DNA from: an uncultured Nitrososphaerales archaeon
GTDB lineage: Archaea > Thermoproteota > Nitrososphaeria > Nitrososphaerales > Nitrososphaeraceae
Direction of reading: 5' to 3'
Length of the DNA: 64,000 nt
Assembly: GCA_963841565.1 (NCBI GenBank)
Contig: CAWJCY010000001.1
Span: forward strand, 1-64,000
The notes beneath the pieces were generated by a model. That model saw nothing but the letters and a program-made list of their open reading frames with translations. It was not told the DNA's origin and did no database searches. The position numbers and the translations under genes are program-made. Shown here one piece after another: positions 1-64,000 of the stretch (its first letter is position 1; each line of letters opens with the position of its first letter).

Positions 1-43
1 TGTTGTGACTACTGTCAAGATAGGAAGGCCATTTTTGATACCT

Positions 44-620
44 CTAATGATTGTTGACAGAAGATTGACTTGTCTGACCGATAGTAGAAGAATACTTTTC
101 TGATAAGGCCTTCGGTTCTGCTTCTGCTTCTGCATCGTCCTCTGCCCAATCCTTTAATAACTGTTCTTCTTCCTTTGCTGTTAGTTTATGTATCTTGGTA
201 CCAGGTCTAACACCAAACCTATCGACATCATAAACCGTTTGAATAGGACTCTTGTGCATCCCTGGAGCCGCTTTATAATACTCATTGATTGTGGCTACCG
301 TACTTAGAATGTCAGATAGTATCTTTGCTCTGTTCATATCTTGGCTGGTTATGTGTTCTTTATCTGCTATCTCCCATTGTTTACGGAGGATTAGTTTTAC
401 AGCATCTAAACATTGTTTATAGTAATAGGTAAAGTCTGACTTAGTTATGTCATAGATGAACTGCTGCGAGATTAGTTTGAGTGCTTTGATGTCTTTTGAT
501 ATCGTAGAGTTGCTACTCCTAACTTTGCAGCTATCTCTACCTCCGTATAAGATTGGGTTACCAAAATAGCGACTTGTCTGCGTCTTTCTTCGGCTAAATA
601 TTGCTGGGGAAATTTTGCAA
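44..620 (-). CDS. HTH-domain protein, paralog of 2666..3112 (frameshift near 515)
   Basis: An alternative frame reads EERRRQVAILVTQSYTEVEIAAKLGV and joins (S)NSTISKDIKALK of ORF 44..760. This aligns with ERRENTLALLTKGMKGYEIAKEIGVDASTVSRDIQYL. Start is approximate. Confidence 0.6.
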
Positions 621-1790
621 AACTTAAATAGTTGAATCATAACAATGGCCAAACATAAAGATTTATGCAGAGTCTCTAACCATTCACTTTTCAATGAGAA
701 ATTTCGAATGTATATCCTTGCGTGACTCTTCTCTAGATGACTGACGTATAATACAAACACGGATGTCCTTTATGAGGGATACTTATAATTTGATGGTTTG
801 TTATTGAGCCCAAAACTAATGTCAAAAATGGTTCACATTACCTGAATAAAACAACACGAATGATGATCGATCTTGGAAAAGAGTCCTGACATTTCAGCAG
901 ATATGTAGATATCGCCCTCGAAATAGCCAGCCGCAGGCAGAATGTTCTGTTTGTCATCATCTTACAGATTTCGAAGAGTATTATCTCCTTCAAGATAAAG
1001 GGCTGACAGATGGTCGATCATGGCATCCAGAGGCATGTCATTATCTTGGCCAGTGTTAGCCCAGGCAGTACCGTTATATTGCCTGCCAGTATATCCGGTA
1101 GGATTTCCCTCTGTTATACTTGTTGATATCTCTAGCCATCTGTTACAGAACTGGAAACTCTACACTAACGACATCATTCTGTACCATTTGATACGTTAGT
1201 CCTTAGTCTTACCGCAAAAGATTGTTCCCCGGTACCAAACTGTTGTATAAGCCATCCGAAGAATCGTCTCCCACAAACCTATCGATAAACAATTCGATAC
1301 TGACGTATTGGGGCTTATAATTATGCATCATTCAAAAAGGCTGGGCATGATGTTGTATTAATGGAACCAAATGACCCAAATAATGAAGATGAGAGAAGCG
1401 GAGCCAGTGGTGATAATTTAAACCCCCCATTATCAATGAACATGAGCAAGAGACATTGCACTTGCCACTCTGGAAATCAATGACGTTACTAGTTAGAAGT
1501 AGTACCTAGCAGAAGCAGTATCTGAAACTACCACACCCATATTTACAGATAGATATGCAGGGCTTACTTCCTCCAGATGACCGCTAGATTTCATGGAGAT
1601 AGAAAGGTAGTGACGTATATAAAGTGGGTAGCAATTTGCAACTTACTAGGTAATCCACACACGACTAACTTTACAAAAGGTTATTACCATATTTAATAGA
1701 TTAGCGAACTATAATATAAAATGATAATATGACTTTAAGGAAGGATAGCAGTAATCTTAACGGCGGCATAAGTACCAACAACCAATCGAG

Positions 1791-2261
1791 ATGGAGATGA
1801 CAATGACTACTGACGCAGAAACCTTGGTGCGCCGCGCGTACCAGTTGGCCGAGGGCAACGTCATGGACGTGCAAGGATTCGTCGACCTGTTTGCCGACGA
1901 CGGAGAAATCAATGCCGGCACCATGAACTTCCGCGGTGAGCAGTTGGGCTGGCTCGTGGTGTTCTTGGCCAAGTTCGCTCCCGACATTCACCGTGAACTC
2001 CATCGGGTGGTCGTTCAGGACAACATCGTTGCGGTCGAGCTGGCGATCCGGGGCACCTTCACCGGGCCATACGAGTCGCCTGCCGGCGTCCTTCAGCCGA
2101 ACGGAGCCAAACTCGACGTTCCCGGCGCTGACTTCTGGGTCGTGGAAGACGGCAAGATCAAGCAGTTCAACTGCCACGTAAGCGTGAACATCCTGCTCGA
2201 ACAAATGGGCGTGCAGGCAGACTTCGCGTCCGCAATCAAAGCACAGGCAGTCGCGGGCTAA
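1791..2261 (+). CDS. SnoaL/NTF2-like (ester cyclase family) protein
   Basis: LVRRAY...FVDLFADDG...APDIHRELHRVVVQDNIVAVELAIRGTFTGP...ADFWVVEDGKIKQFNCH pattern. GGAG lies 6 nt before the ATG at 1803, the likely start. Confidence 0.85.
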   Translation: MEMTMTTDAETLVRRAYQLAEGNVMDVQGFVDLFADDGEINAGTMNFRGEQLGWLVVFLAKFAPDIHRELHRVVVQDNIVAVELAIRGTFTGPYESPAGVLQPNGAKLDVPGADFWVVEDGKIKQFNCHVSVNILLEQMGVQADFASAIKAQAVAG

Positions 2262-2665
2262 GGCAGAACCTCAATCACGCTGGTGGATCGCGGAGACCAT
2301 CTTGAGGGAGAACTACTTCGTGATGCCATTGATACTGTATTTTCAATTGTACCTCTTCATTCTTAGCAGGAAAGATTACCGTGACTTTTAAATCATTTTT
2401 TTCTTTATTAATATCATTGTTTTCAGTTTGATGGGACGCTATATCCATTGACCCTCTATCGAAATTGAATGATTACATAGGTTATCTCTCTTTTTCTGTA
2501 CTACTCTGTATTTTCCGTACTGTTCCATAGCCTTTTTTTTGAGATCACCTAATTCATGGCTCAATTACTGTCGGGGCTCTGCAAGATATTTGAATCCTCC
2601 TCAACCCTATTTGCAATATATTTATCAGTACGAACGTGAATAAATACAATAACTGCAATAATTGA

Positions 2666-3112
2666 ATGCCTAGATCTGTACCACACAACAGAATACAAAT
2701 AAAAGAAAGAAGAGAGAATACTCTGGCTCTTCTTACTAAAGGGATGAAAGGCTATGAGATCGCCAAAGAAATAGGTGTTGATGCATCAACTGTTAGTAGA
2801 GACATTCAATATTTAATTTCTCAATCACATAATTATCTAAATACCTTAGCTAAAGAAGCCCTTCCATTTATGTATCAAACTTCAATAGAAGGAATAAAAA
2901 ATGTGCTCAAAGAATGTTGGAGCATTTATACTTTGGACAGCCATGACAATAATAAAGATTTAACATGGTTTCATAAACTAGCTGCTCTAAAACTTGCAAA
3001 AGAATGTAATGAAGCATTATTCAAACTCACTGCAGAAGGGCCATCTGTAATGTATGTTAAGATTTTAGAGGAGAGATTGGAGAGGATTGAAACTAAACAA
3101 ATCAATCGGTAA
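2666..3112 (+). CDS. N-terminal HTH, all-helical protein
   Basis: GMKGYEIAKEIGVDASTVSRDI HTH signature; AT-rich TATA-like sequence upstream. Confidence 0.75.
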   Translation: MPRSVPHNRIQIKERRENTLALLTKGMKGYEIAKEIGVDASTVSRDIQYLISQSHNYLNTLAKEALPFMYQTSIEGIKNVLKECWSIYTLDSHDNNKDLTWFHKLAALKLAKECNEALFKLTAEGPSVMYVKILEERLERIETKQINR

Positions 3113-3649
3113 CTTAACGAAGAGACTTAATAGACTGGATCCTCATCTTCCTACTTCTCATGTTCCTTCCAGTAATAACAGGATGGGCTTAAGCCATTGG
3201 AAAGGTAAACCCATAATACCAATAGACGAGTGGATCAAGTTTAGAGATACATCTTATGCACTAGATTACTTTCCTGATGACTTCGATCAGACATTGTCAT
3301 TCATTGACTCCCCTATTATCGATATGAATTTGAACGCAAAAAGAGAAGGCTGGAGGCGAAAAGGCGGTCAGATGGATGGTTAAGTGATGAAGTTGGATAT
3401 GGGACGATCTGTCATGATTCAAGAGGTAATTTGGTTGACGGATTAGGCAATCCGATTAAGGAAGCAGAAGCGGTAGAGGAGGATGAAGAACAGGACAGAG
3501 ATGGGGAACTCAGACTTAGATTCAAACTCAAGCAAGACCAAGAAGACATACAGAAGTGGCATTCAGACTATATTCAACTAATGGAGTATGCCAAGAATCC
3601 GAACTATATTTCTTATTGTGCTGATACTGAGGCCCAAAGAATCTTTTGA
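3087..3649 (+). CDS. hypothetical protein (ORFs 3087..3383 and 3431..3649 probably one gene, frameshift ~3310)
   Basis: The frame of the second ORF is open upstream (PYYRYEFERKKRRLEAKRRSDGW...) back to a C-run at ~3310. Confidence 0.5.
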
Positions 3650-3707
3650 GGACATGTTCGAAGTGTTCAGGATGTCGTTAAAATTTTATTATTAATCAGA
3701 GGGGAGA

Positions 3708-3905
3708 CTACCCTTCATCACATAGAGGGGTCAAGTGGGGAGAGCCTAATGCCTTCTTAGCTGCGTCAAGATGTCTCTGTACTCCTTCACCATCGCCATT
3801 CCGTAAAGCAGACTGTGCATCATTGATATGATCCATTGCTTCTCCAGTGCTCAAGTGTAAAACCAGAACTAGGACATACAAGCGGTTCGCAATGAAACAT
3901 CCCAA
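3708..3905 (-). CDS. small, possibly secreted helical protein
   Basis: Hydrophobic N-terminal stretch followed by the helical hairpin EAMDHINDAQSALRNGDGEGVQRHLDAA. Confidence 0.35.
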   Translation of the reverse strand: MGCFIANRLYVLVLVLHLSTGEAMDHINDAQSALRNGDGEGVQRHLDAAKKALGSPHLTPLCDEG

Positions 3906-4119
3906 TAATATGGTGCAGATGAATATCCTTGGCCATTCTATCTCAATAGTTCTGGTGTGCTAATAGCAGTTAGATTGTCCAAATGATTCTAATAGACTTG
4001 GTTCTATAATATCAATATCTATTAAAGAGATCTCAATAAAAGCGACATTCAATGTAATTGATCTAATAAGATGTCCATATGATACACTACCAAGAGATAA
4101 TCCTGATACATACATCATA

Positions 4120-4650
4120 TTGCCAAAACCTCTAAAGGGTATACTCTTTGTCTCATTCGATAATCCATGGTATATGTCAGGTCAAGTCAGGGTTAGGGGA
4201 ATTAGCGGCGGTAAATATCCATTTCATTATCTGGAGATGATAGATTATGTTTTTGGCAGGGAAGAGAATACGATTGAAGTATGCAGTGGCAGTGTTAACG
4301 AGAAATGTTTCACTGTGGATCTCAATCCAGAAACAAATCCTCAGATCGTTGATGATGGGCAGACTCTATATAAAATTCCAAATGACACGTTCAATAGATG
4401 GAGATGTGATCCTCCATACAATGAAAACACGGCCAGAAAGATGTACGGAACCGATCTACCTAAACCAATAAGATTACTCGAGGCAGGTGCAAGAGTCTGT
4501 AGAAAGGGATCTCTGATGTTCATGCTGCTAGGTCCAACAAACTATCAGTGGCACCCTAAAGGAACGAAGCGAATCGCCTACATCGATATGACAGTTGTTC
4601 CGGACAATGAGGTTAGATGTCTTAATGTCTTTTATAAATATGGAGATTAA
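4120..4650 (+). CDS. minimal amino-methyltransferase (N6A/N4C type)
   Basis: Motif I-like EVCSGS, VDLNP, and motif IV DPPY; no room for a large target-recognition domain. Confidence 0.7.
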   Translation: MPKPLKGILFVSFDNPWYMSGQVRVRGISGGKYPFHYLEMIDYVFGREENTIEVCSGSVNEKCFTVDLNPETNPQIVDDGQTLYKIPNDTFNRWRCDPPYNENTARKMYGTDLPKPIRLLEAGARVCRKGSLMFMLLGPTNYQWHPKGTKRIAYIDMTVVPDNEVRCLNVFYKYGD

Positions 4651-5286
4651 TATTTAATGCATGTATATTGATATTTCCAAGTGGTAGTTCATTACAATAA
4701 TGACTGCTGAAAATATGAAATGATCTATGATAGATGATCTAGAAAAATAAGGCTAACTAAATTATTGATTAGTTAATAGGTTCTAGTCGATTACAGGTCA
4801 CATCACGATCATTAGATGTTATTTTGTAAGGGTTAGGAAGAATGAAGGAAGTTGTTACTCTTTGTGCCATTCGTTATAGCAAATACTTTCCAAAGATTGC
4901 CGCAGTTCTCCTTATTTTTATGAGTGTAGGAATCGTTGTAGGAATAATGAGCTGTATTAAAACAAGTAAAATATTAGCGGTGCAAGATTGCCACATGATT
5001 ACAAGTAGCTGATTTAATCCATCTTCTTCTACTATCACATATAAGGGGGGGTACGCCAAAATAGGTAGTTAATGACCATGTCTTCTTTGCGATAAAACTT
5101 CACACCCCCTACCCTTGTTCCTCTCATTTCGATTCTTCCCCTACCGCTACATCATCTGGATCTTTATCATCTGAATTCACTTCACTATCTGAATATACAC
5201 CATCGTTTGCATCCCCTTCCTCCTCAGCATCCTCATCATTCGTATCTATGTCCTCCTCTTCATTCTCGTCCTCAGGATGAGAATGA

Positions 5287-8136
5287 TTACATTGAAGGAG
5301 ATGGTATCGGGATTCCAGTCCTTCTGCTAAATTCTTCATTCAACGATGCTAACAGATCTTCTAACCATCGAAAATCTTTGTTTTCTAATTCCTTATTCTC
5401 AATTCTCTTCGTATTCTCTTTTTCAATCGCATCAATGTCTTCAATGAGTCCCTTGGTTGAAATGTCATAATCAACATGCTCTGCCTCTATCTTATCTACT
5501 TCGTCTGCTGCAGCTATTGTTCCAGCCTTTTCAGCTAACTTATTTGTTATAATTAAACTTGGTAGCATAACATACACTATCTTCTTAAGACTTAGGTTAT
5601 AATCCGCTGTATCGAATAATTCATGGAAGCTCGGAAGAATGAATTCATTCCAAAACCCTTCTGCTCCAACATACGCTATTACATTATCTATTTCTATGCG
5701 TCTGCCATATTTCCCACCAGTTAGAAGCTCCCAGTCCTCTTCAGGTATCAATCCATCATCGTACATCTGCTCTGCAGTTGTAGCATGGTTATTAGCACAA
5801 TAATCTACGTTTACCTTCTTTTCACTGCCCTTGGGTTTGGGCAAATCCTCTACAACTTCATCTATTGGAACATTTAATCTCTCTAAGGTATCAATTCTTA
5901 TGCCAATTCTGGTTATGTTAGGCACTTCTCTCGCCATAGCCCATCCCGAAAAATCATCATCTGTAAGTATCGCCATCCTAGCTCCTTCCTTAGTTGCTAG
6001 TTCAGAGAACTCCTTTGCGTTATCTGTCAGAAAACCCTTGGTATAACACAGAGCAAAACCGTATTTATCTGCCCAATATGTAAGAAGCTCGACAACACCT
6101 TCCTTTTCTATTATGAGAATAAATGTAGCTATCTTCTTTATCCTTTCCAGTTGCTTGAATGATACATCGTAAATCTGTCCTCTAAAGTATATGTGAGCAC
6201 GCGGTGCTTCGTATATTCCAAGTGCTCCTCGTTTTACTCCTATCTTACCTGTTTTTACAAACTGACCATTTACAAGTTTTAATTCAGGCATCTCATCACA
6301 GATGGTCTTAACGAGACTCTGCAGGTACTTTCTTTCTACATGTATCCCACGACGTTCTAGCTCTGGTCTGTATCGATATACTGGAGTGCTGGTATTCCAA
6401 CTATCAGTGTTTTTGATATATGGCTCCTTTAACACTTTTTTATATCGTTCTTCGACGAGATACCCTGCAAAGAGAGCTTTTGCTTCTAATTTATTACCAT
6501 CATCATCCCGTCTTTTATTGCTACCAGAACACATCTTAGAGAGCAAATCAACGAGATCGTAGTAGAATGGATTGAGGTCTATATCCGATTTCCCATAGTC
6601 AGTATATTGTAATTTCGGACACCATAAATTAACTAAAATTATGCTCCTTTCCTTCTCTGGTCTACCATCCTTACCATGAGAATATCCACACTCTTTCAAA
6701 AGGTCCCTTACGCCATATGCCTGCTTCTTAGCACCGCTTTTTGTAGTCCATTCAAGAGAATAGCCATCTGAGAATGAATGGTAATGATTTGGAGCGGAAT
6801 TAATTCCTTCACAATAAAACAAGTAGTAAGGTAGACTGTATGTATGTATGACAGCAACTTCTATTATATATGGAACGCAAGTATCAGTAGTATTCTTAGA
6901 TATATCTGATTTATGATCGTGGTTGTCTGAGTAATAATATCCAATCTTAGTCTTGTATTTTATATGCTTAGGATCATATCCAAGCTGACTAGCTCTTGCA
7001 AATAGAGCTTGTTCTCTGCCCTTAATACTGAATGGGAGTAAATCTCTCTTTAATATGGACTGGTCAGTGGGGGGACCCATAGTATCACGCAACCTTAGAA
7101 ATATGTCTCGTATTTTTTCTTCACTTTCTTGTTTTGATAGTTGTTGTAACTGTCCTACAGGAACGAGCAAATCATCTTCTTTCTTAAGAGAACCCCCTTC
7201 TTTGAAATGACTTATGAGAATATCGTACAATATCATACTTTTATCTTCAATGCCGTAGATTAGATTTTCAAAAGTCGATAGATCAGTCCAATATATGCTC
7301 GTATGTCGTTTACTGTTAGTATTGCTAATAGAGAGCTTTTGGGTTGCGGGTAATGTCACATCCCAGCGCTCATCATCATCAGTAATGGAAGTCACTACAT
7401 CAAAATGAAATGTAATGTGGGTATTGAGCAGTGCATATTTTATGAGAACCAGCTTAATATGGGTTAATTCAATTATATTATCATTATAGGGCAAGTGTGT
7501 CTCAATCTCAGTGAAATTATCATTTGTTGCTGTCGTCTTTTTTATAATAGTACAGTAATTACGTCCCTCGATCTTATCCACAACAGCCCTTATCTCAAAT
7601 TCTTCTTCGGTCCCATTTCTTATGATAAGTGGTTCGTTCCATCCTTCTTTTCCATTGTATTTTGTGCCCAGGGCATAAGGAATGCCCACTTCCTCTTTTA
7701 GAGCATCGCCCTGCAGACCTCGACTTAGCTTGAAAAGATTTCGCTTACTAGAATGAAATCTATCAAGATCATCAAATATAGCATGGATTCGTTCTTCAGT
7801 AAATCCTATATCCTTTGAACCAAAGTTGGAGTTTCTTACCCTTATTACGAGATAGTTTTGTTCTTGATTGTACTTTACATCCACAAAGATTTCTGCATTT
7901 CCATCAAATGAAGATGGGAAATTAACTTCAGAGAAATCCAATGCATTATCAATATTTTCCTTTAATCCAAAAACTGCTAGCTCATCCTCGGTAGCCCCAG
8001 TACGTTTGCAGACTCCGGCAAGAGTGAAATAGTCCATGTTGCTTCTCTCTGATGTGAATAGCGTATTGGAAGGTGAAGTAGGAGAATGGGGGTCAGGGTT
8101 TTTTGCGTTAAATCTACCATGGCCGTTGTGCGTCAA
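5287..8136 (-). CDS. fused TopoVIB-TopoVIA type IIB topoisomerase (Topo VIII-like); probable acidic tail extends to 5124
   Basis: GHKL N-box LKENIDNALD and SSK...SRGLQGDALK; transducer-region PYIIEVA, GINSAP, LWCPKLQYTDYGKS; WHD PVYRYRP (Tyr ~587); Toprim ILIIEKEG...TKGF...LTDDDFSG. Confidence 0.85.
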   Translation of the reverse strand: MTHNGHGRFNAKNPDPHSPTSPSNTLFTSERSNMDYFTLAGVCKRTGATEDELAVFGLKENIDNALDFSEVNFPSSFDGNAEIFVDVKYNQEQNYLVIRVRNSNFGSKDIGFTEERIHAIFDDLDRFHSSKRNLFKLSRGLQGDALKEEVGIPYALGTKYNGKEGWNEPLIIRNGTEEEFEIRAVVDKIEGRNYCTIIKKTTATNDNFTEIETHLPYNDNIIELTHIKLVLIKYALLNTHITFHFDVVTSITDDDERWDVTLPATQKLSISNTNSKRHTSIYWTDLSTFENLIYGIEDKSMILYDILISHFKEGGSLKKEDDLLVPVGQLQQLSKQESEEKIRDIFLRLRDTMGPPTDQSILKRDLLPFSIKGREQALFARASQLGYDPKHIKYKTKIGYYYSDNHDHKSDISKNTTDTCVPYIIEVAVIHTYSLPYYLFYCEGINSAPNHYHSFSDGYSLEWTTKSGAKKQAYGVRDLLKECGYSHGKDGRPEKERSIILVNLWCPKLQYTDYGKSDIDLNPFYYDLVDLLSKMCSGSNKRRDDDGNKLEAKALFAGYLVEERYKKVLKEPYIKNTDSWNTSTPVYRYRPELERRGIHVERKYLQSLVKTICDEMPELKLVNGQFVKTGKIGVKRGALGIYEAPRAHIYFRGQIYDVSFKQLERIKKIATFILIIEKEGVVELLTYWADKYGFALCYTKGFLTDNAKEFSELATKEGARMAILTDDDFSGWAMAREVPNITRIGIRIDTLERLNVPIDEVVEDLPKPKGSEKKVNVDYCANNHATTAEQMYDDGLIPEEDWELLTGGKYGRRIEIDNVIAYVGAEGFWNEFILPSFHELFDTADYNLSLKKIVYVMLPSLIITNKLAEKAGTIAAADEVDKIEAEHVDYDISTKGLIEDIDAIEKENTKRIENKELENKDFRWLEDLLASLNEEFSRRTGIPIPSPSM

Positions 8137-8282
8137 AATCGATGGCCCCCTTCTCCTACTTCAAAAGAGTTAACGTCGAGAGAGCCGAGATCATCATTAT
8201 TGTGATCTTCTCGAATTGACTCACAATCCGTTGGGCCAAAATACTCCATGACCTGATTTTCCGATGATAGTTTATCATTCAT
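8133..8282 (-). CDS. 49-aa acidic ORF translationally coupled to the topoisomerase gene
   Basis: ATG at 8282 reads MNDKLSSENQVMEYFGPTDCESIREDHNNDDLGSLDVNSFEVGEGGHRF. Its TGA overlaps the TTG start of the topoisomerase (TTGA). Too short for the ORF track. Confidence 0.5.
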   Translation of the reverse strand: MNDKLSSENQVMEYFGPTDCESIREDHNNDDLGSLDVNSFEVGEGGHRF

Positions 8283-8303
8283 TTTTGGTGAATAGATCTT
8301 TCA

Positions 8304-9167
8304 TCATCGATGTCGTAACACAGCTAATATCCGTTCAATCACATCCTGTGGAATCCGTGCCGAAAACTGATTCGTCTGAGGATTATATTCGACTGTGAGT
8401 GGAAGAAATTGAGAACCGAATTCGATCTCGGTCTTTCCCTTTATGATTTTCATTTCATTAGATTTTGAGTTTCTTAATTCTTTTTGTAATTGAATATACT
8501 TCTCTTTCCACATCAAATTCTCACTGGCAAATTCTTCAAATTGTGAGCACTTTGTTTGTAAATCGTTTACCTGCGTTTGTAAGGCTTTGACTATATCCCC
8601 TGTGTTTTGTTCCACTTGTGGTTCTATATCTGACTTGACTTCTCTTGGTACATCTGAGCTCGCATCACATACTCCATGCAGATTGGGATTGTTATTACTA
8701 CCCGGATCATCTATTTCATTGACAATTATGCTCTCGCCTGTAGATGATACTTCTATTGGAATCTTATTGTCATTTCGCGAATTGTTCGCTATTTGACTAG
8801 TAGATTGTTCCTTAACTTCCTTCTCGTTTGGATATTTTTCTGCAAGGATCTTTTCAATATATCTTGTGCTAATGTAATCTCCCAATTCACGAGCTAGTGT
8901 AGCGCGAAGCAAGTCCTTGGGATACCGATGCTTTTCAAGAAGAGCGGCTAGATCAAGAATAATCTCTTTTTTACGCCTTGTCTCGTAAAATTTTTTGTGT
9001 TCTTCATACTCCTTGAGCTCGTCCCGCGCTTTCTGAATGTATTCAGATATGTTTTCAGGTAAAGGCTTCTGTTCACCTGCGAATAGCTCTGGTTCTGATC
9101 CCTGTTCTTGTTCTGAATCGATTGAGATATTGTTCTCCTCCAAAGAATCATGAGTTCTATCATGCAT
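8304..9167 (-). CDS. hypothetical protein with helical N-terminal domain, disordered linker and coiled coil
   Basis: 287-aa ORF inside the element operon; heptad-rich VKALQTQVNDLQTKC...LQKELRN. Confidence 0.7.
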   Translation of the reverse strand: MHDRTHDSLEENNISIDSEQEQGSEPELFAGEQKPLPENISEYIQKARDELKEYEEHKKFYETRRKKEIILDLAALLEKHRYPKDLLRATLARELGDYISTRYIEKILAEKYPNEKEVKEQSTSQIANNSRNDNKIPIEVSSTGESIIVNEIDDPGSNNNPNLHGVCDASSDVPREVKSDIEPQVEQNTGDIVKALQTQVNDLQTKCSQFEEFASENLMWKEKYIQLQKELRNSKSNEMKIIKGKTEIEFGSQFLPLTVEYNPQTNQFSARIPQDVIERILAVLRHR

Positions 9168-9173
9168 AGACTT

Positions 9174-10107
9174 CTATTCGCCTCCAGACCATTGATTGTG
9201 GTTATGATTATGATTTAGCTTCTGTTCAAGAGCAAATGTTAAGGTAGTCTTAGGATATTCTTGCCTTTCCAGCCTTATTCTAGTCTTGTGATCTTTCATA
9301 GTTTTGCTGTAGACGCGAAGTAATAGCATCATGTGCTATCCCCCAAGTTGTAAAGAATTTTTCGCCAGTATACTCTACAGAAGCATCAGCACCGAAGTGC
9401 CACATGGTCACAATCCACTCCATGTAATCAGGAATCTTATTGACGGTACTCGACTTAGCACTATCTTGCGAAACTAGTGTTGAGAGTCTTTCTCTTACAA
9501 CGGCAAGGGCATTGGTAAGCCGTATAATGCCTACAACGTCAACAGCAATAGGACTATAAGAGCAGCCTACGATAACACTGACTGTATCTGTCTTGTGTAT
9601 GACAGCCTTCACATCAAGATTCTCTATCTGCCATAGTGGTAGAGAGATGTCTTTGCTAGTGGGATTGATATCATGGTAATAAATCTCATTATTTGCAGCA
9701 TATGACAAAATAGCATTGTATATGTTCGGAACATGAAACTTGAGTCTGATATCATGAACTGAATTTTTGTCTAATGGTAAGTCTATGATAATTCGATAGA
9801 TAGGACTGTTACTGAGTTGAGGCATTGTATTACACGGAATAGCCCCCATATGGTGACGTGTCATTCTGTTCCTATCACCAAAGGTTACATCCGCGAGCGT
9901 ATAGAACGTAAGATTGGATTTGTAGGCTACCTTCACCATCCCTTCCTTCATCAACTTAGAAATTTTATTGCGAAATGTTCCATGCGTTACCTTGTAACAG
10001 ACGTCATCAACTTTGAAATTGAGGAAATCAATATACGAAAAAGGCCTATATTCACAGTGCACTATGTCATACATACGCATCAACACGGCGTTAGTTAGAT
10101 CGGTCAA
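9174..10107 (-). CDS. wHTH + Rep_trans-like rolling-circle replication initiator/relaxase (frameshift ~9325)
   Basis: N-terminal wHTH (GTFRNKISKLMKEGMV), then HDIRLKF and TMWHFGAD. Removing one base gives LRVYSKTMKDHKTRIRLERQE to a TAG at 9174, matching the Rep_trans RIYxK...RxE catalytic motifs. Confidence 0.6.
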
Positions 10108-10119
10108 TACTTGATCCCT

Positions 10120-10353
10120 CTATGAGTCTCCTTCCACACCTGTCATTGTCACTGACTTGTCACTGACTTTTTGTCCACCACTTGTGCTAAGATCCTTATG
10201 ATATTCTCTCACTGAAATACCATGTTCACATTTCTTACAGTTGCAAACGATCCTGTGATTGATATTCTTGTTAGTCCAGATACAAGGGCAAGTTTCACAA
10301 CTCGGGATGCATTCTTCAACAACGAGGTCTTGTATCTCTGGAATGTGTTCCAT
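10120..10353 (-). CDS. small Cys-rich, putative Zn-binding protein
   Basis: CETCPC...CNCKKCEH; start overlaps the stop of the upstream RHH gene. Confidence 0.6.
   Translation of the reverse strand: MEHIPEIQDLVVEECIPSCETCPCIWTNKNINHRIVCNCKKCEHGISVREYHKDLSTSGGQKVSDKSVTMTGVEGDS
10146..10167 (+). repeat. 11-bp tandem direct repeat (TTGTCACTGAC x2) with palindromic GTCAnTGAC core
   Basis: Read directly at 10146-10156 and 10157-10167, ~40 bp upstream of the rep-like start. Confidence 0.8.
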
Positions 10354-10478
10354 TAGTCTAGCTCCCTTTTTTGCTGTTCAAGTAGTTTCGAGATTAAAGC
10401 ATCCATTGTATCAGCCCATCTTGCTCTTTTAGTTAGTTCTTCATATGTGTGGTCTGATACTCTGATTAACTTCGTCAT
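10353..10478 (-). CDS. 41-aa ribbon-helix-helix (CopG/VapB-like) DNA-binding protein
   Basis: MTKLIRVSDHTYEELTKRARWADTMDALISKLLE strand-helix-helix pattern; first gene of the operon. Confidence 0.7.
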   Translation of the reverse strand: MTKLIRVSDHTYEELTKRARWADTMDALISKLLEQQKRELD

Positions 10479-10494
10479 TACAGTATATATTGTA
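10479..10494. promoter_or_regulatory. near-perfect palindrome TACAGTATATATTGTA, candidate operator in the divergent promoter
   Basis: 7 of 8 pairs are complementary. It abuts the RHH start codon and lies between divergent genes. Confidence 0.45.
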
Positions 10495-10526
10495 AACAGG
10501 TCTATTGATTTAGAGGAGGTCACTTT

Positions 10527-11651
10527 TTGGAAAAGAAGGTGCATGACTATGAAATTGATAAAGCCATTTGTAAGTTTCTTTTAAAATATGAGCGTAACAA
10601 TATGTCAAGGAGGAAAATGAAGCGGGTTGTAGAAAGTAGTAACTATCTAGGAAGAAAATTAGGGACTAGGTTATACGAATTTCATATCCAGAGGTTGATA
10701 GAGGCCGGATATATTGTTGAAAAGAAAGATGAATGGAAACGTGGAAAGAAATCGCCATTGCTCCTAACTAATAAAACTCGTGGACAATTAAGACTTAGCA
10801 ACTTGAACATCGAATTCAAGCAACGAGAACATCCCCAATTAAATTCATATACTAAATTGAAAAGATTTCATAACACAAAAGAAGATAGGTTCAAAAGTGA
10901 ATTAAAACGAAACAGGATATACTATATAATAATGCGTGTATTGTCCATCGAAACACCTAACAAACATTATAGATATTCGGGTTTATCAATTACAGATATT
11001 ACTAATGCAAGGTATGACGGCCATGCGTTCTACTCTCTTCGGCTTGAATACGATAGGGAAATGATTCAAGAGTGTCTTAACAACCTGAAGAGAGAAAAAA
11101 TTGTAAGTGAAATTAAGATACCAGTAGATGACGAATCACGGTATAAACTCGTCGGTCTTAGGTGGAAATCATTTGTGACCGAATGCGCTCAGTTGCTAGA
11201 AGATAGTGTATTGATGCGCCTTCACATTAAATGGAAGAATCTTAGACCTTGTAGTTCTCAGGAGAGAATTTGGTATGAATCATGTTGGGGTGATAGAGAC
11301 GCTAATGGACATTTGATTAGTGTCTATAAGCATTATAAAGAAAATCAGGAAAAATCTAACGAGCAATACAAGGAGCAGATTCTAGACCTTACAATGCACC
11401 TTGATTACAACATTAATCAAAGTCATAAAAATCTTGAATCAAAATACTCCGATTTAGCAAGAAGATGTTCTTCCGTTTATAATATGATAATAGAAACGAT
11501 ATACCCAGAGTTTCTTCGTTTGGAGATAGAGAAAACGCTCGATAACCGTAAAAATAAAGACATGAAATATCTAAAACTACAGTCTGCTCGTTTCGATGAC
11601 GTTCTAACATTCCATGATTCTGTTCAATCCATGACTTACGAAGTTGATTAG
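10527..11651 (+). CDS. basic, multi-wHTH putative regulator of the element
   Basis: YEFHIQRLIEAGYIVEKK and IQECLNNLKREKIVSEI...RYKL wHTH-like segments; divergent from the rep operon and convergent with the integrase. Confidence 0.55.
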   Translation: MEKKVHDYEIDKAICKFLLKYERNNMSRRKMKRVVESSNYLGRKLGTRLYEFHIQRLIEAGYIVEKKDEWKRGKKSPLLLTNKTRGQLRLSNLNIEFKQREHPQLNSYTKLKRFHNTKEDRFKSELKRNRIYYIIMRVLSIETPNKHYRYSGLSITDITNARYDGHAFYSLRLEYDREMIQECLNNLKREKIVSEIKIPVDDESRYKLVGLRWKSFVTECAQLLEDSVLMRLHIKWKNLRPCSSQERIWYESCWGDRDANGHLISVYKHYKENQEKSNEQYKEQILDLTMHLDYNINQSHKNLESKYSDLARRCSSVYNMIIETIYPEFLRLEIEKTLDNRKNKDMKYLKLQSARFDDVLTFHDSVQSMTYEVD

Positions 11652-11660
11652 TAACCAGAT

Positions 11661-13019
11661 TTATGCTTGATAAATTCCTTGCTCAATCAACCGTTTTGCT
11701 ATCTCTTGCTTACCCTCTGGCTGGTTTATAGAACCTAGAATTGTTAAGAGACTATGCATCTGTGACTGCATAGTGTTTAATCTCCCTTCAAGAGATCTAA
11801 ACTTTGCATTTTCCTGTTCCTTTATTTCTTCATATCCATCGGCGGTTAATGGATAACTGCATTTTGAACAGTATTCGCAATCTATTGCATTTATGAAAGT
11901 ACATCTATGACAAGAACAACTGAATTGGACTTTTTTGTAGTTCCAGATTTGAAATGATTCCATTTTCTAAAAGAATCTTTTCCTTCAAATTGTTACCCAT
12001 TCTTGCCTTGATATATCTAGAGGGTTGTTTTGAATTCATAGACCATCTGACTTTCTTCTTTAGAGCATAATCAGGAAGATAGTCAGAATCATGCGAGATA
12101 GAGGAATGTCTAAGGCAATAGGGATTGAATCGTTTTGTATTAATTAATAATTGTAGTCTTTCTCTTTCAGCATCATCAGTTATTGAACCAGTTTCGATTA
12201 ACCGTTTTATCCGCAATCGTAGTTGTTTCATCATAGTCCAAAGCGCTTCAGGTTTGATGGGTGCGCCATTATTTAGGCTACAGATTAGTCTTGCCTCTGG
12301 AGCTATTGCGAAAGGGATGTTCATTGAGCCAATCTCTAACATAAGGAAATGAAAAGGTTAGAAGAATCGGGCCAGAGCCTGTTTTTGCTTGATGAGGAAT
12401 TTCTCCTTCCCCATACCGTTCATTTAGTCTGATATGCTTTAGGCGCAGCAATGTGATTTCATGATTGCGCCCATTCAGATCCCAAAGGAGTGAGAGTATA
12501 GCCTTATTGCGCTTGTGGGGTTCATATTTGATAACTGTCTGAAGTTCCCTGATATCCCAGATCTCGTGTTCTCCGTACGGGCTTAATCTTTTTGTTTTCT
12601 TCTTCTTGATATTCACGAACTCCGGCGTACACCAATCAGTCGATGACGACGGTTGATCTTTCACCTGCTCAAAGCTACAATTATGTAACCACCTAAAAAA
12701 ATGCTTAATACGGACAAGATAGTCATTCCATGTCGTAATCCATCGTTGCTCAGGATCATTCAGAGTTGGATTTGATTTTCTTATCAAGAAATTTGATTAC
12801 TTGTTCTTTAGCGGAAATTTGATAGAAGGTTGTCCCATATCCTATGAACTCAGCAAATGCAATCACGGCTTTGAGGTTGTTATTCTGATGTCTTTCCGAG
12901 GTAGCATTACCTTTCATATAAGAATGGAAATCTTCAATTAACTTTGAATTCATAGAATTTGGCACTCTGTCGTAAATATGCCTGACCGTAGTGGAAAGCG
13001 TAGTGGGCATCAGCACCAT
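11661..13019 (-). CDS. tyrosine recombinase/integrase with C-terminal Zn ribbon (three +1 frameshifts)
   Basis: NGRNHEI (R), AKTG (K), PYCLRHS, VRWS and PSRY (Y) motifs, then CHRC...CSKC. Four ORF-track fragments each join by removing one base. Confidence 0.9.
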
Positions 13020-13102
13020 CTCCTTTCACGGCGGTTGTTCGTCATTGTGTATGTTATTAGTACATCTAAGGTCTTCAGAAGTATATGAACCCACGTAGTA
13101 GG

Positions 13103-13176
13103 TGGGCCCAAGGGGGTTTGAACCCCTGGCCGACCGGTTATGAGCCGGTCGCTCTACCAGGCTGAGCTATGGGCCC
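13103..13176 (-). tRNA. tRNA-Ile2 (CAU)
   Basis: GGGCCCATAGCTCAGCCTGGTAGAGCG ACCGG CT CAT AA CCGGT...GGGCCCA cloverleaf. The GGGCCC acceptor stem is typical of archaeal Ile rather than Met tRNAs. Confidence 0.9.
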
Positions 13177-13236
13177 ACGAAAAATCCCTTAAGTGGTTCG
13201 ATATTAAAACGTTTGACTTAGTATCATTCCTGATAG

Positions 13237-13908
13237 CTAATTTCTGATTGAAAGGTAGGTATCACATACACCGTCTAAAATCATGTTTTGGCATTTTAAA
13301 GATATTGAGGCTGCGTCCAATATAGTTTCATGTTGAGAGCCAGGCATCAGTTCCAGAAGAGAACGCCAGAGTTCTGCATGCTCGATGTCGACTTTTTCAT
13401 GTATTCTGAAATAATTTAGAGCGTTATCATTTCGAACACCATAAAATTTTACCAGGCCTTCAATCTTTTTCGTGCTTATCTCAGGCAGCTGCTTTTCATA
13501 CGCATAAAGTGTCGATATTCCAGTAGATAAAGATCCTCGAGTCAGCTCATTCATCCCCGCGATTGCATCTTGAGTCTTTTTGGAACATTCGTAATCATAG
13601 AGTTCATTTTGTATTACCCCGATCGATTCTGCAAAAGATACCCAGGGGGCGACGTGTACCTTCTCTTCCTCCAAATTATGCTTTATTGCGGTACTTAATG
13701 CATATTTTCTTTCTAACTCAGGTGTTACCTGTTTAAGCACATTACCAACGAGAGTAGGGACGGCTTTCACCAATTGAAAATATTCTTTGGAATACCCCCG
13801 CAAATCCTCCATCGAAAGTGATCCTGCTGACCACATTTGGTAGAACCTGTGCTTCAGTAAGCTCTTGTCCTGAATGTCAGCGTCCACGGAGTGTATTAAT
13901 AGCGACAC
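13237..13908 (-). CDS. CADD/PqqC-like heme-oxygenase-like dimetal protein (putative pABA synthase)
   Basis: LLKHRFY, NLEEE..H..W, LYAYE...KKIEGL..FYG, YFRIHEKVDIEH. Confidence 0.8.
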   Translation of the reverse strand: MSLLIHSVDADIQDKSLLKHRFYQMWSAGSLSMEDLRGYSKEYFQLVKAVPTLVGNVLKQVTPELERKYALSTAIKHNLEEEKVHVAPWVSFAESIGVIQNELYDYECSKKTQDAIAGMNELTRGSLSTGISTLYAYEKQLPEISTKKIEGLVKFYGVRNDNALNYFRIHEKVDIEHAELWRSLLELMPGSQHETILDAASISLKCQNMILDGVCDTYLSIRN

Positions 13909-14030
13909 ATTAAATGAATATTTAGGAACCTATAGAAAAACCTATCTTTATTTGCGGCGTTAAACGCACAATCGCTGCTCCGTAGACCTCAAAATCAACT
14001 AATATCATTAATTGGCAGTCCAAGAAAGGA

Positions 14031-14038
14031 TTTTATTG
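14031..14038 (+). promoter_or_regulatory. TATA box (with upstream purine-rich BRE) of tRNA-Glu
   Basis: AAGAAAGGA-TTTTATTG ~25 bp before the tRNA 5' end. Confidence 0.55.
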
Positions 14039-14062
14039 GAAACCACAAATCAAGTCTTACGT

Positions 14063-14169
14063 GCTCCGGTGGTGTAGAAATTGGCTATTATCAAAAGCCA
14101 GTGCACAATCCGGTCAAGCATTGTGGCCTTTCGAGTCGCAGATCCCGGGTTCAAATCCCGGCCGGAGCA
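14063..14169 (+). tRNA. tRNA-Glu (UUC) with a 31-nt intron at position 15/16 (14078..14108)
   Basis: Removing 14078-14108 gives a canonical cloverleaf with anticodon arm GTGGC-CT TTC GA-GTCGC. The junctions form a BHB-like motif (GTGT/GCAC helix, AGA and AAT bulges). Confidence 0.9.
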
Positions 14170-14248
14170 CACCTTCCAATTTGGGAAATTATGTAAAAAG
14201 CATTAATAACCGAACTGATGCATTGGGTACCTAGGCACTGATTTAGGA

Positions 14249-15119
14249 TTGAGTAAGAGAAACCAAGGCGCAGATCCGGTCCTAGCATTGGTCGGAGACT
14301 ACCTATCAAAGATTGACAACTCGTTAATGAGCGAGTTAGGCAGATACTCATGGTCAGAATTCTATGGGCCACTGATTTATGCATGTGAAGGAGGAAAGAG
14401 AATTAGGCCATTGATCCTATTATTGGCTGCCGAAAGTATCAAGATTTCAATGCGAGATAATTCAAACTTAACCGAAGATATTTTTTTGGCGGCATCAGCA
14501 ATAGAACTCTTACACACAGAGTCAGTCATTCATGACGATATAATTGATCAGGAAAACTTACGTAGAGGAAAACCATCTTTTTATGTCAAGTACGGATATA
14601 ACAGGCAGCATCCTGACCGCGGATTTTGTACTGGGTATAATCCTTAACATCGGGTCAAAAATCAATAATCCAACTGTTTCAGGCGAATTGTCCAAAGCCG
14701 CGATCAAGATGTCAGAGGGTGAAATGATGGAAATCCAAATGGGAAAGAATCCAGATATTAGCATACGCGACTATATACAAGTATTGGAGAATAAGACTGC
14801 ATCCTTATTTGAAACATCTTCCAAGATAGGGGCTATACTTGGAGGAGGAACAGAAGATGAGATTCATTCGATGGCAGCGTTCGGACATTTGCTTGGAATC
14901 GCTTATCAAATTCATGATGATTTAGTTGATTGGAACAATGAAGACAGGCTTTTTAACGCATTGATAAGAAATAACAATACCTCTTCTGAGATCGTTACTG
15001 AAATGGAAGATCTCTATCATGATTATTCCAATAGGGCTAAAGACGAGCTTCGAAAGCTGCAAAATAGCCTTCCTAAAAGTTACCTAGAAAGGCTATCAAA
15101 TATGAGTGTCGTCTTTTAG
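14249..15119 (+). CDS. polyprenyl diphosphate synthase (frameshift ~14604)
   Basis: GGKRIRP, FARM VIHDDIID..LRRG, NKTASLF, SARM YQIHDDLVD. Confidence 0.88.
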
Positions 15120-15286
15120 TTCAGCGGTTCAATTGCAATAATTTCTGTCCCTCTTATTTCATTGCTCTAGCGTTGGGATCAACACACTAAGGATTTGAGA
15201 CTAATCTCGTAAAGAATTTGTCAAGTGCGAGTTACGAAATCAAGTCTTCTCAGAATGCTGGCCTCAAATCCTTTATAACATTTTAC

Positions 15287-16894
15287 CTAGCTGAAACTAG
15301 TCCCTGTTGAGTATGCAATGATAAAAGATGAGGACGTAACTGGAGGGAGTACTCCAGAGGAATTAACAATGCTTTCTCCGGTACCAGTCGAATTCGTGGA
15401 TATCAATGTCATTGTTTCCGCGAGATTGGGCACAGCTTCTGACGCGAATTCAAGGATTGGAGCATGCCAAATTCCAAATCCTACCATGAAAACAACACCG
15501 AAAATCAAAACTGCTACCATTGCCTTTGGCTCTTTTACACGACTCATATCAGGAGATTCTTCCATGTACATTTTTCGCATGATCCAGGCATAATAAGCGA
15601 GAGACAACGCGCTATTGAGGACACCTGCTATTGCGAGATATGGCCCCCATTCAACCAATGGACCACTATCTATTGCGGCTCCAAATAGCACCAGCTTGCT
15701 CCAGAATCCATTTAGAGGAGGAAGCCCTGCCAATGCCAATAATGAGATCGACAAGCATATGGCGGTGATCGGCATTCTCCTGCCAAGGCCCCTATATTTT
15801 TCCAGGCTATAACCTGCAAGAACAACTGCCACACAGGCGGCGGCAATGAACGCAGTGGATTTCATGACTGCATGATTCATAATGTGAAATAGCGATCCTG
15901 TGAGGCCTTCTTGAGAGTAGGGCGCCACGGCCATGCCTATCAGAATATAGCCTGCTTGTGCAATGCTTGAGTATGCAAGCATCCTGGTAACACTTTTTTG
16001 CATAATCGCCGCCAGATTGCCCAATGTCATCGTAAATACCGCTAATATCGCCAAAGTCACAGTCCAGTCGGTATTCAAGGCAAAAATCCCAAGAATAATG
16101 ACACGAATTGCTGCAGCAAATCCTGCCTTCTTTGTTCCGGCTGCTAGTAGAGCACTGATAGTGGTAGGTGATCCTTCATAGGTATCAGGTAGCCACATGT
16201 GAAATGGTACAAGACCCATCTTAAAGCCAAAACCAGCTATAAATAACCCTATAGCCAATAATCCGACCGGAACTAGTTCAGGTCCAAGTGTAGCAAATGT
16301 AGTAATGGCTACCCCGATATTTGTTGATCCCGTTATGCCGTACACTAATCCAATGGCAAACACAAGAATAGCTGAAGATAGCGCTCCAAACATGAAATAT
16401 TTGATAGCGGCCTCATTTGAAATGGGATCCCGCTTCGCAAAAGCGGCTAGTGCATAAGTAGGTATAGACATCAACTCCCATGCAACCAATAACATTACCA
16501 AATCTGTTGAATATCCAATGAGTACCATTCCGATACTTGATAGCAATAATAGCGAATAGTAAGCCGCAGGATTTGCCCTCCCTTTCATATAAGTCCAGGA
16601 TGAAGCAGCAACCACAATGGAGACAATGAGAAATGCGACTGCGAAAAATGACCCGAACATATCATCGGTGAGAACTTCATTACCAAATGCAACAGCTGGG
16701 AGGACTTCGCCACTCAAGACTCTAAAAATAACGATACCAATGGAAAGGACAAGCGCTCCAAAAGCAATCATGCTGTATATCTTGTTATTGTTGGCACCTC
16801 GCTCCTTCCTTAATGCGTCAATGACTGGAATGCCAAGTCCAACGGCAGCAAGTATAGTTGTTACCAGAATTGGTGTAGATAGTATTTCTACCAT
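15287..16894 (-). CDS. nuoN: complex I subunit N
   Basis: WELMS, EAAIKYF, FKMGLVPFHMWLPDTYEGSP, RMLAYSSIAQAGY. Confidence 0.95.
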   Translation of the reverse strand: MVEILSTPILVTTILAAVGLGIPVIDALRKERGANNNKIYSMIAFGALVLSIGIVIFRVLSGEVLPAVAFGNEVLTDDMFGSFFAVAFLIVSIVVAASSWTYMKGRANPAAYYSLLLLSSIGMVLIGYSTDLVMLLVAWELMSIPTYALAAFAKRDPISNEAAIKYFMFGALSSAILVFAIGLVYGITGSTNIGVAITTFATLGPELVPVGLLAIGLFIAGFGFKMGLVPFHMWLPDTYEGSPTTISALLAAGTKKAGFAAAIRVIILGIFALNTDWTVTLAILAVFTMTLGNLAAIMQKSVTRMLAYSSIAQAGYILIGMAVAPYSQEGLTGSLFHIMNHAVMKSTAFIAAACVAVVLAGYSLEKYRGLGRRMPITAICLSISLLALAGLPPLNGFWSKLVLFGAAIDSGPLVEWGPYLAIAGVLNSALSLAYYAWIMRKMYMEESPDMSRVKEPKAMVAVLIFGVVFMVGFGIWHAPILEFASEAVPNLAETMTLISTNSTGTGESIVNSSGVLPPVTSSSFIIAYSTGTSFS

Positions 16895-16937
16895 TTTCTT
16901 TCTGCTTGCCTCCTCTTCTTTCTCTCCCTACTCATCT

Positions 16938-19055
16938 TCATATTAGCAGCAACATCACTAAAATCAAAATGCCCACCCCAAATACGAAGAGATATGTTTG
17001 TGTAATTCCTGTCTGTCCAGCCTTTACTATTTTGGAAAACGACGCTGTAGAGAATTGAAAAGCAGGGTTGATACCATCTATAATTGTACTCTCAAAGTAT
17101 CGCCATATTATCCTGTATACTAGCATAGGAATAATGACCGTTCCCCAATACAGTATAGAGTTGAGATACCACCTATTGTATAGGAATTTCCAAATCGCAC
17201 GAGTTACGATGCTTTTCGAGATAATCTCTGGGTTGAGCTTCCTGGCTATATAGAAAAGATACCCAAGGCCTCCACCAACCCCAAACGCTATCACTGAGGC
17301 AGCAACTGCTGCGTAGTTTATCTCAAATCTGCCTTCTACTTCTCGTTCTTGTTGTTCTTCACTTTCACCTCCTCCTGGGCCTTGTTGACCTGTCATTACT
17401 TCGCCCTGAGTGGATCCTTCTTCTGGAATCCCAAATGATGTATCCAAATACATAGCGAAGACGTGGTGCAATTCCTCTTCAAATGGGATCCCGATAAGGC
17501 CAATTGCGATTGTAGCGCCGGCCAATATTCCGAAGGGTACCCACATGACTTTACTTACTTCGTGCACATGGTGGCCTTTTGCATCCATCTCCTTAAGATG
17601 CTTGCTAGGCTCACCAAAGAAGGCCATTCCCAGCATTCTAAATGTATAGAATGCCGTCATGATCGCGACTATGACGGCTATTGCGAATAGAGGGATAGCG
17701 TATGTGTATCCAGATTCCAGCGTAGCAGCAAAAATCGAATCCTTGCTCCAGAATCCTGAGGTGACAAGTGGAGCACCGGCCAGCGATAGGCCTGCAAGCA
17801 GCATAAAGATGTATGTTTTCTTCATGTGTTTTCTTACTCCTCCCATATCAGTAAGGAACCTTGAACCGACAGCATGAAGCAATGCTCCTGCCCCCATGAA
17901 AAGCGATGCCTTAAATAAGGCATGACTGATTAGTTGGAAAAAGCCAGCGGTGTAACCGTCAACAAACTGAGTGGAGAGGCCAGCGATCCCAAGGGCCATC
18001 ATCATGTAGCCGATTTGAGACCCTGTAGAATAAGCCAACACCTTCTTGATTTCTGGGTTTACCAAAGCCTGAGTCGCCAGCAAAAACGCAGTAATGGCTC
18101 CAACCCAAGCAACCACTTCAAAGAATTGTGCCATATCAAATGCAGCAAGAGCAAAGAAAAGTGGGCCGATCCTTCCCACCAAAAAGACACCGGCCTTGAC
18201 CATAGTTGCGGCATGGATCAAAGCAGATACGGATGTTGGGCCTGTCATAGCTTCTAAAAGCCATTCATTTAATGGCAATTGTGCTGACTTTCCTACTGCC
18301 CCTCCAAATAGCAAGATTGCAGCCGGGACGAGCAAATTCTGGCTGCTCATCTCTACAGCCCAGCTCTGATCTGCAACAAGCTCCTTGAATCCAAATGTTC
18401 CTGCATAAATAAAGATCAAAAACATTCCTGCAAGCATCATTATGTCCCCTGCTTTGGTCATCAAGAACGCCTTCATTCCCGCATGAGTTGGAGAAGCCCA
18501 CATTGGAATCCCTAATGCCATATGACGCTCTCTGCCGACATAATCCTTCTTTTTATCGTAATACCAAAAGCCTATCAGGGCATAAGAGGCCAATCCGACA
18601 CCCTCCCAACCAAAGAAAAGCATTAGCAAGTTATCTGAGAGAACGATAAGCTGCATCGATCCGATAAAGAATAGCATAAAGAACCAATATCTTGTGAGAT
18701 CTCGTTCGCCATGCAGATAACCTACTGAATAAACAAAAATCAAAAATGATATCCACGCTACAACATTAGTCATAATAATTGCAAGAGGATCTGCTAGAAT
18801 TCCTGCATCAAGATTTAGTGCGCTAATCCAATTTATTTGGCTGTGAACTTCCGAATCCGTTAGCGCAAGTGGTATCAATGTGGCAGCAAGTATCGCACTT
18901 GCCAGCGAGAAGCCTACGGCAGTATAGTTTAAAAGGTTTGATTTATTTCTCCGCAGTGCTGGAATTAACGCTGCACCTATAAATGGTAGCATCCAGATTA
19001 GCCAGACGTTTATCGCTATTCCTTGAAATCCCATGACGCCATCTGCTGTTGTCAT
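16938..19055 (-). CDS. nuoL: complex I subunit L
   Basis: GWEGVGLASYALIGFW, GKSAQLPL..WL..AMTGPTSVSALIHAATMV. Confidence 0.95.
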   Translation of the reverse strand: MTTADGVMGFQGIAINVWLIWMLPFIGAALIPALRRNKSNLLNYTAVGFSLASAILAATLIPLALTDSEVHSQINWISALNLDAGILADPLAIIMTNVVAWISFLIFVYSVGYLHGERDLTRYWFFMLFFIGSMQLIVLSDNLLMLFFGWEGVGLASYALIGFWYYDKKKDYVGRERHMALGIPMWASPTHAGMKAFLMTKAGDIMMLAGMFLIFIYAGTFGFKELVADQSWAVEMSSQNLLVPAAILLFGGAVGKSAQLPLNEWLLEAMTGPTSVSALIHAATMVKAGVFLVGRIGPLFFALAAFDMAQFFEVVAWVGAITAFLLATQALVNPEIKKVLAYSTGSQIGYMMMALGIAGLSTQFVDGYTAGFFQLISHALFKASLFMGAGALLHAVGSRFLTDMGGVRKHMKKTYIFMLLAGLSLAGAPLVTSGFWSKDSIFAATLESGYTYAIPLFAIAVIVAIMTAFYTFRMLGMAFFGEPSKHLKEMDAKGHHVHEVSKVMWVPFGILAGATIAIGLIGIPFEEELHHVFAMYLDTSFGIPEEGSTQGEVMTGQQGPGGGESEEQQEREVEGRFEINYAAVAASVIAFGVGGGLGYLFYIARKLNPEIISKSIVTRAIWKFLYNRWYLNSILYWGTVIIPMLVYRIIWRYFESTIIDGINPAFQFSTASFSKIVKAGQTGITQTYLFVFGVGILILVMLLLI

Positions 19056-19057
19056 AA

Positions 19058-21022
19058 CTAGGCTAATCCTCCTACTGCTCCCGCTCCTACCCCAGTTCCT
19101 TCTCCTACTAATTTGTCCATTCTTCCTTTATCCGCCATATTTGGAACATAATAGTACAGTATGGATTGTTGTGGCACACTTACTTGACCAGGATTCTCAT
19201 TCAAGAACACATTGTGCAATTGTGCGGCAGCAGCATAGTCACCGTTCGATACTTGGCTCCTTTGCATAGAAGATGAGGATGTTACATTTGTCGCCCCCTC
19301 TCCTCCACCGCTGCCGTCGCTGCCGCCCTCTGCAGTTGGTAAAGGAAGAACTTCAGGAGTACCTGAGAACATATTGGAGATATAACCGGTTATTGGAACA
19401 AGAAACACGTCAGGATAGACTCCTACGATTAAGGTCATAGCCGCTAAAAATGCCATTGTTGCCGTGATATATCTGTTTGAATCCTTGACGTGTACGAGTC
19501 TCTCTGGAATCTTGCCAAAGAAAACTCTTTTGTACATCCATAGAATATATCCGGCAGTAAGCAGGGTTGCAACCAGTCCTAAAGCAAATACAACGACTCG
19601 AAGAGTGTCGGCGTGCTCTATTCCTGATTGTAGAGCACCGTTGAATGTTATCCATTCAGACATAAATCCACTAGTAGGAGGTATCCCTATGATAGTAAGA
19701 CCACCGATCATTGCCAAGACCGCCGTATATGGCATCTTTCCAGCCAACCCGCCCAATTGACTCATGCTCCTCGTTCCTGTTTGGAGGATAATTGAACCGG
19801 CCATCATGAAGAGCAATGCCTTTCCCAGGCCGTGAGAAACATAGATCAGTGTCGCCCCGCTGATACCCAAAACGCTTTCAGATCCCAGACCAAACAGGAT
19901 GTACCCCATCTGACTAATGCTAGAGTATGCAAGAACTCTTTTGATGTCATCTTGCATCAAAGCCATCGCACCTCCATAGATCATTGTAATCAATCCCCAA
20001 ATGTTGATGTATATGCTGTATTGTGTATAGTCTCCGGTCAAAAGGTCCATCCATAACCTGAGAAGGCCATATGCACCTATACCGATCATCGCCGGCGATA
20101 ACAGAGCGGAAATAGGGGTGGGAGCTTCAGAGTGCGCATAGGGAAGCCAAATATGAAGGCCGAACGCAGCAAGCTTCACTCCTAAACCAATTACCAATGA
20201 GAATATTATTAATGACATCCATTCTGCAGGGATCTTGCTTGCATTCTCTTTTACAGTAACGTAATCAAATCCGCCTGCAAAAAAGCCCATAGCCAAAAGA
20301 CCTAAAAGCAGAATCACAGCACCAACATGTGTCCAGAAAAAGAACATTAGGGCTATTCTTCGTTTTGCTCCATAGCCGTAAAATGCAATCATGAAAAAGG
20401 CTGGAACTAGCATCAGCTCAAAGAAGACGTAAAATTCGATGAGGTTAGTTGCAAGGACCGTGCCCAACATCCCCATTGAGAATGTAAGGTAGAGTGCAAA
20501 GTACAGCCCCGTCTGAGTCCTTACATAGCCTTCCTTTTCAACAAGGGTCGTCATCTGAGACGTAGTTTCAATATTTGTTCTTGTAGAGGGAGAAGAAGAG
20601 GAAGAAGATGGCATATGCTCCGATCCACTGCCTGAATTGGACGGTCGTTCACCATGATCGGAATGCCCTCCGCCAAATTGTGCGTCAGCATCTTCCTGGA
20701 TCTTGTGTAACATGTATGGTTTGGAATACAAAGCAAGCACAGTACACAGAATGTAGATTATTATAGCAAATGGTATACTAAGTCCGTCTAATCTAAGGCC
20801 AAAGTTACCGAACTGACTCCATGAGAAAGATTCTTCGTGAACAGGATTGTCTTTATCAATTGATAGAATGGGGGCTAGGAGAAAACACGTAGAGATAGCC
20901 AAAACTCCAAATGAAAACCAAGTAACCAGTTGAATTCCCCTCTTTCTACCCAATATAAAGGCCAAAGGAGAAAGGAGAAGCGGAAGAAATATTGCAGCCA
21001 TTAAATAAAAAGATTCCGCCAT
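19058..21022 (-). CDS. nuoM: complex I subunit M
   Basis: FYVFFELMLVP, LHIWLPYAHSEAP, DDIKRVLAYSSISQMG. Confidence 0.95.
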   Translation of the reverse strand: MAESFYLMAAIFLPLLLSPLAFILGRKRGIQLVTWFSFGVLAISTCFLLAPILSIDKDNPVHEESFSWSQFGNFGLRLDGLSIPFAIIIYILCTVLALYSKPYMLHKIQEDADAQFGGGHSDHGERPSNSGSGSEHMPSSSSSSPSTRTNIETTSQMTTLVEKEGYVRTQTGLYFALYLTFSMGMLGTVLATNLIEFYVFFELMLVPAFFMIAFYGYGAKRRIALMFFFWTHVGAVILLLGLLAMGFFAGGFDYVTVKENASKIPAEWMSLIIFSLVIGLGVKLAAFGLHIWLPYAHSEAPTPISALLSPAMIGIGAYGLLRLWMDLLTGDYTQYSIYINIWGLITMIYGGAMALMQDDIKRVLAYSSISQMGYILFGLGSESVLGISGATLIYVSHGLGKALLFMMAGSIILQTGTRSMSQLGGLAGKMPYTAVLAMIGGLTIIGIPPTSGFMSEWITFNGALQSGIEHADTLRVVVFALGLVATLLTAGYILWMYKRVFFGKIPERLVHVKDSNRYITATMAFLAAMTLIVGVYPDVFLVPITGYISNMFSGTPEVLPLPTAEGGSDGSGGGEGATNVTSSSSMQRSQVSNGDYAAAAQLHNVFLNENPGQVSVPQQSILYYYVPNMADKGRMDKLVGEGTGVGAGAVGGLA

Positions 21023-21030
21023 CTATCTTG

Positions 21031-21333
21031 TTACCCTCTTAAGGACTTAAATTCTTCAACATCAATTTCTTTGTAAAGTCTGTAAGCTATGATAATTATT
21101 CCCAGCCCCACAGCGACTTCAGCTGCCGCTATTGCTATCGAAAATAGCGCAAACGTTTGTCCTTGTACGTTAGATAGCCCCCGTGAGAAAGCTACCAAGT
21201 TTAGATTAGCTGCATTTGCAACTATTTCGATCGCAAAGATCATCCTTATTGCGCTACGTTTGGCGACAAGTCCATAAATTCCTATTCCAAATAGGATTGT
21301 CGAAATTATTACATAATCAATTATCTCAACCAT
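21031..21333 (-). CDS. nuoK: complex I subunit K
   Basis: IEIVANAANLN...IAAAEVAVGL. Confidence 0.95.
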   Translation of the reverse strand: MVEIIDYVIISTILFGIGIYGLVAKRSAIRMIFAIEIVANAANLNLVAFSRGLSNVQGQTFALFSIAIAAAEVAVGLGIIIIAYRLYKEIDVEEFKSLRG

Positions 21334-21856
21334 CTTTTGTTTCTATATCCTCCCTTCTAGCCAGAGCAAGTGCTCCAATAATTGACCCACCAAGGACTAA
21401 TCCCAAAGCTATCAGCACCGGTGAGTAATAGGTTAACATTTCTTCCCCTATGGCTTTAAAATCGACCGGGGGCATCTGCAGATTCATTAACTGCGGATTA
21501 CTTAGTCCTGACACTAGTAACAAAGCACCAAGTCCGATCATAAATATAAGTACAGGTACAACTCCAGAAGCCTTTCTTCCTTTATCTTCCTTGGTTGAAA
21601 ATAATGCCTGAGTTCTAACAAGCATCACAGTAAAGATAATCAGCACGGCAACAGCACCAACGTAAACAAGAATCTGAAACATGGCAACAAAAGGAGAATC
21701 TAGGAGAAGGAAGAACCCTGCGATACCTAACATGGAGATCGCAAGTGCTATTCCCCCATAGATTAGCTCTCTTGTTTCAAGTGCCACTATAGCTGAGCCG
21801 ACAGTTAAGGCAGAGACAGCCAAAAACACAGGGTCATCCATTACCATGGTTAGCAC
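21326..21856 (-). CDS. nuoJ: complex I subunit J
   Basis: FVAMFQILVYVGAVAVL. Confidence 0.93.
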   Translation of the reverse strand: MLTMVMDDPVFLAVSALTVGSAIVALETRELIYGGIALAISMLGIAGFFLLLDSPFVAMFQILVYVGAVAVLIIFTVMLVRTQALFSTKEDKGRKASGVVPVLIFMIGLGALLLVSGLSNPQLMNLQMPPVDFKAIGEEMLTYYSPVLIALGLVLGGSIIGALALARREDIETKDG

Positions 21857-22340
21857 CCATCCTATCTATCTTAATTTCCACTTCTCCATCGTACTTTGGT
21901 TTTACTGCTAATTGGGCAGGTGTATATATCAAGTGCTCTTTTGTGAAGGCTGATAATTCATAATCATCTGTCATGTACAATGCATAGAATGGGCAGGCAT
22001 CAACGCATAATCCACAAAAGACGCATTTTCCATAATCGATTTGTGGCATTATTGCTTTCTTGTTTTGCTTCCACTGTTCATCAACTTTGACCATTCCAAT
22101 GGCTTCTGCTATACCTTCGCATGCAATGGCACATAACTGACATCCTGTACATTTGTCATGAAAGAGAATATGTCTTCCTCTATATCCAGCTATCCCTACA
22201 CCACGCTTTGGATCAAACTGATATCCATCGCCAACAAATTTCAACTTCTCCTCTGGATATCTAAAGGTAAACCTCTTGATCAAAAGATGTTTTGATCCTG
22301 ATTCAATAGTCTTGATAAACCCACTAGCTGTACTACTCAA
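21834..22340 (-). CDS. nuoI: complex I subunit I (2x[4Fe-4S])
   Basis: CTGCQLCAIAC and CVFCGLCVDACP; likely TTG start at 22340 overlapping the nuoH stop. Confidence 0.93.
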   Translation of the reverse strand: MSSTASGFIKTIESGSKHLLIKRFTFRYPEEKLKFVGDGYQFDPKRGVGIAGYRGRHILFHDKCTGCQLCAIACEGIAEAIGMVKVDEQWKQNKKAIMPQIDYGKCVFCGLCVDACPFYALYMTDDYELSAFTKEHLIYTPAQLAVKPKYDGEVEIKIDRMGANHGNG

Positions 22341-23651
22341 TTTGGTGTTAACAAACCCCCCGGCCCCAGTACTCCTCCATAAATCAAAGCTAGAGCTATA
22401 AACATGTTTATGAATGACAGGACGATCAGTTTGTACCACCCTGTATGTAACAAGATGTCTATTCTAATTCTAGGATTAATACCACGAATCACTAGCATTA
22501 AATGGATCATAAGAAAGGTCTTTGCGGTGAACCAGAATATTGCATTTGCAGTTGGGCCATGATAAAGTCCCTCCAAAGTAAGCAGCTGTAAAAGTGGAGG
22601 TTTCTCACCAGGCGGTCCCAGCTGATCGGGGAAGATCTGTGGACCCATCCATCCACCCAAAAATAAAACCACAAAGAGCGCCGCCAGAGCATACAACTTG
22701 ACATAGGTTCCCAACTGGATCAAGCCATAAATCATGCCTGAAGTCTCTGTAAGCCAGCCTGCTACTATCTCACTTTCTGCTTCTGGAAGGTCGAAGGGAA
22801 TTCTCTCCAGCTCAGCCAAGGATGACATGAAGAAGACAAAAGCGCTGATCGGCAAAAAGAGAATGAACCAGTACGATGATTGGGCATACGTAATTTCGGT
22901 AAGATTCAAGGATCCAGATAAAATGACCACAGATAGCGCTGAGAGAATAAATGGAATTTCAAAGGCGATGAGTTGGTGTAACGCCCGCAGGCCACCAATG
23001 AAGGGATACTTACTGTTGCTCGCCCACGAAAAAAGTACTTCAATTAGCGGGAAAAACCCGAATATTGCGAACGCAACGATTAAGCCTACGTCAATATTGG
23101 AAACCACCCAACCAGGTGCAACAGGAATGAGGCAGACAACTGCAGCAGCGGCAGCTACAAATGCAATTGGAGCGGCCCAAAATATCGGCTTATCTGCTCC
23201 TGCAGGAACCAGAATTTCTTTTGAAACCAGCTTCAAACCGTCAGCGACCAACTGGAAGATTCCTTCGAAGCCCGTTCCCAGAGCCTCGCGTCCTGCATGA
23301 GATGGACCCACTCTTAATTGCATCCTGGCGAGAAACTTTCTTTCTATGAAGATTGTAGCGGCTGCTATGAGTGGCAGCGTACATGAACCCCGGGAAAACT
23401 GCGACTCTAAAGAATTCCGTATAGATTAGAAAGTTGAGAATTGGAAGGGTTCTAGTGGGGTCAACCATCATAGATAGAAAGAGGTATGGAGTAAGCACCT
23501 CCCCGTTTGCCAACGGCAATGGAACGTAGAATAATATGACGAAGATAAGAGGAAGTACAATGACGGTGACAATGATAAGTACCCAAAATAGTAACCAAAC
23601 CACGCTAGCAACAAATGGGCCGAATCTAAAGTCCTCGATTGGTGTAGCCAT
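22337..23651 (-). CDS. nuoH: complex I subunit H (frameshift ~23373)
   Basis: ERK..ARMQLRVGP, ADGLKL, PFDLPEAESEIVAG. The two ORFs join by removing one C. Confidence 0.92.
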
Positions 23652-23657
23652 TGCTCC

Positions 23658-24818
23658 TCACCGATCTGCCTCCACAGGCCAATAATTCAAGGACCAGTAT
23701 ACTGATGGCATATCTCCCAATTTTGAACCAACCAGTAAATGAGGAAGTGCCAACAAATTTCTAAATGACCCGACAGATATCTTTACTCGATACGGTCTAG
23801 GAGTCCCATCACTAACAATATAGTAGCCAAGCGCACCTCTCCCAGATTCTACCCGTCTGTATGCTTCCCCGGGTGGCCCTTTGGGGTTAGGCTGAAGCTT
23901 CGCTCTTACCTCTCCTGATTCAGGCATCTTGTCCAGGAGTTGTGTAATAATATGACATGATTCCCTCATATCCAGTAATGGGACGTACGCACGTGCAAAT
24001 GAATCACATGTTTTCAGATACTGCACATTGAAATCTATCTCATCATAAATGTCATAAGGCTCAGCTTTTCTGATATCGTAAGGTACGCCCGAAGCTCTAA
24101 GAACAGAACCGGTAACCCCCAATTTGATAGCATCCTCTTTTGTCAGGATTGCCACGCCTTCAGTTCGCTGTCTAAGTAATGGATTATTGTAGAAAATGTC
24201 TTCATACTCTTTTAGTCGTTTCTCGAAATATGAAACCTGTCTTAAACATCTGTCTTTGAAACCATAAGGAATATCGTTCCTAACTCCCCCAGGAATGTTA
24301 TATGCATGAGTAACGCGTGCACCTGTTAAAGCTTCCATAAGATCTATGATTAATTCCCTGTCTCCCGTAGGCCACATGAACATTGTGGAATGGCCCAGAA
24401 AGATTCCGTAAATAGCAAGCCAATAGAGCGTATAAATTTGCCTATTAAGCTCGGAAGCAATGGCTCTAATAAACTGCGCTCTTCTTGGAACATCAATCTT
24501 GACTAGTTCTTCCACCGCAAGACTATATGAATATGTAATGTTACTAGAATCATGGATCACCGGTCTTTCCAAATGTGGAATATTCTGAATAAAGTTCCTA
24601 TACTCACACATCTTCTCTTCACCACGATGAACATATCCAGGGTCAGGATCGCAGTCCACGATATAATCACCATCGACCTTAACGGTAAATCTGAAATGTC
24701 CAGAGCCCGGATGTTGTGGTCCAACGCTCAGGGTCATAAGTCGGTCCTCTTCGGCCTCCTTGACTATCTCTAACCCGAGTCTTGTAGTTTCTGAGATTCT
24801 TTCCTCTTGATCAGACAT
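23658..24818 (-). CDS. nuoD: complex I subunit D
   Basis: VGPQHPGSGHFR, GYVHRGEEK, ESGRGALG. Confidence 0.95.
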   Translation of the reverse strand: MSDQEERISETTRLGLEIVKEAEEDRLMTLSVGPQHPGSGHFRFTVKVDGDYIVDCDPDPGYVHRGEEKMCEYRNFIQNIPHLERPVIHDSSNITYSYSLAVEELVKIDVPRRAQFIRAIASELNRQIYTLYWLAIYGIFLGHSTMFMWPTGDRELIIDLMEALTGARVTHAYNIPGGVRNDIPYGFKDRCLRQVSYFEKRLKEYEDIFYNNPLLRQRTEGVAILTKEDAIKLGVTGSVLRASGVPYDIRKAEPYDIYDEIDFNVQYLKTCDSFARAYVPLLDMRESCHIITQLLDKMPESGEVRAKLQPNPKGPPGEAYRRVESGRGALGYYIVSDGTPRPYRVKISVGSFRNLLALPHLLVGSKLGDMPSVYWSLNYWPVEADR

Positions 24819-24822
24819 GCGA

Positions 24823-25464
24823 TTACCTTCCCTTTATCCTAAACTCCTTTCGCAAAGGTGGAATATCAGCCCAGTCCTCGGGTAAGAGAAAGCGATCGTT
24901 TCTTGGATGGTTGTCAAAATAGACTCCAACCATCTCAAAGGATTCCCGTTCGTGATATTCGACACTTTTGAAAACTTCGATTAATGACGGGAGCCTAGCA
25001 TTGTTTCGATCGGTCCGTGTAGACAGAGCGAGGATATGTGATGAAAGATTCTCCCTCGTATAGGAACCTAAATGGTAGATGACTTCAATGTCACCAGTCT
25101 TGGGGTAATCTGTGGCGCTTACTGACTCTGCATGATCAAAGCCTGATTCGTCCCGTATGTGACTTGCAATCTCGACGATATCCTTTGATGGGACTTCGAT
25201 CTTGATGCGAAGCGGTTTGACATAAACAACCTTTATTGAATCTCCGAACTTTGAAACAAGGCTGTCGATAATTCCCTTCTCAAACTGCGGAAGCTCAGCC
25301 TTCTCTGACGTCACCTGTACAGAAGTGCTGTTTGATGGTTTTGGCACTACGCTGCCGGTTTCTCCTTGCTTCTCGGAAGTTGTGGGGAGATCCTTGTTAG
25401 AGGTGACTGAGGATGCAGGGTTGCCTTTATCGTTACCTTGGGATGAACCATCTGGTTTGCTCAT
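24823..25464 (-). CDS. nuoC: complex I subunit C
   Basis: HERESFEMVGVYFDNHP...LPEDW..PPLRKEF; start MSKPD at 25464 follows the nuoB stop. Confidence 0.93.
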   Translation of the reverse strand: MSKPDGSSQGNDKGNPASSVTSNKDLPTTSEKQGETGSVVPKPSNSTSVQVTSEKAELPQFEKGIIDSLVSKFGDSIKVVYVKPLRIKIEVPSKDIVEIASHIRDESGFDHAESVSATDYPKTGDIEVIYHLGSYTRENLSSHILALSTRTDRNNARLPSLIEVFKSVEYHERESFEMVGVYFDNHPRNDRFLLPEDWADIPPLRKEFRIKGR

Positions 25465-25465
25465 A

Positions 25466-25981
25466 CTATTTGATCTTTGACCTTTTGATCTTTTCCTGAA
25501 GTAGCATAGTACCTTGGATAAGTGTCTCAGGGCGCGGAGGACAACCAGGAACGTAGACATCAACTGGAATGATTCCATCTACGCCAGGAAGTACATTGTA
25601 AGAATCTATATAGAGACCCCCTGTAATTGCACATGCACCCATAGCAATTACATATTTTGGTTCAGGCATTTGATCATAAACCATCCTCAATCTAGGGGCC
25701 ATCTTTCTTGTGACAGTACCTTGTACTACAATCAAGTCACATTGTCTAAGCGAACCAAACGCCTCGATTATACCAAATCTTTCGACATCATATCTTGGGC
25801 CCGAGGCAGCTCCAAATTCTACACTGCAGCATGCTGTCTCCAGATGGACTGGCCACAATGACCAGACTCTTCCCCAATTTATGGCATACCCCAGCGGCTT
25901 ATCAAGAGCCCTTACTAAGACATCTCCAACTTTACTAACCATCAAGTTGAAGTTTGTAGGATTTACAAGGTCCTTTATCAT
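25466..25981 (-). CDS. nuoB: complex I subunit B
   Basis: TACCSVE, MGACAITGG, VPGCPPRPE. Confidence 0.96.
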   Translation of the reverse strand: MIKDLVNPTNFNLMVSKVGDVLVRALDKPLGYAINWGRVWSLWPVHLETACCSVEFGAASGPRYDVERFGIIEAFGSLRQCDLIVVQGTVTRKMAPRLRMVYDQMPEPKYVIAMGACAITGGLYIDSYNVLPGVDGIIPVDVYVPGCPPRPETLIQGTMLLQEKIKRSKIK

Positions 25982-26042
25982 TGTCGGAACCTAACTCCAC
26001 CTCTGCTTGCTAAGTATTTATTCATTGTCAAAATCATCTGTG

Positions 26043-26417
26043 CTACCAAATTCCCTTTCTCCCTGACAAGTATAATGAGTACCCCATAGCGGCAAACATT
26101 ATCGCCAAGAACCCAATAATCGGTAAAGTAGCACTTCTAGGCAACGAAAACAAAGAAACCCCCCAGATATAAAGGAAAATAGCCATAACATCAAAAACCA
26201 CGAACATCAAAATGTAGGCATAGTATTGCATCATAAAATGAGTGCGACCTTCACCGGAGGGTACTTGACCGCATTCCATAGGCAGAAATTTCACAGGATT
26301 ATAACGACGTCTGGGAGAGATAAGGCGAGAAATTACAATAGCAGGAATAGATACGAGAAGACCAAAACCGAGCATATATATAATTGGAGAAAACTGTGCT
26401 GCGGTCTCACCTGCCAA
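26043..26417 (-). CDS. nuoA: complex I subunit A
   Basis: KFLPMECG, YY..ILMFVVFDV. Confidence 0.93.
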   Translation of the reverse strand: MAGETAAQFSPIIYMLGFGLLVSIPAIVISRLISPRRRYNPVKFLPMECGQVPSGEGRTHFMMQYYAYILMFVVFDVMAIFLYIWGVSLFSLPRSATLPIIGFLAIMFAAMGYSLYLSGRKGIW

Positions 26418-26462
26418 TTCAAGTGTGGCTGGTGATATTTCCTATAAAAATCTTGCCTTATC

Positions 26463-27653
26463 TTATGTGACGAGTCTGAACAAGGATCTTGCCAGAAGTT
26501 TAGGATGGCTTAGACCAAGTTTTAACATCTTTGAACGACTGAAATCTGCTCTAATAAAGTCTAGAAATTCGTCCATCTTTAGTCCCGAAATAATATCAAG
26601 TTCCTGATCCCATTCGTTGTCTGATAGCTTTAGCCATCTGGATTGGACCTTAAGTGCCGAAGAGATTTTAGAAGAGAGAATGCGCTTGCAAGTGGTCTCA
26701 TAGGTCATGAGATGCTCTCTTGACCCATTGAATGGTATTGAAGATGCGGCAACTTCTCCAGCCAATCTACCAAACCTAATTGCAAATCGTATGCCTTCCA
26801 GTAACAAAGGGTTGGAAAAACCGGCAGAGTCCCCCACCAACATTATGCCATCATCAACAAAGCTCTTGACTAAACCTTGATTTGGTATCAATCCATAATG
26901 AAATTCCAGAGTTTGGATATTCTTAATTCTGTCCAATGGCTTTAGCCGATTCTCAATTATCTGGTTTAGCTTTTTTATTGGATCCTCTATGGTATCTGGC
27001 CTACCCACACCCACCCCAATTCTAATTCTATTCTTGTTAACTGGGAAAATCCATGCATATCCAGCGGCCGAATACATACTTCCGACCATGAGGTACCACG
27101 TTTCTGTATCCAAATCATCACAATAGCATTCATACTCTGCTCCAGCTCCGTATCTACTCCATGCACTCAAGAATCCAAGCTTACGACCTATTTCCGCTCT
27201 AAACCCACTTGCATCTATGATTATTGTAGACTGGACATCTTCTTCTCCAGATAGTGATTTGATTCGAACATATCTTTCACCAGCTGAGGGATTCAGTTTA
27301 ATGTTGACTACATTGCTTCTTACTCGGATCTCAGCTCCTGCCGCAGCTGCAGTAGTTCCCAAATATTGGTACGCTCTCCTGACATCTAAAACACAACAAT
27401 CAGGACGATCTGAAGTTAAAGTAACCTCATTGTGAGGAGAAATAAAACAATAATTTCTAACTGGATTGTAATATTCTTGAGGAATTCCAAGATCCCTCAT
27501 ATCAGAGATCCAGGTGACTCCACTTGTTCTAACATATTGAGCGATAGAGTCTTCTCTTTCAAAGAGTGCAACCTTGCAACCGGCTTTTGCAGCCGCTTGG
27601 GCAGCTGAAAGACCGGCGGGTCCCCCACCGACGACTGCTACATCATATTTCAT
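26463..27653 (-). CDS. geranylgeranyl reductase-family flavoprotein
   Basis: YDVAVVGGGPAG, IIDASG, GYAWIFP, LVGDSAG..NPL..EGI. Confidence 0.9.
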   Translation of the reverse strand: MKYDVAVVGGGPAGLSAAQAAAKAGCKVALFEREDSIAQYVRTSGVTWISDMRDLGIPQEYYNPVRNYCFISPHNEVTLTSDRPDCCVLDVRRAYQYLGTTAAAAGAEIRVRSNVVNIKLNPSAGERYVRIKSLSGEEDVQSTIIIDASGFRAEIGRKLGFLSAWSRYGAGAEYECYCDDLDTETWYLMVGSMYSAAGYAWIFPVNKNRIRIGVGVGRPDTIEDPIKKLNQIIENRLKPLDRIKNIQTLEFHYGLIPNQGLVKSFVDDGIMLVGDSAGFSNPLLLEGIRFAIRFGRLAGEVAASSIPFNGSREHLMTYETTCKRILSSKISSALKVQSRWLKLSDNEWDQELDIISGLKMDEFLDFIRADFSRSKMLKLGLSHPKLLARSLFRLVT

Positions 27654-28253
27654 GGTTTATACTGCTAACGATAATCAGTTGTTTCATGTGATATTTGATG
27701 GTTATCATCCTCGAAAATGATCCGGCATATATTAGAGGTCTTGTAAAGGCACACAAAAAAACAAAGGATCCAAACTTGGTACATTCGCTCAAATAGCAGT
27801 ATCTAATGAACGTGCCAACGTTGCTTACATGCGATTAGGCTTCCTTGGTTGAAAGCATTTTTGCCCCAATTCTCTAATTGTATGAGTCACTATGGGCAAT
27901 TTGATGTCGAAATATTAGAAATTCTTTTTTTTCATGAATCAAGATTTACTTAAACCACATAACAACAAGGTCATGAAAAGATACCCCTAGAGTTATTGTC
28001 ATTGCAATTGTTATCAACGCTTCCTAATCGAAAGACCCAAAATGCGTAATGAAAATATCACCTGAAAATAGTTTCTAATTTCGCAAGAAAATTTTGCTTG
28101 TAGTCGGAAGGAGACTCCATTATTTTGGTTCGTGATGGGATTACCAAGCAATGTGACAAAAATGGGTCATTTGGCAATACCCTGGCATTATATGTATTCG
28201 AATCCAAGGATTACATATTAATAAATAGAATAATCATATCAACTTACTGAGAT

Positions 28254-29261
28254 TTGATAGTAATACCAGCTTCACCTTCTCCTGAGTTTGTTGGGATAGA
28301 CAAATGGTATAATTCGGGACCCATTTCTATTGCGGAATTAAAAGGGAATGTAATTCTACTTGACTGTTGGACATATACCTGCATCTTCTGTTTAAGAATG
28401 ATTCCAATAATGAAGCAACTACAAAGGATTTTTTCTGAATATGAATTTCGAGTCATTCAAGCGCATTCTGCAGAATATGAATTTGCTACTAAGATAGAAA
28501 ATATTTCTAGAGCATTGGAAAGATATGACATTAAAAAGATCCCTGTCGGAGTTGACTCTAAAAATAAGACCTGGCAAGCCTATGGGAATATGTATTGGCC
28601 AAAGCACATCTTGATTGATTCAAATGGATTTCTTCGTTACGAACAGGCGGGTTATGGAAGTATTGAAGAATTTGTTGAGCCAATCTTAGATCTGATCCAA
28701 GAGTCCGATAGTAGTGCAGTCCATGACATCAAGAAATTTGAAAGTAGTCCTACAGACGAGATCTATGAGACCTACGGTATGCATTTTCCACAAGTAGCAC
28801 CCGAAATCTGTGTCGGTTATTCTAGGTTACAACGGTTTGGTAACAAACAGACCGTAAAGAAAAATGAGGTCAATTTTGTCCAAGATAACGGTCCTCACTT
28901 TGATAATGTCGTCTATTTGCGTGGGAAATGGATTTGGGCTAGAGAATGTGTAACGGCTCTAGAAGGCACAGTAGATAAAAATTCGGCAATCATCATGAAA
29001 TTCAATTTAGCAAAGAGAGTCCATGCAATAGTTGGAACCACTAACAATAAACCTGGAAGGTTAGAGATACTGCTAGATGGTAAGTCACTTGAAGATGATA
29101 CTCTAGGAAGAGATGCCCGCCTCCATGAAGGATCCAGCGTGGTCGATGTCAATTGGCCCTTTATACATAATTTGATCAAAACAAAAAAAGCTGAATCGCA
29201 CCTAGTAGAGATACGCCCTCTTAGTGACAACATATCATTTTATACTTTGGTGTTCGGCTAA
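28254..29261 (+). CDS. DipZ-like thioredoxin (redoxin + C-terminal domain)
   Basis: DCWTYTCIFCLR, HSAEYEF, TWQAYGNMYWP; C-terminal SFYTLVFG. Confidence 0.85.
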   Translation: MIVIPASPSPEFVGIDKWYNSGPISIAELKGNVILLDCWTYTCIFCLRMIPIMKQLQRIFSEYEFRVIQAHSAEYEFATKIENISRALERYDIKKIPVGVDSKNKTWQAYGNMYWPKHILIDSNGFLRYEQAGYGSIEEFVEPILDLIQESDSSAVHDIKKFESSPTDEIYETYGMHFPQVAPEICVGYSRLQRFGNKQTVKKNEVNFVQDNGPHFDNVVYLRGKWIWARECVTALEGTVDKNSAIIMKFNLAKRVHAIVGTTNNKPGRLEILLDGKSLEDDTLGRDARLHEGSSVVDVNWPFIHNLIKTKKAESHLVEIRPLSDNISFYTLVFG

Positions 29262-29621
29262 TCTCTGCGTGTTATGCGAAATGAAATAGGTTTATTAAAA
29301 TTATTGCATTGATTGCGCTTGCATATCGATGATGCGTAGTTGTATACTAGCTCTTAAAAAAGCGTATTAAATTTCATCAACTTAATCTTGAAGTTTGAAA
29401 TTTGAGGTTTATCTTTCTTTTCTCCTAATCGTACCTAATGCAGATCCCAACTTTCCTGTGCGTAGAAGTAGAGGTAACATCTCCTTGCTGAAAAGAGAAA
29501 ATAGCTAATCCAAGCTGGTTCAATAGCAAGCCAACTCCATAAAGTAGAAACCTAGTACCAACAAAGCATAGACTTTAAATCCTACAGTACCAACCCCATA
29601 ATTCACAGGTCTACGTAAGAC

Positions 29622-30110
29622 ATGGAATCCACTGAATCACATCATCCGGAGCAGGGCGAAATTGCACCTGATTTTAGCTTCAGAACGGCAAATGGGAAAT
29701 CCATGAAACTGTCTGATTATCGAGGAGATAGATGCATCGTACTTTACTTCTATCCCAAGGACTTTACGCCTGGATGCACAACTGAAGCAAAAGAATTCTC
29801 TTCAGACAATGATAAATTTGAAAGTAAAGGTATTACCATTCTTGGGGTAAGTCCAGATGAAATGGAATCACACTTTAAATTCAAAGAACGAATGAACATT
29901 CCGTACGAACTCATTTCAGACGCTGACCACAGGATTGCATCGCTTTACGGAACCTATGGACCAAAAAATTTCATGGGAAAAGAATACTTAGGTGTTCATA
30001 GGTCCACATTTTTAATTGGAAAGGACGGAAGGATAATCAAGGTTTTGCACCGTGTGAAGCCGCTCGGCCATAGCGAGCAGGTTATGAAAGAGTTCGGCAA
30101 TTCCTGCTAA
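29622..30110 (+). CDS. bcp: peroxiredoxin Q / BCP
   Basis: VLYFYPKDFTPGCTTEA, GVSPD, RSTFLI. Confidence 0.93.
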   Translation: MESTESHHPEQGEIAPDFSFRTANGKSMKLSDYRGDRCIVLYFYPKDFTPGCTTEAKEFSSDNDKFESKGITILGVSPDEMESHFKFKERMNIPYELISDADHRIASLYGTYGPKNFMGKEYLGVHRSTFLIGKDGRIIKVLHRVKPLGHSEQVMKEFGNSC

Positions 30111-30524
30111 GTTATTTTTTGTAGAAATTGTTTACCACATTGTTCTTAATAAGAAATCCCGATTTTCGCACTTACTTAAGGGGAACCCTAATCTAGGTTA
30201 CTACAATAGCATACAATTATAACAGATACAGCTGAGTGGAAGTCGTCCCTTGTCAACCGAAGAATATTTGATATTTGGGCTTAAAATACCAAAGGCATAT
30301 TTCATTCCGCTCTAATATGAAACACTACGGATTTCTTGTGAAGAATAATAAAATCATAATTAAGTTATTGTTTCAGTGATTTGTTTTTTCAAAATAATAG
30401 GGCCTCAGGTTCACGTGAATTTGTAAAAGCGAATAGCTCCCGCATTTCAAGATTGGATCTACTGATATAGACTGAGTGATTGATAAGTGAGGTACGATCG
30501 CATATTGTGGCCATCAAAAAAGAG

Positions 30525-30609
30525 TGCGGGAGATGGGATTTGAACCCACGAACCCCTGAGGGATAAGAGCCTCAGTCTTACGCCTTTGGCCAAGCTGGGC
30601 GACTCCCGC
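30525..30609 (-). tRNA. tRNA-Leu (GAG)
   Basis: GCGGGAGTCGCCCAGCTTGGCCAAAGGCG TAAGA CT GAG GC TCTTA, long variable arm, GTTCAAATC; T-tract downstream. Confidence 0.95.
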
Positions 30610-30757
30610 TCAATAAGTTTCGACAGTTCAGAGTAATTTGAATATAACTGTTTGAGCATTCAAATCAAATTGTCACGACAAAGTTTGACCTATCCATATA
30701 GTACTACGACCATAATTTACAGATGGTTTTTATTATCGGAACAACGATACTAGGTAA

Positions 30758-30994
30758 ATGCTTGTTCCCGTTCGTTGTTTTACTTGCGGCACCCTAGTTG
30801 CGGATAAGTATTCAGAATATGTATCAAGGGTCAAATCTGGAGAAGATCCTGCAAAAATAATGGATTCATTAGGAATAAATCGGTACTGCTGTCGCAGGAT
30901 TTTTGTTTCTACCGTTGAAACAATTGACCAAGTGATCCCATACTACGAAGCTTTGAGACGAAGAATGTCCGAAATTCAGTCGGAAATAGATTAG
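30758..30994 (+). CDS. rpoN: RNA polymerase subunit N (Rpo10)
   Basis: MLVPVRCFTCG...RYCCRR. Confidence 0.97.
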   Translation: MLVPVRCFTCGTLVADKYSEYVSRVKSGEDPAKIMDSLGINRYCCRRIFVSTVETIDQVIPYYEALRRRMSEIQSEID

Positions 30995-31013
30995 CGAAAC
31001 GTACCTTTATTCA

Positions 31014-32261
31014 ATGGCTACTATAACGGATCTTTGTTCACGTATAATCTTTAACAGTCGCGGAAGTGAAACCATTGAGATAGATGTGATAACTGATGGG
31101 AAGCACTTGGGGAGGGCTGCTGCTCCATCAGGGGCGAGTGTAGGAACGCTTGAATGCAAATCATTTCCCATGAATTCCCCTGCACGCGCCATTGAATTTT
31201 TTGAGGAAAACAAATCAAAGTTTGTAGGAGTCACTGCAGACGATCCTGAAGCATTACACATCATTATGAAGGAAGTCGACCCATCTCCCAATTATTCAAA
31301 ATTAGGTGGATCTGTCGCTTATGCTCTAAGCATTGCCTCAGTTGATTCAGCTGCCAATGCTGCACATGTGCCGTTGTTCAAACTGCTGAATAAAAATGGC
31401 CCATACAAATTTCCTTTTCCGCTAGGAAATGTACTAGGCGGTGGAGCTCATGCTGGACCAGGGACACCCGACATACAAGAAGTGCTGGTTCTTCCCATAG
31501 GGGCTGGTAACATTGTTGAAGCGTTGAATATGAATTTCAAGATCCACAAAGAAGTTAGAAATATTATCGAAAGATACGATACCAAGTTTACATATGGCAG
31601 GGGGGATGAAGGAGCATGGGCGCCCAATGTAACTAATGATGAGGCGTTGCAAATTACGGAAAAAGCCATTGGCAATGCCGGATTCGATCTGGGCCAAAGT
31701 GTAGCGATGGGCATCGACTTTGCTAGTTCATCCCTTTGGGATGACAAGGCTAAAAAATATGATTATAGCAGAAAAGGAAAGACCCTTAGTTCTGAAGAAC
31801 AGATTGACTATGTCAATAATTTGATAAAAAGTTACAAATTGCTATACGTCGAAGATCCGGTCAATGAGGAGGATTTTTCAGGGATGTCGCTACTTACCAG
31901 CGCAAATCCCGGATGTTTCGTCACAGGTGACGACATGCTAGTCACTAATGTTTCAAGGCTGACGATTGCATCCAAGCATAGAGCATGTTCTGGTGCTATA
32001 CTTAAAGTAAATCAGGCTGGATCACTGTACGATGCACTCCAGTTTGCGAATGGATGTAGAAGCGAGGGGGTGGGAATTATTACCTCCCACAGATCGGGAG
32101 AATCAGTAGATTCTCATATTGCACACATATCAATAGCCACTGGCTCTAAGATGATAAAAACTGGCATTCTAGGCGGTGAAAGGATAGCAAAATTAAATGA
32201 ATTGGTAAGGATAAGAGAGTATGGTTTAATAGAAGGCATGGCTGAAATCTGCTCAACCTAA
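31014..32261 (+). CDS. eno: enolase
   Basis: NSRG, PSGASVG, GDEGAWAP, LKVNQAG, SHRSGE. Confidence 0.96.
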   Translation: MATITDLCSRIIFNSRGSETIEIDVITDGKHLGRAAAPSGASVGTLECKSFPMNSPARAIEFFEENKSKFVGVTADDPEALHIIMKEVDPSPNYSKLGGSVAYALSIASVDSAANAAHVPLFKLLNKNGPYKFPFPLGNVLGGGAHAGPGTPDIQEVLVLPIGAGNIVEALNMNFKIHKEVRNIIERYDTKFTYGRGDEGAWAPNVTNDEALQITEKAIGNAGFDLGQSVAMGIDFASSSLWDDKAKKYDYSRKGKTLSSEEQIDYVNNLIKSYKLLYVEDPVNEEDFSGMSLLTSANPGCFVTGDDMLVTNVSRLTIASKHRACSGAILKVNQAGSLYDALQFANGCRSEGVGIITSHRSGESVDSHIAHISIATGSKMIKTGILGGERIAKLNELVRIREYGLIEGMAEICST

Positions 32262-32262
32262 A

Positions 32263-33016
32263 ATGTCCAGCGACAACGAAAGCAATAATCTTACTTTATC
32301 AGATAATTTGAATTCTGTTGAAAGTACGGAATCTTTGAAGGATTCCGAAATAAATGTTGAGTCAGCGGCATCTGACGACTCTTCAACGTCAGAGGCAACT
32401 TATGTTCCCGAGCAAGATAACCTGGAGAAAATGATACTTTCAACGGGTATTAGGGTTGGGACGCCTGTGAAAACAAAGTATATGTTGCCCTTTATAATTA
32501 GAGCGAACCCAGAAGGCCTATACATTCTCGATATTAGCAAGACTCTGTCACGCATTGATATCGCTGCCAAGTTCATAAGTCGAGCAGATATTTCCAAAGT
32601 TGCTGTTACTTCTGCAAGAGAGATACGGAAAAACTCCTGTTGAAAAATTCTGCGATCTGACTCACGCAAAATATATTCTAGGGAGATTTATGCCGGGAAC
32701 GTTTACTAATCCAGCATTGCCAAAGTACATGGAACCGCAAATAGTCATTGTAACTGACCCTCAGGCGGATCAACAGGCGGTACTGGAGGCAACTAGAGCT
32801 GGGGTTCCTGTTATTGCTATCTGCAACAGTGACAATGTGACATCAAAGGTCGATCTAGTTATCCCAGCCAATAACAGGGGCCGTAAGGCGCTAGCGACAG
32901 TGTACTGGCTACTTGCGAGAGAGGTACTGAAAAAGCAAGGAGTTATCAAGACCGACAGTGAAATGAAAATTCCAATTGAGGACTTTGAAACTAAATTGGT
33001 CGAGGAATTTAGTTGA
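32263..33016 (+). CDS. rps2: 30S ribosomal protein S2 (frameshift ~32622)
   Basis: GIRVGT...GLYILD in the first ORF and GRFMPGTFTNP...PANNRG in the second; SAREYGK is restored by deleting one base. Confidence 0.93.
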
Positions 33017-33871
33017 GTGCATATAGAAGAAAGCCCTCAGTTTCGGGTATCTTCTATTCTTCTGATAAAGAGCAACTTGTTGGCGAATTGAAAGGTTGTT
33101 TTACGAATAAAATATTTGGTCCTGGTCGGCTACCACCTTCAGACCAGGTCAGAAAAATTTATGGTATCGTTTCTCCTCACGCAGGGTATTTGTACTCTTG
33201 GGAGCGTGGCTGCCAATGGTTATTACAGCATTTCATCATCTAAATTTGACAATGTTATTCTTGTTGGTCCCAATCATTATGGGCTGGGATCTTACGTGGC
33301 TACCACAATGGATGGAATATGGGAATCTCCAATAGGCGATGTACTTGTAAATCCGCAAGTGGCAAAAGACATCTCTTCCAAAGCAAAGTCGATGGATATT
33401 GATGAGTTTGCACACAGCAGAGACCACTGTCTGGAGGTTCAGATTCCCTTCCTATTATACACTTCCAAGAAATTTAGAATTGTTCCGATAATATTAACAA
33501 ATCAAGACGAATATGTTGCCCTCGAAGTTGGATCTGCCATCTCAGATACTGTAAAAGAGTGGGCCTCTAAGGAAGAAGAGTTTATGTTAATTGCATCGTC
33601 TGATTTTACTCATTACGAATCAAATTCCGAAGCACATCGAAAAGATTCTCAGCTAATCAAGTCAATTCTCTCGCTTGATATCACTGCGTTTTATTCAACT
33701 CTACGACAGTACAACGTATCTGCTTGTGGATATGGTGCCATTGCGACGATAATGGTGGCAGCAAAAAATCTCGGAGCTACACAAGGAGAACTACTTAGAT
33801 ATGCCACAAGCGGCGATGTAACTGGAGACAAGTCTTCCGTCGTAGGGTACTCATCAATATTATTCGTATGA
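33013..33871 (+). CDS. MEMO1 family protein (frameshift ~33199)
   Basis: RKPSVSGIFY, SPHAGYLYSG, GPNHYG, EVQIPFL, ASSDFTHY, SACG. Confidence 0.92.
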
Positions 33872-33881
33872 ATTCTGTTGC

Positions 33882-34898
33882 ATGGATATCAGCTCTAGAA
33901 CCCAAGTATGTGCCTCAGCTCCTGGCAAAATCATTATTTTTGGAGAGCATTTTGTAGTTTACAACAACGAAGCCATCGTAGGAGCAATAGACAGACGTTG
34001 CTTTGGAAGAGCAAAACTTGCCAAGAATTTGGGAGTGCGGATCGATTCGAATCTTGAGATCGGTAATAATCCATATACTAAGCAGCATACCACAAATGGA
34101 AATGTTCAAGCAACCAGAAAGTTACTTGAGCCACTCAATATCTTCTGCCAAAACATTCTCAAAGAGTATGCGCCAGAAATTGGGCTTCAAATTCATATCA
34201 AGTCAGAATTAGTCGTAGGAGTGGGCCTTGGTAGTTCAGCGGCTTCATGTGTCACGCTGGCCGGTATTTTGAGGTCGATCATTTCGCGCACCGCCAGCAA
34301 AGAAATATCCCCCTTTGACAGAAAATGGATATTTGAAAACGCACTCAATGGCGAACAAATGATCCATACCAAATCATCTGGCATTGATTGCTACGTCTCA
34401 ACCTATGGCGGCCTTATTCATTTTGCAGGTTTAACTGGAACTAGTGAAATTACCTCAATAGAGAATCACCCCTTGCCACTTTTTTTGATAAACACTCGTA
34501 AGAGTCATGAAACTTCGGAATTAGTATCCCACGTGAGAAGGTTTAGTAGGAACAGGTCAAAGTACTTCAACGAATTAACAAGAGATGCATCCGCTATCTG
34601 TTCAACTGGGCTAAGGGCAATCGCTAAAGGGTCTCTGGATGAAATCGGTCGACTTATGACGGAGAATCACAAGCTGCTAAGAGAGATTGGTGTTTCCAAC
34701 AATGAAATTGAGAAGATTATCGGTATTTGTTTCAGGTGTGGAGCACTAGGAGCAAAAATTACAGGCGCCGGGGGAGGAGGTTGCATCCTTGTGTTAACAA
34801 GACCCGAGACAATCCCAGCATTAAATGCTGCCTTAAATGGTTTGAATTTATGTTCGGAGGCAATCGGCATAGCAAATAGGGGAATAATAATCGATTAA
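33882..34898 (+). CDS. mvk: mevalonate kinase
   Basis: APGKIIIFGEHFVVY, GLGSSAA, SSGID, KITGAGGGG. Confidence 0.94.
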   Translation: MDISSRTQVCASAPGKIIIFGEHFVVYNNEAIVGAIDRRCFGRAKLAKNLGVRIDSNLEIGNNPYTKQHTTNGNVQATRKLLEPLNIFCQNILKEYAPEIGLQIHIKSELVVGVGLGSSAASCVTLAGILRSIISRTASKEISPFDRKWIFENALNGEQMIHTKSSGIDCYVSTYGGLIHFAGLTGTSEITSIENHPLPLFLINTRKSHETSELVSHVRRFSRNRSKYFNELTRDASAICSTGLRAIAKGSLDEIGRLMTENHKLLREIGVSNNEIEKIIGICFRCGALGAKITGAGGGGCILVLTRPETIPALNAALNGLNLCSEAIGIANRGIIID

Positions 34899-34937
34899 AG
34901 CTTTAAATCAGTAATGAAAAATATGCCACACTAGACC

Positions 34938-35714
34938 ATGACTCAGATGTCACTTATAAAGCTCGGAGGCTCCGTGATCACGGTGAAGGATCGAGCGCTT
35001 ACCCCAAATATTAAGGCAATAGTGGGGCTCTCACGCGTGCTTGCAAAACTTGGTGATTCTCTTATCATAGTTCATGGTGGAGGTTCATTTGGTCATTATT
35101 GGTCAGTGAAATATGATATGCATACGAAGCCTGAATTGTATGATTCTCGTGGAATATCGGTGGTACATGAATCGATGGTGGCTCTAAATCAGATCGTTGT
35201 CAAATCAATGTCAGACGCCGGGCTTGTGCCTTATGGAATTTCACCTATATCCCTTTTTGAAGACGGGAAGGAAAATGTTACCAAGTTTAATGAGCTAGTC
35301 GAATTTACTCGACGTGGTATCGTGCCGGTCATTTTTGGCGACGTAGTACATATCAGTGAAGGAAGATTTTCTATTGTATCAGGCGACTCTCTGATGACAC
35401 GAATCGCTACTCACCTCCTGCCATCAAGAGTAATATTCACCGTGAATGTAGATGGTATTTACGAAGATATGAAAAATAAAAAGCTGGTAAAGGTACTGAA
35501 TTTTCCCATTAACGAAATCAGTCTCATGGATTCCACTATTGATGTTACTGGAGGTATGGGCAGAAAAATTTCAGAGGCATTTGAAATTGCCAGACTGGGC
35601 ATCGACGTTAATATAGTGAATGGACTCGACGCAAATCGTGTTTTTGATATTCTGAGGGGAGTTGAGGCAATGGGGACCATAATTCCAGCGATTCCACATG
35701 AGGGCAGGAGATGA
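34938..35714 (+). CDS. ipk: isopentenyl phosphate kinase
   Basis: IKLGGSVIT, VHGGGSFGH, SGD, DVTGGM..K. Confidence 0.92.
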   Translation: MTQMSLIKLGGSVITVKDRALTPNIKAIVGLSRVLAKLGDSLIIVHGGGSFGHYWSVKYDMHTKPELYDSRGISVVHESMVALNQIVVKSMSDAGLVPYGISPISLFEDGKENVTKFNELVEFTRRGIVPVIFGDVVHISEGRFSIVSGDSLMTRIATHLLPSRVIFTVNVDGIYEDMKNKKLVKVLNFPINEISLMDSTIDVTGGMGRKISEAFEIARLGIDVNIVNGLDANRVFDILRGVEAMGTIIPAIPHEGRR

Positions 35715-35717
35715 AAA

Positions 35718-36812
35718 GTGGCTGACCCTCTAAAAATAGACGACGAAGCCGTGAATATCATGAAAAGGAAGCAGGAGGGCATAGATATCCCCCTTAATCG
35801 TGACGTTCAGGCAAGAACTACATCTACCTTTCTTGAGTATGTGAAATTAATACACGATGCGATTCCTGAACTAAATTTTAGTGACATTGATACAACTGCA
35901 ATATTCCTAGGACATCGGTTTTCTGCGCCCCTTATCATCGATTCCATGACAGGGGGTACACAAAAGGCCTTACTGATTAACGGCAGACTTGCAGAACTGG
36001 CCGAATCCTATTCTCTTCCAATGGGTGTGGGATCTCAAAGAGCTGGTTTGGTGAGCGAAAAGCTTGCAGATAGTTATACTATAGCGAGAAAAAACGCGCC
36101 AAACGCATTTCTCATAGCTAACATAGGGGGAGCGCAACTGTCAAGTGGTCTTTCAATTGACAAAGTAAAAAAGTTGGTAGATATGATTGGTGCTGATGCA
36201 CTAGTTGTCCACCTCAATCCTCTGCAAGAGCTTGTACAACCTGAAGGGGAACCAAGGTACTCTGGAGTACTTGGATGTATATCGGACTTGGTGAAAGTTA
36301 TAGGTGTTCCGGTAATGGCAAAAGAGGTCGGAGCTGGGATATCCAGAGAGGCAGCATTAAAGTTGAGTGAAGTCGGTGTTTCTGCGATAAACGTTGCTGG
36401 AACAGGAGGCACCAGTTGGGCTGGAGTTGAGAAAGTGCGTGCGGAAAGTGCAAGCGAAAGCCTGAAAACACGTCTTGGCGAACTGTTCTGGGACTGGGGA
36501 ATACCTACTGCATTGAGCATCATAGTTGTTAGGAGGGCGCTGACAAAATTGCCTTTAATAGCCTCGGGTGGAATCCGCAACGGATTGGAAATCGCAAAAT
36601 GCATAGCAATAGGAGCGGACATGTGTGCCATGGCATATCCATTTCTCGTAAATGCAGTTCAATCAAAAGAGGCCTTGTATCAATTCGCAGACACAGTAGT
36701 AGCTGAGCTGAAGAGCACAATGTTTCTGGTAGGAGCTGCAGATTTGAACGCTCTCAAGAGCACCAAGCATATCTTGACAGGCGAATTGCTATCGGAGGCG
36801 AATGAATATTGA
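35718..36812 (+). CDS. fni: type 2 isopentenyl-diphosphate isomerase
   Basis: SMTGG, GVGSQR, HLNPLQE..QPEGE, KEVG, GGTSW. Confidence 0.95.
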   Translation: MADPLKIDDEAVNIMKRKQEGIDIPLNRDVQARTTSTFLEYVKLIHDAIPELNFSDIDTTAIFLGHRFSAPLIIDSMTGGTQKALLINGRLAELAESYSLPMGVGSQRAGLVSEKLADSYTIARKNAPNAFLIANIGGAQLSSGLSIDKVKKLVDMIGADALVVHLNPLQELVQPEGEPRYSGVLGCISDLVKVIGVPVMAKEVGAGISREAALKLSEVGVSAINVAGTGGTSWAGVEKVRAESASESLKTRLGELFWDWGIPTALSIIVVRRALTKLPLIASGGIRNGLEIAKCIAIGADMCAMAYPFLVNAVQSKEALYQFADTVVAELKSTMFLVGAADLNALKSTKHILTGELLSEANEY

Positions 36813-37816
36813 ATATTCCAGAAATCGATGAAGAAATGGAATCTACCGCATCGGATATGAATGAATATATGCTGAGGAGATTAAAGGGCAAACCTTCAGA
36901 ACTTTACTCTGCCTCGGCTCATTATATCAGCAGCGGCGGCAAAAGACTCAGGCCATTTATGGTTGTAAAGGCATGCGAGATGTTTGGTGGAACAAAGATC
37001 ATGGCTCTACCAGCAGCAGCTTCAGTGGAGATGATCCACAATTTTTCCCTCGTACATGATGACATAATGGATAATGACGATGTGAGACACAGTGTTCCCA
37101 CTGTTCACAAGTCATATGGACTACCATTAGCAATCCTCGCAGGAGACGTACTATTTTCAAAGGCATACCTGATGATCGTTGAGAATTGCGACAAGTTAGG
37201 CATCTCTAATCGTAGAATTTGTGAAATGGTTTCCAGACTCTCGAATGCATGCGTTGACGTATGTGAAGGTCAAGCTCTTGACCTTGGAATGGCGTTTGAA
37301 GATAGGTTTGTAGATGAAAAACAATACATCTCGATGATAACCAAGAAAACTGCGGCTCTATTTGGGTTGTCTTGTGCTCTAGGTGTTCTTTCTGCCCCCG
37401 CTTCTATTGAAAAAGATACGTCTGCCCTAACCCAGTTTGGAGTAAATGTTGGAATAGCATTCCAACTCATTGATGATCTTATAGGAGTAATAGGCGATGC
37501 GAAATTGACCGGCAAATCCGTTGGAAATGACCTGAGGGAAGGCAAAAAAACTTTACCCATTCTCCTGTCTTTACAAATAAGTGACAGCTACAGTAGGGAA
37601 AAGATCTTGAGGGTTTTTGCTTCTAGGAATGCCTCCAAAATGGAGATAGAGGAAGCAGTGAAAACGATTTCTACATTGGGTATTGAGGAAGCGGTCAGAG
37701 TTAATGCTAGACAACATATCCAAAAAGCTATGGAATCGATCTCTCGGTATGATGATAGTATAGCAAAGAGAAAGATTATTGCTTCTGCTCATTTCATTGT
37801 TGAAAGGATGGTCTAG
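36809..37816 (+). CDS. idsA: geranylgeranyl diphosphate synthase
   Basis: GGKRLRP, HNFSLVHDDIMD (Phe five residues before FARM), FQLIDD, DLREGKKT. Confidence 0.92.
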   Translation: MNIPEIDEEMESTASDMNEYMLRRLKGKPSELYSASAHYISSGGKRLRPFMVVKACEMFGGTKIMALPAAASVEMIHNFSLVHDDIMDNDDVRHSVPTVHKSYGLPLAILAGDVLFSKAYLMIVENCDKLGISNRRICEMVSRLSNACVDVCEGQALDLGMAFEDRFVDEKQYISMITKKTAALFGLSCALGVLSAPASIEKDTSALTQFGVNVGIAFQLIDDLIGVIGDAKLTGKSVGNDLREGKKTLPILLSLQISDSYSREKILRVFASRNASKMEIEEAVKTISTLGIEEAVRVNARQHIQKAMESISRYDDSIAKRKIIASAHFIVERMV

Positions 37817-37825
37817 ACTCTCAGG

Positions 37826-39562
37826 ATGACTATGGATGATACAATTCAACAAGCAATCAAAAAAATAGTATTAAGAAATGCGATGGAATATGGTGGAAGT
37901 GCAAGATATGACGTTGTAATCTCAAAGGTGGTTGGTTTAAGGCCTGATCTACGTCCTATAATAAAGGAACAAATTCCTCTTATTAAGAAAATAGTAGATG
38001 AAGTTAATTCTCTTGATCGGGCTGATCAGGAGAGAATGGCATCGAAACTTATGGTGTTTGAGAATGTCAAAAAGGATGCCAAACGGAAGGAAGAGCCAAA
38101 CCTGCCTCCACTTCAAGGTGCCAGCATGGGAAGAGTTGTGACAAGGTTCCCTCCTGAACCCAACGGCTATCCTCATATCGGACACGCTAAAGCTGCAATT
38201 ATTGACCAAGAATACGCAAGGATGTACGATGGCAGGCTAATACTCAGATTCGATGACACCAATCCACTAAATGAACAATTGGAATTCTACGAAGCTATCA
38301 GGGAAGGACTGGAATGGTTAGGTATCAAACCCGACCTCATCAAGAATACATCTGACGATATGGAATTACTCCAATCATACGGAAGGAAATTGGTTACGAA
38401 CGGAGACGCCTACGTCTGCACTTGTAGACCAGAAGATATTCATTCTATGAGAGCAAAAGGTGTAAACTGTCCTTGTAGGATTCTGGACAGCAGTGATAAC
38501 ATGACGAGGTTGAAGAAATTTTTCGATGGTTCATTTGAGCAGAATGAAGCAATTATTCGATTTAAGGGAGATATGTCCGATCTGAATACTGCGATGCGGG
38601 ACCCCACATTATTCAGGATCATTGATGCTGACCACCCGAAGCTCGGCAGGAGGATAAGGGCATTCCCGACGTATGACTTTGCTGCGCCAATCGAGGATAG
38701 TCTTGACGGTGTCACACATGCAATGCGAACTAAAGAGTACAAACTAAGGAACACATTATACTTCTCGGTACTTAGATCATTGGGCCTTCGCAAGCCATTT
38801 CTGCTAGAGTTTTCACGTCTAGAATTTGAAGGGATGCCGGTTTCTAAAAGAAAACTAAAGCCTCTTATTCAAGGAGGCTTAGTCTCTGGCTGGGATGATC
38901 CCAGGCTCCCGACTTTAGCAGCTCTCAGAAAAAGAGGGATACTACCGGAAGCCATCCACAAATTTGTCCTTTCTCTAGGAATCTCACTTGCCGATACCAA
39001 GCCTCCATTTGAGTCGCTTGAATCATATAACAGAAAGTTACTCGACCCGATATCTCTGCGACTTTTCTTTGTTAAAAATCCAGTTGAAATTAGAATTGTC
39101 AACCCAACCTTGAGTAAGGTTGAATTAAAAAATCACCCTACTGCTCAACTCGGCACTAGAAATGTACAAACATCAGATCGTATTTACATAGATAAAGCAG
39201 ATGCTGACCGATTGAAGGGTGGGCAGGAAATCAGACTAATGGAATTGCACAATATTCGACTCGATGAGGCAATACGAGGAAAAGCAGCTGAATATTTGCG
39301 TGTGCTCAATACTGGGCAGGAGATAAAAACAAATATCCCGAAAGTCCAATGGGTTTCCAACAATGATATGGTACCGTTTACTGTTATAGTACCGGACAAG
39401 CCCTTTATTAACGAAGAATTTAACAAAGATAGTCTTTACACATATAATGGAATTGCAGAATCATACGTCTCAAAGGTACGAGCGGGCAGTAATATCCAGT
39501 TTGTCCGCTTTGGCTTTTGTAGATTGCAAACCAATGGAGTAGCAATATATACGCACGATTAA
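37826..39562 (+). CDS. gltX: glutamate--tRNA ligase
   Basis: RFPPEPNGYPHIGH, RFDDTNP, GWDDPRLPT, QFVRFGF. Confidence 0.96.
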   Translation: MTMDDTIQQAIKKIVLRNAMEYGGSARYDVVISKVVGLRPDLRPIIKEQIPLIKKIVDEVNSLDRADQERMASKLMVFENVKKDAKRKEEPNLPPLQGASMGRVVTRFPPEPNGYPHIGHAKAAIIDQEYARMYDGRLILRFDDTNPLNEQLEFYEAIREGLEWLGIKPDLIKNTSDDMELLQSYGRKLVTNGDAYVCTCRPEDIHSMRAKGVNCPCRILDSSDNMTRLKKFFDGSFEQNEAIIRFKGDMSDLNTAMRDPTLFRIIDADHPKLGRRIRAFPTYDFAAPIEDSLDGVTHAMRTKEYKLRNTLYFSVLRSLGLRKPFLLEFSRLEFEGMPVSKRKLKPLIQGGLVSGWDDPRLPTLAALRKRGILPEAIHKFVLSLGISLADTKPPFESLESYNRKLLDPISLRLFFVKNPVEIRIVNPTLSKVELKNHPTAQLGTRNVQTSDRIYIDKADADRLKGGQEIRLMELHNIRLDEAIRGKAAEYLRVLNTGQEIKTNIPKVQWVSNNDMVPFTVIVPDKPFINEEFNKDSLYTYNGIAESYVSKVRAGSNIQFVRFGFCRLQTNGVAIYTHD

Positions 39563-39580
39563 ACAATAATTGGAAATGAA

Positions 39581-40450
39581 ATGAAGATAGCCAGAGTAAA
39601 AGATTCCAATAATACCGAGACATATGCATTAATCTCAAGTGATGAAAAGAAACTTGTGACCAGAAATGAGATTCAAGATCAAACTGGAATTCCTATACCA
39701 GTTTCAATTAAAGAATTCATGTTTAATGGTTGGTTGGACGAAGTCAGAGAAAATTGTGACAAACTTACTTATTCACATTATGTAAAAGATTTGGATTTAC
39801 TAGTACCTATTCCAAATCCTCCAAAGATATTGTGCTTAGCCTTTAACTACTATGATCATGCAAGAGACGCCGGCCTTACCCCCTCTGACGAACCGGTCAT
39901 TTTCATGAAACCACGAACAACTCTTAATTCACCCTTTAGGGACATAATATGCCCGCCGTTTGTAACTCGGCTTGATTATGAAGCTGAAATAGCTGCGGTA
40001 ATTGGAAAGAACGCAAGAAAGATTCCTGAAGGCAGATCCTTGGACGTTGTCTTTGGATACATGATTCTTCATGACGTCTCGGCTAGAGACATCCAATTCA
40101 AAGATAAGCAATTTACTCGAGGCAAGAGCATGGACACCTTTGCGCCTTGTGGCCCTTGGATTACCACGAAGGATGAAATACAGGATCCACAGAACCTTTC
40201 GATAGTCACAAAGGTTAATGGAGAAACGAGACAGAACTCTTCAAGCATGAATATGGTCCTTTCCATTCAGAAGATTATTGCCAGCTTGAGCAGTGTCATG
40301 ACTATCGAAGCTGGCGACATTATTTCCACCGGTACACCAGCTGGTGTTGCGATGTCAATGAAGGAACCTCGATATCTGAAGGACGGCGATGTGGTCGAAA
40401 TTACTATCGAAAGGCTGGGAACAATTAGAAATCGAGTCACTTTCGCTTAA
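39581..40450 (+). CDS. fumarylacetoacetate hydrolase family protein
   Basis: DYEAE, DVSARD, KSMDTFAPCGP, GDIISTGTP. Confidence 0.92.
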   Translation: MKIARVKDSNNTETYALISSDEKKLVTRNEIQDQTGIPIPVSIKEFMFNGWLDEVRENCDKLTYSHYVKDLDLLVPIPNPPKILCLAFNYYDHARDAGLTPSDEPVIFMKPRTTLNSPFRDIICPPFVTRLDYEAEIAAVIGKNARKIPEGRSLDVVFGYMILHDVSARDIQFKDKQFTRGKSMDTFAPCGPWITTKDEIQDPQNLSIVTKVNGETRQNSSSMNMVLSIQKIIASLSSVMTIEAGDIISTGTPAGVAMSMKEPRYLKDGDVVEITIERLGTIRNRVTFA

Positions 40451-41093
40451 AGAGCTATCTTTTATGTTTGATAGTATTACGATTACAGATACACATGAGA
40501 TGAGAACGTCTCAAAGATCACTTGCGGTGCTAATAGTCGACAATAACTCTCCGTTTACGTCTCACCTGATAGACATTGTTAGTGACTTGGGATATTCTTT
40601 CAATTGCAAGCGATATTCAGAAATAAAGCTAGAGAAGCTTGGGTTGGGGTGCCTGCCTTTGTTCAATAAGGTCATTTTGTCAGGACGAAAGACTGGCAGC
40701 TCAAACATTAACGCGACCAATTCTACTATAGTCAGGTATTGTTATACTAGGAATATACCAATTTTAGGAATATGTTACGGATGTCAGATTATAGCCCTAA
40801 CTTTGGGCGGATCGCTAAGAAGACTTGAAAAGCCGATAAAAGACTTTGATCAAGTGACGGTCAAGGGCGATAATGCTCTCGTGTCTGGCAAGCAAATGCT
40901 AAGGGTTTACAAAAGCCATAAGTTTTGTGTTTCAAAGCTCCCTTCCTGTTTAGACTCTGTTGGAGAATCCCAAACATGCCCAAATGAGATCCTCTTACAT
41001 AAAGAAAAACCGATTTTTGGAACTCAATTTCATCCAGAAGTTAGTGGTACGGATGGAAAAGGCATCTTGGCCAATTTCATGGCTCTAAAGTAA
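40389..41093 (+). CDS. class I glutamine amidotransferase (GMP synthase subunit A-like); true start probably ~40500
   Basis: LIVDN, PILGICYGCQ, GTQFHPE. Confidence 0.88.
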   Translation: MWSKLLSKGWEQLEIESLSLKELSFMFDSITITDTHEMRTSQRSLAVLIVDNNSPFTSHLIDIVSDLGYSFNCKRYSEIKLEKLGLGCLPLFNKVILSGRKTGSSNINATNSTIVRYCYTRNIPILGICYGCQIIALTLGGSLRRLEKPIKDFDQVTVKGDNALVSGKQMLRVYKSHKFCVSKLPSCLDSVGESQTCPNEILLHKEKPIFGTQFHPEVSGTDGKGILANFMALK

Positions 41094-41137
41094 TGTGACA
41101 ACATGATTTTTATTTCCTAAGAAAGTTATGCATCAAT

Positions 41138-42094
41138 GTGTACCCCAGTCCTGAAGAACATAGCATAACTTTGCCAATTGTGGACCCTAGTTCAGACACA
41201 CCACAATTGCCTTTGGTGTTAAACGTCTTGGCATTATATTGGGGAGAGGATCTCTCTTCTCACGTTACTCATGAGGTCAAAGAACAATACAAGGGTGTCA
41301 GGGGATCGGTACTAATTGAAGGAATAGAAATCGCAGAAAAGAAAGGCTTCCGATCAGTGATGTACAAGAGCAACATGAAGGACATCAAAAAGACAATCGA
41401 TGAAGGCATACCGGTAATAACCATTCTCCCAGGGATCCACGACTTGGCTCAGCATGCCACGATAGTGTGCGGATATGAGCCGCAAGAGAGGAGAATTCTG
41501 ACCTATGTACCGGAGCAAGACAAACAGGGAGCTGTTCCTGAAAAAAGATTTGAACAAGAGTGGGAGGAAGATGATACGACATCGATTATCTTGATACCAT
41601 CAGATATGTCAGAAATAGTATCAGATAGGGGATTCAAGTTTCAAAACTCTAACCGTAAGTGTCTTGTCGCAGAACGGTTAAGATTGAAAGGAGATATTGT
41701 CAAAGCCATGGAGGAGTTGACCAGAGCAGTTGATATAGACAGCGACAATCCGCTAGCTTGGTATTCCCTTGGATCAGTATATAGCGATCAAAAATCTGAG
41801 TCAGCTATCGAGTGTTATAGGAAAGCTATACAACTGAACCAACGATACTATCTAGCATACCGCGGGTTGGGAAACTACTACTTAAAAAATGAGGAGTTTG
41901 ACGTTGCTGATGGGTGGTACTCTATGGCAATTGATATAAATCCCGTAAGGTTCGGTCCAATATATAAGAATCGAGCTCTTGCCCGGTTAAAATCGGGTAA
42001 GGGTTCAGTCAAGGAGGATCTGGAAAAATACTTGCAGTATATGCCAGGGGCACCTGACCGTATTTCAATCAAGGAAGCGATCAAGGAACTTTAA
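41138..42094 (+). CDS. peptidase C39-like domain + TPR repeats
   Basis: IDEGIPVI...HATIVCGY core, then TPRs (NPLAWYSLG, YLAYRGLG, IYKNRA). Confidence 0.75.
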   Translation: MYPSPEEHSITLPIVDPSSDTPQLPLVLNVLALYWGEDLSSHVTHEVKEQYKGVRGSVLIEGIEIAEKKGFRSVMYKSNMKDIKKTIDEGIPVITILPGIHDLAQHATIVCGYEPQERRILTYVPEQDKQGAVPEKRFEQEWEEDDTTSIILIPSDMSEIVSDRGFKFQNSNRKCLVAERLRLKGDIVKAMEELTRAVDIDSDNPLAWYSLGSVYSDQKSESAIECYRKAIQLNQRYYLAYRGLGNYYLKNEEFDVADGWYSMAIDINPVRFGPIYKNRALARLKSGKGSVKEDLEKYLQYMPGAPDRISIKEAIKEL

Positions 42095-42265
42095 TGCTTT
42101 TGAGCAATGTGGGCTTAAATTTCTCGCTGGGCGAAATGGTCTACAGGCTTTCGGTAATGCATTAGCCAAATATTACGCAGAACGAACCTGTCGCATCCAG
42201 ATTGCCATTGTCAAACTATAATTGCAAAAGGAACCCATTGCTTGGAATAGGGGGATTGAGAGTTG

Positions 42266-43438
42266 CTATAAGTAGGGTTTTACTTCTTTTAATATGTTCT
42301 GAACCCCATTTAGCCCACGTGCGACCCTCATGAGATGTGATACATTTCTACGATATTGCTCATCACTTATCAAAGTCAGCATAGCCTCTTTTATAGAGTC
42401 TAGAGTCAATCTGTCTTGCCTCAATGAAATGCCGATTTTTAACCCTGAAACCTTATCAGAATTAGCCAACTGTTCTCCATGATTTTCTATTGGAATACAC
42501 AAGAAAGGTTTTCCAAATTGAATTGACTGAGAAATTGACGCATGCCCTGCCCTTATTACTAGAGCATCGCATAGAGAAAATAGCTCGTCTCTAATGGGAC
42601 ACCATTCAAAATACCAACCTGAATCTGAAATCTTTTGTGGAGAAGCATTGCCTCCAGGTTTGCCTTCTGAAATAGCAAATTGTATCTCTGGTTCGAGCTC
42701 CTTAAAGGCCCTCATAACGAGATTTGTGAGAGGTCTTCGAGTAGGTTCGGGGCCACTAATATGAAGAAAAATGAATGGCTTTTCACTGCTTAGATTGAGC
42801 ATCTGGCTCGCTTCTTCTAGCCGTTCCGAGACTATGGTCGGCTTGGGAGCCGTGAAACCTACGTATTTTATCTTACCTGAAGTAGTGCTGACACCCCAGA
42901 TGTTTTTCTCACTTATTGTCATTGGGGGAGGAAGGTCCGGTATCAATATTTTGTCTGCGAATGACCAAAGGGCGCCAAGTAATTGCCCATTAAACTCTTC
43001 GTATAGACGAGCAATTCGTAACTTTCTCAGCGAAGGAGACAGTAATAGTCTGATTTGATTTAGTATTACTATAGAAGGTACTTTAAGGACTTTGGAAATT
43101 ATCAAGGGAGAGAGTCGGCTATCTGAGATAACGAGATCTGGTCGGCATGCAGTGATATTTCTGATTTCTGCGTTCAACTGTTTTGAGAAATTCGAGAATT
43201 GATATGGGAGACTTGCAATGCTTTTCTTAATCGAAAAGGCGCCTTCCGAAGTCCAAGAAAGCTCGAGCGGTGGAACTCTTTCACATCTAAATCCACTGTG
43301 ACTTAGGAAATCAGTTGCTTCCCCAAACGAAGAAAAAGATACTTCGTAGCCTAATTCTCTAACCTCTTCTGCTAGCATCAACATTCTGCTTGCATGACCT
43401 AGCCCTACTCCATAAGGTGAGATATAAATCCTTGACAA
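42266..43438 (-). CDS. GT-B glycosyltransferase (GT28/MJ1255-like)
   Basis: GVGLGHASR, PDLVISD, RAGH..ISQ, IPIENHGEQ..N. Confidence 0.85.
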   Translation of the reverse strand: MSRIYISPYGVGLGHASRMLMLAEEVRELGYEVSFSSFGEATDFLSHSGFRCERVPPLELSWTSEGAFSIKKSIASLPYQFSNFSKQLNAEIRNITACRPDLVISDSRLSPLIISKVLKVPSIVILNQIRLLLSPSLRKLRIARLYEEFNGQLLGALWSFADKILIPDLPPPMTISEKNIWGVSTTSGKIKYVGFTAPKPTIVSERLEEASQMLNLSSEKPFIFLHISGPEPTRRPLTNLVMRAFKELEPEIQFAISEGKPGGNASPQKISDSGWYFEWCPIRDELFSLCDALVIRAGHASISQSIQFGKPFLCIPIENHGEQLANSDKVSGLKIGISLRQDRLTLDSIKEAMLTLISDEQYRRNVSHLMRVARGLNGVQNILKEVKPYL

Positions 43439-43521
43439 GAATTCTGAATCAGTTGAATGGCAGCAAATATTTAGCTTTCAATTGTTGCGGATACGATCTC
43501 TAATATACAAGTACCAATGGA

Positions 43522-44148
43522 CTATTCAGAGGTTCGATCACCTACACAATAAATTCCGCCTCTAGGCTCGGACTCGCTGTAAATGGCACAACTAAATTTG
43601 TATATTTTAACATCGTGGTTCATCCACATGTCCGGAGTCAATCCTGCCTTATAACACAAATTTCGTAGATATTCATCAACAGTCCAGTTATATTCTAAAG
43701 CAACCTGAGGCAGTAGCAGTGATGAGTATTCACCCCAATTTAACATTAATCCATCCACTCCGATCTTTACCATATTTAGATAATCGACAGGCTTAGCAAC
43801 ATTGATCAATTCAGGACGGTTCAAGACACTTACCTCAAAGATCACCTTATCAAGCTCTTCCTCCGAAATAGGTCTAAATCTCGGATCTTGAGTAGCAGCC
43901 GCAACAGCGGCCTCCTCTAATGATGAATAGAATTCACCTTTTGGTAGAGGGAAACCAACACAGCCCCTCAAGGTAATTTCTCCTGACGATAAGTCATGAA
44001 TGGATACAAAAACACCGGCTTGCATCTTAGATTGAACAGAATGTCGTGATCTGGGACCCCTGTCGCTAAATAGTCTTTCAACAGAGTCGCGGGCGATTCT
44101 AACTAATATCTGACCTTCTTCATGAGTTAAAGGTATCATGTACAGCAA
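43522..44148 (-). CDS. AMMECR1 family protein
   Basis: GVFVS, LRGCVG, DPRF, EVSVL, LLPQVA, LCYKAG. Confidence 0.92.
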   Translation of the reverse strand: MLYMIPLTHEEGQILVRIARDSVERLFSDRGPRSRHSVQSKMQAGVFVSIHDLSSGEITLRGCVGFPLPKGEFYSSLEEAAVAAATQDPRFRPISEEELDKVIFEVSVLNRPELINVAKPVDYLNMVKIGVDGLMLNWGEYSSLLLPQVALEYNWTVDEYLRNLCYKAGLTPDMWMNHDVKIYKFSCAIYSESEPRGGIYCVGDRTSE

Positions 44149-44203
44149 CGATTAGAGTTTAGACATGAATTCGATAATGACGGAGGTCATCAAGAGAGTT
44201 GTT

Positions 44204-45247
44204 TCAATCGACTGAACCGCTCTCTCCATAAATGAGTTTCATCTCTTCAAACGTCAGTTTTTCTCCGCCAGACATTTTCTTCAGAGCAGCTTCTTTAAGA
44301 ATATTCCACCTATCTTGATTCTCCTTACTACGTTTACCTTTTTCCTGAGAGGCAGCGTATCTATTCTCTTTTCCTTCACCTCGTGGGTATCTTCTGGCCC
44401 TTTGCTCGGAAGATGCTCTTGTTCTCTTGAATTGAATCGCATTAAGTTGAGTATCAACCATCTCTAATTTCGCATCAGCTTCTCTTACATTCCTGATGTT
44501 TTTACGACGGTCTTCATACAAACTTTCCCTAAGATTTAGCAACTCGTCTAGCTCTGACTTTATTTTTCCAATGCCTTCGCCTAGCTCAGATTTCTGATCA
44601 AACAATTTGTTCATCTTGTTTTTTAGGACATCGTACTGAATCGAAATAGTTCTATACCTATCTTCTTTTTTGTGAATTGCTTTCAAGGAGTACAGTTTGG
44701 TTGCAACTTCTTTTGATTTCAATACCAGTCTTCGTTCCTCATCCTTCGAAAGCTTCTTTGTCTGAATATCGCGCTCAATTTGATCAAGTTGATTATTCAA
44801 ATTTACCAGATCATATCTATCTTTTCTTGAACGTGATGTAGAGGCTTTTTCATCAATTGATTTCATTTGTGCCCTCGCAGCAACGAGTGCATTCTTTAAT
44901 TCGGTAAATTTGCCGAATTCTGCGTCTTTTTGTTCGTTTACCACCTTTAATTTTGCTCTCAAATCATCCAGATTGATTCGTTCATCATCTATGAGTTTCT
45001 TTGTATCGTCTATCTTCTTATTGAGATTTTCAATAGTTTCTTCACCAATCTTCTTTTCCTCAATTAGGGTTTTCTTGAAATCTTGCAAGGTTCTCAGGTT
45101 GGAATCTGATGCGGGTTGCCTAGACGACGTACCCTCTTCTCTATTCCTTGTTTGGGCAGTGGTAGTAGCTGCCGATTTTGCAGAGCCACTGCTCTTATTA
45201 GTATGTTGGTCGCGCATCACGTCGCTTGACGATTGTAATATCACCAA
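44204..45247 (-). CDS. archaeal long coiled-coil protein
   Basis: Continuous heptads, IQTKKLSKDEERRLV, C-terminal GEKLTFEEM. Confidence 0.75.
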   Translation of the reverse strand: MVILQSSSDVMRDQHTNKSSGSAKSAATTTAQTRNREEGTSSRQPASDSNLRTLQDFKKTLIEEKKIGEETIENLNKKIDDTKKLIDDERINLDDLRAKLKVVNEQKDAEFGKFTELKNALVAARAQMKSIDEKASTSRSRKDRYDLVNLNNQLDQIERDIQTKKLSKDEERRLVLKSKEVATKLYSLKAIHKKEDRYRTISIQYDVLKNKMNKLFDQKSELGEGIGKIKSELDELLNLRESLYEDRRKNIRNVREADAKLEMVDTQLNAIQFKRTRASSEQRARRYPRGEGKENRYAASQEKGKRSKENQDRWNILKEAALKKMSGGEKLTFEEMKLIYGESGSVD

Positions 45248-45355
45248 AAATATATTTTTTCTGATCCCATTGACTATTTAATTCTTGCCAACTGGTGGCA
45301 TTTTGATCCCTACATGTTTATATCAGATAACATTCAATAAAATTTGGAATAATGA

Positions 45356-45751
45356 ATGGAAGATTTTGAGAAGAACTACCCGGACTTTGACTGGAAAAAC
45401 CTTCCTGCGTACAAGCATCCCTTAGGTAAAGATTGTCCTTGTCCTAAGCACGAATATATCAGAGAACAAATTAGTGTGGCTAAAAATCTAAACAGCTCCT
45501 CAAGGGATAGAGGGCCTCAGTCTAGGCAGAAAGCTCAGGTTACATTGAAGTTTTGTCCAGATCATTACGATGTATACTTTAAAGAGGTTATTCCCTCCAT
45601 GCCAATGAAATACAAAATCATGACCAAAATTGCATTAAAAATTGGAGCTGTTGTCATTCAAAAGATCCCATACATGATGTCTGATCAATGTTTCTACTGC
45701 CGCTTCGGATCAGGAGGATTTGACAAAAAGACTGAATTGCCACCTATCTGA
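45356..45751 (+). CDS. hypothetical Cys/His-containing protein
   Basis: ATG ORF with CPCPKH, FCPDH and CFYC. Confidence 0.6.
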   Translation: MEDFEKNYPDFDWKNLPAYKHPLGKDCPCPKHEYIREQISVAKNLNSSSRDRGPQSRQKAQVTLKFCPDHYDVYFKEVIPSMPMKYKIMTKIALKIGAVVIQKIPYMMSDQCFYCRFGSGGFDKKTELPPI

Positions 45752-45808
45752 CAGACTCTGTTCCACCTGTTGCAACAATCATCGAATATACGAATTTTTG
45801 ATCTCCAG

Positions 45809-46501
45809 TCAGGACTTCAACAAATTCATAAATGTATTAGCTCTGTTTGAGCTAAACCCTAAGGCTAGAATGTTTCTCAAGATAATGTAAAGATACGGGC
45901 ATGACCTGCCCACTTCGTTTTCATAAGCATAGATGAAATTGTCGTGAATTACGTGATATTCTGAAACCCCCAAGTCCATGATGCTGGCTAAGAAGCTTGC
46001 TATATCCATACTCCTCGAAAAAACAGAATCATCCCCCATAATAAAACTCAAATCAGTTCTGACTAGCTGTCCATGACTGTTTGTAAGGTAGTTTTCCGCC
46101 TTATTATCTAGAAAAACTAATTTGGCATTGTGAAGTCGAGCCGTGAGAATACCTGCTTTGCTCGCCAACAGTGGATCAGCCTTTTTCTCAAAAAGAGAAT
46201 ATAGATTACCCCCCTCAATAAATTCCTCTATTAAGACTTTTTTGCTAATAAACAAGAGAGTTGGGCTAAGAATTTCTAACTTCCTCAACTTTCCTCTCAT
46301 CACAATGCTCTCATTCTGTATTAGCATAGCCCCAAGAGGATGTGGGGAGCTAGGATGCAGTATTAGCACAGACGTTAGCACATAGGCAAATACAAGGATA
46401 AAATCTCTAAAGCCCTTGATCCTCTTGTTGGTTTTTATGACCACTTTACGGCCTTCATATTCGCCTTGCCGAACATGCCTTTGCCAATTCACAAAATGCA
46501 A
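45809..46501 (-). CDS. atypical protein-kinase-like protein
   Basis: VVIK, EEFIEG, RLH...DNKAENY, RTDL. Confidence 0.65.
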   Translation of the reverse strand: MHFVNWQRHVRQGEYEGRKVVIKTNKRIKGFRDFILVFAYVLTSVLILHPSSPHPLGAMLIQNESIVMRGKLRKLEILSPTLLFISKKVLIEEFIEGGNLYSLFEKKADPLLASKAGILTARLHNAKLVFLDNKAENYLTNSHGQLVRTDLSFIMGDDSVFSRSMDIASFLASIMDLGVSEYHVIHDNFIYAYENEVGRSCPYLYIILRNILALGFSSNRANTFMNLLKS

Positions 46502-46570
46502 CTACTACCATATGATTGGAATGTAACTATAAGCTTTATACACAAGAAATATGCATTATGAATTAAGCTA

Positions 46571-47245
46571 GTGCATTCAGGATTACATAGTGCGAAGGAC
46601 TTCTTTACTGAGCAAAACGCCAATACATATGACCAGATCGTGCGATACGCCACAATTGGCAGAGACAATCACTGGAAGAAAAATATTCTGGCCAGGATCC
46701 AAGGAAATACTGTACTAGATCTCGCCTCCGGTACGGGAATTTTGAGTGAGATGATTAGAAATAGTAATGACGCATTAGAAGTATTAAGCTTGGATCTCTC
46801 ATTTGATTATGTCAAGATTTCCAAGAACAGGAGGAAAATTCGAACCGTGGTCAACGCAAACGCAGAAATGTTGCCATTTAGAAATAGAACCTGTGATTGT
46901 ATTGTATCTTCATACTTGGCAAAATATGTAGATATCGACAAATTGGTAACTGAAATTAGTAGAGTAATAACTCCAAATGGGATTGTTGTATTTCATGATT
47001 TTTCATATCCTAGAAATAAGGTCATTAGAATTGGCTGGAAATTACATTTCAAATTGTTGTGCGCAGTAGGCTTAATCGTAACTTCGTGGAGGCACGTCTT
47101 TTCAGAACTTGATCAATTAATTGAGAATTCAAAATGGTCAGAGGAAGTACTTGCATCACTAAAAAGTCATGGCTTTGTCGAAATCAGTTCCATGTATCTC
47201 ACATTCGGTACCTCAAACATGATTGTTGCCAAGAAGAATGAGTAA
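46571..47245 (+). CDS. UbiE/MenG-like SAM methyltransferase
   Basis: YD......G.D..WK, VLDLASGTG, NAEMLPF. Confidence 0.8.
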   Translation: MHSGLHSAKDFFTEQNANTYDQIVRYATIGRDNHWKKNILARIQGNTVLDLASGTGILSEMIRNSNDALEVLSLDLSFDYVKISKNRRKIRTVVNANAEMLPFRNRTCDCIVSSYLAKYVDIDKLVTEISRVITPNGIVVFHDFSYPRNKVIRIGWKLHFKLLCAVGLIVTSWRHVFSELDQLIENSKWSEEVLASLKSHGFVEISSMYLTFGTSNMIVAKKNE

Positions 47246-47945
47246 GGAGGACACTAATCGCCTGAACGAATGGTTCGTGCCAAAGTTCGGTCCCATCCAA
47301 TTTAGAATAGCAATAGGAATTTTATTTTTGCCATATACTGCGATGTGTATATCGTTTGCTTTGCTGGGCTCGCTAATTTCTCCTTCAATCCATTGGGATC
47401 GGATAATCGCTATTATTCTTATCTACTTTTTTGCTTTGGGAATCGGCGCTCACTTTGCTGATAGCATTGGTTCACGTAAGAGGCCTTGGGGCGTAGAAAT
47501 TAGTATACATACTTCGTGGATTATTCTGGTATTGTCTATTTCAGTCGCTTACTCAATAGGCATTTATTTTATTATTTATTTTGTGCCACTGCTTTTAGTC
47601 GTGGCTGTTGCAGAAGGTTTTTTTCTCTTTGCGTATAATTTCGAGAAATTTGGGGGGCGTTTCCACACAAATTTTTGGTTTGTGATAGCATGGGGCTCTC
47701 TCCCAGTCCTGGCTGGGTTCATGATGCAGACCAATGCAATTACTCTTGAATCGATACTCGTGGCGACTGTCGCTAGTGTTATCAGTTACGTTGAAATTAG
47801 TCTTTCGAGGCCTTACAAGGTCCTCAAAAGTAACAATGTGCAAAATGGTTCTGCTAGCACATTAGAAAAGTATCTAAAAATAATTAGTTTTGGCACTCTA
47901 ATTATCGCTATGCTAGCCCTGGCCTTACGTATGATTCTGGGCTAA
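47223..47945 (+). CDS. UbiA-like polytopic membrane protein
   Basis: About 8 hydrophobic segments, AHFAD, FAYNFE..GG.FH; overlaps the methyltransferase gene. Confidence 0.55.
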   Translation: MLPRRMSKEDTNRLNEWFVPKFGPIQFRIAIGILFLPYTAMCISFALLGSLISPSIHWDRIIAIILIYFFALGIGAHFADSIGSRKRPWGVEISIHTSWIILVLSISVAYSIGIYFIIYFVPLLLVVAVAEGFFLFAYNFEKFGGRFHTNFWFVIAWGSLPVLAGFMMQTNAITLESILVATVASVISYVEISLSRPYKVLKSNNVQNGSASTLEKYLKIISFGTLIIAMLALALRMILG

Positions 47946-48001
47946 GGAATGTTTCAAGGGCACACTTTTTTAGTTCTGTCTAGTCAATCTATTCGACGGA
48001 A

Positions 48002-48511
48002 TTGAAAAGAAAAAGGCTTGCTACTGACATATATAATTTGTCAACTTTGCAGAAGGCACTTGTCAAAACAGAAGTTGAGTTAGGATGCAAGATTCCTCCA
48101 CTCCTATTAATTGTTATCATACAAAATGGTTTTTTGGAAAATATACTCCAGTTACTGTTTCGAAGTGATATCGAGGTTATTGTAGAGAGTCAGAGAGAAT
48201 CTGGCTCTGTGTTGTATCGCAAGATTTGTGTTAGAAAGAAACTTGATGGGCTAGTCGTTTTGCATGCTGAATCGAGAATCGAGACTAAGAACCTTCCAAC
48301 CGTGTTGCTTGATAAAATTATTGAAGGAGAAAAGGGGATTGGCAGCTTAATTGAAAATCTTAGAATCGAAACCTTTAGACATATCAAGAATATAGGATTC
48401 GATCAAAGGCAAAAGGCAATATACAGAATTTATGAAATTTACATTAGAAAACAATTGGCTATTACCATAAAGGAGTACTTTCCAATAGACCTACCCCTAT
48501 GGAATTCATGA
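48002..48511 (+). CDS. chorismate lyase-like (UbiC/DUF98) protein
   Basis: LVVLHAESRI, GIGSLI...IETFR, RIYEI...ITIKEYFP. Confidence 0.7.
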   Translation: MKRKRLATDIYNLSTLQKALVKTEVELGCKIPPLLLIVIIQNGFLENILQLLFRSDIEVIVESQRESGSVLYRKICVRKKLDGLVVLHAESRIETKNLPTVLLDKIIEGEKGIGSLIENLRIETFRHIKNIGFDQRQKAIYRIYEIYIRKQLAITIKEYFPIDLPLWNS

Positions 48512-48718
48512 TAAGAAGAACCTTGAATTCAAGTATAGGGTTTCACTATCGTCATTCATTTTGAAAATGGGATAGTTCCTGCTTCTTTATTTGTTTTCTG
48601 AAGAGCAAATAAGGATCATTTCTCGGGATATCCTACCTCAAACTCCCAATCTTTAGATTATTTAAGCAACAAAGAAAATCACAGAATCGCGTTCATCGCT
48701 GAGTGACGGCTGAAATGT

Positions 48719-49477
48719 TCAGCTACTTGTCAAGAGAAGATTTCGATTATGGTGGTCAGAGATCCTAGTTTGTTGTTCGACTGATAATGCCTTCTTTATT
48801 TCCTGTCGATGATGACAACAGAATGCTTTAACATTTGTTCGCTTATCGAATTTAGGAGCATAAGAGCATTCATAGTCTACAAGTTCTTCAATCCTGTTGA
48901 GGAGGTAGAATGATCCCATATCAGCAATAACACATAATCCTTTCATCCCAGAGTCTTGTATACTCTGTATCAAGGAACCTATTAGAGTCAATATTTTGTA
49001 CGGTTTGTAGCGGATAGGAAAGGAGGCATACGAATCCTCGAGTTGTTGACCAAATGCCCAAATCCTCTTCTCAACGGTATTGCCATTTCGATGGATATTG
49101 CTTGTTCCTTCAGACCGTATGTCAAGATTTGGACATGAATACGCGGCAACAGAATCCATTATTACCATTGGCCATTTTCTCAATTCTCCATCGAGGTCTA
49201 ACCCCATCCTCTTTAGCACATTTTTTATGTTACTAACAGTGTCGTAGTAGGATATTATCAAAATCATTTCATTTTCTGAACTATTTGAATTATTTTCAAG
49301 AAGCACATTTCTGCAGTATTTTGAATATAATTGCCTAAATGATCTGCGATTCGGATAAACCAACATATTATGTTCTCCATAGTTAGAGACCAGCAGTTCC
49401 TCAACCATAGCATTAGGATCAGCTGTAAGAGCTATCTTTTTTTCGCTATATAACGCATCATCAAGAAAGCCAAACAA
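48719..49477 (-). CDS. MEDS sensory domain protein
   Basis: EHNMLVY, GLCVIADMGSF, LVDYE, FCCHH...IS.HH. Confidence 0.75.
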   Translation of the reverse strand: MFGFLDDALYSEKKIALTADPNAMVEELLVSNYGEHNMLVYPNRRSFRQLYSKYCRNVLLENNSNSSENEMILIISYYDTVSNIKNVLKRMGLDLDGELRKWPMVIMDSVAAYSCPNLDIRSEGTSNIHRNGNTVEKRIWAFGQQLEDSYASFPIRYKPYKILTLIGSLIQSIQDSGMKGLCVIADMGSFYLLNRIEELVDYECSYAPKFDKRTNVKAFCCHHRQEIKKALSVEQQTRISDHHNRNLLLTSS

Positions 49478-49737
49478 TGTGATGGAATACCCTCATCGAA
49501 CTAGCAGCTCAACTAAGGTTCATCCTTTCGCATATTTATTGGTTTATCGATTTATCAATATTAGCATCTAGAATTGATCGTCCCGTTTCAAAAGATATTA
49601 GACCGCTTGAGGGGTTCAGCAGACACGTCACCACTATATGCATATTCAAAAGTCCGTATTTCAAGATCATGTGATGGCTAAAAACTGAACACATCCTTTG
49701 GCGTGTCAGAGATTCGACCGATAGTGCTAAGTCTAGA

Positions 49738-49811
49738 TGGACCGGGTGGGATTCGAACCCACGACCTCGGCAATGCCAATGCCGTATCCTACCAGACTAG
49801 ACGACCGGCCC
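49738..49811 (-). tRNA. tRNA-Ala (GGC)
   Basis: GGGCCGG...CGGCA TT GGC AT TGCCG...CCGGTCCA with the G3:U70 identity pair. Confidence 0.95.
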
Positions 49812-49884
49812 TATCTAGAGTCACAATATCCTCGATATTAATACGTTTGACAGCAGTTAACGATATTATATCGCACTTTATACT

Positions 49885-50328
49885 TTGTACTGGTTTAGGG
49901 TGGCGCCGGAACAATCTGTAGGTGCGGTAATAAAATACTGGTTACCAAATGGAGAAAGAGGGACAAACTCTGAGTTTTTGCTATTGCGAAATAGGAGGGG
50001 TTTCTGGGGTTTCCCACAAGGCCATAAGGAAAAGGGAGAGACTGAACTACAGACGTTGATTAGGGAAGTAACAGAAGAAACCGGCATTAGGTCTATTGAC
50101 ATTCAATCCTATATCGGAAAGATAAGTTATTCCTTCTTCAGAGGTGATGGGATGAAGTCTGAAAAAGAAGTGATTTTTTATTTTGCAACTACTAATACAA
50201 GAAATGTTAGAATTTCGGATGAGCATGCAGGTTACAGATGGGCGTCCTATCTCGATGCATTGTTAATGCTTGGTCATAGACAGCTTAAATCAATATTGTC
50301 GAGGGGACATCGGAAAGGGTTCTATTGA
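49885..50328 (+). CDS. NUDIX hydrolase (Ap4A hydrolase-like)
   Basis: WGFPQGHKEKGETELQTLIREVTEETG, SDEHAGYRW. Confidence 0.9.
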   Translation: MYWFRVAPEQSVGAVIKYWLPNGERGTNSEFLLLRNRRGFWGFPQGHKEKGETELQTLIREVTEETGIRSIDIQSYIGKISYSFFRGDGMKSEKEVIFYFATTNTRNVRISDEHAGYRWASYLDALLMLGHRQLKSILSRGHRKGFY

Positions 50329-50434
50329 ATTTTTGGCAATGACTCTTAACTGGTAGGAATTTTAGTATGAATTTTAGTATATCGGAATAGATTTATATCA
50401 ATGTTCAGGTGGAATAAGGAGGAAAGTTTAGATC

Positions 50435-52009
50435 ATGGTTAACGGTAAGCGAGTTGTACTGACTGCAGATAGGAGTCTCATGACCAATTACAGAGGCAAT
50501 TTTCTTTACGGCTTTATCGCCTGCGGCCCTTATGAACTAATTCCCGAGTTTGTATTCGATAAGCTCTTCTGTCCCAGTGTTGAAACTGATAAGGAAACAG
50601 GGGGAGTTAAGGTCGCTCAATGTGGATTGAGGCGAGTAGAGGCTGCTTTGCTCAAGGAGTACAAATCTGAGGACATCTTTATCGCTCACCCTGAAATGCT
50701 CGAAAAATGTGTTGGGCCTGAAACCAAAGTAATTGGAATAAATGTAATGGACCCTCTAGGAATGGCCCCAGTAACTACCACAATGTCCCCCGAAAAACTT
50801 TCTTATGTTGCCATGAAATTTAAGAAATTGTGTGCCGCCATAATCCAGCTCAAGAAAAAATATGGGTTCAAAGTTGTCGTTGGAGGTAATGGTGCGTGGG
50901 AGTTAGCCAAGCCAGATCGAATGAAAATTCATGGTATCGATACTGTAGTAATAGGCGAAGCTGATGAATTAGCACTTGATCTGTTTCATGATCTAGAATC
51001 TGGTGATGCACCTGAGTTACTTCACACTTTTGTTAGAAGAATTGAGAATATTCCGAGCATACGTGGACCAACAATCAACTCACTGATCGAGGCGATGAGA
51101 GGGTGTGGGAGAGGGTGCGATTTTTGCGATGTAAACAAGCGCTCAAAAAAAGACATTCCACTTGAAAGATTACAGGAAGAGGCTAAGATTAATTTGAAAT
51201 ATGGTTTTGACTCGATATGGCTTCAATCAGACGAGATGCTCCTTTATGGCTGTGATAACAGGGATTTTGTTCCCAATTCTGATGCAATAATCGACTTATG
51301 GTCTGGGCTCAAATCTGTTGGTGCAAACTTCATAGGCACTACGCACATGACTCTGTCAGCAGTAGCAAGCTCGCCCAATCTTATCACAAAATTATCCCAC
51401 ATCAACGGAATGGAGAGTAGCGGACGATGGCTGGCTACCAATCTAGGCGTCGAAACAGTTGCTCCGAGAATGGTAAAGAAACATCTTGGCGTTAAGACAA
51501 AGCCTTATCAGGCTGACGAATGGGGTGCAGTAGTGAGACAGGGGGTTAAGATCTTGAACCAAAACCATTGGTTTCCGGCTTTGACTCTTATCATAGGGTG
51601 GCCAGATGAAACCCCTGACGAAACTCAGTACACCATCGATCTGATTGATGACTTTCGAGAAACTAACATGCGTGGACTTGTCGCACCGTTACTATATCAA
51701 GATTTTTCAGAGAGGAATTCAATGCATTTTGGGAATCTCAATGAAGCCCAATTTGCTCTGTTTTGGAGATGCTGGCAGCACAACCTGTGGGTAATAAATG
51801 ACATTATTCCAATCATAATAAGAAACAAGACATACGGTCCTCTCATGAAAGTTTTCATGGCGACTCTGATAAAAGCCGGAACATGGGCGATAATGCGGTA
51901 TTTGAGAGGATTATCTAAGAATCTTTTTGACGGAAGACCACCAGAAGAAATCGTCTCCAAGTATTCGAGAAGAAAATCTGTTACTGCATCACTACCTCCA
52001 AAGCTCTAA
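50435..52009 (+). CDS. B12-binding-domain radical SAM enzyme, GDGT ring synthase (GrsA/B)-like
   Basis: VVLTADRSLMTNY, GLRRVEAAL, MDPLGMAP, VVVGGNGAW, RGCGRGCDFC; N-terminus resembles the Grs family. Confidence 0.7.
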   Translation: MVNGKRVVLTADRSLMTNYRGNFLYGFIACGPYELIPEFVFDKLFCPSVETDKETGGVKVAQCGLRRVEAALLKEYKSEDIFIAHPEMLEKCVGPETKVIGINVMDPLGMAPVTTTMSPEKLSYVAMKFKKLCAAIIQLKKKYGFKVVVGGNGAWELAKPDRMKIHGIDTVVIGEADELALDLFHDLESGDAPELLHTFVRRIENIPSIRGPTINSLIEAMRGCGRGCDFCDVNKRSKKDIPLERLQEEAKINLKYGFDSIWLQSDEMLLYGCDNRDFVPNSDAIIDLWSGLKSVGANFIGTTHMTLSAVASSPNLITKLSHINGMESSGRWLATNLGVETVAPRMVKKHLGVKTKPYQADEWGAVVRQGVKILNQNHWFPALTLIIGWPDETPDETQYTIDLIDDFRETNMRGLVAPLLYQDFSERNSMHFGNLNEAQFALFWRCWQHNLWVINDIIPIIIRNKTYGPLMKVFMATLIKAGTWAIMRYLRGLSKNLFDGRPPEEIVSKYSRRKSVTASLPPKL

Positions 52010-52118
52010 CAATCTGTATCTTGCCTAGGTAGACGAACGTGGCATCAGAAATAGTTCACCTCATACTTTAGTGAAGACCGTTTTCATATACTAGACTGGA
52101 GAAAGCCGACCAAATATT

Positions 52119-52457
52119 TCAGGGTTTTTTTGACTCGAGCGCAGTTATAGCTTCATCTGCTATTGTAGCCCTGGTAGGAGTCAATATAATGAAATAATTC
52201 TTATCAGCCCGTTCAACAGAACTTACTTGCTTGTATTTCTTTGTTGAAACATCAAATTCTAACATTCCAGGTTCTAAATTTCCTTTGGTATAAACCATCA
52301 TTAAAACTTCGCCTGAAATAGGGCTCAAAGGGACTATGGAGAATACATACCCTTTGTACGAACTTACTGGCAAGATCTGTTTCATGTACGGGGCTACTGA
52401 TACCAAATACATGAATACTTCTTCCACGGAAGTAAATTCCTCGAATTCAAATTTCAT
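52119..52457 (-). CDS. hypothetical protein
   Basis: 112-aa ATG ORF with a TATA-like TTTATAT upstream. Confidence 0.7.
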   Translation of the reverse strand: MKFEFEEFTSVEEVFMYLVSVAPYMKQILPVSSYKGYVFSIVPLSPISGEVLMMVYTKGNLEPGMLEFDVSTKKYKQVSSVERADKNYFIILTPTRATIADEAITALESKKP

Positions 52458-52508
52458 GTCGTTGTTCTAAACATATCCGGATATAAAGGCTTTAGTGAAT
52501 GTATCAGT

Positions 52509-53348
52509 CTATCCATATGATTCGAATTTGACGTCATAACTACCGTCCTTTCTCTTTTGACGTTCGGTAACAAAACCCTTAGGCACCAGGTAATCGAGTG
52601 CACCATCAACTGTTCCCTGCCAACCACACACATAGAAACACGTATTGTCTGGAGTTATTTTCTCACCCACTAATTCCTCTAATGGAGATTTGTCCGTTCC
52701 CGCTTTTGGTCTTAAGAATGATTCCACCCTCCCTTTCTGCCCCCCCCATGTCCTATTGAACCATTCCTGAGGCCTGCTGATACTTGCTCTATATCGGAAT
52801 TTCCACTCCCTGCCGTCATCTAAACTTTCATCTTCGAGTTGGGTTAAGAGCTCTCTGTAGCTCAGTTCGTCTACATAACTAGCGCCATGAAGGACCACAA
52901 TCTCTCTCTTACTATGAGTAGACTTTAGATGGAGTGAGTAGGCTATAAATGGGGCCAACCCCGTCCCTCCACCAATTAGTACCATCCTCCTCTCATCAGG
53001 TGTCCCATCCGGCTTCGATTGATTGATTGTGAATATACCAGTGGGCTTCACCCAACTAATTTCATCTCCTTCCTTTATATTGAATAATTCAGTCGTAAGC
53101 CTTCCCGGTACTGGTTTTCTTACCCAGCGTATGAGCAGTTCAAAATGTTTTTTCTGCTCCGGTGGTGACGCTATCGAATACGCCCTACGGATCACTTTTC
53201 CTTCTCGAGGTATGTGTGTCCCAACAGTTACGAACTGACCTGCCTTGAAGTCAGGTACTTGACCATCATTTGGAGTTATTCGTAAAATCAATAAATCTTC
53301 CTTTAAGACCCTAAGGTACGAAATTCTTCCTTTGTTATCAACTACCAT
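52509..53348 (-). CDS. ferredoxin--NADP+ reductase (FNR family)
   Basis: FKAGQF, RRAYSIAS, GRLT, GGGTGLAPF, YVCGW, terminal FESYG; likely start MVVDNK. Confidence 0.9.
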   Translation of the reverse strand: MVVDNKGRISYLRVLKEDLLILRITPNDGQVPDFKAGQFVTVGTHIPREGKVIRRAYSIASPPEQKKHFELLIRWVRKPVPGRLTTELFNIKEGDEISWVKPTGIFTINQSKPDGTPDERRMVLIGGGTGLAPFIAYSLHLKSTHSKREIVVLHGASYVDELSYRELLTQLEDESLDDGREWKFRYRASISRPQEWFNRTWGGQKGRVESFLRPKAGTDKSPLEELVGEKITPDNTCFYVCGWQGTVDGALDYLVPKGFVTERQKRKDGSYDVKFESYG

Positions 53349-53548
53349 GTATTCCTGGAGTTTGGGTATTGTAAATAAACATTGTCCTAAGATATCCAGA
53401 AGAGAAGCCGCCATAATGATAGTTCACAAAACCTGGTACCCAATTTGTAATTGCAGTTGACGTTCGTTCTACATTAATATTGCTTAATTGGGTAATCTAT
53501 TACTGTCATTGTTTTTAAGTTGTGTTAAGCTTCTAATCCCTGAGGTAG

Positions 53549-53845
53549 GTGCCATTGATTAAGTTTGGCAGGGATGGAGTCCCCGATGCTTCTGCTGAAG
53601 TGGAAGAGCTTGCAAATCTTATCAATGACCAAAGCTCTGAACAGAAGAAACTCATCTTCCAATTTAAATCTGCAATGAATATATTTGCTTCGGAAAGATC
53701 ATTGGATTCTTGCCTTGAAGCCTTGAATGTTTGTATGCAACTTACAAACACTCGCCGACGCCTCCTAGAATCTTACCAGCAATATTCAAGACTCTTGGAA
53801 AACGAGATAACAAGAATTAACAAGGACTCTGGGCAAGATAAATAG
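53549..53845 (+). CDS. hypothetical helical protein
   Basis: 98-aa ORF with coiled-coil character. Confidence 0.55.
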   Translation: MPLIKFGRDGVPDASAEVEELANLINDQSSEQKKLIFQFKSAMNIFASERSLDSCLEALNVCMQLTNTRRRLLESYQQYSRLLENEITRINKDSGQDK

Positions 53846-53893
53846 TTAGAGCACATTGGATAATCATTAGAATTCTTTATTGAGATATTCTTC

Positions 53894-55384
53894 CTAATTT
53901 ACCGCAGACTTTCCCTCGAGAAACTTTTTCAGATCCCCTATGCCAATTCTTTCCTGCTCCATTGAATCTCTATATCTGACAGTTACGGTATCATCTACTA
54001 GCGTCTGCTGGTCTATGGTAAGTGCAAATGGAGCTCCAATTTCTTCTAGCCGTCTATAACGTCTACCAATCGAACCTGACTCATCGTAGACCGAATCGAA
54101 ATCTCTCTTTAGAAGAGAGTGAATTGTCCTAGACTTCTCGACCATGCTAGTTTTCGACATTAGGGGAAGAACTCCAACCGTAATAGGAGCAAGATAAGGA
54201 TTGAGTCTTAGGACGACTCGATCATCATGTCTAAAATCTTCGTAATATGAGTGTTCTAGGATACTGTATAGACTTCTATCAATTCCCATCGACAACTCAA
54301 AAATGTGAGGTAAAACTTTGACCTGGTTAGTCGGCTCCACAACTTCAAAGTTACGGTTACTAGTCACAGAATGACCTTTTAGGTCATAATCTGCCCGGTA
54401 ATTACAAGCTACTAGCTCCAACCAACCTATGCTAGTTTCTACCTCAAAATCGAATGCAAGATGAGAATAGAAAGCCTTCTCATCATCGGCTAATCTTCTA
54501 AATCTAGTTCTCTTCATGTCAATTCCAGTTTTGCTATAGAACTCTGTTAATAGTGCTAAGTAGTAGGCAATCAGCTCATTAGGTAACAAGCCCTGTTTCA
54601 AACAGTCGTTGGCAGTTATATCTCGATGAAATTCCTCATCAAATAAATTAAGTGTAGTATCTCGGACCTCGTCAAACTTGGGCACCTCATTTAACCGGTC
54701 AGGGTTACAAAAAACTTCAATCTCAGCCTGATAAAATTCCCTGAGTCTCAACAGGCTCTGTCTGGGTGCAATTTCATTTCTAAAGCTCTTGCCAATCTGA
54801 GCAATCCCTAGTGGAAGCCTACCTCTCATTGTCTTGAATACTCGTGCGAAATCAACAAAAATAGTTTGGCAGGTTTCAGGTCTTAAATACGCTTCATCAT
54901 GCGAAGAACCGATACCGACCTTGAACATCATATTGAATCTAGTTACTGGTTTAAATTCTCCTTTGCAATTTTGGCATTGTATATGATTTTCGCTTATCAT
55001 TGAGTTCAGTATTATCTCCGAAGTACCTTCTGGGATAAGTTTCCCCAATTTTTCAGAGAGGTATCGGTCTGCCCGAAATATTGAACCACATTTCCTGCAT
55101 TCCACTAGTGGATCATTGAAGTTACGTAAATGTCCAGAGGCTTCGAAAACGCTCCTGCTCATTATTTGCGACCCATCGATTTCTATCATGCCGTCTCGCC
55201 GTATTAACTCCCTTCGCCATAGCGCTAGGAATTTATTCTTCATATTGACTCCTACAGGACCATATTCCCAGAATCCTGCAGGTGCGTCTGGGTAGATCTC
55301 GCAGCTAGGAAAGTAAAATCCGCGTTCAAGTGCAAGCTTCATAATTTGGTCGTAACTGGTCATAGTATTGCTGGAGACAAGCAC
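53894..55384 (-). CDS. glyS: glycine--tRNA ligase (alpha2 type)
   Basis: YLRPETCQ, GKSFRNEIAPR..LLRLREF, GSIGRRYRR. Confidence 0.96.
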   Translation of the reverse strand: MLVSSNTMTSYDQIMKLALERGFYFPSCEIYPDAPAGFWEYGPVGVNMKNKFLALWRRELIRRDGMIEIDGSQIMSRSVFEASGHLRNFNDPLVECRKCGSIFRADRYLSEKLGKLIPEGTSEIILNSMISENHIQCQNCKGEFKPVTRFNMMFKVGIGSSHDEAYLRPETCQTIFVDFARVFKTMRGRLPLGIAQIGKSFRNEIAPRQSLLRLREFYQAEIEVFCNPDRLNEVPKFDEVRDTTLNLFDEEFHRDITANDCLKQGLLPNELIAYYLALLTEFYSKTGIDMKRTRFRRLADDEKAFYSHLAFDFEVETSIGWLELVACNYRADYDLKGHSVTSNRNFEVVEPTNQVKVLPHIFELSMGIDRSLYSILEHSYYEDFRHDDRVVLRLNPYLAPITVGVLPLMSKTSMVEKSRTIHSLLKRDFDSVYDESGSIGRRYRRLEEIGAPFALTIDQQTLVDDTVTVRYRDSMEQERIGIGDLKKFLEGKSAVN

Positions 55385-55703
55385 CTTTAGGTTTTAAATT
55401 TGTTGGTGGGTGACAGTGGATTATTGAAGATGAATTCAACAATTAGGATCCTGCCTCCATATCTAACTCCATCCAACCTATTTTTTGAGTAGAAGAGATG
55501 CCCAGGTGTATGCCATATGGACGATCTTAAATTTTAAGAAGCCTTGTGAAGGAGTATTGACCTAATCGATTGGTTGCGCGCTAGTTAACCAATTAGAATT
55601 CCCTCTACTAGTGTAGAAATAAGTCTAACCGGGAATGTTATAAGAATTGACTAATATTGGACCGCTGTTATTTTATAACCGCAGCCAATAATAGAGTGCA
55701 ACT

Positions 55704-56753
55704 ATGAATATACGACTCGGAACTGCCGACTTGGCAAAATATCCTTTCCTGAACGAGGCAGCCGAGTATATGCATCAAACTTACTTCAATCTTGATGATC
55801 TTAATCTACCAGAGCTTGGACATATAGTAGAAAGAGCATCAAACAGGATAAGAAGTGAAATAGTACACGGCAAACCAGACTACGTACTAGAAAGACATGA
55901 GGTCGAGATATTGACATTTCTTGTAGGAATTCTAATCATTAAAGCAATAAATTCCGACAATCTGACCAAAAAGCATTGCCTGTGCGAAGCGCTTAGAGCC
56001 GAAAAATTTCTTGTGCGTGATTTGAAAGCGCAAGGAGATCTTTCAAATAAGAAACTTTTGATTTTCAAGGTTTTTAGAGAGCTGTTACAGATGGACGTAC
56101 TCCCAAGTCTGAAATACCAGGTAATGTTTGAGGTGAAAGTAACAGACTATCTAAAAAGATCTCATCTGTTTTACGAGCAAGAATGGAAGCTTATCAACAG
56201 ACTTGTGCACGACGGTCGGGTATTTCTCGATCCTGATGAGACAGTGCGACTAATTCGATCTGAGGTAGCAAATCTCTTACTAGAAAGAATAAGACAAATG
56301 AACCCATCTCACATACCTGCAACAATAAGAGAGCAGGCAAATTTTCTAAAATCGATAATTCCTGTGGCACCTCGCAACCTTGACAATGCCCCGTCCGTTT
56401 ACCCTCCTTGTATAAAACACGCTTTGGACCACATGGCAGCTGGAGAGAATCTGCCTCATTCTGCGAGGGTGATGCTCGCCACTTATATGCTTGCTATAGG
56501 AAAAAATATTGAAGAGATAGTATCACTTTTCAAAACTGCCCCAGATTTTGACGAAAGGGTATCTAGGTATCAGGTTGAACACTTAGCGGGAGAGAGAGGA
56601 AGTCGTGTTCGCTACTTGGTCCCTTCGTGTACCAAATTACGAAATGATGGACTCTGCTTCGCGACGAGCCAGTGCGAAGGATTGATAAATCCAGTGCAGT
56701 TCGGAAGAGCAGTGAAATTCCATTCAAGGAATGCAAATGTGGGACAAGTGTGA
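55704..56753 (+). CDS. priL: DNA primase large subunit
   Basis: AKYPF, YPPCI, NLPHSAR, APDFD....YQVEH, PSC...LC...C...NP. Confidence 0.92.
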   Translation: MNIRLGTADLAKYPFLNEAAEYMHQTYFNLDDLNLPELGHIVERASNRIRSEIVHGKPDYVLERHEVEILTFLVGILIIKAINSDNLTKKHCLCEALRAEKFLVRDLKAQGDLSNKKLLIFKVFRELLQMDVLPSLKYQVMFEVKVTDYLKRSHLFYEQEWKLINRLVHDGRVFLDPDETVRLIRSEVANLLLERIRQMNPSHIPATIREQANFLKSIIPVAPRNLDNAPSVYPPCIKHALDHMAAGENLPHSARVMLATYMLAIGKNIEEIVSLFKTAPDFDERVSRYQVEHLAGERGSRVRYLVPSCTKLRNDGLCFATSQCEGLINPVQFGRAVKFHSRNANVGQV

Positions 56754-56769
56754 AAGTCCTTAAACAATC

Positions 56770-57933
56770 ATGATCCTGACCAAAACGGACGAAGATTTGC
56801 ATTTAGTGAGAATAGCTTTCAGAGAATTCTATTTTAATCACGGGAATAAGGTGGAGGAGCCATCAAGAATACAGAATCGAGAGTTTGGACTAATGGGATT
56901 CGATGGTGTGATGAAGAGGCATCTTACATTTTCCAGTTTGGGAGGATTGGTTGCGTCATTGATATTGGAAACTCCTTCAGATGTATTTGCGTCGAACGCA
57001 CAGTACGACTTCCCAGTACTCCCGATAAGTGAAAAAGGGTGGCGAGGAGCGGATTTAATTTTTGATATCGATCTGAAGGACCTCAACTTGAAATGCAGGC
57101 AGTCTCATTCTTTTTTGACATGCTATTCCTGTAGTAGCAATTACAGCTCCGGTTCTCAGGAATGTTGTCCAAAGTGCGGTTCAAACAACTTTGCAGAATC
57201 AATGCTGCCCTGTGATAGATGTGTTAATGGGCTAAAAAATGAAGTTTTGAAATTGCATCGGTTCCTTACCTCTGACATAGGAATAAGCCCAGAAAAGATC
57301 ACTACATATTTCTCAGGCAACAACGGTTTTCACGTTCACGTTCTAGATGAATCATTCAATGATTTAGATAGGCGAGCACGAGCGGATTTGGCTGCATACA
57401 TAATGGGAGTGGGAATTTTGGCCGATGTTATTGGGGTCACTAAAGATACCCGAAATGATTTTCGCGTTAGATTCCCAAAAGGTGGATTGGATCATGGTTG
57501 GCGAAAAAGAATCTCCGAAAGATTAGGGATATCTATGACGTCGCAGAAAAGGCTAACTAACTTGATCAAGGAACTTGGGGGCTTGGAACAATTTAGGAGG
57601 AGAGTTGCCGAAATTACAAAGGAGATGGGCGTGCGGATTGATTCGCAGGTCACCACTGACGTTCACAGAGTGTTTAGGTTGCCAGGAACATTGAATGGCA
57701 AGAGTGGGCTTACAAAGATTCTATGCGCTGATCTGAATTCATTTGATCCTTTCGACGAATCATGCCAGCTTTCAAATCGCGAAGTCACTGTCAAGATCAC
57801 GCTCCCGAAGCTGAAACTGCGGCTTAAAGGTGAGAGATTCAATCTTACTGAGGAGATTGTTCGTGTACCTATGTATATGGGAGTTTACCTAATATCTAAG
57901 GGTCTCGCACATACAGTGCATTTCGATTCTTGA
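56770..57933 (+). CDS. priS: DNA primase small subunit
   Basis: REFG, GADLIFDID, FSGNNGFH, DVHRVFRLPGTLNGKSG. Confidence 0.94.
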   Translation: MILTKTDEDLHLVRIAFREFYFNHGNKVEEPSRIQNREFGLMGFDGVMKRHLTFSSLGGLVASLILETPSDVFASNAQYDFPVLPISEKGWRGADLIFDIDLKDLNLKCRQSHSFLTCYSCSSNYSSGSQECCPKCGSNNFAESMLPCDRCVNGLKNEVLKLHRFLTSDIGISPEKITTYFSGNNGFHVHVLDESFNDLDRRARADLAAYIMGVGILADVIGVTKDTRNDFRVRFPKGGLDHGWRKRISERLGISMTSQKRLTNLIKELGGLEQFRRRVAEITKEMGVRIDSQVTTDVHRVFRLPGTLNGKSGLTKILCADLNSFDPFDESCQLSNREVTVKITLPKLKLRLKGERFNLTEEIVRVPMYMGVYLISKGLAHTVHFDS

Positions 57934-58070
57934 ACAGGTCGATTTTTGTCCTTGTTTCAACTCCTTGAATTGGTTGAAGTGGAAAAAATTTGAGATCCCT
58001 TTAGGATCAAGAAAAATATACGAGATGCATCAACCTTTTTAGATTCAAAAATATAGAGGGTAATAGGCTA

Positions 58071-58490
58071 GTGATTGATGGTGTGTTGAGCGACGATCAT
58101 GAATTGATCCCTATGGTAAAATGGCTTGTTGCGTTTAGAAATAGAAATTCGCGTAGATTCACGGGGATTATCTCAATAAGGGAATTTCAATGCGGTGGCT
58201 ATTACGACGCATTCGAGAGAGTTCAAGCCTATGCAGAGAAAACTAACTCTGAGGTCTTATGGTTCAAGGAGAAAAAGGCATGCGATGAACCAATCACCTA
58301 TTCTATTCAACTACCACTTGGATGGTTTTGCACTTACTGCAATGTGGAGCACAATACTGAAGACTCGATACCATGCCAAGAGATACACTGTAATTCCATC
58401 TTGTGTTCCAGGAAATGTTACGAAAATCATGTGGAATTGAAACACATGAATTCAGATACTCTTAGGAGATTTACTTTCAAGTACAGCTAA
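58071..58490 (+). CDS. hypothetical protein with C-terminal Zn finger
   Basis: CTYC...C...C..LCSRKC..H...H. Confidence 0.5.
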   Translation: MIDGVLSDDHELIPMVKWLVAFRNRNSRRFTGIISIREFQCGGYYDAFERVQAYAEKTNSEVLWFKEKKACDEPITYSIQLPLGWFCTYCNVEHNTEDSIPCQEIHCNSILCSRKCYENHVELKHMNSDTLRRFTFKYS

Positions 58491-59081
58491 AGGTTTGAAC
58501 AGCCTGAGTGTCATTAGTCTAATACGCTCTGGATCCTGCCTGAATCGATCCAGGCAGGTTGAGGTATAGTTACCAGGGGCTTCGTTTAGAATCTCCTCTA
58601 CTCCAAAACCCATCTTGACAAAAGCCTCCAGGAGCCATTTGGCCCAAGTATAATATGCAGCGTCTGAAACTGGTTGAAGCAATTCATCAATTATTTCGGT
58701 GACTATTTCAAGTGTACCCAACTTCTTTAGTTTGAGGAAGATGTTTGCATATAACGAGATCCAATCAGCATGGTAATGACGATCAACATATTCAGGATCC
58801 GGAAGTACCATAATCACTCTATCTATTGTTTCATTTTCAAAATCCCTGATTCTATTCTCGAAACTATCGTTTATGAGCACTACGTTATCAGCGTTGATGC
58901 GCCCCGTGGCTTCACTGTAAAGAGTACTATTATTTTCTATGCCTACGAAGAGTGTATTGGTGCTTTGTTCATCTTTTGACAGTTCATACAAATGCCTTCC
59001 ATCACCCATTCCCAGCTCTACAACCAATTTCAAGGCGTTACTAATCGTGTAGTCCTTATAGCAAATTAGGAAATATATCAT
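58452..59081 (-). CDS. TrmB-like SAM-dependent methyltransferase
   Basis: VVELGMGDG, FVGIE, VIMVLPDP, LK..G.L..VT. Confidence 0.65.
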   Translation of the reverse strand: MIYFLICYKDYTISNALKLVVELGMGDGRHLYELSKDEQSTNTLFVGIENNSTLYSEATGRINADNVVLINDSFENRIRDFENETIDRVIMVLPDPEYVDRHYHADWISLYANIFLKLKKLGTLEIVTEIIDELLQPVSDAAYYTWAKWLLEAFVKMGFGVEEILNEAPGNYTSTCLDRFRQDPERIRLMTLRLFKPLAVLESKSPKSI

Positions 59082-59683
59082 TAAGGGGGTTGAAGAAGTC
59101 CAGAATCGAAGAGCTGTTCCACCAGTTGCAGCACCTCTTTCTCAACTTGCTCTCTGGTCATGCCAAGTTTCTTTGCGAAATCATCGGCCAACTCGGTTAC
59201 CGTCTTGGTACCCTCACAAGAATTCCAGAAATCTACAATGGCCTGATTGACCATGAACGCCTGATTACTATCGTTTAACAAGACCATAGAACCATCTTCT
59301 TGAGGAGTCAGTTTACCAGTCTTCGCAGGTTTATATTTTTCATAGTCTATTTGAAACCGCAATTTGGGTTTTCCAATTCCCAATCGTTGTCTGACTACAG
59401 GATTAATCTTTTCGCTTGTCCATGGAGGATCCCAAACAATTTTGACATCTATATTTCCAATCCCTGTAATTTTGCCTACCGAACGCTTGACGTCACTAAC
59501 AAGGGTATCATGAAGGGGACAGCCCCTAGTAGTCATAGTCATTTCTATTCCGACATCATTTGTCGGATGCACCCTTACATTATATATAAGACCAAGGTCC
59601 ACCACGTTAACCGGAATTTCAGGATCCATACACTTTCGCAACGCGTTGAACACCTGCTCATCGGTAACTTTCTGCGAGGACAT
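59081..59683 (-). CDS. DUF59/SufT Fe-S assembly domain fused to a PqqD-like domain
   Basis: DPEIPVNVVDLGL, TTRGCP, VWDPPW; C-terminal MVLLN...FMVNQ...FWNSCEG.KTV.EL...LVEQLFDSGLL. Confidence 0.85.
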   Translation of the reverse strand: MSSQKVTDEQVFNALRKCMDPEIPVNVVDLGLIYNVRVHPTNDVGIEMTMTTRGCPLHDTLVSDVKRSVGKITGIGNIDVKIVWDPPWTSEKINPVVRQRLGIGKPKLRFQIDYEKYKPAKTGKLTPQEDGSMVLLNDSNQAFMVNQAIVDFWNSCEGTKTVTELADDFAKKLGMTREQVEKEVLQLVEQLFDSGLLQPP

Positions 59684-59749
59684 CTAGGATTTCTTACCAA
59701 AGACTCGTTAAATACTTTGTTCCGCAGTATTTATCTTAGCACCCTCTCC

Positions 59750-60811
59750 TTAATGACGTCTGCTTCGTTTGATAATCGTATCGATACTTCTCTGAAAAGG
59801 TGGTTCGAGTAGACCTAATTCAGTTATTATGCCAGTGACAAGATTTGGAGGTGTGATGTCGAAAGCTGGATTAATGGTATTAATACCCTTAGGAGCAATA
59901 GGGATGTTCTTGATTTTTGTAATCTCATCAGGCGATCTGTCTTCGATCTTTATTTCAGATATGGAGCTTTTTAAATCAAATGTCGAAATGGGGGCAGCAA
60001 CATAGAAAGGTATCTTGTGAATATGGGCCAAAATGGCAATCTGGTAAGTACCGATTTTATTATAGACGTGTCCTGTACGTAAAATTCTGTCGGCCCCTAC
60101 AATAACCTTGTCAACCATCTTATTTGCCATCACATATCCAACTGCAGTATCAGAAATCAAACGTACATCAAAATCGTCATGCATTAATTCAAAGGCTGTT
60201 AACCTTGAGCCTTGCATTACTGGCCTAGTTTCAGTGGCAATCACCTTCAAATTTTTTCCATCTTCTCTTGCAGCCCTGAGCACACCCAACGCCGTTCCGT
60301 ACGTTGAAGTTGCAAGTGAACCCGCGTTACAATGCGTCATAACTACGTCTCCATCATAAAACAAATCTGAACCTGCTCTCCCCATTTTTTTGTTAGTAAG
60401 AATGTCGTCATCGAGCATTGCCAGCGCCTCCCGCTTAACCAATCGCCTTATTTCCTTGACATTCTTACCTCTTGAAGAGATGTGTAGAATTCTCTTAACT
60501 GCCCAGTTGATGTTAACAGCGGTTGGTCGAGTAGATATTAATAGACTACCTGCCCTTTCCAACTCTGATTTCAAGCCCTTTTCGGTTTTCGCCTTGCTAT
60601 TTATTGTCACCAACAACAAAGCCAAAGCAGCGCATATGCCTATCGCAGGAGCTCCTCTTACTACCAAAGACTTTATAGCTTTTGCGATCTCGTGATGATC
60701 TGTGCACCTTATGTAAACTAATTTGTTAGGAAGTTCAGTTTGATCAATGATCTGAACTGCGTTTCGTCGCCACTGAACCGTTAATAATTCCTTTCTATAA
60801 AGAGATTTCAT
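59750..60811 (-). CDS. mtnA: methylthioribose-1-phosphate isomerase
   Basis: DQTELP, VRGAPAIG, RPTAVN, THCNAGSLAT, ETRP..QGSRLT, NKIGTY. Confidence 0.95.
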   Translation of the reverse strand: MKSLYRKELLTVQWRRNAVQIIDQTELPNKLVYIRCTDHHEIAKAIKSLVVRGAPAIGICAALALLLVTINSKAKTEKGLKSELERAGSLLISTRPTAVNINWAVKRILHISSRGKNVKEIRRLVKREALAMLDDDILTNKKMGRAGSDLFYDGDVVMTHCNAGSLATSTYGTALGVLRAAREDGKNLKVIATETRPVMQGSRLTAFELMHDDFDVRLISDTAVGYVMANKMVDKVIVGADRILRTGHVYNKIGTYQIAILAHIHKIPFYVAAPISTFDLKSSISEIKIEDRSPDEITKIKNIPIAPKGINTINPAFDITPPNLVTGIITELGLLEPPFQRSIDTIIKRSRRH

Positions 60812-60820
60812 CGAATGTTC

Positions 60821-62287
60821 CTATATACTCGGCTTCTGAATTTTCATCGGGGTAGTCATATTCTTGCCAACCCCCATTGAGACGAGATTTGGTCCAAAGG
60901 CATTTGAAGTGTCAATTATACCTCTACCGTCATATACAACTGCGTTCCCAACTTCCTTGACACTAAGATTAGAATATTCGGTATGATCGGCTACTATGAT
61001 AATCAGGTCGGCACCTTTCAATGACGATGCCAAATCGTCGCTCAAGCTCACACCAGGATACTTGGATAGGGCTGAATCACACACCACCAACGGGTCATGC
61101 ACCTGAATAGTCTTTACACCCTTCTTAAAGAGTTCTTCAATTACTCTGTAAGTAGGGGACAGCCTAGTATCTGAAACACCCCCTCTAAAGGCGAGTCCAA
61201 GAAGAGTGACTCTACAATCCTTGAGATTCTCTGTCCCAGTTTGAACTCTTTGATAGGCACTCAATGCTTCGTTGACGGCATATGCAGGCATTCCTTCGTT
61301 AACCAGACGACCGTACTTAGTGATTGGAGATTCAATGCTCTTTTTACGAGCAATATCAAGGACAAATTGAGGATACACGGGTATGCAAGCCCCTCCTACG
61401 CCTATGCCCGGTCTGTGAAGATGACAATATGACTGAGAATTAGCAGCATTTCTGGCTTCCCAAAAATCTACTCCTATCCTCTCCGAAATCATGGCCAGTT
61501 CGTTGGCAAGAGCGATATTCACGTCTCTGTATACACCTTCAATTAGTTTTTCAAATTCTGCTGTTCTTGGCGATGAAAGTTTTATGACTCCCTTTTTGAA
61601 GATTAACTGATATAGTACTGATGCAATATTCGAGCTCCGAGGTCCAGTTCCTGCCACAATTGCGGGGTATCCATCCTCGATATCATGTATGGCCCTACCC
61701 TCGTATATCCTCTCAGGGTTGTATACCACAAAAAAGTCTCTCTCGCATTCTAGTCGAGAATTCTCTTCGAGGATTGGTAAAATAAAGTCCTCAGTTGTTC
61801 CAGGAGGAACGCTTGGTGTTAATGCAACCACATCGCCATGCTTAAGGCCAATACCTATAGAAGAGACGACGTTCTCGACAGCTTGTAGATTGGCATTCGC
61901 ATTTTCTGCCATCACAGGTACGCAAATCATCTTGAAAAATGAATCCTTTGAGGCAGCCACAGGGTCATCATAGACCGAAAATCGATTCTCTTTGAGTCCT
62001 TTTGCAAAGGCCTCATTGACATAAGGCTCCGGAATCTGGGTTTTCCCTTCTCTTGCGTATTCTCTGACCTTCTCAGATTTATCAATCCCAATAACGGAAG
62101 CACCGGCTCTTAACCAGGCGGCAGCCAGCGGTGCACCCACATGCCCAAGTCCATATATTGCTATTTTCAAATTACCATTTCTTATTCTCGTAACTAGTTC
62201 CTCAAGGTAATTGACTGTGTGAACTGATTGAGCATTTTCATCAGCATTGACTTCCGATCTTATATCATCCATCTTGTGACTCCCCAT
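60821..62287 (-). CDS. nucleotide-sugar (UDP-ManNAc/UDP-GlcNAc type) 6-dehydrogenase
   Basis: GLGHVG, PERIYEG, RDVNIALANE, PGIGVGGACIP, LGLAFR...DTRLSP. Confidence 0.92.
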   Translation of the reverse strand: MGSHKMDDIRSEVNADENAQSVHTVNYLEELVTRIRNGNLKIAIYGLGHVGAPLAAAWLRAGASVIGIDKSEKVREYAREGKTQIPEPYVNEAFAKGLKENRFSVYDDPVAASKDSFFKMICVPVMAENANANLQAVENVVSSIGIGLKHGDVVALTPSVPPGTTEDFILPILEENSRLECERDFFVVYNPERIYEGRAIHDIEDGYPAIVAGTGPRSSNIASVLYQLIFKKGVIKLSSPRTAEFEKLIEGVYRDVNIALANELAMISERIGVDFWEARNAANSQSYCHLHRPGIGVGGACIPVYPQFVLDIARKKSIESPITKYGRLVNEGMPAYAVNEALSAYQRVQTGTENLKDCRVTLLGLAFRGGVSDTRLSPTYRVIEELFKKGVKTIQVHDPLVVCDSALSKYPGVSLSDDLASSLKGADLIIIVADHTEYSNLSVKEVGNAVVYDGRGIIDTSNAFGPNLVSMGVGKNMTTPMKIQKPSI

Positions 62288-62665
62288 ATGGGAAAGATGT
62301 AATTAATATCTATCATTTTCAAATATAACGCCTAGTCTTGCCAAGAAAGCAAAATTATTTGTAGATTAGCCATGGATATTTATTCGCATAGGAGCTATCT
62401 TAAGGGAAGTAGGATATCAATAGAGCAAATATTGTTACAGATTAGCAAAATCTAACAACACTGCACTGCTTCCGCTCCCTCAACTAAATTCATCTGAATT
62501 TCAAGATGCATTCGGCTTACAGCAAGCGAGTTAAAGGACTGCGAGGTAGCAGTACTCGGTCCACTTGAAAAGATACCTAGTATGAATTAGCATGAAAAGG
62601 CATTCACAAGAATGATTTACCTTCGTAACGCCTGACTTTTAAGTTCATCTTAGACAATATTTTAA

Positions 62666-63091
62666 CTACTCTTGCTTGTTTACAAACGCCTTGACATGAT
62701 GACAGATTCGATCCATTGTCTGGACCAGCTCTTCATACACATGTAACTCCTGCTGATGCTTCCATTTTCCATATACACGAACATGATCTTCGAGAGGATC
62801 GATATAGATTTCTCCTTCCTCAAGTAATACATTTCGGAGATAACTGTTTAATTGTTGGTCTTTACTCACTATCTCAGCAATCTTTCCCCCTTCCCAATTG
62901 ACACTGATAACTTGCTTCTTAGAAAAATGGCCGCTGGTGCTAGGCTTACATTTCGCAATCAACTCAGAGGGGTTACTAACGCTACCCATCACTATGAAAT
63001 GCATTTGAAAGTAGTCAAGGGCACCATATGACGGTAAGGTATTGTCCTTGTCACGTGTAGAGAGCTCACCTGATTCACGCACTAACGACAT
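62666..63091 (-). CDS. hypothetical protein
   Basis: 141-aa ATG ORF with TTTTTATAAA upstream. Confidence 0.65.
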   Translation of the reverse strand: MSLVRESGELSTRDKDNTLPSYGALDYFQMHFIVMGSVSNPSELIAKCKPSTSGHFSKKQVISVNWEGGKIAEIVSKDQQLNSYLRNVLLEEGEIYIDPLEDHVRVYGKWKHQQELHVYEELVQTMDRICHHVKAFVNKQE

Positions 63092-63209
63092 TTTAGATTC
63101 GTTTCTTCTCCACTTTATAAAAACTATTACTTGACAATCAGAAATATACTATTAGTTTCTGGATTTCTACCCTAAATAAGGACTCTTAAGTTTTCTCCCT
63201 ACTAAAAGT

Positions 63210-63587
63210 TCACAGTCTAGCCTCTCGCAGAATGTTGTACAAGACCATGACATACCTTCTCACAAATTTTGATAATTGTGAAGCGTCTTGGAATTTTTCG
63301 ATGTCGTTCGCCAGTGCCATCGTTAGTCTCCGTGGGAGTTTGAGCTCGTCGTCAAGATAAATGAGAAATGCGTAGTAAAGAGCCTTGAGAAGGGCCTGTT
63401 GTTTGTCCTTCTCGACATTTGGATCTGCCATCATCTTTGAGAGAATGAATGAGAACTTGGCAGTTAGAATAACTTTTTCATGCCCAACGACACTAGAATC
63501 ATCAATTTTGATTATTCCCATTCTTAGAAGATCTTCAATACTAGCAGCGACATTTTCCACTGTTTCTTCATGATTAGATTCAGACAT
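63210..63587 (-). CDS. hypothetical protein
   Basis: 125-aa ATG ORF co-oriented with its neighbours. Confidence 0.55.
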   Translation of the reverse strand: MSESNHEETVENVAASIEDLLRMGIIKIDDSSVVGHEKVILTAKFSFILSKMMADPNVEKDKQQALLKALYYAFLIYLDDELKLPRRLTMALANDIEKFQDASQLSKFVRRYVMVLYNILREARL

Positions 63588-63610
63588 TGAATAGGATTAA
63601 GAAATTTGAT

Positions 63611-63997
63611 TCATACAACCGTATTAACAATTCGCATATACTCCTCTATTAAGATAGAATCGACTATACCTTGAACCACTGATTCCCGACCAGTCGATAG
63701 GATGATATCCAAAGCTACTGCACTATAGGGAACATCAAATCGATTTATGATTTCTAATTCTTGGCTATCAATTATCAGATCATTTCTTGACTGGTGTCTC
63801 TTGAAGCCTAGTATCCTACCTATTTTTCTACTGCCAGAACCACCTGCACGTCCACCCGCAGACCCTAATGACTCCTCTACTAATAGTACAAAAACTGTGC
63901 AGTCTTCAGATTTTCTCAAGTCAATGTCAGTTGAAGCTACAACAAGTTTACGAGTTGGAATTAATAGTACTTCTTCAAGTGAGCCATAATTCGTCAT
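63611..63997 (-). CDS. hypothetical protein
   Basis: 128-aa ORF with a Gly-rich EESLGSAGGRAGGSG segment. Confidence 0.6.
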   Translation of the reverse strand: MTNYGSLEEVLLIPTRKLVVASTDIDLRKSEDCTVFVLLVEESLGSAGGRAGGSGSRKIGRILGFKRHQSRNDLIIDSQELEIINRFDVPYSAVALDIILSTGRESVVQGIVDSILIEEYMRIVNTVV

Positions 63998-64000
63998 GGT

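Follow-up and report, generated by a model that had tools for sequence, protein, structure and literature searches.

A probable tandem array of integrated elements at a tRNA(CAU) gene in a Nitrososphaeraceae archaeon, with a decayed member carrying a Topo VIII homologue

The DNA analysed here, referred to as the window, is a 64,000-nucleotide stretch from a soil ammonia-oxidising archaeon of the family Nitrososphaeraceae, the source genome being a 13-contig metagenome-assembled genome (MAG; an 88% complete assembly). The window opens at the first base of contig C1, and there is thus no contig sequence to its left. An element spans positions ~4000-13100, its left limit being uncertain, and the features of this region are as follows:

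2608-3650, plus strand: multi-copy module of ~1.04 kb, with an HTH ORF of 148 aa and a broken second ORF
4120-4650, plus strand: 176-aa ORF, 96% identical to its counterpart in the copy of the element in genome G004
5124-5339, minus strand: detached acidic tail of the topoisomerase, 71 aa, recognised by comparison with the G004 copy
5287-8136, minus strand: Topo VIII-like gene, a 949-codon ORF; the called gene starts at an ATG at 8037 and codes for 916 aa
8133-8282, minus strand: 49-aa ORF, from the ORF call only
8304-9167, minus strand: acidic, helical protein of 287 aa, from the ORF calls
9174-10107, minus strand: 'rep-like' gene (REP), frameshifted at ~9322/9323; winged helix plus an uncharacterised domain
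10120-10353, minus strand: Cys-rich protein of 77 aa, from the ORF calls
10353-10544, minus strand: RHH-like small protein, from a VapB_antitox match and sequence reading
10527-11651, plus strand: 374-aa ORF, possibly wHTH, from sub-threshold matches only
11661-13019, minus strand: tyrosine-recombinase-like integrase pseudogene in four frame pieces
13091-13120, no strand assigned: 30-nt att core, identical to positions 86060-86089 of contig C2 of the same genome (G000)
13101-13176, minus strand: tRNA with anticodon CAT (CAU), from ARAGORN and Rfam (RF00005, 69.9 bits)

A sequence-only reading of this DNA had described a tight leftward gene row with a divergent regulator gene, and the ORF calls bear out the arrangement, with six minus-strand ORFs running from 10544 down to 5287 and the 374-aa ORF on the opposite strand. 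The RHH-like ORF is present and probably starts at an internal Met, giving ~41 aa; its family assignment comes from one weak match (VapB_antitox, E 0.011) together with sequence reading. The divergent ORF likewise exists, although all of its matches to the proposed wHTH family are below threshold, and a 64% identical homologue adjoins the integrase in G004. Family searches gave no match for the Cys-rich protein, and neither the ORF call nor family searches yielded anything marking the 49-aa ORF as a gene. The 287-aa protein has no relative at E 1e-4 or better in 30 related loci, and in four of these (L035, L038, L045, and L062) REP abuts the topoisomerase gene with no such protein between them. 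Farther left, the 176-aa ORF has a weak DNA-methyltransferase match (PHROG), and the multi-copy module is probably IS-like and may be an insertion rather than a component of the element.

The 916-aa product is predicted, from its sequence and a structural model, to be a fused Topo VI-B/A protein of the Topo VIII type with a catalytic core that is intact in sequence, and both the fold and the family profile confirm the fusion recognised earlier. The AlphaFold model (pLDDT 84.7) places a Bergerat ATPase fold, a transducer, a 5Y-CAP domain, and a Toprim domain in one chain. Its best Foldseek matches are Topo VI-B (E 1.6e-18), and VIA-align matches Topo VI-B structures 2zbk_B (Z 24.2, model residues 1-582) and 2q2e_B (Z 23.4), Topo VI-A structure 1d3y_B (Z 14.8, model residues 515-808, 249 aligned, rmsd 3.4), and Spo11 (Z 10.6). 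In a tblastn search of 72,556 plasmids only two matched, Halalkalicoccus jeotgali plasmid 5 and Pseudomonas Leaf58 pBASL58, both of which are Topo VIII carriers (PMC7671362), and hhalign aligned the family profile with the 906-aa Topo VIII ORF of H. jeotgali over 643 columns (99.8%, E 9.7e-28). The host encodes its own Topo VI-A at another site in the genome. Relative to three relatives the topoisomerase has a dN/dS of 0.10-0.17, which by this sequence measure indicates past function of the family, not of the window copy.

The topoisomerase family has at least 142 members, nearly all from Nitrososphaerales MAGs, and is apparently a large, undescribed archaeal branch of Topo VIII. Among 39 family members, the N box is well conserved (E27 in 35, N31 and D34 in all 39), as is a G2 box of the GxxGxA type (G107 and G110 in all, A112 in 38) with the motif G107xxG110-D-A. 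The transducer residue K483 is invariant; its counterpart in S. shibatae Topo VI-B lies in the segment YKSAGK, which we take to contain the switch lysine. In the Topo VI-A-like half, the catalytic tyrosine and its context are retained (R613 in 38/39, L or I at position 616, Y617 in 37/39), and the Toprim residues E644 and D693xD695xxG698 are present in 39/39. A basic residue stands at +2 after the catalytic tyrosine (29 R, 8 K), followed by Gly620 (37/39); the Arg at +3 that is a Topo VIII feature, often followed by Pro, is absent from the pattern of these 39 members. The C-terminal box, R780-[I/V]-E782-I-D784-[S/N]-V786, keeps the R, E, and hydrophobic positions of the T2BI box RVELNAM, with N replaced by D, A by S or N, and M by V. 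PF09664, presumably the JetD-type Toprim domain, was found in three of the 120 listed topoisomerase homologues.

The exception among the ATPase motifs is the G1 box DxGxG, of which the 39 members contain no conserved copy. Around its position N69 is invariant, D76 occurs in 8/39 and G78 in 16/39, and hhalign places the DDGPG of the H. jeotgali reference against the variable stretch 73-78. Judging by the secondary structure of the model, the invariant Asn69 would lie at a strand end in place of the G1 Asp. Across Topo VIII, DxGxG is conserved together with the other boxes in 93% of sequences (PMC7671362), and the lack of a conserved G1 box makes ATP-dependent strand passage by the present family uncertain.

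The 'rep-like' gene had been read as a rolling-circle initiator, and this assignment is not supported. Its 275-aa ORF (9280-10107) is separated by the frameshift from the conserved last ~44 residues, which lie in another ORF (9174-9332), so that the gene is broken just before a Y-x-K segment. The family comprises 941 clusters with no known domain; searches of Pfam, NCBIfam, and PHROGs gave no match for the protein and no Rep family match in 40 diverse relatives, a single one of which matched Rad51/RecA-type domains. Neither an HUH nor an HxH motif is found in the family's conserved columns, whose polar residues include H109, C173, H228, D232, and Y257-x-K259. A fold search with a poor model (pLDDT 59) gave a best Z of 7.5 to a TBP-like structure and 6-7 to winged helices, and the protein is predicted from this model to contain a winged helix. 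Its proposed co-occurrence with the topoisomerase stands in part: in five related loci REP immediately precedes the topoisomerase gene, and in a sixth it is nearby, with topoisomerase identities of 31-89%, but where upstream sequence existed it is absent from several others, such as L041, L042, L044, and L051. Integrase-family sequence occurs near the topoisomerase gene at 8 of the 30 loci and REP at 6, counts that are lower bounds and not frequencies because most of these loci are short contigs.

The tRNA at the right end had been called tRNA-Ile2, and a tRNA with anticodon CAT is indeed there, its identity being either Met or Ile2. An A1:U72 pair is a feature of archaeal initiator tRNAs, and neither of the CAT tRNAs found in the genome carries it. 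The window's tRNA has its acceptor stem in common with tRNA-Ile(GAT); in the other CAT tRNA it is the anticodon arm that is shared. Integrase-like sequence abuts the 3′ end of the window's tRNA, as the earlier reading had it, although not as one gene: four ORF pieces (12756-13019, 12278-12787, 11905-12342, and 11661-11963) are separated by three net +1 frameshifts (~12760, ~12303, and 11926-11916) relative to the intact single ORFs of 459 aa and 451 aa in G008 and G004. The family comprises 1585 proteins, many bearing the JGI name integrase/recombinase XerD; model matches are weak (NCBIfam XerA, E 0.0016; Pfam Phage_integrase, E 0.026; a SAM-like domain, E 0.004), and the integrase profile found no match in the PDB. 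Tyrosine recombinases share the catalytic set R...K...HxxR...H/W...Y, and by eye candidate motifs can be picked out in integrase A4: NGRNHE (Arg), HQAKTG (Lys), YCLRHS (Arg-His), and SRYIK (Tyr).

A direct repeat of the tRNA 3′ end, predicted for an integrated element, is present in the same genome as an exact 30-nt copy on contig C2. The core comprises ~20 nt of the tRNA and ~10 nt past its 3′ end, and the similarity to C2 continues for ~25 nt on the left side (13066-13090); positions 1-13090 of the window contain no second att copy that we could find. Three more att-like sites lie at ~C2:81620, 83866, and 99003 in the same orientation as the 86060-86089 copy, and the right arm is conserved among the sites at 83866, 86072, and 99003. 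The four att-like sites suggest that remnants of integrated elements stand in tandem here, a pattern also present in relatives. In G008 a single contig carries the tRNA together with an intact integrase and, ~35 kb away, a distal att; in G003, the tRNA (C10:850532-850649) is accompanied by an att copy and an integrase homologue at 883381-884442; in G004 the same tRNA is again flanked by this integrase; and at L038 a related element lies at a tRNA-Arg gene. From the orientation and these relatives we infer that the end of C2 joins the start of C1. The two contig ends do not overlap, and the far flank of G008 has no blastn match of at least 150 nt in G000, the sole flank similarity being 41% over 70 aa. 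Integrase-like sequence, tRNA, and att copies together bear out a tRNA-integrated mobile element.

Excisability is another matter. The region contains five small indel lesions (12760, 12303, 11926-11916, 9322, and ~5290), of which three break the integrase, one breaks the 'rep-like' gene, and one affects the topoisomerase gene near its 3′ end; the assembly, 88% complete, holds no intact integrase of the same family elsewhere that we could find. In the 95-96% identical G004 copy of the topoisomerase the acidic C-terminal tail is in frame; in the window a 4-nt change and a TAA stop put it out of frame. ORFs of at least 200 aa cover 54% of positions 1-13.1 kb versus 75% of the host DNA at 13.2-64 kb. 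The earlier proposal of an excisable replicon thus does not hold for this copy, which, as judged from the sequence, is dead as a mobile element, although its topoisomerase core alone could still yield a protein.

We consider it probable that window positions ~4000-13100 are a decayed, tRNA-proximal member of a tandem element array at the tRNA(CAU) gene, with a Topo VIII homologue as cargo. Elements would enter by tyrosine-recombinase-mediated recombination between attP and the tRNA 3′ end, across a common core of at least 17-30 nt, and newcomers would push older elements outward, leaving partial tRNA copies. The recurrent cargo of the element family would be a type IIB topoisomerase in a single chain, a homologue of Topo VIII. 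By analogy with its family, the enzyme would act as a homodimer in which Tyr617 cuts and reseals duplex DNA, with Mg2+ held by E644, D693, and D695; its substrate may be the circular episome, relaxed or unlinked during replication. The broken integrase and 'rep-like' gene and the lost acidic tail indicate that the window copy is fixed in the chromosome and decaying.

Two readings would keep the element alive. In one, the element is a plasmid-like replicon, still intact and excisable, with rolling-circle replication, the 275-aa protein as its nicking initiator, and the topoisomerase as an accessory. The order of a small RHH-like gene before a larger DNA-binding protein does resemble what we take to be the order of copG-rep cassettes, REP accompanies divergent topoisomerases at the six loci described above, and the conserved His, Cys, Asp, and Y-x-K residues could make a metal site with a catalytic tyrosine. 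Set against this are the missing Rep family match and HUH/HxH motif, fold matches only to winged helices and weakly to TBP (Z <8), the frameshift ahead of Y-x-K, an integrase broken in three places, and loci with a topoisomerase gene and no REP upstream, and we regard this reading as scarcely credible. The other puts the frameshifts down to mistakes in assembly or sequencing, so that the living organism would carry an intact, mobile element; it also seems very unlikely. The genome is a MAG, no sequencing run could be matched to its source sample (the best contains 24% of the sampled words), and all five lesions are small indels; the integrase indels, however, lie outside long homopolymers, the 50 kb of host DNA alongside contains long ORFs without breaks (of 546, 729, and 654 codons, for example), and independent assemblies often have broken copies of these genes, with the topoisomerase gene in at least two ORF pieces at 12 of the 30 related loci and REP split in L035.

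What the enzyme does is a separate question. It may be an ATP-independent DNA-cleaving or nicking enzyme, Spo11-like or MksG/JetD-like, serving element recombination or competition or acting as a host defence nuclease. The degenerate G1 box with Asn69 at the supposed Asp position fits this, as do the PF09664 matches and a match of the C-terminal half to the MksG-type nuclease 8b7f_B (VIA-align, Z 13.1). The G2 box is of the type linked to the A. degensii enzyme, which only linearised plasmid DNA (PMC7671362), and in the accessible text of PMC4117785 two of three Topo VIII enzymes tested showed ATP-independent relaxation or cleavage. Yet the family keeps its N-box residues (Glu, Asn, and Asp) and switch lysine as well as a transducer of full length, which is hard to explain without nucleotide-driven dimerisation, and it is an integrase, rather than Mks or Jet partners, that accompanies the gene; on balance we think an ATP-independent cleaving or nicking enzyme unlikely. 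Tentatively, we can also envisage in the Nitrososphaerales a third branch of single-chain type IIB topoisomerases, large and so far uncatalogued, related to Topo VIII, with a rewired nucleotide pocket (an invariant Asn for the G1 Asp), a C-terminal interaction box of its own, and often an acidic tail, forming with one integrase family the minimal core of small tRNA-integrating episomes. If so, this enzyme, rather than a classical Rep, would be the key replication or maintenance function, possibly without ATP.

The window copy itself, being decayed, is of little use, and the interest lies in the family. According to the accessible text of PMC8185306, Topo VIII stands alone among topoisomerase subfamilies in being considered exclusive to mobile elements, and its archaeal members are uncharacterised; the 142 or more proteins in mesophilic Nitrososphaerales greatly enlarge the archaeal set relative to the four in an earlier census (PMC7671362). 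They provide naturally occurring variation in the ATP pocket and dimer-interface box, relevant to the question of what makes one Topo VIII enzyme relax DNA and another just cut it. Ammonia-oxidising archaea are without genetic tools. A recurrent small integrative element could become a vector backbone for them.

The closest known system is Topo VIII (Takahashi et al. 2019, PMC7671362; Gadelle et al. 2014, PMC4117785), which likewise joins Topo VI-B-like and Topo VI-A-like halves in one polypeptide, shares the N box, GxxGxA-type G2, switch lysine, R-x-x-hydrophobic-Y, and Toprim E...DxDxxG, and is carried, next to an integrase, by mobile elements that have inserted in tRNA genes and in many cases are decaying. 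The window protein is only ~25% identical to it, however, and its family lacks the conserved DxGxG box, has a basic residue at +2 followed by Gly where Topo VIII has one at +3 followed by Pro, and has R[IV]EID[SN]V in place of RVELNAM as its C-terminal box. Its hosts belong to the Nitrososphaerales, whereas the four archaeal Topo VIII sequences of Table 1 in PMC7671362 are all from Euryarchaeota, and the carriers appear to be small elements with an integrase-plus-topoisomerase core, unlike conjugative plasmids. The earlier impression that the combination was new holds in part: for bacteria, PMC4117785 already describes Topo VIII next to an integrase on decaying elements integrated in tRNA genes, but we found no such description for Nitrososphaerota in the searchable literature.

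The elements also resemble the cryptic integrated elements of Thaumarchaeota (Krupovic et al. 2019, PMC6563490), which, in the parts of that article available to us, range from a few kb to tens of kb, use tRNA-targeting tyrosine recombinases, carry wHTH and RHH genes with no obvious replication protein, and form arrays by re-use of one site; one of them has a rolling-circle endonuclease. The topoisomerases mentioned in those parts of its main text are type IA enzymes of two ICEs, with none of type IIB among them. Topo VI (A2B2) and Spo11 agree with the window protein in the folds of its two halves and in the catalytic residues, although Topo VI consists of two separate subunits where the window protein is a single chain. 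Mini-A (Takahashi et al. 2019) is likewise carried by mobile elements and combines 5Y-CAP and Toprim domains, and the Asp in the C-terminal box of the window protein (ELD) resembles that in the Mini-A motif xWELDAL; Mini-A, however, is without a B half, whereas the window protein has a complete B half fused to it.

The source genome is 2.05 Mb in 13 contigs and 88% complete; the window takes in the initial 64 kb of contig C1. ORF and tRNA calls bear out the gene layout that the sequence-only reading had described at 5.1-13.2 kb:

13101-13176, minus strand: tRNA with anticodon CAT
11661-13019, minus strand: integrase-like sequence
10527-11651, plus strand: divergent 374-aa ORF
Tight row on the minus strand: RHH-like ORF (63 aa), Cys-rich ORF (77 aa), 'rep-like' gene (275 aa; 9280-10107), 287-aa ORF, 49-aa ORF, 949-codon topoisomerase ORF (5287-8136; called gene 916 aa), and acidic 71-aa ORF

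The element proteins, used as single queries, gave almost no match in Pfam, NCBIfam, PHROGs, or PDB, and the analysis was therefore built on families of homologues, profiles, and folds. Only two CAU tRNAs were found in the source genome, the one in the window (13101-13176) and one at C7:82816-82891; since each of them begins with G1:C72, the initiator tRNA is apparently unassembled or undetected, and the Ile2 identity among the two is ambiguous.

The large gene had no match in Pfam, NCBIfam, PHROGs, or PDB (phmmer) as a lone query, and profiles and folds alone succeeded. Its AlphaFold model (pLDDT 84.7, from an input of 39 sequences) has Topo VI-B chains as its best Foldseek matches (E 1.6e-18), and VIA-align against 48,161 chains matches the N-terminal part to Topo VI-B (2zbk_B, Z 24.2 over model residues 1-582; 2q2e_B, Z 23.4) and the C-terminal half to Topo VI-A (1d3y_B, Z 14.8 over model residues 515-808, 249 residues at rmsd 3.4), as well as to an MksG-type nuclease (Z 13.1) and Spo11 (Z 10.6). 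Motif conservation was scored in 39 aligned family members, which retain the catalytic residues N31, D34, G107xxG110-D-A (GxxGxA type), and the switch lysine K483, together with the cleavage and Toprim residues R613-x-x-[L/I]-Y617, E644, and D693xD695xxG698. A tblastn search of 72,556 plasmids returned two records only, Halalkalicoccus jeotgali plasmid 5 (query 4-903, 25.7% identity, E 1e-4) and Pseudomonas sp. Leaf58 pBASL58, both of them named carriers of Topo VIII (PMC7671362); the family profile aligns with the 906-aa ORF of H. jeotgali across 643 columns that extend from the N box to the Toprim (probability 99.8%, E 9.7e-28). Predicted fold, profile, and catalytic residues agree in identifying the large gene as a fused, Topo VIII-like topoisomerase of type IIB, as had been proposed.

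Among 8000 candidates scored, 142 are homologues of the topoisomerase at E 1e-3 or better, and the named ones come from Nitrososphaeraceae, Nitrosopolaris, or Bathyarchaeia MAGs. The dN/dS against three relatives is 0.10-0.17, indicating past purifying selection on the family. The source genome also encodes a canonical Topo VI-A. In addition, it holds a second Topo VIII-like gene (C12:8551-11313, 1002 bits to the family profile), which is missing the last ~90 profile positions and has one TAA reported inside the match; near it, neither a 'rep-like' gene nor an integrase of the window families was detected.

Thirty topoisomerase loci were compared in species-representative genomes, all of them Nitrososphaerales-type MAGs except one labelled Nitrosopumilales. 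In eight of the 30, a sequence of the integrase family is found close to the topoisomerase gene: at most 4 kb upstream in L035, L038, L041, L048, L054, L056, and L063, while in L036 the distance upstream is 5.2 kb. The 'rep-like' gene is directly upstream in five loci and nearby in one more, and the co-occurrence of the two genes across relatives, an expectation of the sequence-only reading, is thus seen in six of 30. Locus L038 has the order tRNA-Arg, intact integrase, 'rep-like' gene, and topoisomerase gene; the 'rep-like' gene is missing from L041, L056, and L063, where integrase and topoisomerase occur together. From this pattern, the recurrent pair is integrase plus topoisomerase, with the 'rep-like' gene a frequent and dispensable partner. 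These counts are lower bounds, since most of the contigs are short.

The 'rep-like' protein belongs to a large family, for which one search gave 755 matches and another 941 clusters at 50% identity; its members are typically about 300-335 aa. No Pfam domain is present in 39 of 40 diverse relatives; the remaining one has a Rad51 domain that could reflect a fusion or an artefact of gene calling. The sole ESM Atlas match is an unnamed Nitrososphaerota cluster (0.76). A fold search with a poor model (pLDDT 59) of an intact, 96% identical homologue gave an N-terminal winged helix (Z 6-7) and a weakly TBP-like region at residues 110-226 (Z 7.5), all matches falling below the tool's own meaningful level. 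In a family alignment whose members are 26-47% identical to the reference, the polar residues H109, C173, H228, D232, Y257, K259, R269, and E271 are retained, and W222 is also deeply conserved; there is no HUH motif among the conserved residues. The earlier designation of this protein as a rolling-circle initiator is not supported, as there is neither an HUH motif in the conserved columns nor a Rep-type match, and the fold search with the poor model gave a winged helix and the weak TBP-like match. Judged from conservation, the polar residues could form a metal site and a Tyr-x-Lys motif, and the proteins might constitute an unrecognised family of nucleases or initiators. An initiator or regulator that binds DNA is a plausible role, and the protein could also be a new nuclease.

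The integrase is represented in two related genomes, G008 and G004, by intact single ORFs of 459 and 451 aa adjoining the same tRNA; its profile, searched against PDB sequences, gave only a zinc-ribbon match to eL40 (E 0.32). Relative to these intact copies, the window integrase has three frame changes, with insertions at about 12760, 12303, and 11926-11916, none of them within a long homopolymer. The 'rep-like' gene has a frame change at about 9322/9323 that splits off the last ~44 residues, nearly invariant positions included. A 4-nt difference gives the topoisomerase gene a TAA stop. The 52 acidic residues beyond it, which read on in frame in other homologues and in the G004 copy (95-96% identical), are left here as the separate 71-aa ORF. 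The host DNA right of the element (50 kb) carries long, unbroken ORFs, and those of at least 200 codons cover 75% of it, so a general assembly indel problem is unlikely. Elsewhere in the 88% complete assembly, no intact integrase of the window family is found, and the topoisomerase gene is in pieces in 12 of the 30 related loci. The element, as read from its genes, is decayed. The proposal of an excisable replicon is not supported, given the frameshifts carried by the integrase, the 'rep-like' gene, and the topoisomerase 3′ end; the locus is an ordinary decayed integrated element.

The repeat of the tRNA 3′ end that integration would leave was sought within the window by a direct-repeat search of 1-14000, by three core patterns with up to three mismatches, and by a distal-arm pattern, and none was found there, whereas an exact copy exists on contig C2 of the same genome. 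The att core (13091-13120) recurs at C2:86060-86089 as a 30-nt exact copy, comprising ~10 nt past the tRNA and the last ~20 nt of the tRNA itself; similarity also extends leftward into the integrase-proximal arm. Three further att-like sites lie on C2 at about 81620, 83866, and 99003; all are oriented as in the tRNA, and no tRNA was found at any of the C2 sites. The same conserved arm follows directly after sites 83866, 86072, and 99003, and we read it as a putative distal attP arm. In G003, a related genome, the tRNA is followed after about 32.7 kb by an att copy and a homologue of the window integrase, and in G008 the tRNA and the intact integrase share one contig with a distal att some 35 kb away. 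Several further genomes of the genus have stray att copies. None of the conclusions draws on G013, an unpublished genome.

Tyrosine-recombinase elements are known to build up arrays when the same att site is used repeatedly (PMC6563490). We infer that the end of C2 would join the start of C1, giving an array from C2:81620 to C1:13100 of about 35 kb, in which the topoisomerase element would be the youngest member, with a probable start at C2:99003 and a length of about 17.7 kb. No contig-end overlap joins any contig to the C1 start, and the G008 flank past its distal att has no match of at least 150 nt in the source genome. The stretch at 95-96% identity with G004 starts at about 4008. Exact att repeats of at least 14 nt are absent from the 10-kb flanks of L038 and L056. 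Among public sequencing runs, none contains more than 24% of the sampled words and no RNA run with them is listed; contigs of four soil or rhizosphere runs span 1-20000 in fragments only and yielded no junction bearing on excision or on the C2-C1 join.

The C2-terminal ORF (C2:103266-103571; 19264-19572 in the renumbered stretch L004) was considered as a bridge to C1 and rejected, being nearly complete and a member of a multi-copy ~100-aa Cys-rich family. Individual genomes of the genus contain as many as about 19 matches to this family, many of them interrupted by stop codons, and the presence of such a gene at the C2 end is probably the cause of the assembly break.

A 5.2-kb contig from a rhizosphere metagenome (run X6) spans the integrase 5′ end, proximal arm, and att core (12802-13120) at ~92% identity; past the core it is not tRNA and resembles the arm right of C2:81620 and of the G008 distal att. 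It would be either a circular-form attP or a tandem junction, of another strain. Between two att-like sites, C2:86090-99003 (L004:2090-15003) holds 12.9 kb with genes for a 1036-aa histidine kinase, a Rieske protein, a response regulator, a UDP-glucose dehydrogenase-like protein, and an F5/8 type C protein; no integrase was detected in it, and it looks like cargo of an older element remnant.

Two other repeated sequences lie at the left of the window. A ~1.04-kb module at 2608-3650 consists of a 148-aa HTH ORF and a second ORF that is split into pieces of 98 and 72 aa; it is multi-copy across the genus, where it has sharp ends and, in G005 by itself, about a dozen matches, and it is probably an IS-like element. 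In one soil run, a contig connects 3649 to 2611, consistent with a tandem or circular form of the module. L035, L048, and L064 also have homologues of the HTH ORF, located downstream of their topoisomerase genes. A ~33-nt stretch at 805-837 has 86-94% identity to many contigs of the genus, and its match in G010:C167 overlaps a stray att copy on the opposite strand.

The sequence-only reading had not recognised this combination of genes as described. This stands in part: bacterial Topo VIII is known from integrated, tRNA-targeting, decaying elements, next to an integrase (PMC4117785), while the Nitrososphaerales topoisomerase clade appears undescribed in the searchable literature, on which the supplementary tables of PMC4117785, PMC7671362, and PMC6563490 may bear. 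The article on the 2019 census gives 82 Topo VIII sequences, four of them archaeal and all four euryarchaeal (PMC7671362); a table in a 2021 review gives Nitrososphaera viennensis one type IIB enzyme and no extra (PMC8185306); and in the passages retrieved from a survey of integrated elements in Thaumarchaeota, type IA enzymes are the only topoisomerases named (PMC6563490). Full-text searching for Topo VIII together with Nitrososphaer- returned only the review (PMC8185306). Compared with published Topo VIII, the Nitrososphaerales family lacks the conserved DxGxG G1 box and has instead an invariant Asn69 at the strand end, carries a basic residue at +2 after the Tyr and then a Gly, and has R[IV]EID[SN]V as its T2BI C-terminal box, in contrast to the RVELNAM of published Topo VIII.

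Follow-up and report, generated by a model that had tools for sequence, protein, structure and literature searches.

A single-chain type IIB topoisomerase homologue, probably of the Topo VIII kind, in a mobile element of a Nitrososphaerales archaeon

The Topo VIII family has few known members, and understanding of it is limited. Its known membership stood at 82 sequences in a 2020 survey, four of them archaeal and all four from Euryarchaeota (PMC7671362), and according to a 2021 review no archaeal Topo VIII had been characterised by then (PMC8185306). Among characterised enzymes, ATP-dependent relaxation and decatenation were seen only with the P. polymyxa enzyme, which has a GxxGxG-type G2 box; the A. 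degensii enzyme (GxxGxA) only linearised plasmid DNA, and the M. marina enzyme relaxed DNA without ATP (PMC4117785; PMC7671362). The 2020 survey also describes an arginine four residues before the catalytic tyrosine (Tyr-4) as conserved in Topo VI, Mini-A and most Topo VIII, and an arginine at Tyr+3, often followed by proline, as a Topo VIII feature absent from Topo VI and Mini-A (PMC7671362). The features by which we compare the protein described here follow Gadelle 2014 and Takahashi 2020: fusion of the B-like and A-like moieties in a single polypeptide, the N box, the DxGxG G1 box of the Bergerat fold, the G2 box (GxxGxG or GxxGxA), the switch lysine, the RxxY/FY context of the catalytic tyrosine (of which the variants RxxMY and HxxY/FY are known), Arg at Tyr+3, the Toprim glutamate with DxDxxG, the T2BI box RVELNAM, a family-specific C-terminal extension beyond Toprim, a mobile-element setting, and a place in phylogeny with Topo VIII rather than Topo VI.

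The window analysed here, a stretch of 64,000 nucleotides from an uncultured Nitrososphaerales archaeon whose host lineage is a soil ammonia-oxidising archaeon (GCA_963841565.1 CAWJCY010000001.1:1-64000), contains a single open frame at 5287..8136 that is read on the minus strand and encodes 949 amino acids from a TTG. The original prediction had placed a fused TopoVIB–TopoVIA protein in this frame; the frame and its length hold, but the minus strand was missed (the plus-strand reading of the interval is riddled with stops), and the start probably lies further in. A database record identical to the protein (P0002) has 916 residues and begins at an internal ATG (MDYFTL...) at window position 8037, and the alignment of the family likewise starts at MDY; the likely gene is therefore 5287-8037. 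Residues are numbered below in this 916-aa scheme, to which 33 is added to obtain the 949-aa numbers of the original prediction. We consider its product to be a putative type IIB topoisomerase in one chain, of the Topo VIII kind, and to represent a separate clade of the Topo VIII radiation centred on Nitrososphaeraceae; we put the probability of this reading at roughly 70%. The gene and its domains are as follows.

5287..8037, minus strand: topoisomerase (topo) gene, encoding a 916-aa single-chain type IIB topoisomerase homologue (open frame, identical record P0002, start of the family alignment)
Upstream extension of the same frame, minus strand: free of stops as far as the TTG at position 8136; the frame terminates with the codon at 5287-5289
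7330..8037, minus strand: GHKL/Bergerat ATPase fold, about residues 1-236 (borders approximate, from secondary structure)
7033..7329, minus strand: helical insert at the H2TH position of Topo VI-B, about residues 237-335 (within the stretch aligned to Topo VI-B; border approximate)
6493..7032, minus strand: transducer domain, spanning roughly residues 336-515 and carrying the switch lysine K483 in NLWCPKLQYTDYGKS (profile alignment)
6136..6492, minus strand: 5Y-CAP (winged-helix) domain, about residues 516-634, with W547, S550, Y554 and R557-P558 (1d3y_A alignment)
5617..6135, minus strand: Toprim domain, about residues 635-807, with E644-K645-E-G647, D693xD695xxG698 and T2BI R780-I-E782-I-D-N-V
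5290..5616, minus strand: C-terminal helical tail, residues 808-916, about 109 aa (helices in the AlphaFold model)

The fused layout is borne out, at a level far above chance, by structural comparison. The AlphaFold model (pLDDT 85.3) aligns over residues 1-527 with Topo VI-B (1mu5; Z 25.6, rmsd 5.0, 424 aligned) and over residues 516-807 with Top6A (1d3y_A; Z 17.0, rmsd 3.3, 246 aligned), both values from the VIA-align comparison, whose 50 listed rows include no JetD chain, an absence that is no sign of dissimilarity to JetD. Comparison with Topo VI had been proposed as a check, with loss of the GHKL or Toprim fold as grounds for abandoning the prediction, and the model has counterparts of both subunits in one open frame. 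Foldseek likewise returns Topo VI-B chains as best matches (E 3e-18). The B-like alignment ends at residues 527-544 and the A-like one begins at 516, leaving no spare segment between the halves, though these are ranges only and 1d3y itself starts near residue 72. The C-terminal tail measures at least 92 aa in all 53 family members, and is alignable only partly, and only with haloarchaeal-type Topo VIII.

Single-sequence searches of the 949-aa protein gave no matches in Pfam, NCBIfam, PADLOC or the PDB (phmmer, E<=10), and none in PHROGs. With a family profile, however, PDB sequences of Topo VI-B are reached at E 7e-5 in the GHKL and transducer stretches, the transducer of the family aligning to the KIPYKSAGKESI stretch of Topo VI-B. 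Profile comparison by hhalign, using 53 family sequences, matches three proteins named Topo VIII in the literature over their whole length: that of H. jeotgali plasmid 5 (E 7.2e-27, 743 columns), that of Pseudomonas Leaf58 pBASL58 (E 1.8e-16, about 600 columns) and the characterised enzyme of P. polymyxa pPPM1a (E 7.5e-15, about 600 columns). These matches are far better than those to the Topo VI of the host (Top6B E 0.011, Top6A E 0.083), and they agree with the Topo VIII affinity that had been predicted. The best tblastn match among 72,556 plasmids is also the H. jeotgali gene. On the viral side, phrog_6247 (annotated "DNA topoisomerase") is matched weakly by two of the five family proteins scanned (E 4e-4 and 1e-3), a tblastn search with the A-half matched none of 50,697 phage records, an IMG/VR scan with family patterns gave 19 pattern matches of which none is a relative, and a BFVD fold search returned only generic matches of type IIA topoisomerase, RIIA and Hsp90 type.

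It is conceivable in principle that the gene arose by fusion within an ordinary paralogue of cellular Topo VI, and the shared folds of Top6B and Top6A would be expected of such a protein. This explanation is scarcely credible, however: the host carries its own adjacent Top6B/Top6A pair on contig C12, to which the profile matches are the poor ones given above, and the trees separate the fused proteins from Topo VI at 100/100 for both the A-half and the B-half. The distributions also differ: the fused gene is patchy, with 48 of the 238 genomes in the family to which the window belongs having it (10 of 18 genera), against a Top6A marker in all 25 sampled genomes of the phylum.

The trees were built with Topo VI from Thermoproteota only as outgroup and hold no rows for the bacterial GxxGxA Topo VIII (A. 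degensii group) or for Mini-A. Within this sampling the thaumarchaeal group is monophyletic (100/99-100 across the A-half and B-half trees) and stands apart from both sampled Topo VIII clades, as expected of the divergent archaeal clade that had been proposed; nesting in a characterised Topo VIII clade, which would have lowered its novelty, is not seen. The B-half tree joins the thaumarchaeal and haloarchaeal clades at 97/93, whereas the A-half tree has a weak preference for haloarchaeal plus classical Topo VIII (72/56), and the A-half data do not reject the thaumarchaeal plus haloarchaeal grouping (p-AU 0.507). On these trees the family forms a clade of its own among the fused proteins of the Topo VIII group, where it is basal or else the sister of the haloarchaeal type. 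The thaumarchaeal branch is large and apparently undescribed, though a member could stand among the 82 Topo VIII sequences of one paper (PMC7671362) or among the thaumarchaeal-element genes of another (PMC6563490).

Scanned singly against Pfam, the 53 members match DUF2399 in 32 cases (weakly, best E 1.6e-6), Toprim in 13 and TOP6A-Spo11_Toprim in five. We take DUF2399 to be the C-terminal domain of Wadjet JetD, whose Toprim is of the Topo VI-A type, as in the family. Together with the location of the gene on mobile DNA, the DUF2399 matches could suggest a defence or anti-plasmid nuclease related to JetD or to other Toprim nucleases rather than a topoisomerase. Such a role is very improbable in view of the full Topo VI-B-like half (we know of no GHKL or Topo VI-B-like half in JetD), of a C-terminal half that best matches Top6A including the 5Y-CAP domain, and of an end-to-end alignment that is with Topo VIII; moreover, the protein has no PADLOC match, and no JetABC-like or SMC-like partners were recognised among the neighbours of the topo genes, most of which are unannotatable.

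Across 53 aligned homologues of the family, the motifs listed by the original prediction are present and largely invariant. The N box KENIDNALD has the general base E27 (E60 in the 949-aa numbering) as Glu in 48 of 53 sequences and Gln in the other five, and N31 (N64) and D34 in all. The G2 box within SRGLQGDALK, of the GxxGxA type, keeps G107 and G110 throughout and A112 in 50/53, and the ATP lid S96-S97-K98-R99 keeps K98 and R99 in every sequence. The transducer-region switch lysine K483 (K516 in the 949-aa numbering), in CPKLQYTDYGKS, is likewise invariant (53/53). In the A-like half, the predicted catalytic Y554 (Tyr587) is found in 53/53 in the context W..ST.[FVY]Y, as are R557 at Tyr+3 (followed by P558 in 39/53), the Toprim residues E644 (E677), K645 and G647 of IEKEG, and D693, D695 (D726/D728) and G698 of DxDxxG. 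The N box, G2 box, switch lysine, Arg at Tyr+3 and Toprim signatures of Topo VIII are thus all represented. The T2BI box reads R-I-E-I-D-[SN]-V (R780, E782 and I783 in 53/53, D784 in 48/53) in place of RVELNAM; the haloarchaeal clade, which is accepted as Topo VIII, deviates from that motif too (RVEINAF).

Two departures, both overlooked in the original prediction, concern positions near the nucleotide and the tyrosine. The G1 box of the family reads VRN69SN......F[TS]: the position that HMMER aligns with the Topo VI-B aspartate is Asn in 52/53 members and Ser in one, the GxG is gone, and the DxGxG of the Bergerat fold is absent. At Tyr-4, Ser (S550) replaces Arg in 53/53, so that the RxxY/FY context is lost while the tyrosine is kept. 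The G1-box aspartate binds adenine in GHKL ATPases, and its change abolishes ATP binding in GyrB and Hsp90 mutants. Given the loss of the G1 aspartate and glycines and the Arg-to-Ser change, canonical ATP-coupled activity is less certain than the list of motifs suggests.

These departures bear on a different reading of the same family, in which ATP would be uncoupled from strand passage and the protein would either break both DNA strands or relax DNA independently of ATP, after the manner of Spo11 or of the A. degensii and M. marina Topo VIII enzymes; recombination, element maintenance or host manipulation could be served by this activity. Besides the altered G1 box and Tyr-4 position, the GxxGxA form of G2, which is that of the plasmid-linearising A. 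degensii enzyme (PMC7671362), and the E27Q substitution in 5/53 members, including the type of the genome's second copy, are consistent with uncoupling. It is nonetheless hard to explain, with an idle nucleotide site, why N31, D34, K98, R99, the G2 glycines and K483 should all be invariant, and Asn could still contact adenine or another base. We regard uncoupling as unlikely. Also unlikely, and more speculative, is a mechanistically distinct type IIB clade in which the C-terminal helices would form a permanent second protein-protein gate below the DNA gate (Topo VI being without one), the Asn in G1 would permit a non-adenine nucleotide drive or ATP-independent cleavage and strand passage, and the conserved winged-helix neighbour described below might direct the enzyme to the element's own DNA.

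For the Topo VIII-like enzyme that we favour, a homodimer is the most likely form. The predicted homodimer of residues 516-916 scores 0.76, against 0.00 for the best of three controls; of 30 proteins whose solved structures are one-chain pairs, 20 came up to that mark, as did 1 of 23 whose structures are single chains, counts that are only rough because the analysis used its own alignment. Three runs share at least 83% of contacts with a partner pLDDT of at least 84, although this result may partly be memory of a solved complex, because a Top6A dimer structure exists. The predicted interface includes residues 543-555 (the tyrosine region), 782-793 (T2BI) and the tail, the last being its tightest part, and the tail would hold the dimer together. 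As regards the cleavage chemistry, ATP coupling and biological role that we infer, both tyrosines, aided by Mg2+ bound at Toprim, would open the duplex transiently in both strands via 5'-phosphotyrosyl links, and an N-terminal gate worked by nucleotide would push a second duplex across the break; the enzyme would probably relax or decatenate the DNA of a small, plasmid-like element that integrates at tRNA genes.

That element is represented in the window by the following features.

13091..13176, minus strand: tRNA-Met (13101-13176) with the element/tRNA junction, a likely right-hand attachment site
11661..12787, minus strand: tyrosine integrase remnant with a C-terminal zinc ribbon, in three overlapping ORFs (12278-12787, 11905-12342, 11661-11963)
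9280..10107, minus strand: conserved neighbour upstream of the topo gene, coding for 275 aa that comprise a winged helix at the N-terminus and an unassigned C-terminal domain; nine other loci have a homologue adjacent to the topo gene
8304..9167, minus strand: 287-aa acidic ORF between the 275-aa neighbour and the topo gene (translation)
4120..4650, plus strand: 176-aa ORF with a DPPY motif (sequence)
2666..3112, plus strand: HTH regulator of the element (HTH_11, E 5.8e-5, below cut-off)

The tRNA-Met, the integrase remnant, the integrase clusters and the patchy presence of the family together give the mobile-element setting of Topo VIII, and all 48 genome loci found are of Nitrososphaerales-type archaea, in keeping with the thaumarchaeal element originally proposed. 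The pieces of the integrase match one intact 436-aa ORF in locus L009, where the intact order is tRNA-Arg/integrase/neighbour/topo; the cluster representative (L036:2271-3767) has a weak Phage_integrase match (E 1.9e-4, below cut-off) plus the zinc ribbon, and integrase clusters are found in eight topo loci (that of the window-type remnant) and in six. A direct repeat of the tRNA was not found inside window positions 1-13400. An exact 30-nt copy of 13091-13120 lies on contig C2, not C1 (G000:C2:86060-86089), with weaker core copies nearby, among ordinary genes (histidine kinase, UDP-glucose dehydrogenase, ferritin, hydrolase).

The 275-aa neighbour belongs to a cluster spanning 10 loci, and in L009 its gene overlaps the start of the topo gene. 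Only its winged helix is recognised (residues 1-75, Z about 9 in a pLDDT-66 model), with no Pfam match and no lead from a protein-atlas search (best score 0.83); about 45 C-terminal residues of its homologues are missing in the window copy. The 287-aa ORF has no Pfam match and relatives in none of the other topo loci. The HTH regulator has homologues in six topo loci, its cluster spanning seven. The 176-aa ORF, also without a Pfam match, has a 96% identical copy beside the topo gene in L010, and its DPPY motif may point to a DNA methyltransferase of small size. Around none of the topo copies were genes for replication or transfer recognised.

With its integrase in three ORFs and a truncated neighbour gene, the window element looks decayed, and elsewhere the family, which adjoins tRNA genes and tyrosine integrases, is often multi-copy, decayed or split: among the 108 matches listed for relatives, 30 contain in-frame stops, natural two-gene split forms occur, and a second copy in the same genome (contig C12), of a type among the E27Q members, is without the tail. 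The topo gene itself could by extension be a functionless relic of an old integration. We consider this very improbable, as the window copy is open over its full length, retains all of the conserved residues and has dN/dS values of 0.10 against L006 (916 codons) and 0.13 against L007 (906 codons), its closest relatives. These ratios indicate that the gene is under purifying selection along its lineage, although they measure constraint and not activity in this cell.

The thaumarchaeal family adds a third, deep clade to Topo VIII, one that is common in soil ammonia-oxidising archaea, and metagenomes extend it further (678 matches at E<=1e-3 and 407 at <=1e-10, representing hundreds of 50%-identity clusters). 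Three positions that are generally regarded as essential vary naturally in it, namely the G1 aspartate, the arginine before the tyrosine and the general-base glutamate; together with the split forms, these variants are useful material for studying the coupling between ATP use, cleavage and religation in enzymes of type IIB, relatives of Spo11 among them. The topo gene is, in addition, a marker for a family of small integrating thaumarchaeal elements.

Among known systems, Mini-A, the virus-borne A-only type IIB homologues (Takahashi et al. 2020), resembles the A-like half in consisting of 5Y-CAP plus Toprim without the N-terminal segment of Top6A, which has no counterpart in our protein, and its T2BI box (xWELDAL) shares with RIEIDxV an Asp at the fifth position. 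Membership in Mini-A, whose proteins are A-only and about 300 aa long, was rejected on the full B half and the RIEID[SN]V box. Topo VI has the same five folds in the same order, with the catalytic tyrosine, Toprim acidic residues, switch lysine, N box and G2 box, but differs in its two subunits (A2B2), canonical G1 box, Arg before the tyrosine, lack of a C-terminal tail, chromosomal location and near-universal occurrence in archaea. Membership in Topo VI was rejected on the single chain, the host's own Top6B/Top6A pair and the patchy distribution.

Classical bacterial Topo VIII, represented by P. polymyxa M1 pPPM1a (WP_014600290.1, 751 aa) and Pseudomonas sp. Leaf58 pBASL58, shares the fused B-A layout, an N box (KELxDNALD), the switch lysine, FYxxRP, IEKEG and DxDxxG; in contrast to the thaumarchaeal family, it is about 750-800 aa long and has a GxxGxG G2 box, a canonical G1 box, the RVELNAM form of T2BI and Arg at Tyr-4. 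Classical Topo VIII and the thaumarchaeal family are each monophyletic in both trees. The haloarchaeal type, comprising the protein of H. jeotgali B3 plasmid 5 (NC_014302.1, WP_238532973.1) and metagenomic relatives P0263-P0285, differs in retaining RQxxY and a canonical G1 box (DDG/DNGPGI; V.D[DN]G..PGI across haloarchaeal and classical Topo VIII), and its proteins match Pfam PF21180 and PF02518 singly, whereas the window protein matches nothing. At about 23-26% identity, the haloarchaeal type nevertheless resembles the thaumarchaeal family in being a single chain of about 900-1000 aa on mobile DNA with the same domain order, a GxxGxA G2 box, a tyrosine followed by xxRP, a T2BI box beginning RxEI, similar switch-lysine stretches (NLxCPxIxFxDKGK against NLISPxIxYKxYGK) and a tail that aligns in part.

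The reading frame behind the original prediction is real: positions 5287-8136 form a single 949-aa ORF on the minus strand, starting at TTG and open throughout, and the plus-strand reading of the same interval contains many stops. The motifs that had been listed for it, namely KENIDNALD, SRGLQGDALK, CPKLQYTDYGKS, Tyr587, IEKEG and the DxD at 726/728, are all found at their places in this frame. The database record identical to the protein (P0002) is 916 aa long and starts at the internal ATG at window position 8037; because both this record and the family alignment (A1, 53 sequences) begin at that methionine, residues are numbered from it below, which makes the numbers just given 33 too high on this scale.

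The gene represents a new, deep and abundant clade of a known family, Topo VIII, and carries unusual substitutions at sites that are normally held to be essential. Searched singly against Pfam, NCBIfam, PADLOC and the PDB sequences, the protein had no match. Its 142 relatives in a 90%-clustered collection are all unnamed or 'hypothetical', with Nitrososphaeraceae, Nitrosopolaris or, once, Bathyarchaeia MAGs as named sources; among 1.84 billion 50% clusters, 678 representatives match at E<=1e-3, 407 at 1e-10 and 87 at 1e-30. As a profile, A1 reaches Topo VI-B in the PDB (E 7e-5) both in the GHKL region and in the part of the transducer with the switch lysine, and its members scanned singly against Pfam match DUF2399 (32/53), HATPase_c (21/53), Toprim (13/53), TOP6A-Spo11_Toprim (5/53) and Topo-VIb_trans (3/53). 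An AlphaFold model built from A1 has a mean pLDDT of 85.3, and Foldseek against the PDB places Topo VI-B chains on top (E 3e-18). By VIA-align, model residues 1-527 superpose on Topo VI-B (1mu5; Z 25.6, rmsd 5.0, 424 aligned) and residues 516-807 on M. jannaschii Top6A (1d3y_A; Z 17.0, rmsd 3.3, 246 aligned), bearing out the proposed TopoVIB-TopoVIA fusion.

The proposed affinity to Topo VIII likewise holds. Profile-profile comparison aligns A1 end to end with the H. jeotgali Topo VIII (E 7.2e-27, 743 columns), and also with those of Pseudomonas Leaf58 (E 1.8e-16, 622 columns) and P. polymyxa pPPM1a (751 aa, characterised; E 7.5e-15, 606 columns). The values against Top6B and Top6A of the host, which are adjacent on its contig C12, are E 0.011 (117 columns) and E 0.083 (133 columns). 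Among 72,556 plasmids, the top tblastn match is a gene on plasmid 5 of H. jeotgali B3 (E 1e-4, 25.7% identity), followed by pBASL58 of Pseudomonas sp. Leaf58; both plasmids figure as Topo VIII hosts in two studies (PMC4117785; PMC7671362).

For phylogenetic analysis, fused proteins were split at the B/A boundary and a separate tree was built for each half, using relatives of the H. jeotgali protein, the Leaf58 protein, and Top6A/Top6B from Thermoproteota genomes. Relatives of the H. jeotgali protein form two clades, here called 'halo' (900-1056 aa) and 'classical' (~730-860 aa). The trees drew on 17 sequences out of the 53 in A1, together with 10 halo and 13-14 classical ones. All groups are monophyletic in both careful trees (support 95/98 to 100/100), and fused proteins are split from Topo VI at 100/100 in both. 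The B-half tree joins thaumarchaeal and halo proteins at 97/93, with a long-branch warning (classical meets Topo VI); the A-half tree, which carries such a warning too, weakly prefers halo with classical (72/56), and its data are compatible with the thaumarchaeal-halo grouping (lnL difference 0.53, p-AU 0.507). Judged from these sequences, the thaumarchaeal family forms a clade of its own within the Topo VIII radiation, nested in neither sampled clade. The divergent archaeal Topo VIII clade of the original prediction is supported, in its inference as in the confirmed observation behind it.

Nitrososphaerales-type archaea account for all 48 loci that were found among GTDB species genomes. Whole-genome searches gave a match in 48 of the 238 genomes from the window's family (46/236 when G633 and G561, both unpublished, are left out), in 31 of its 116 high-quality genomes and in 10 of its 18 genera, very unevenly (e.g. 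9/13, 0/34 and 0/72 genomes); across the phylum sample, only 2 of 401 genomes have one. First-look candidates number up to 41-42 per genome in these searches, with three scored in each, and in-frame stops occur in 30 among the 108 matches listed. Some Nitrososphaerales MAGs hold many copies, among them MFD05674.bin.1.171 with nine loci and MFD09126.bin.2.23 with seven. The host genome (G000) has a second copy at C12:8767-11319 (locus L002, ORF 1309-4050), 56.5% identical to the window copy over 809 codons; it carries Gln at the general-base Glu (AIRQLIDN) and ends right after the T2BI box, without the helical tail. Natural split forms, with adjacent stop-free B-like and A-like ORFs, occur at G421:C279:15414-18232, G409:C215:2174-4926, G418:C2:21961-24909 and G623:C325:69777-72484; the split lies at about profile position 515-545, the Topo VI-type boundary, or elsewhere at about 245-265. 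One 382-aa open frame, from a different family of the phylum (G228:C4:8962-9783), matches in the A-like part only (positions 597-872, E 1.4e-40) and may represent an A-only form.

In a 2.05-Mb genome of 13 contigs, the window covers the first 64 kb of contig C1, and the gene closes a series that begins at a tRNA:

13101-13176, minus strand: tRNA-Met, first of the series from the tRNA end
11661-12787, minus strand: tyrosine-integrase remnant, three overlapping ORFs (one 436-aa ORF in the homologous locus L009)
9280-10107, minus strand: winged-helix neighbour
8304-9167, minus strand: orphan ORF
5287-8037, minus strand: fused topoisomerase gene, last of the series

GC is 0.36-0.38 over 4-12 kb versus 0.42-0.45 in flanking genes. 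Locus L009 has the same order intact: tRNA-Arg, the 436-aa integrase, the neighbour, and a topoisomerase gene overlapping the neighbour's end. The window's element is probably immobile, or else the assembly contains frame errors. When ORFs of the topoisomerase loci and the window were clustered, the winged-helix neighbour family was found in 10 loci, the window-type integrase family in eight, a second integrase family (PF00589, E 4e-11) in six, and two HTH regulator families in seven each. Pfam-type annotation of neighbours recognised no replication, conjugation or capsid genes near these loci, and an IMG/VR scan returned no relative. Such a setting agrees with the 'cryptic integrated elements' that a survey describes in Thaumarchaeota (PMC6563490).

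An exact 30-nt copy of the element/tRNA junction (window 13091-13120) lies on contig C2 of the same genome at 86060-86089. Copies of the tRNA-Met 3' end occur on C2 at 81620, 83866, 86060-86089 and 99003, three of the four followed by similar GCAAGACTT..GTGTA sequence, with ordinary genes in between; they look like remnants of several integration events at tRNA-Met. Elsewhere in the window, the 176-aa ORF at 4120-4650, which carries a DPPY motif and is without a match in Pfam, has a 96% identical copy in locus L010, in the same position next to the topoisomerase gene. Opposite-strand long ORFs overlap at 1701-2261 (1701-2204 minus, 1791-2261 plus), just outside the low-GC element, and the series of long minus-strand membrane-protein genes at 15287-26417 looks, from sequence, like a NADH-quinone oxidoreductase (nuo-type) operon of ordinary flanking chromosome.

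Supplementary tables aside, we found no thaumarchaeal Topo VIII in the literature on Topo VIII, type IIB topoisomerases and Thaumarchaeota integrated elements. The archaeal Topo VIII of Takahashi et al. are from Euryarchaeota only (4/82; PMC7671362), the main text of the thaumarchaeal element survey mentions type IA as the only topoisomerases (PMC6563490), and a 2021 review gives Nitrososphaeria one type IIB enzyme and no additional one (PMC8185306).

In A1, invariant residues are found on the Mg2+/phosphate side of the ATP site, at the switch lysine and catalytic Tyr, at the acidic positions of Toprim, and at Arg and Glu of the T2BI box; the general-base Glu is replaced by Gln in five of the 53 members. 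The dN/dS of the gene against its two closest relatives is 0.10 and 0.13, and it is under purifying selection. At the G1 Asp position, A1 has Asn in 52 and Ser in one of 53 members, and the GxG is absent. GyrB and Hsp90 no longer bind ATP once the Asp is mutated to Asn. By analogy, the Asn argues against canonical adenine binding; the invariance of all other nucleotide-site residues argues for what may be a working nucleotide site.

A predicted complex of two copies of residues 516-916 scored 0.76 (best of three controls, 0.00). Of 30 proteins whose solved structures are one-chain pairs, 20 reach this mark, as does 1 of 23 with single-chain structures; these counts are only rough because our own alignment was used for the prediction. 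The score may partly be memory, because the Top6A dimer is already solved. Prediction runs share at least 83% of contacts, with partner pLDDT of at least 84. The highest-confidence contacts join tail helix 825-835 with tail helix 892-904, and we know of no solved model for such tail-tail contacts; a C-terminal tail of at least 92 aa is present in all 53 A1 members. The Tyr region (543-555) and the T2BI box (782-793) are also part of the interface, in agreement with the cross-subunit contact reported in Top6A (PMC7671362). The complex prediction supports a putative homodimer, and on its strength the protein may be read as a homodimeric type IIB enzyme, in which the tail would add a standing dimer contact.

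Published Topo VIII activities vary widely, from ATP-dependent relaxation and decatenation through ATP-independent relaxation to plain linearisation (PMC4117785). Compared with these described enzymes, the thaumarchaeal proteins share the N box KELxDNALD with the classical clade (halo, KELxDNxL[ED]), and their switch-lysine stretch is halo-like. Their G1 box, VRNSN......F[TS], differs from the V.D[DN]G..PGI of both other clades, and their G2 box is RGALGDA (GxxGxA type), where classical proteins have RGALGNG and halo proteins RGNQGNA. Arg at Tyr+3, then Pro, is given as a Topo VIII-specific feature (PMC7671362); the Tyr context is RQxxYxxRP in classical and halo proteins and W..STxxYxxR(P) in the thaumarchaeal family, with Tyr-4 a Ser and Tyr+3 an Arg in 53/53 A1 members. 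Finally, the T2BI box, described in the same source as the subfamily-discriminating motif, reads RVELNAM in classical and RVEINAF in halo proteins, whereas the thaumarchaeal form is RIEID[SN]V.
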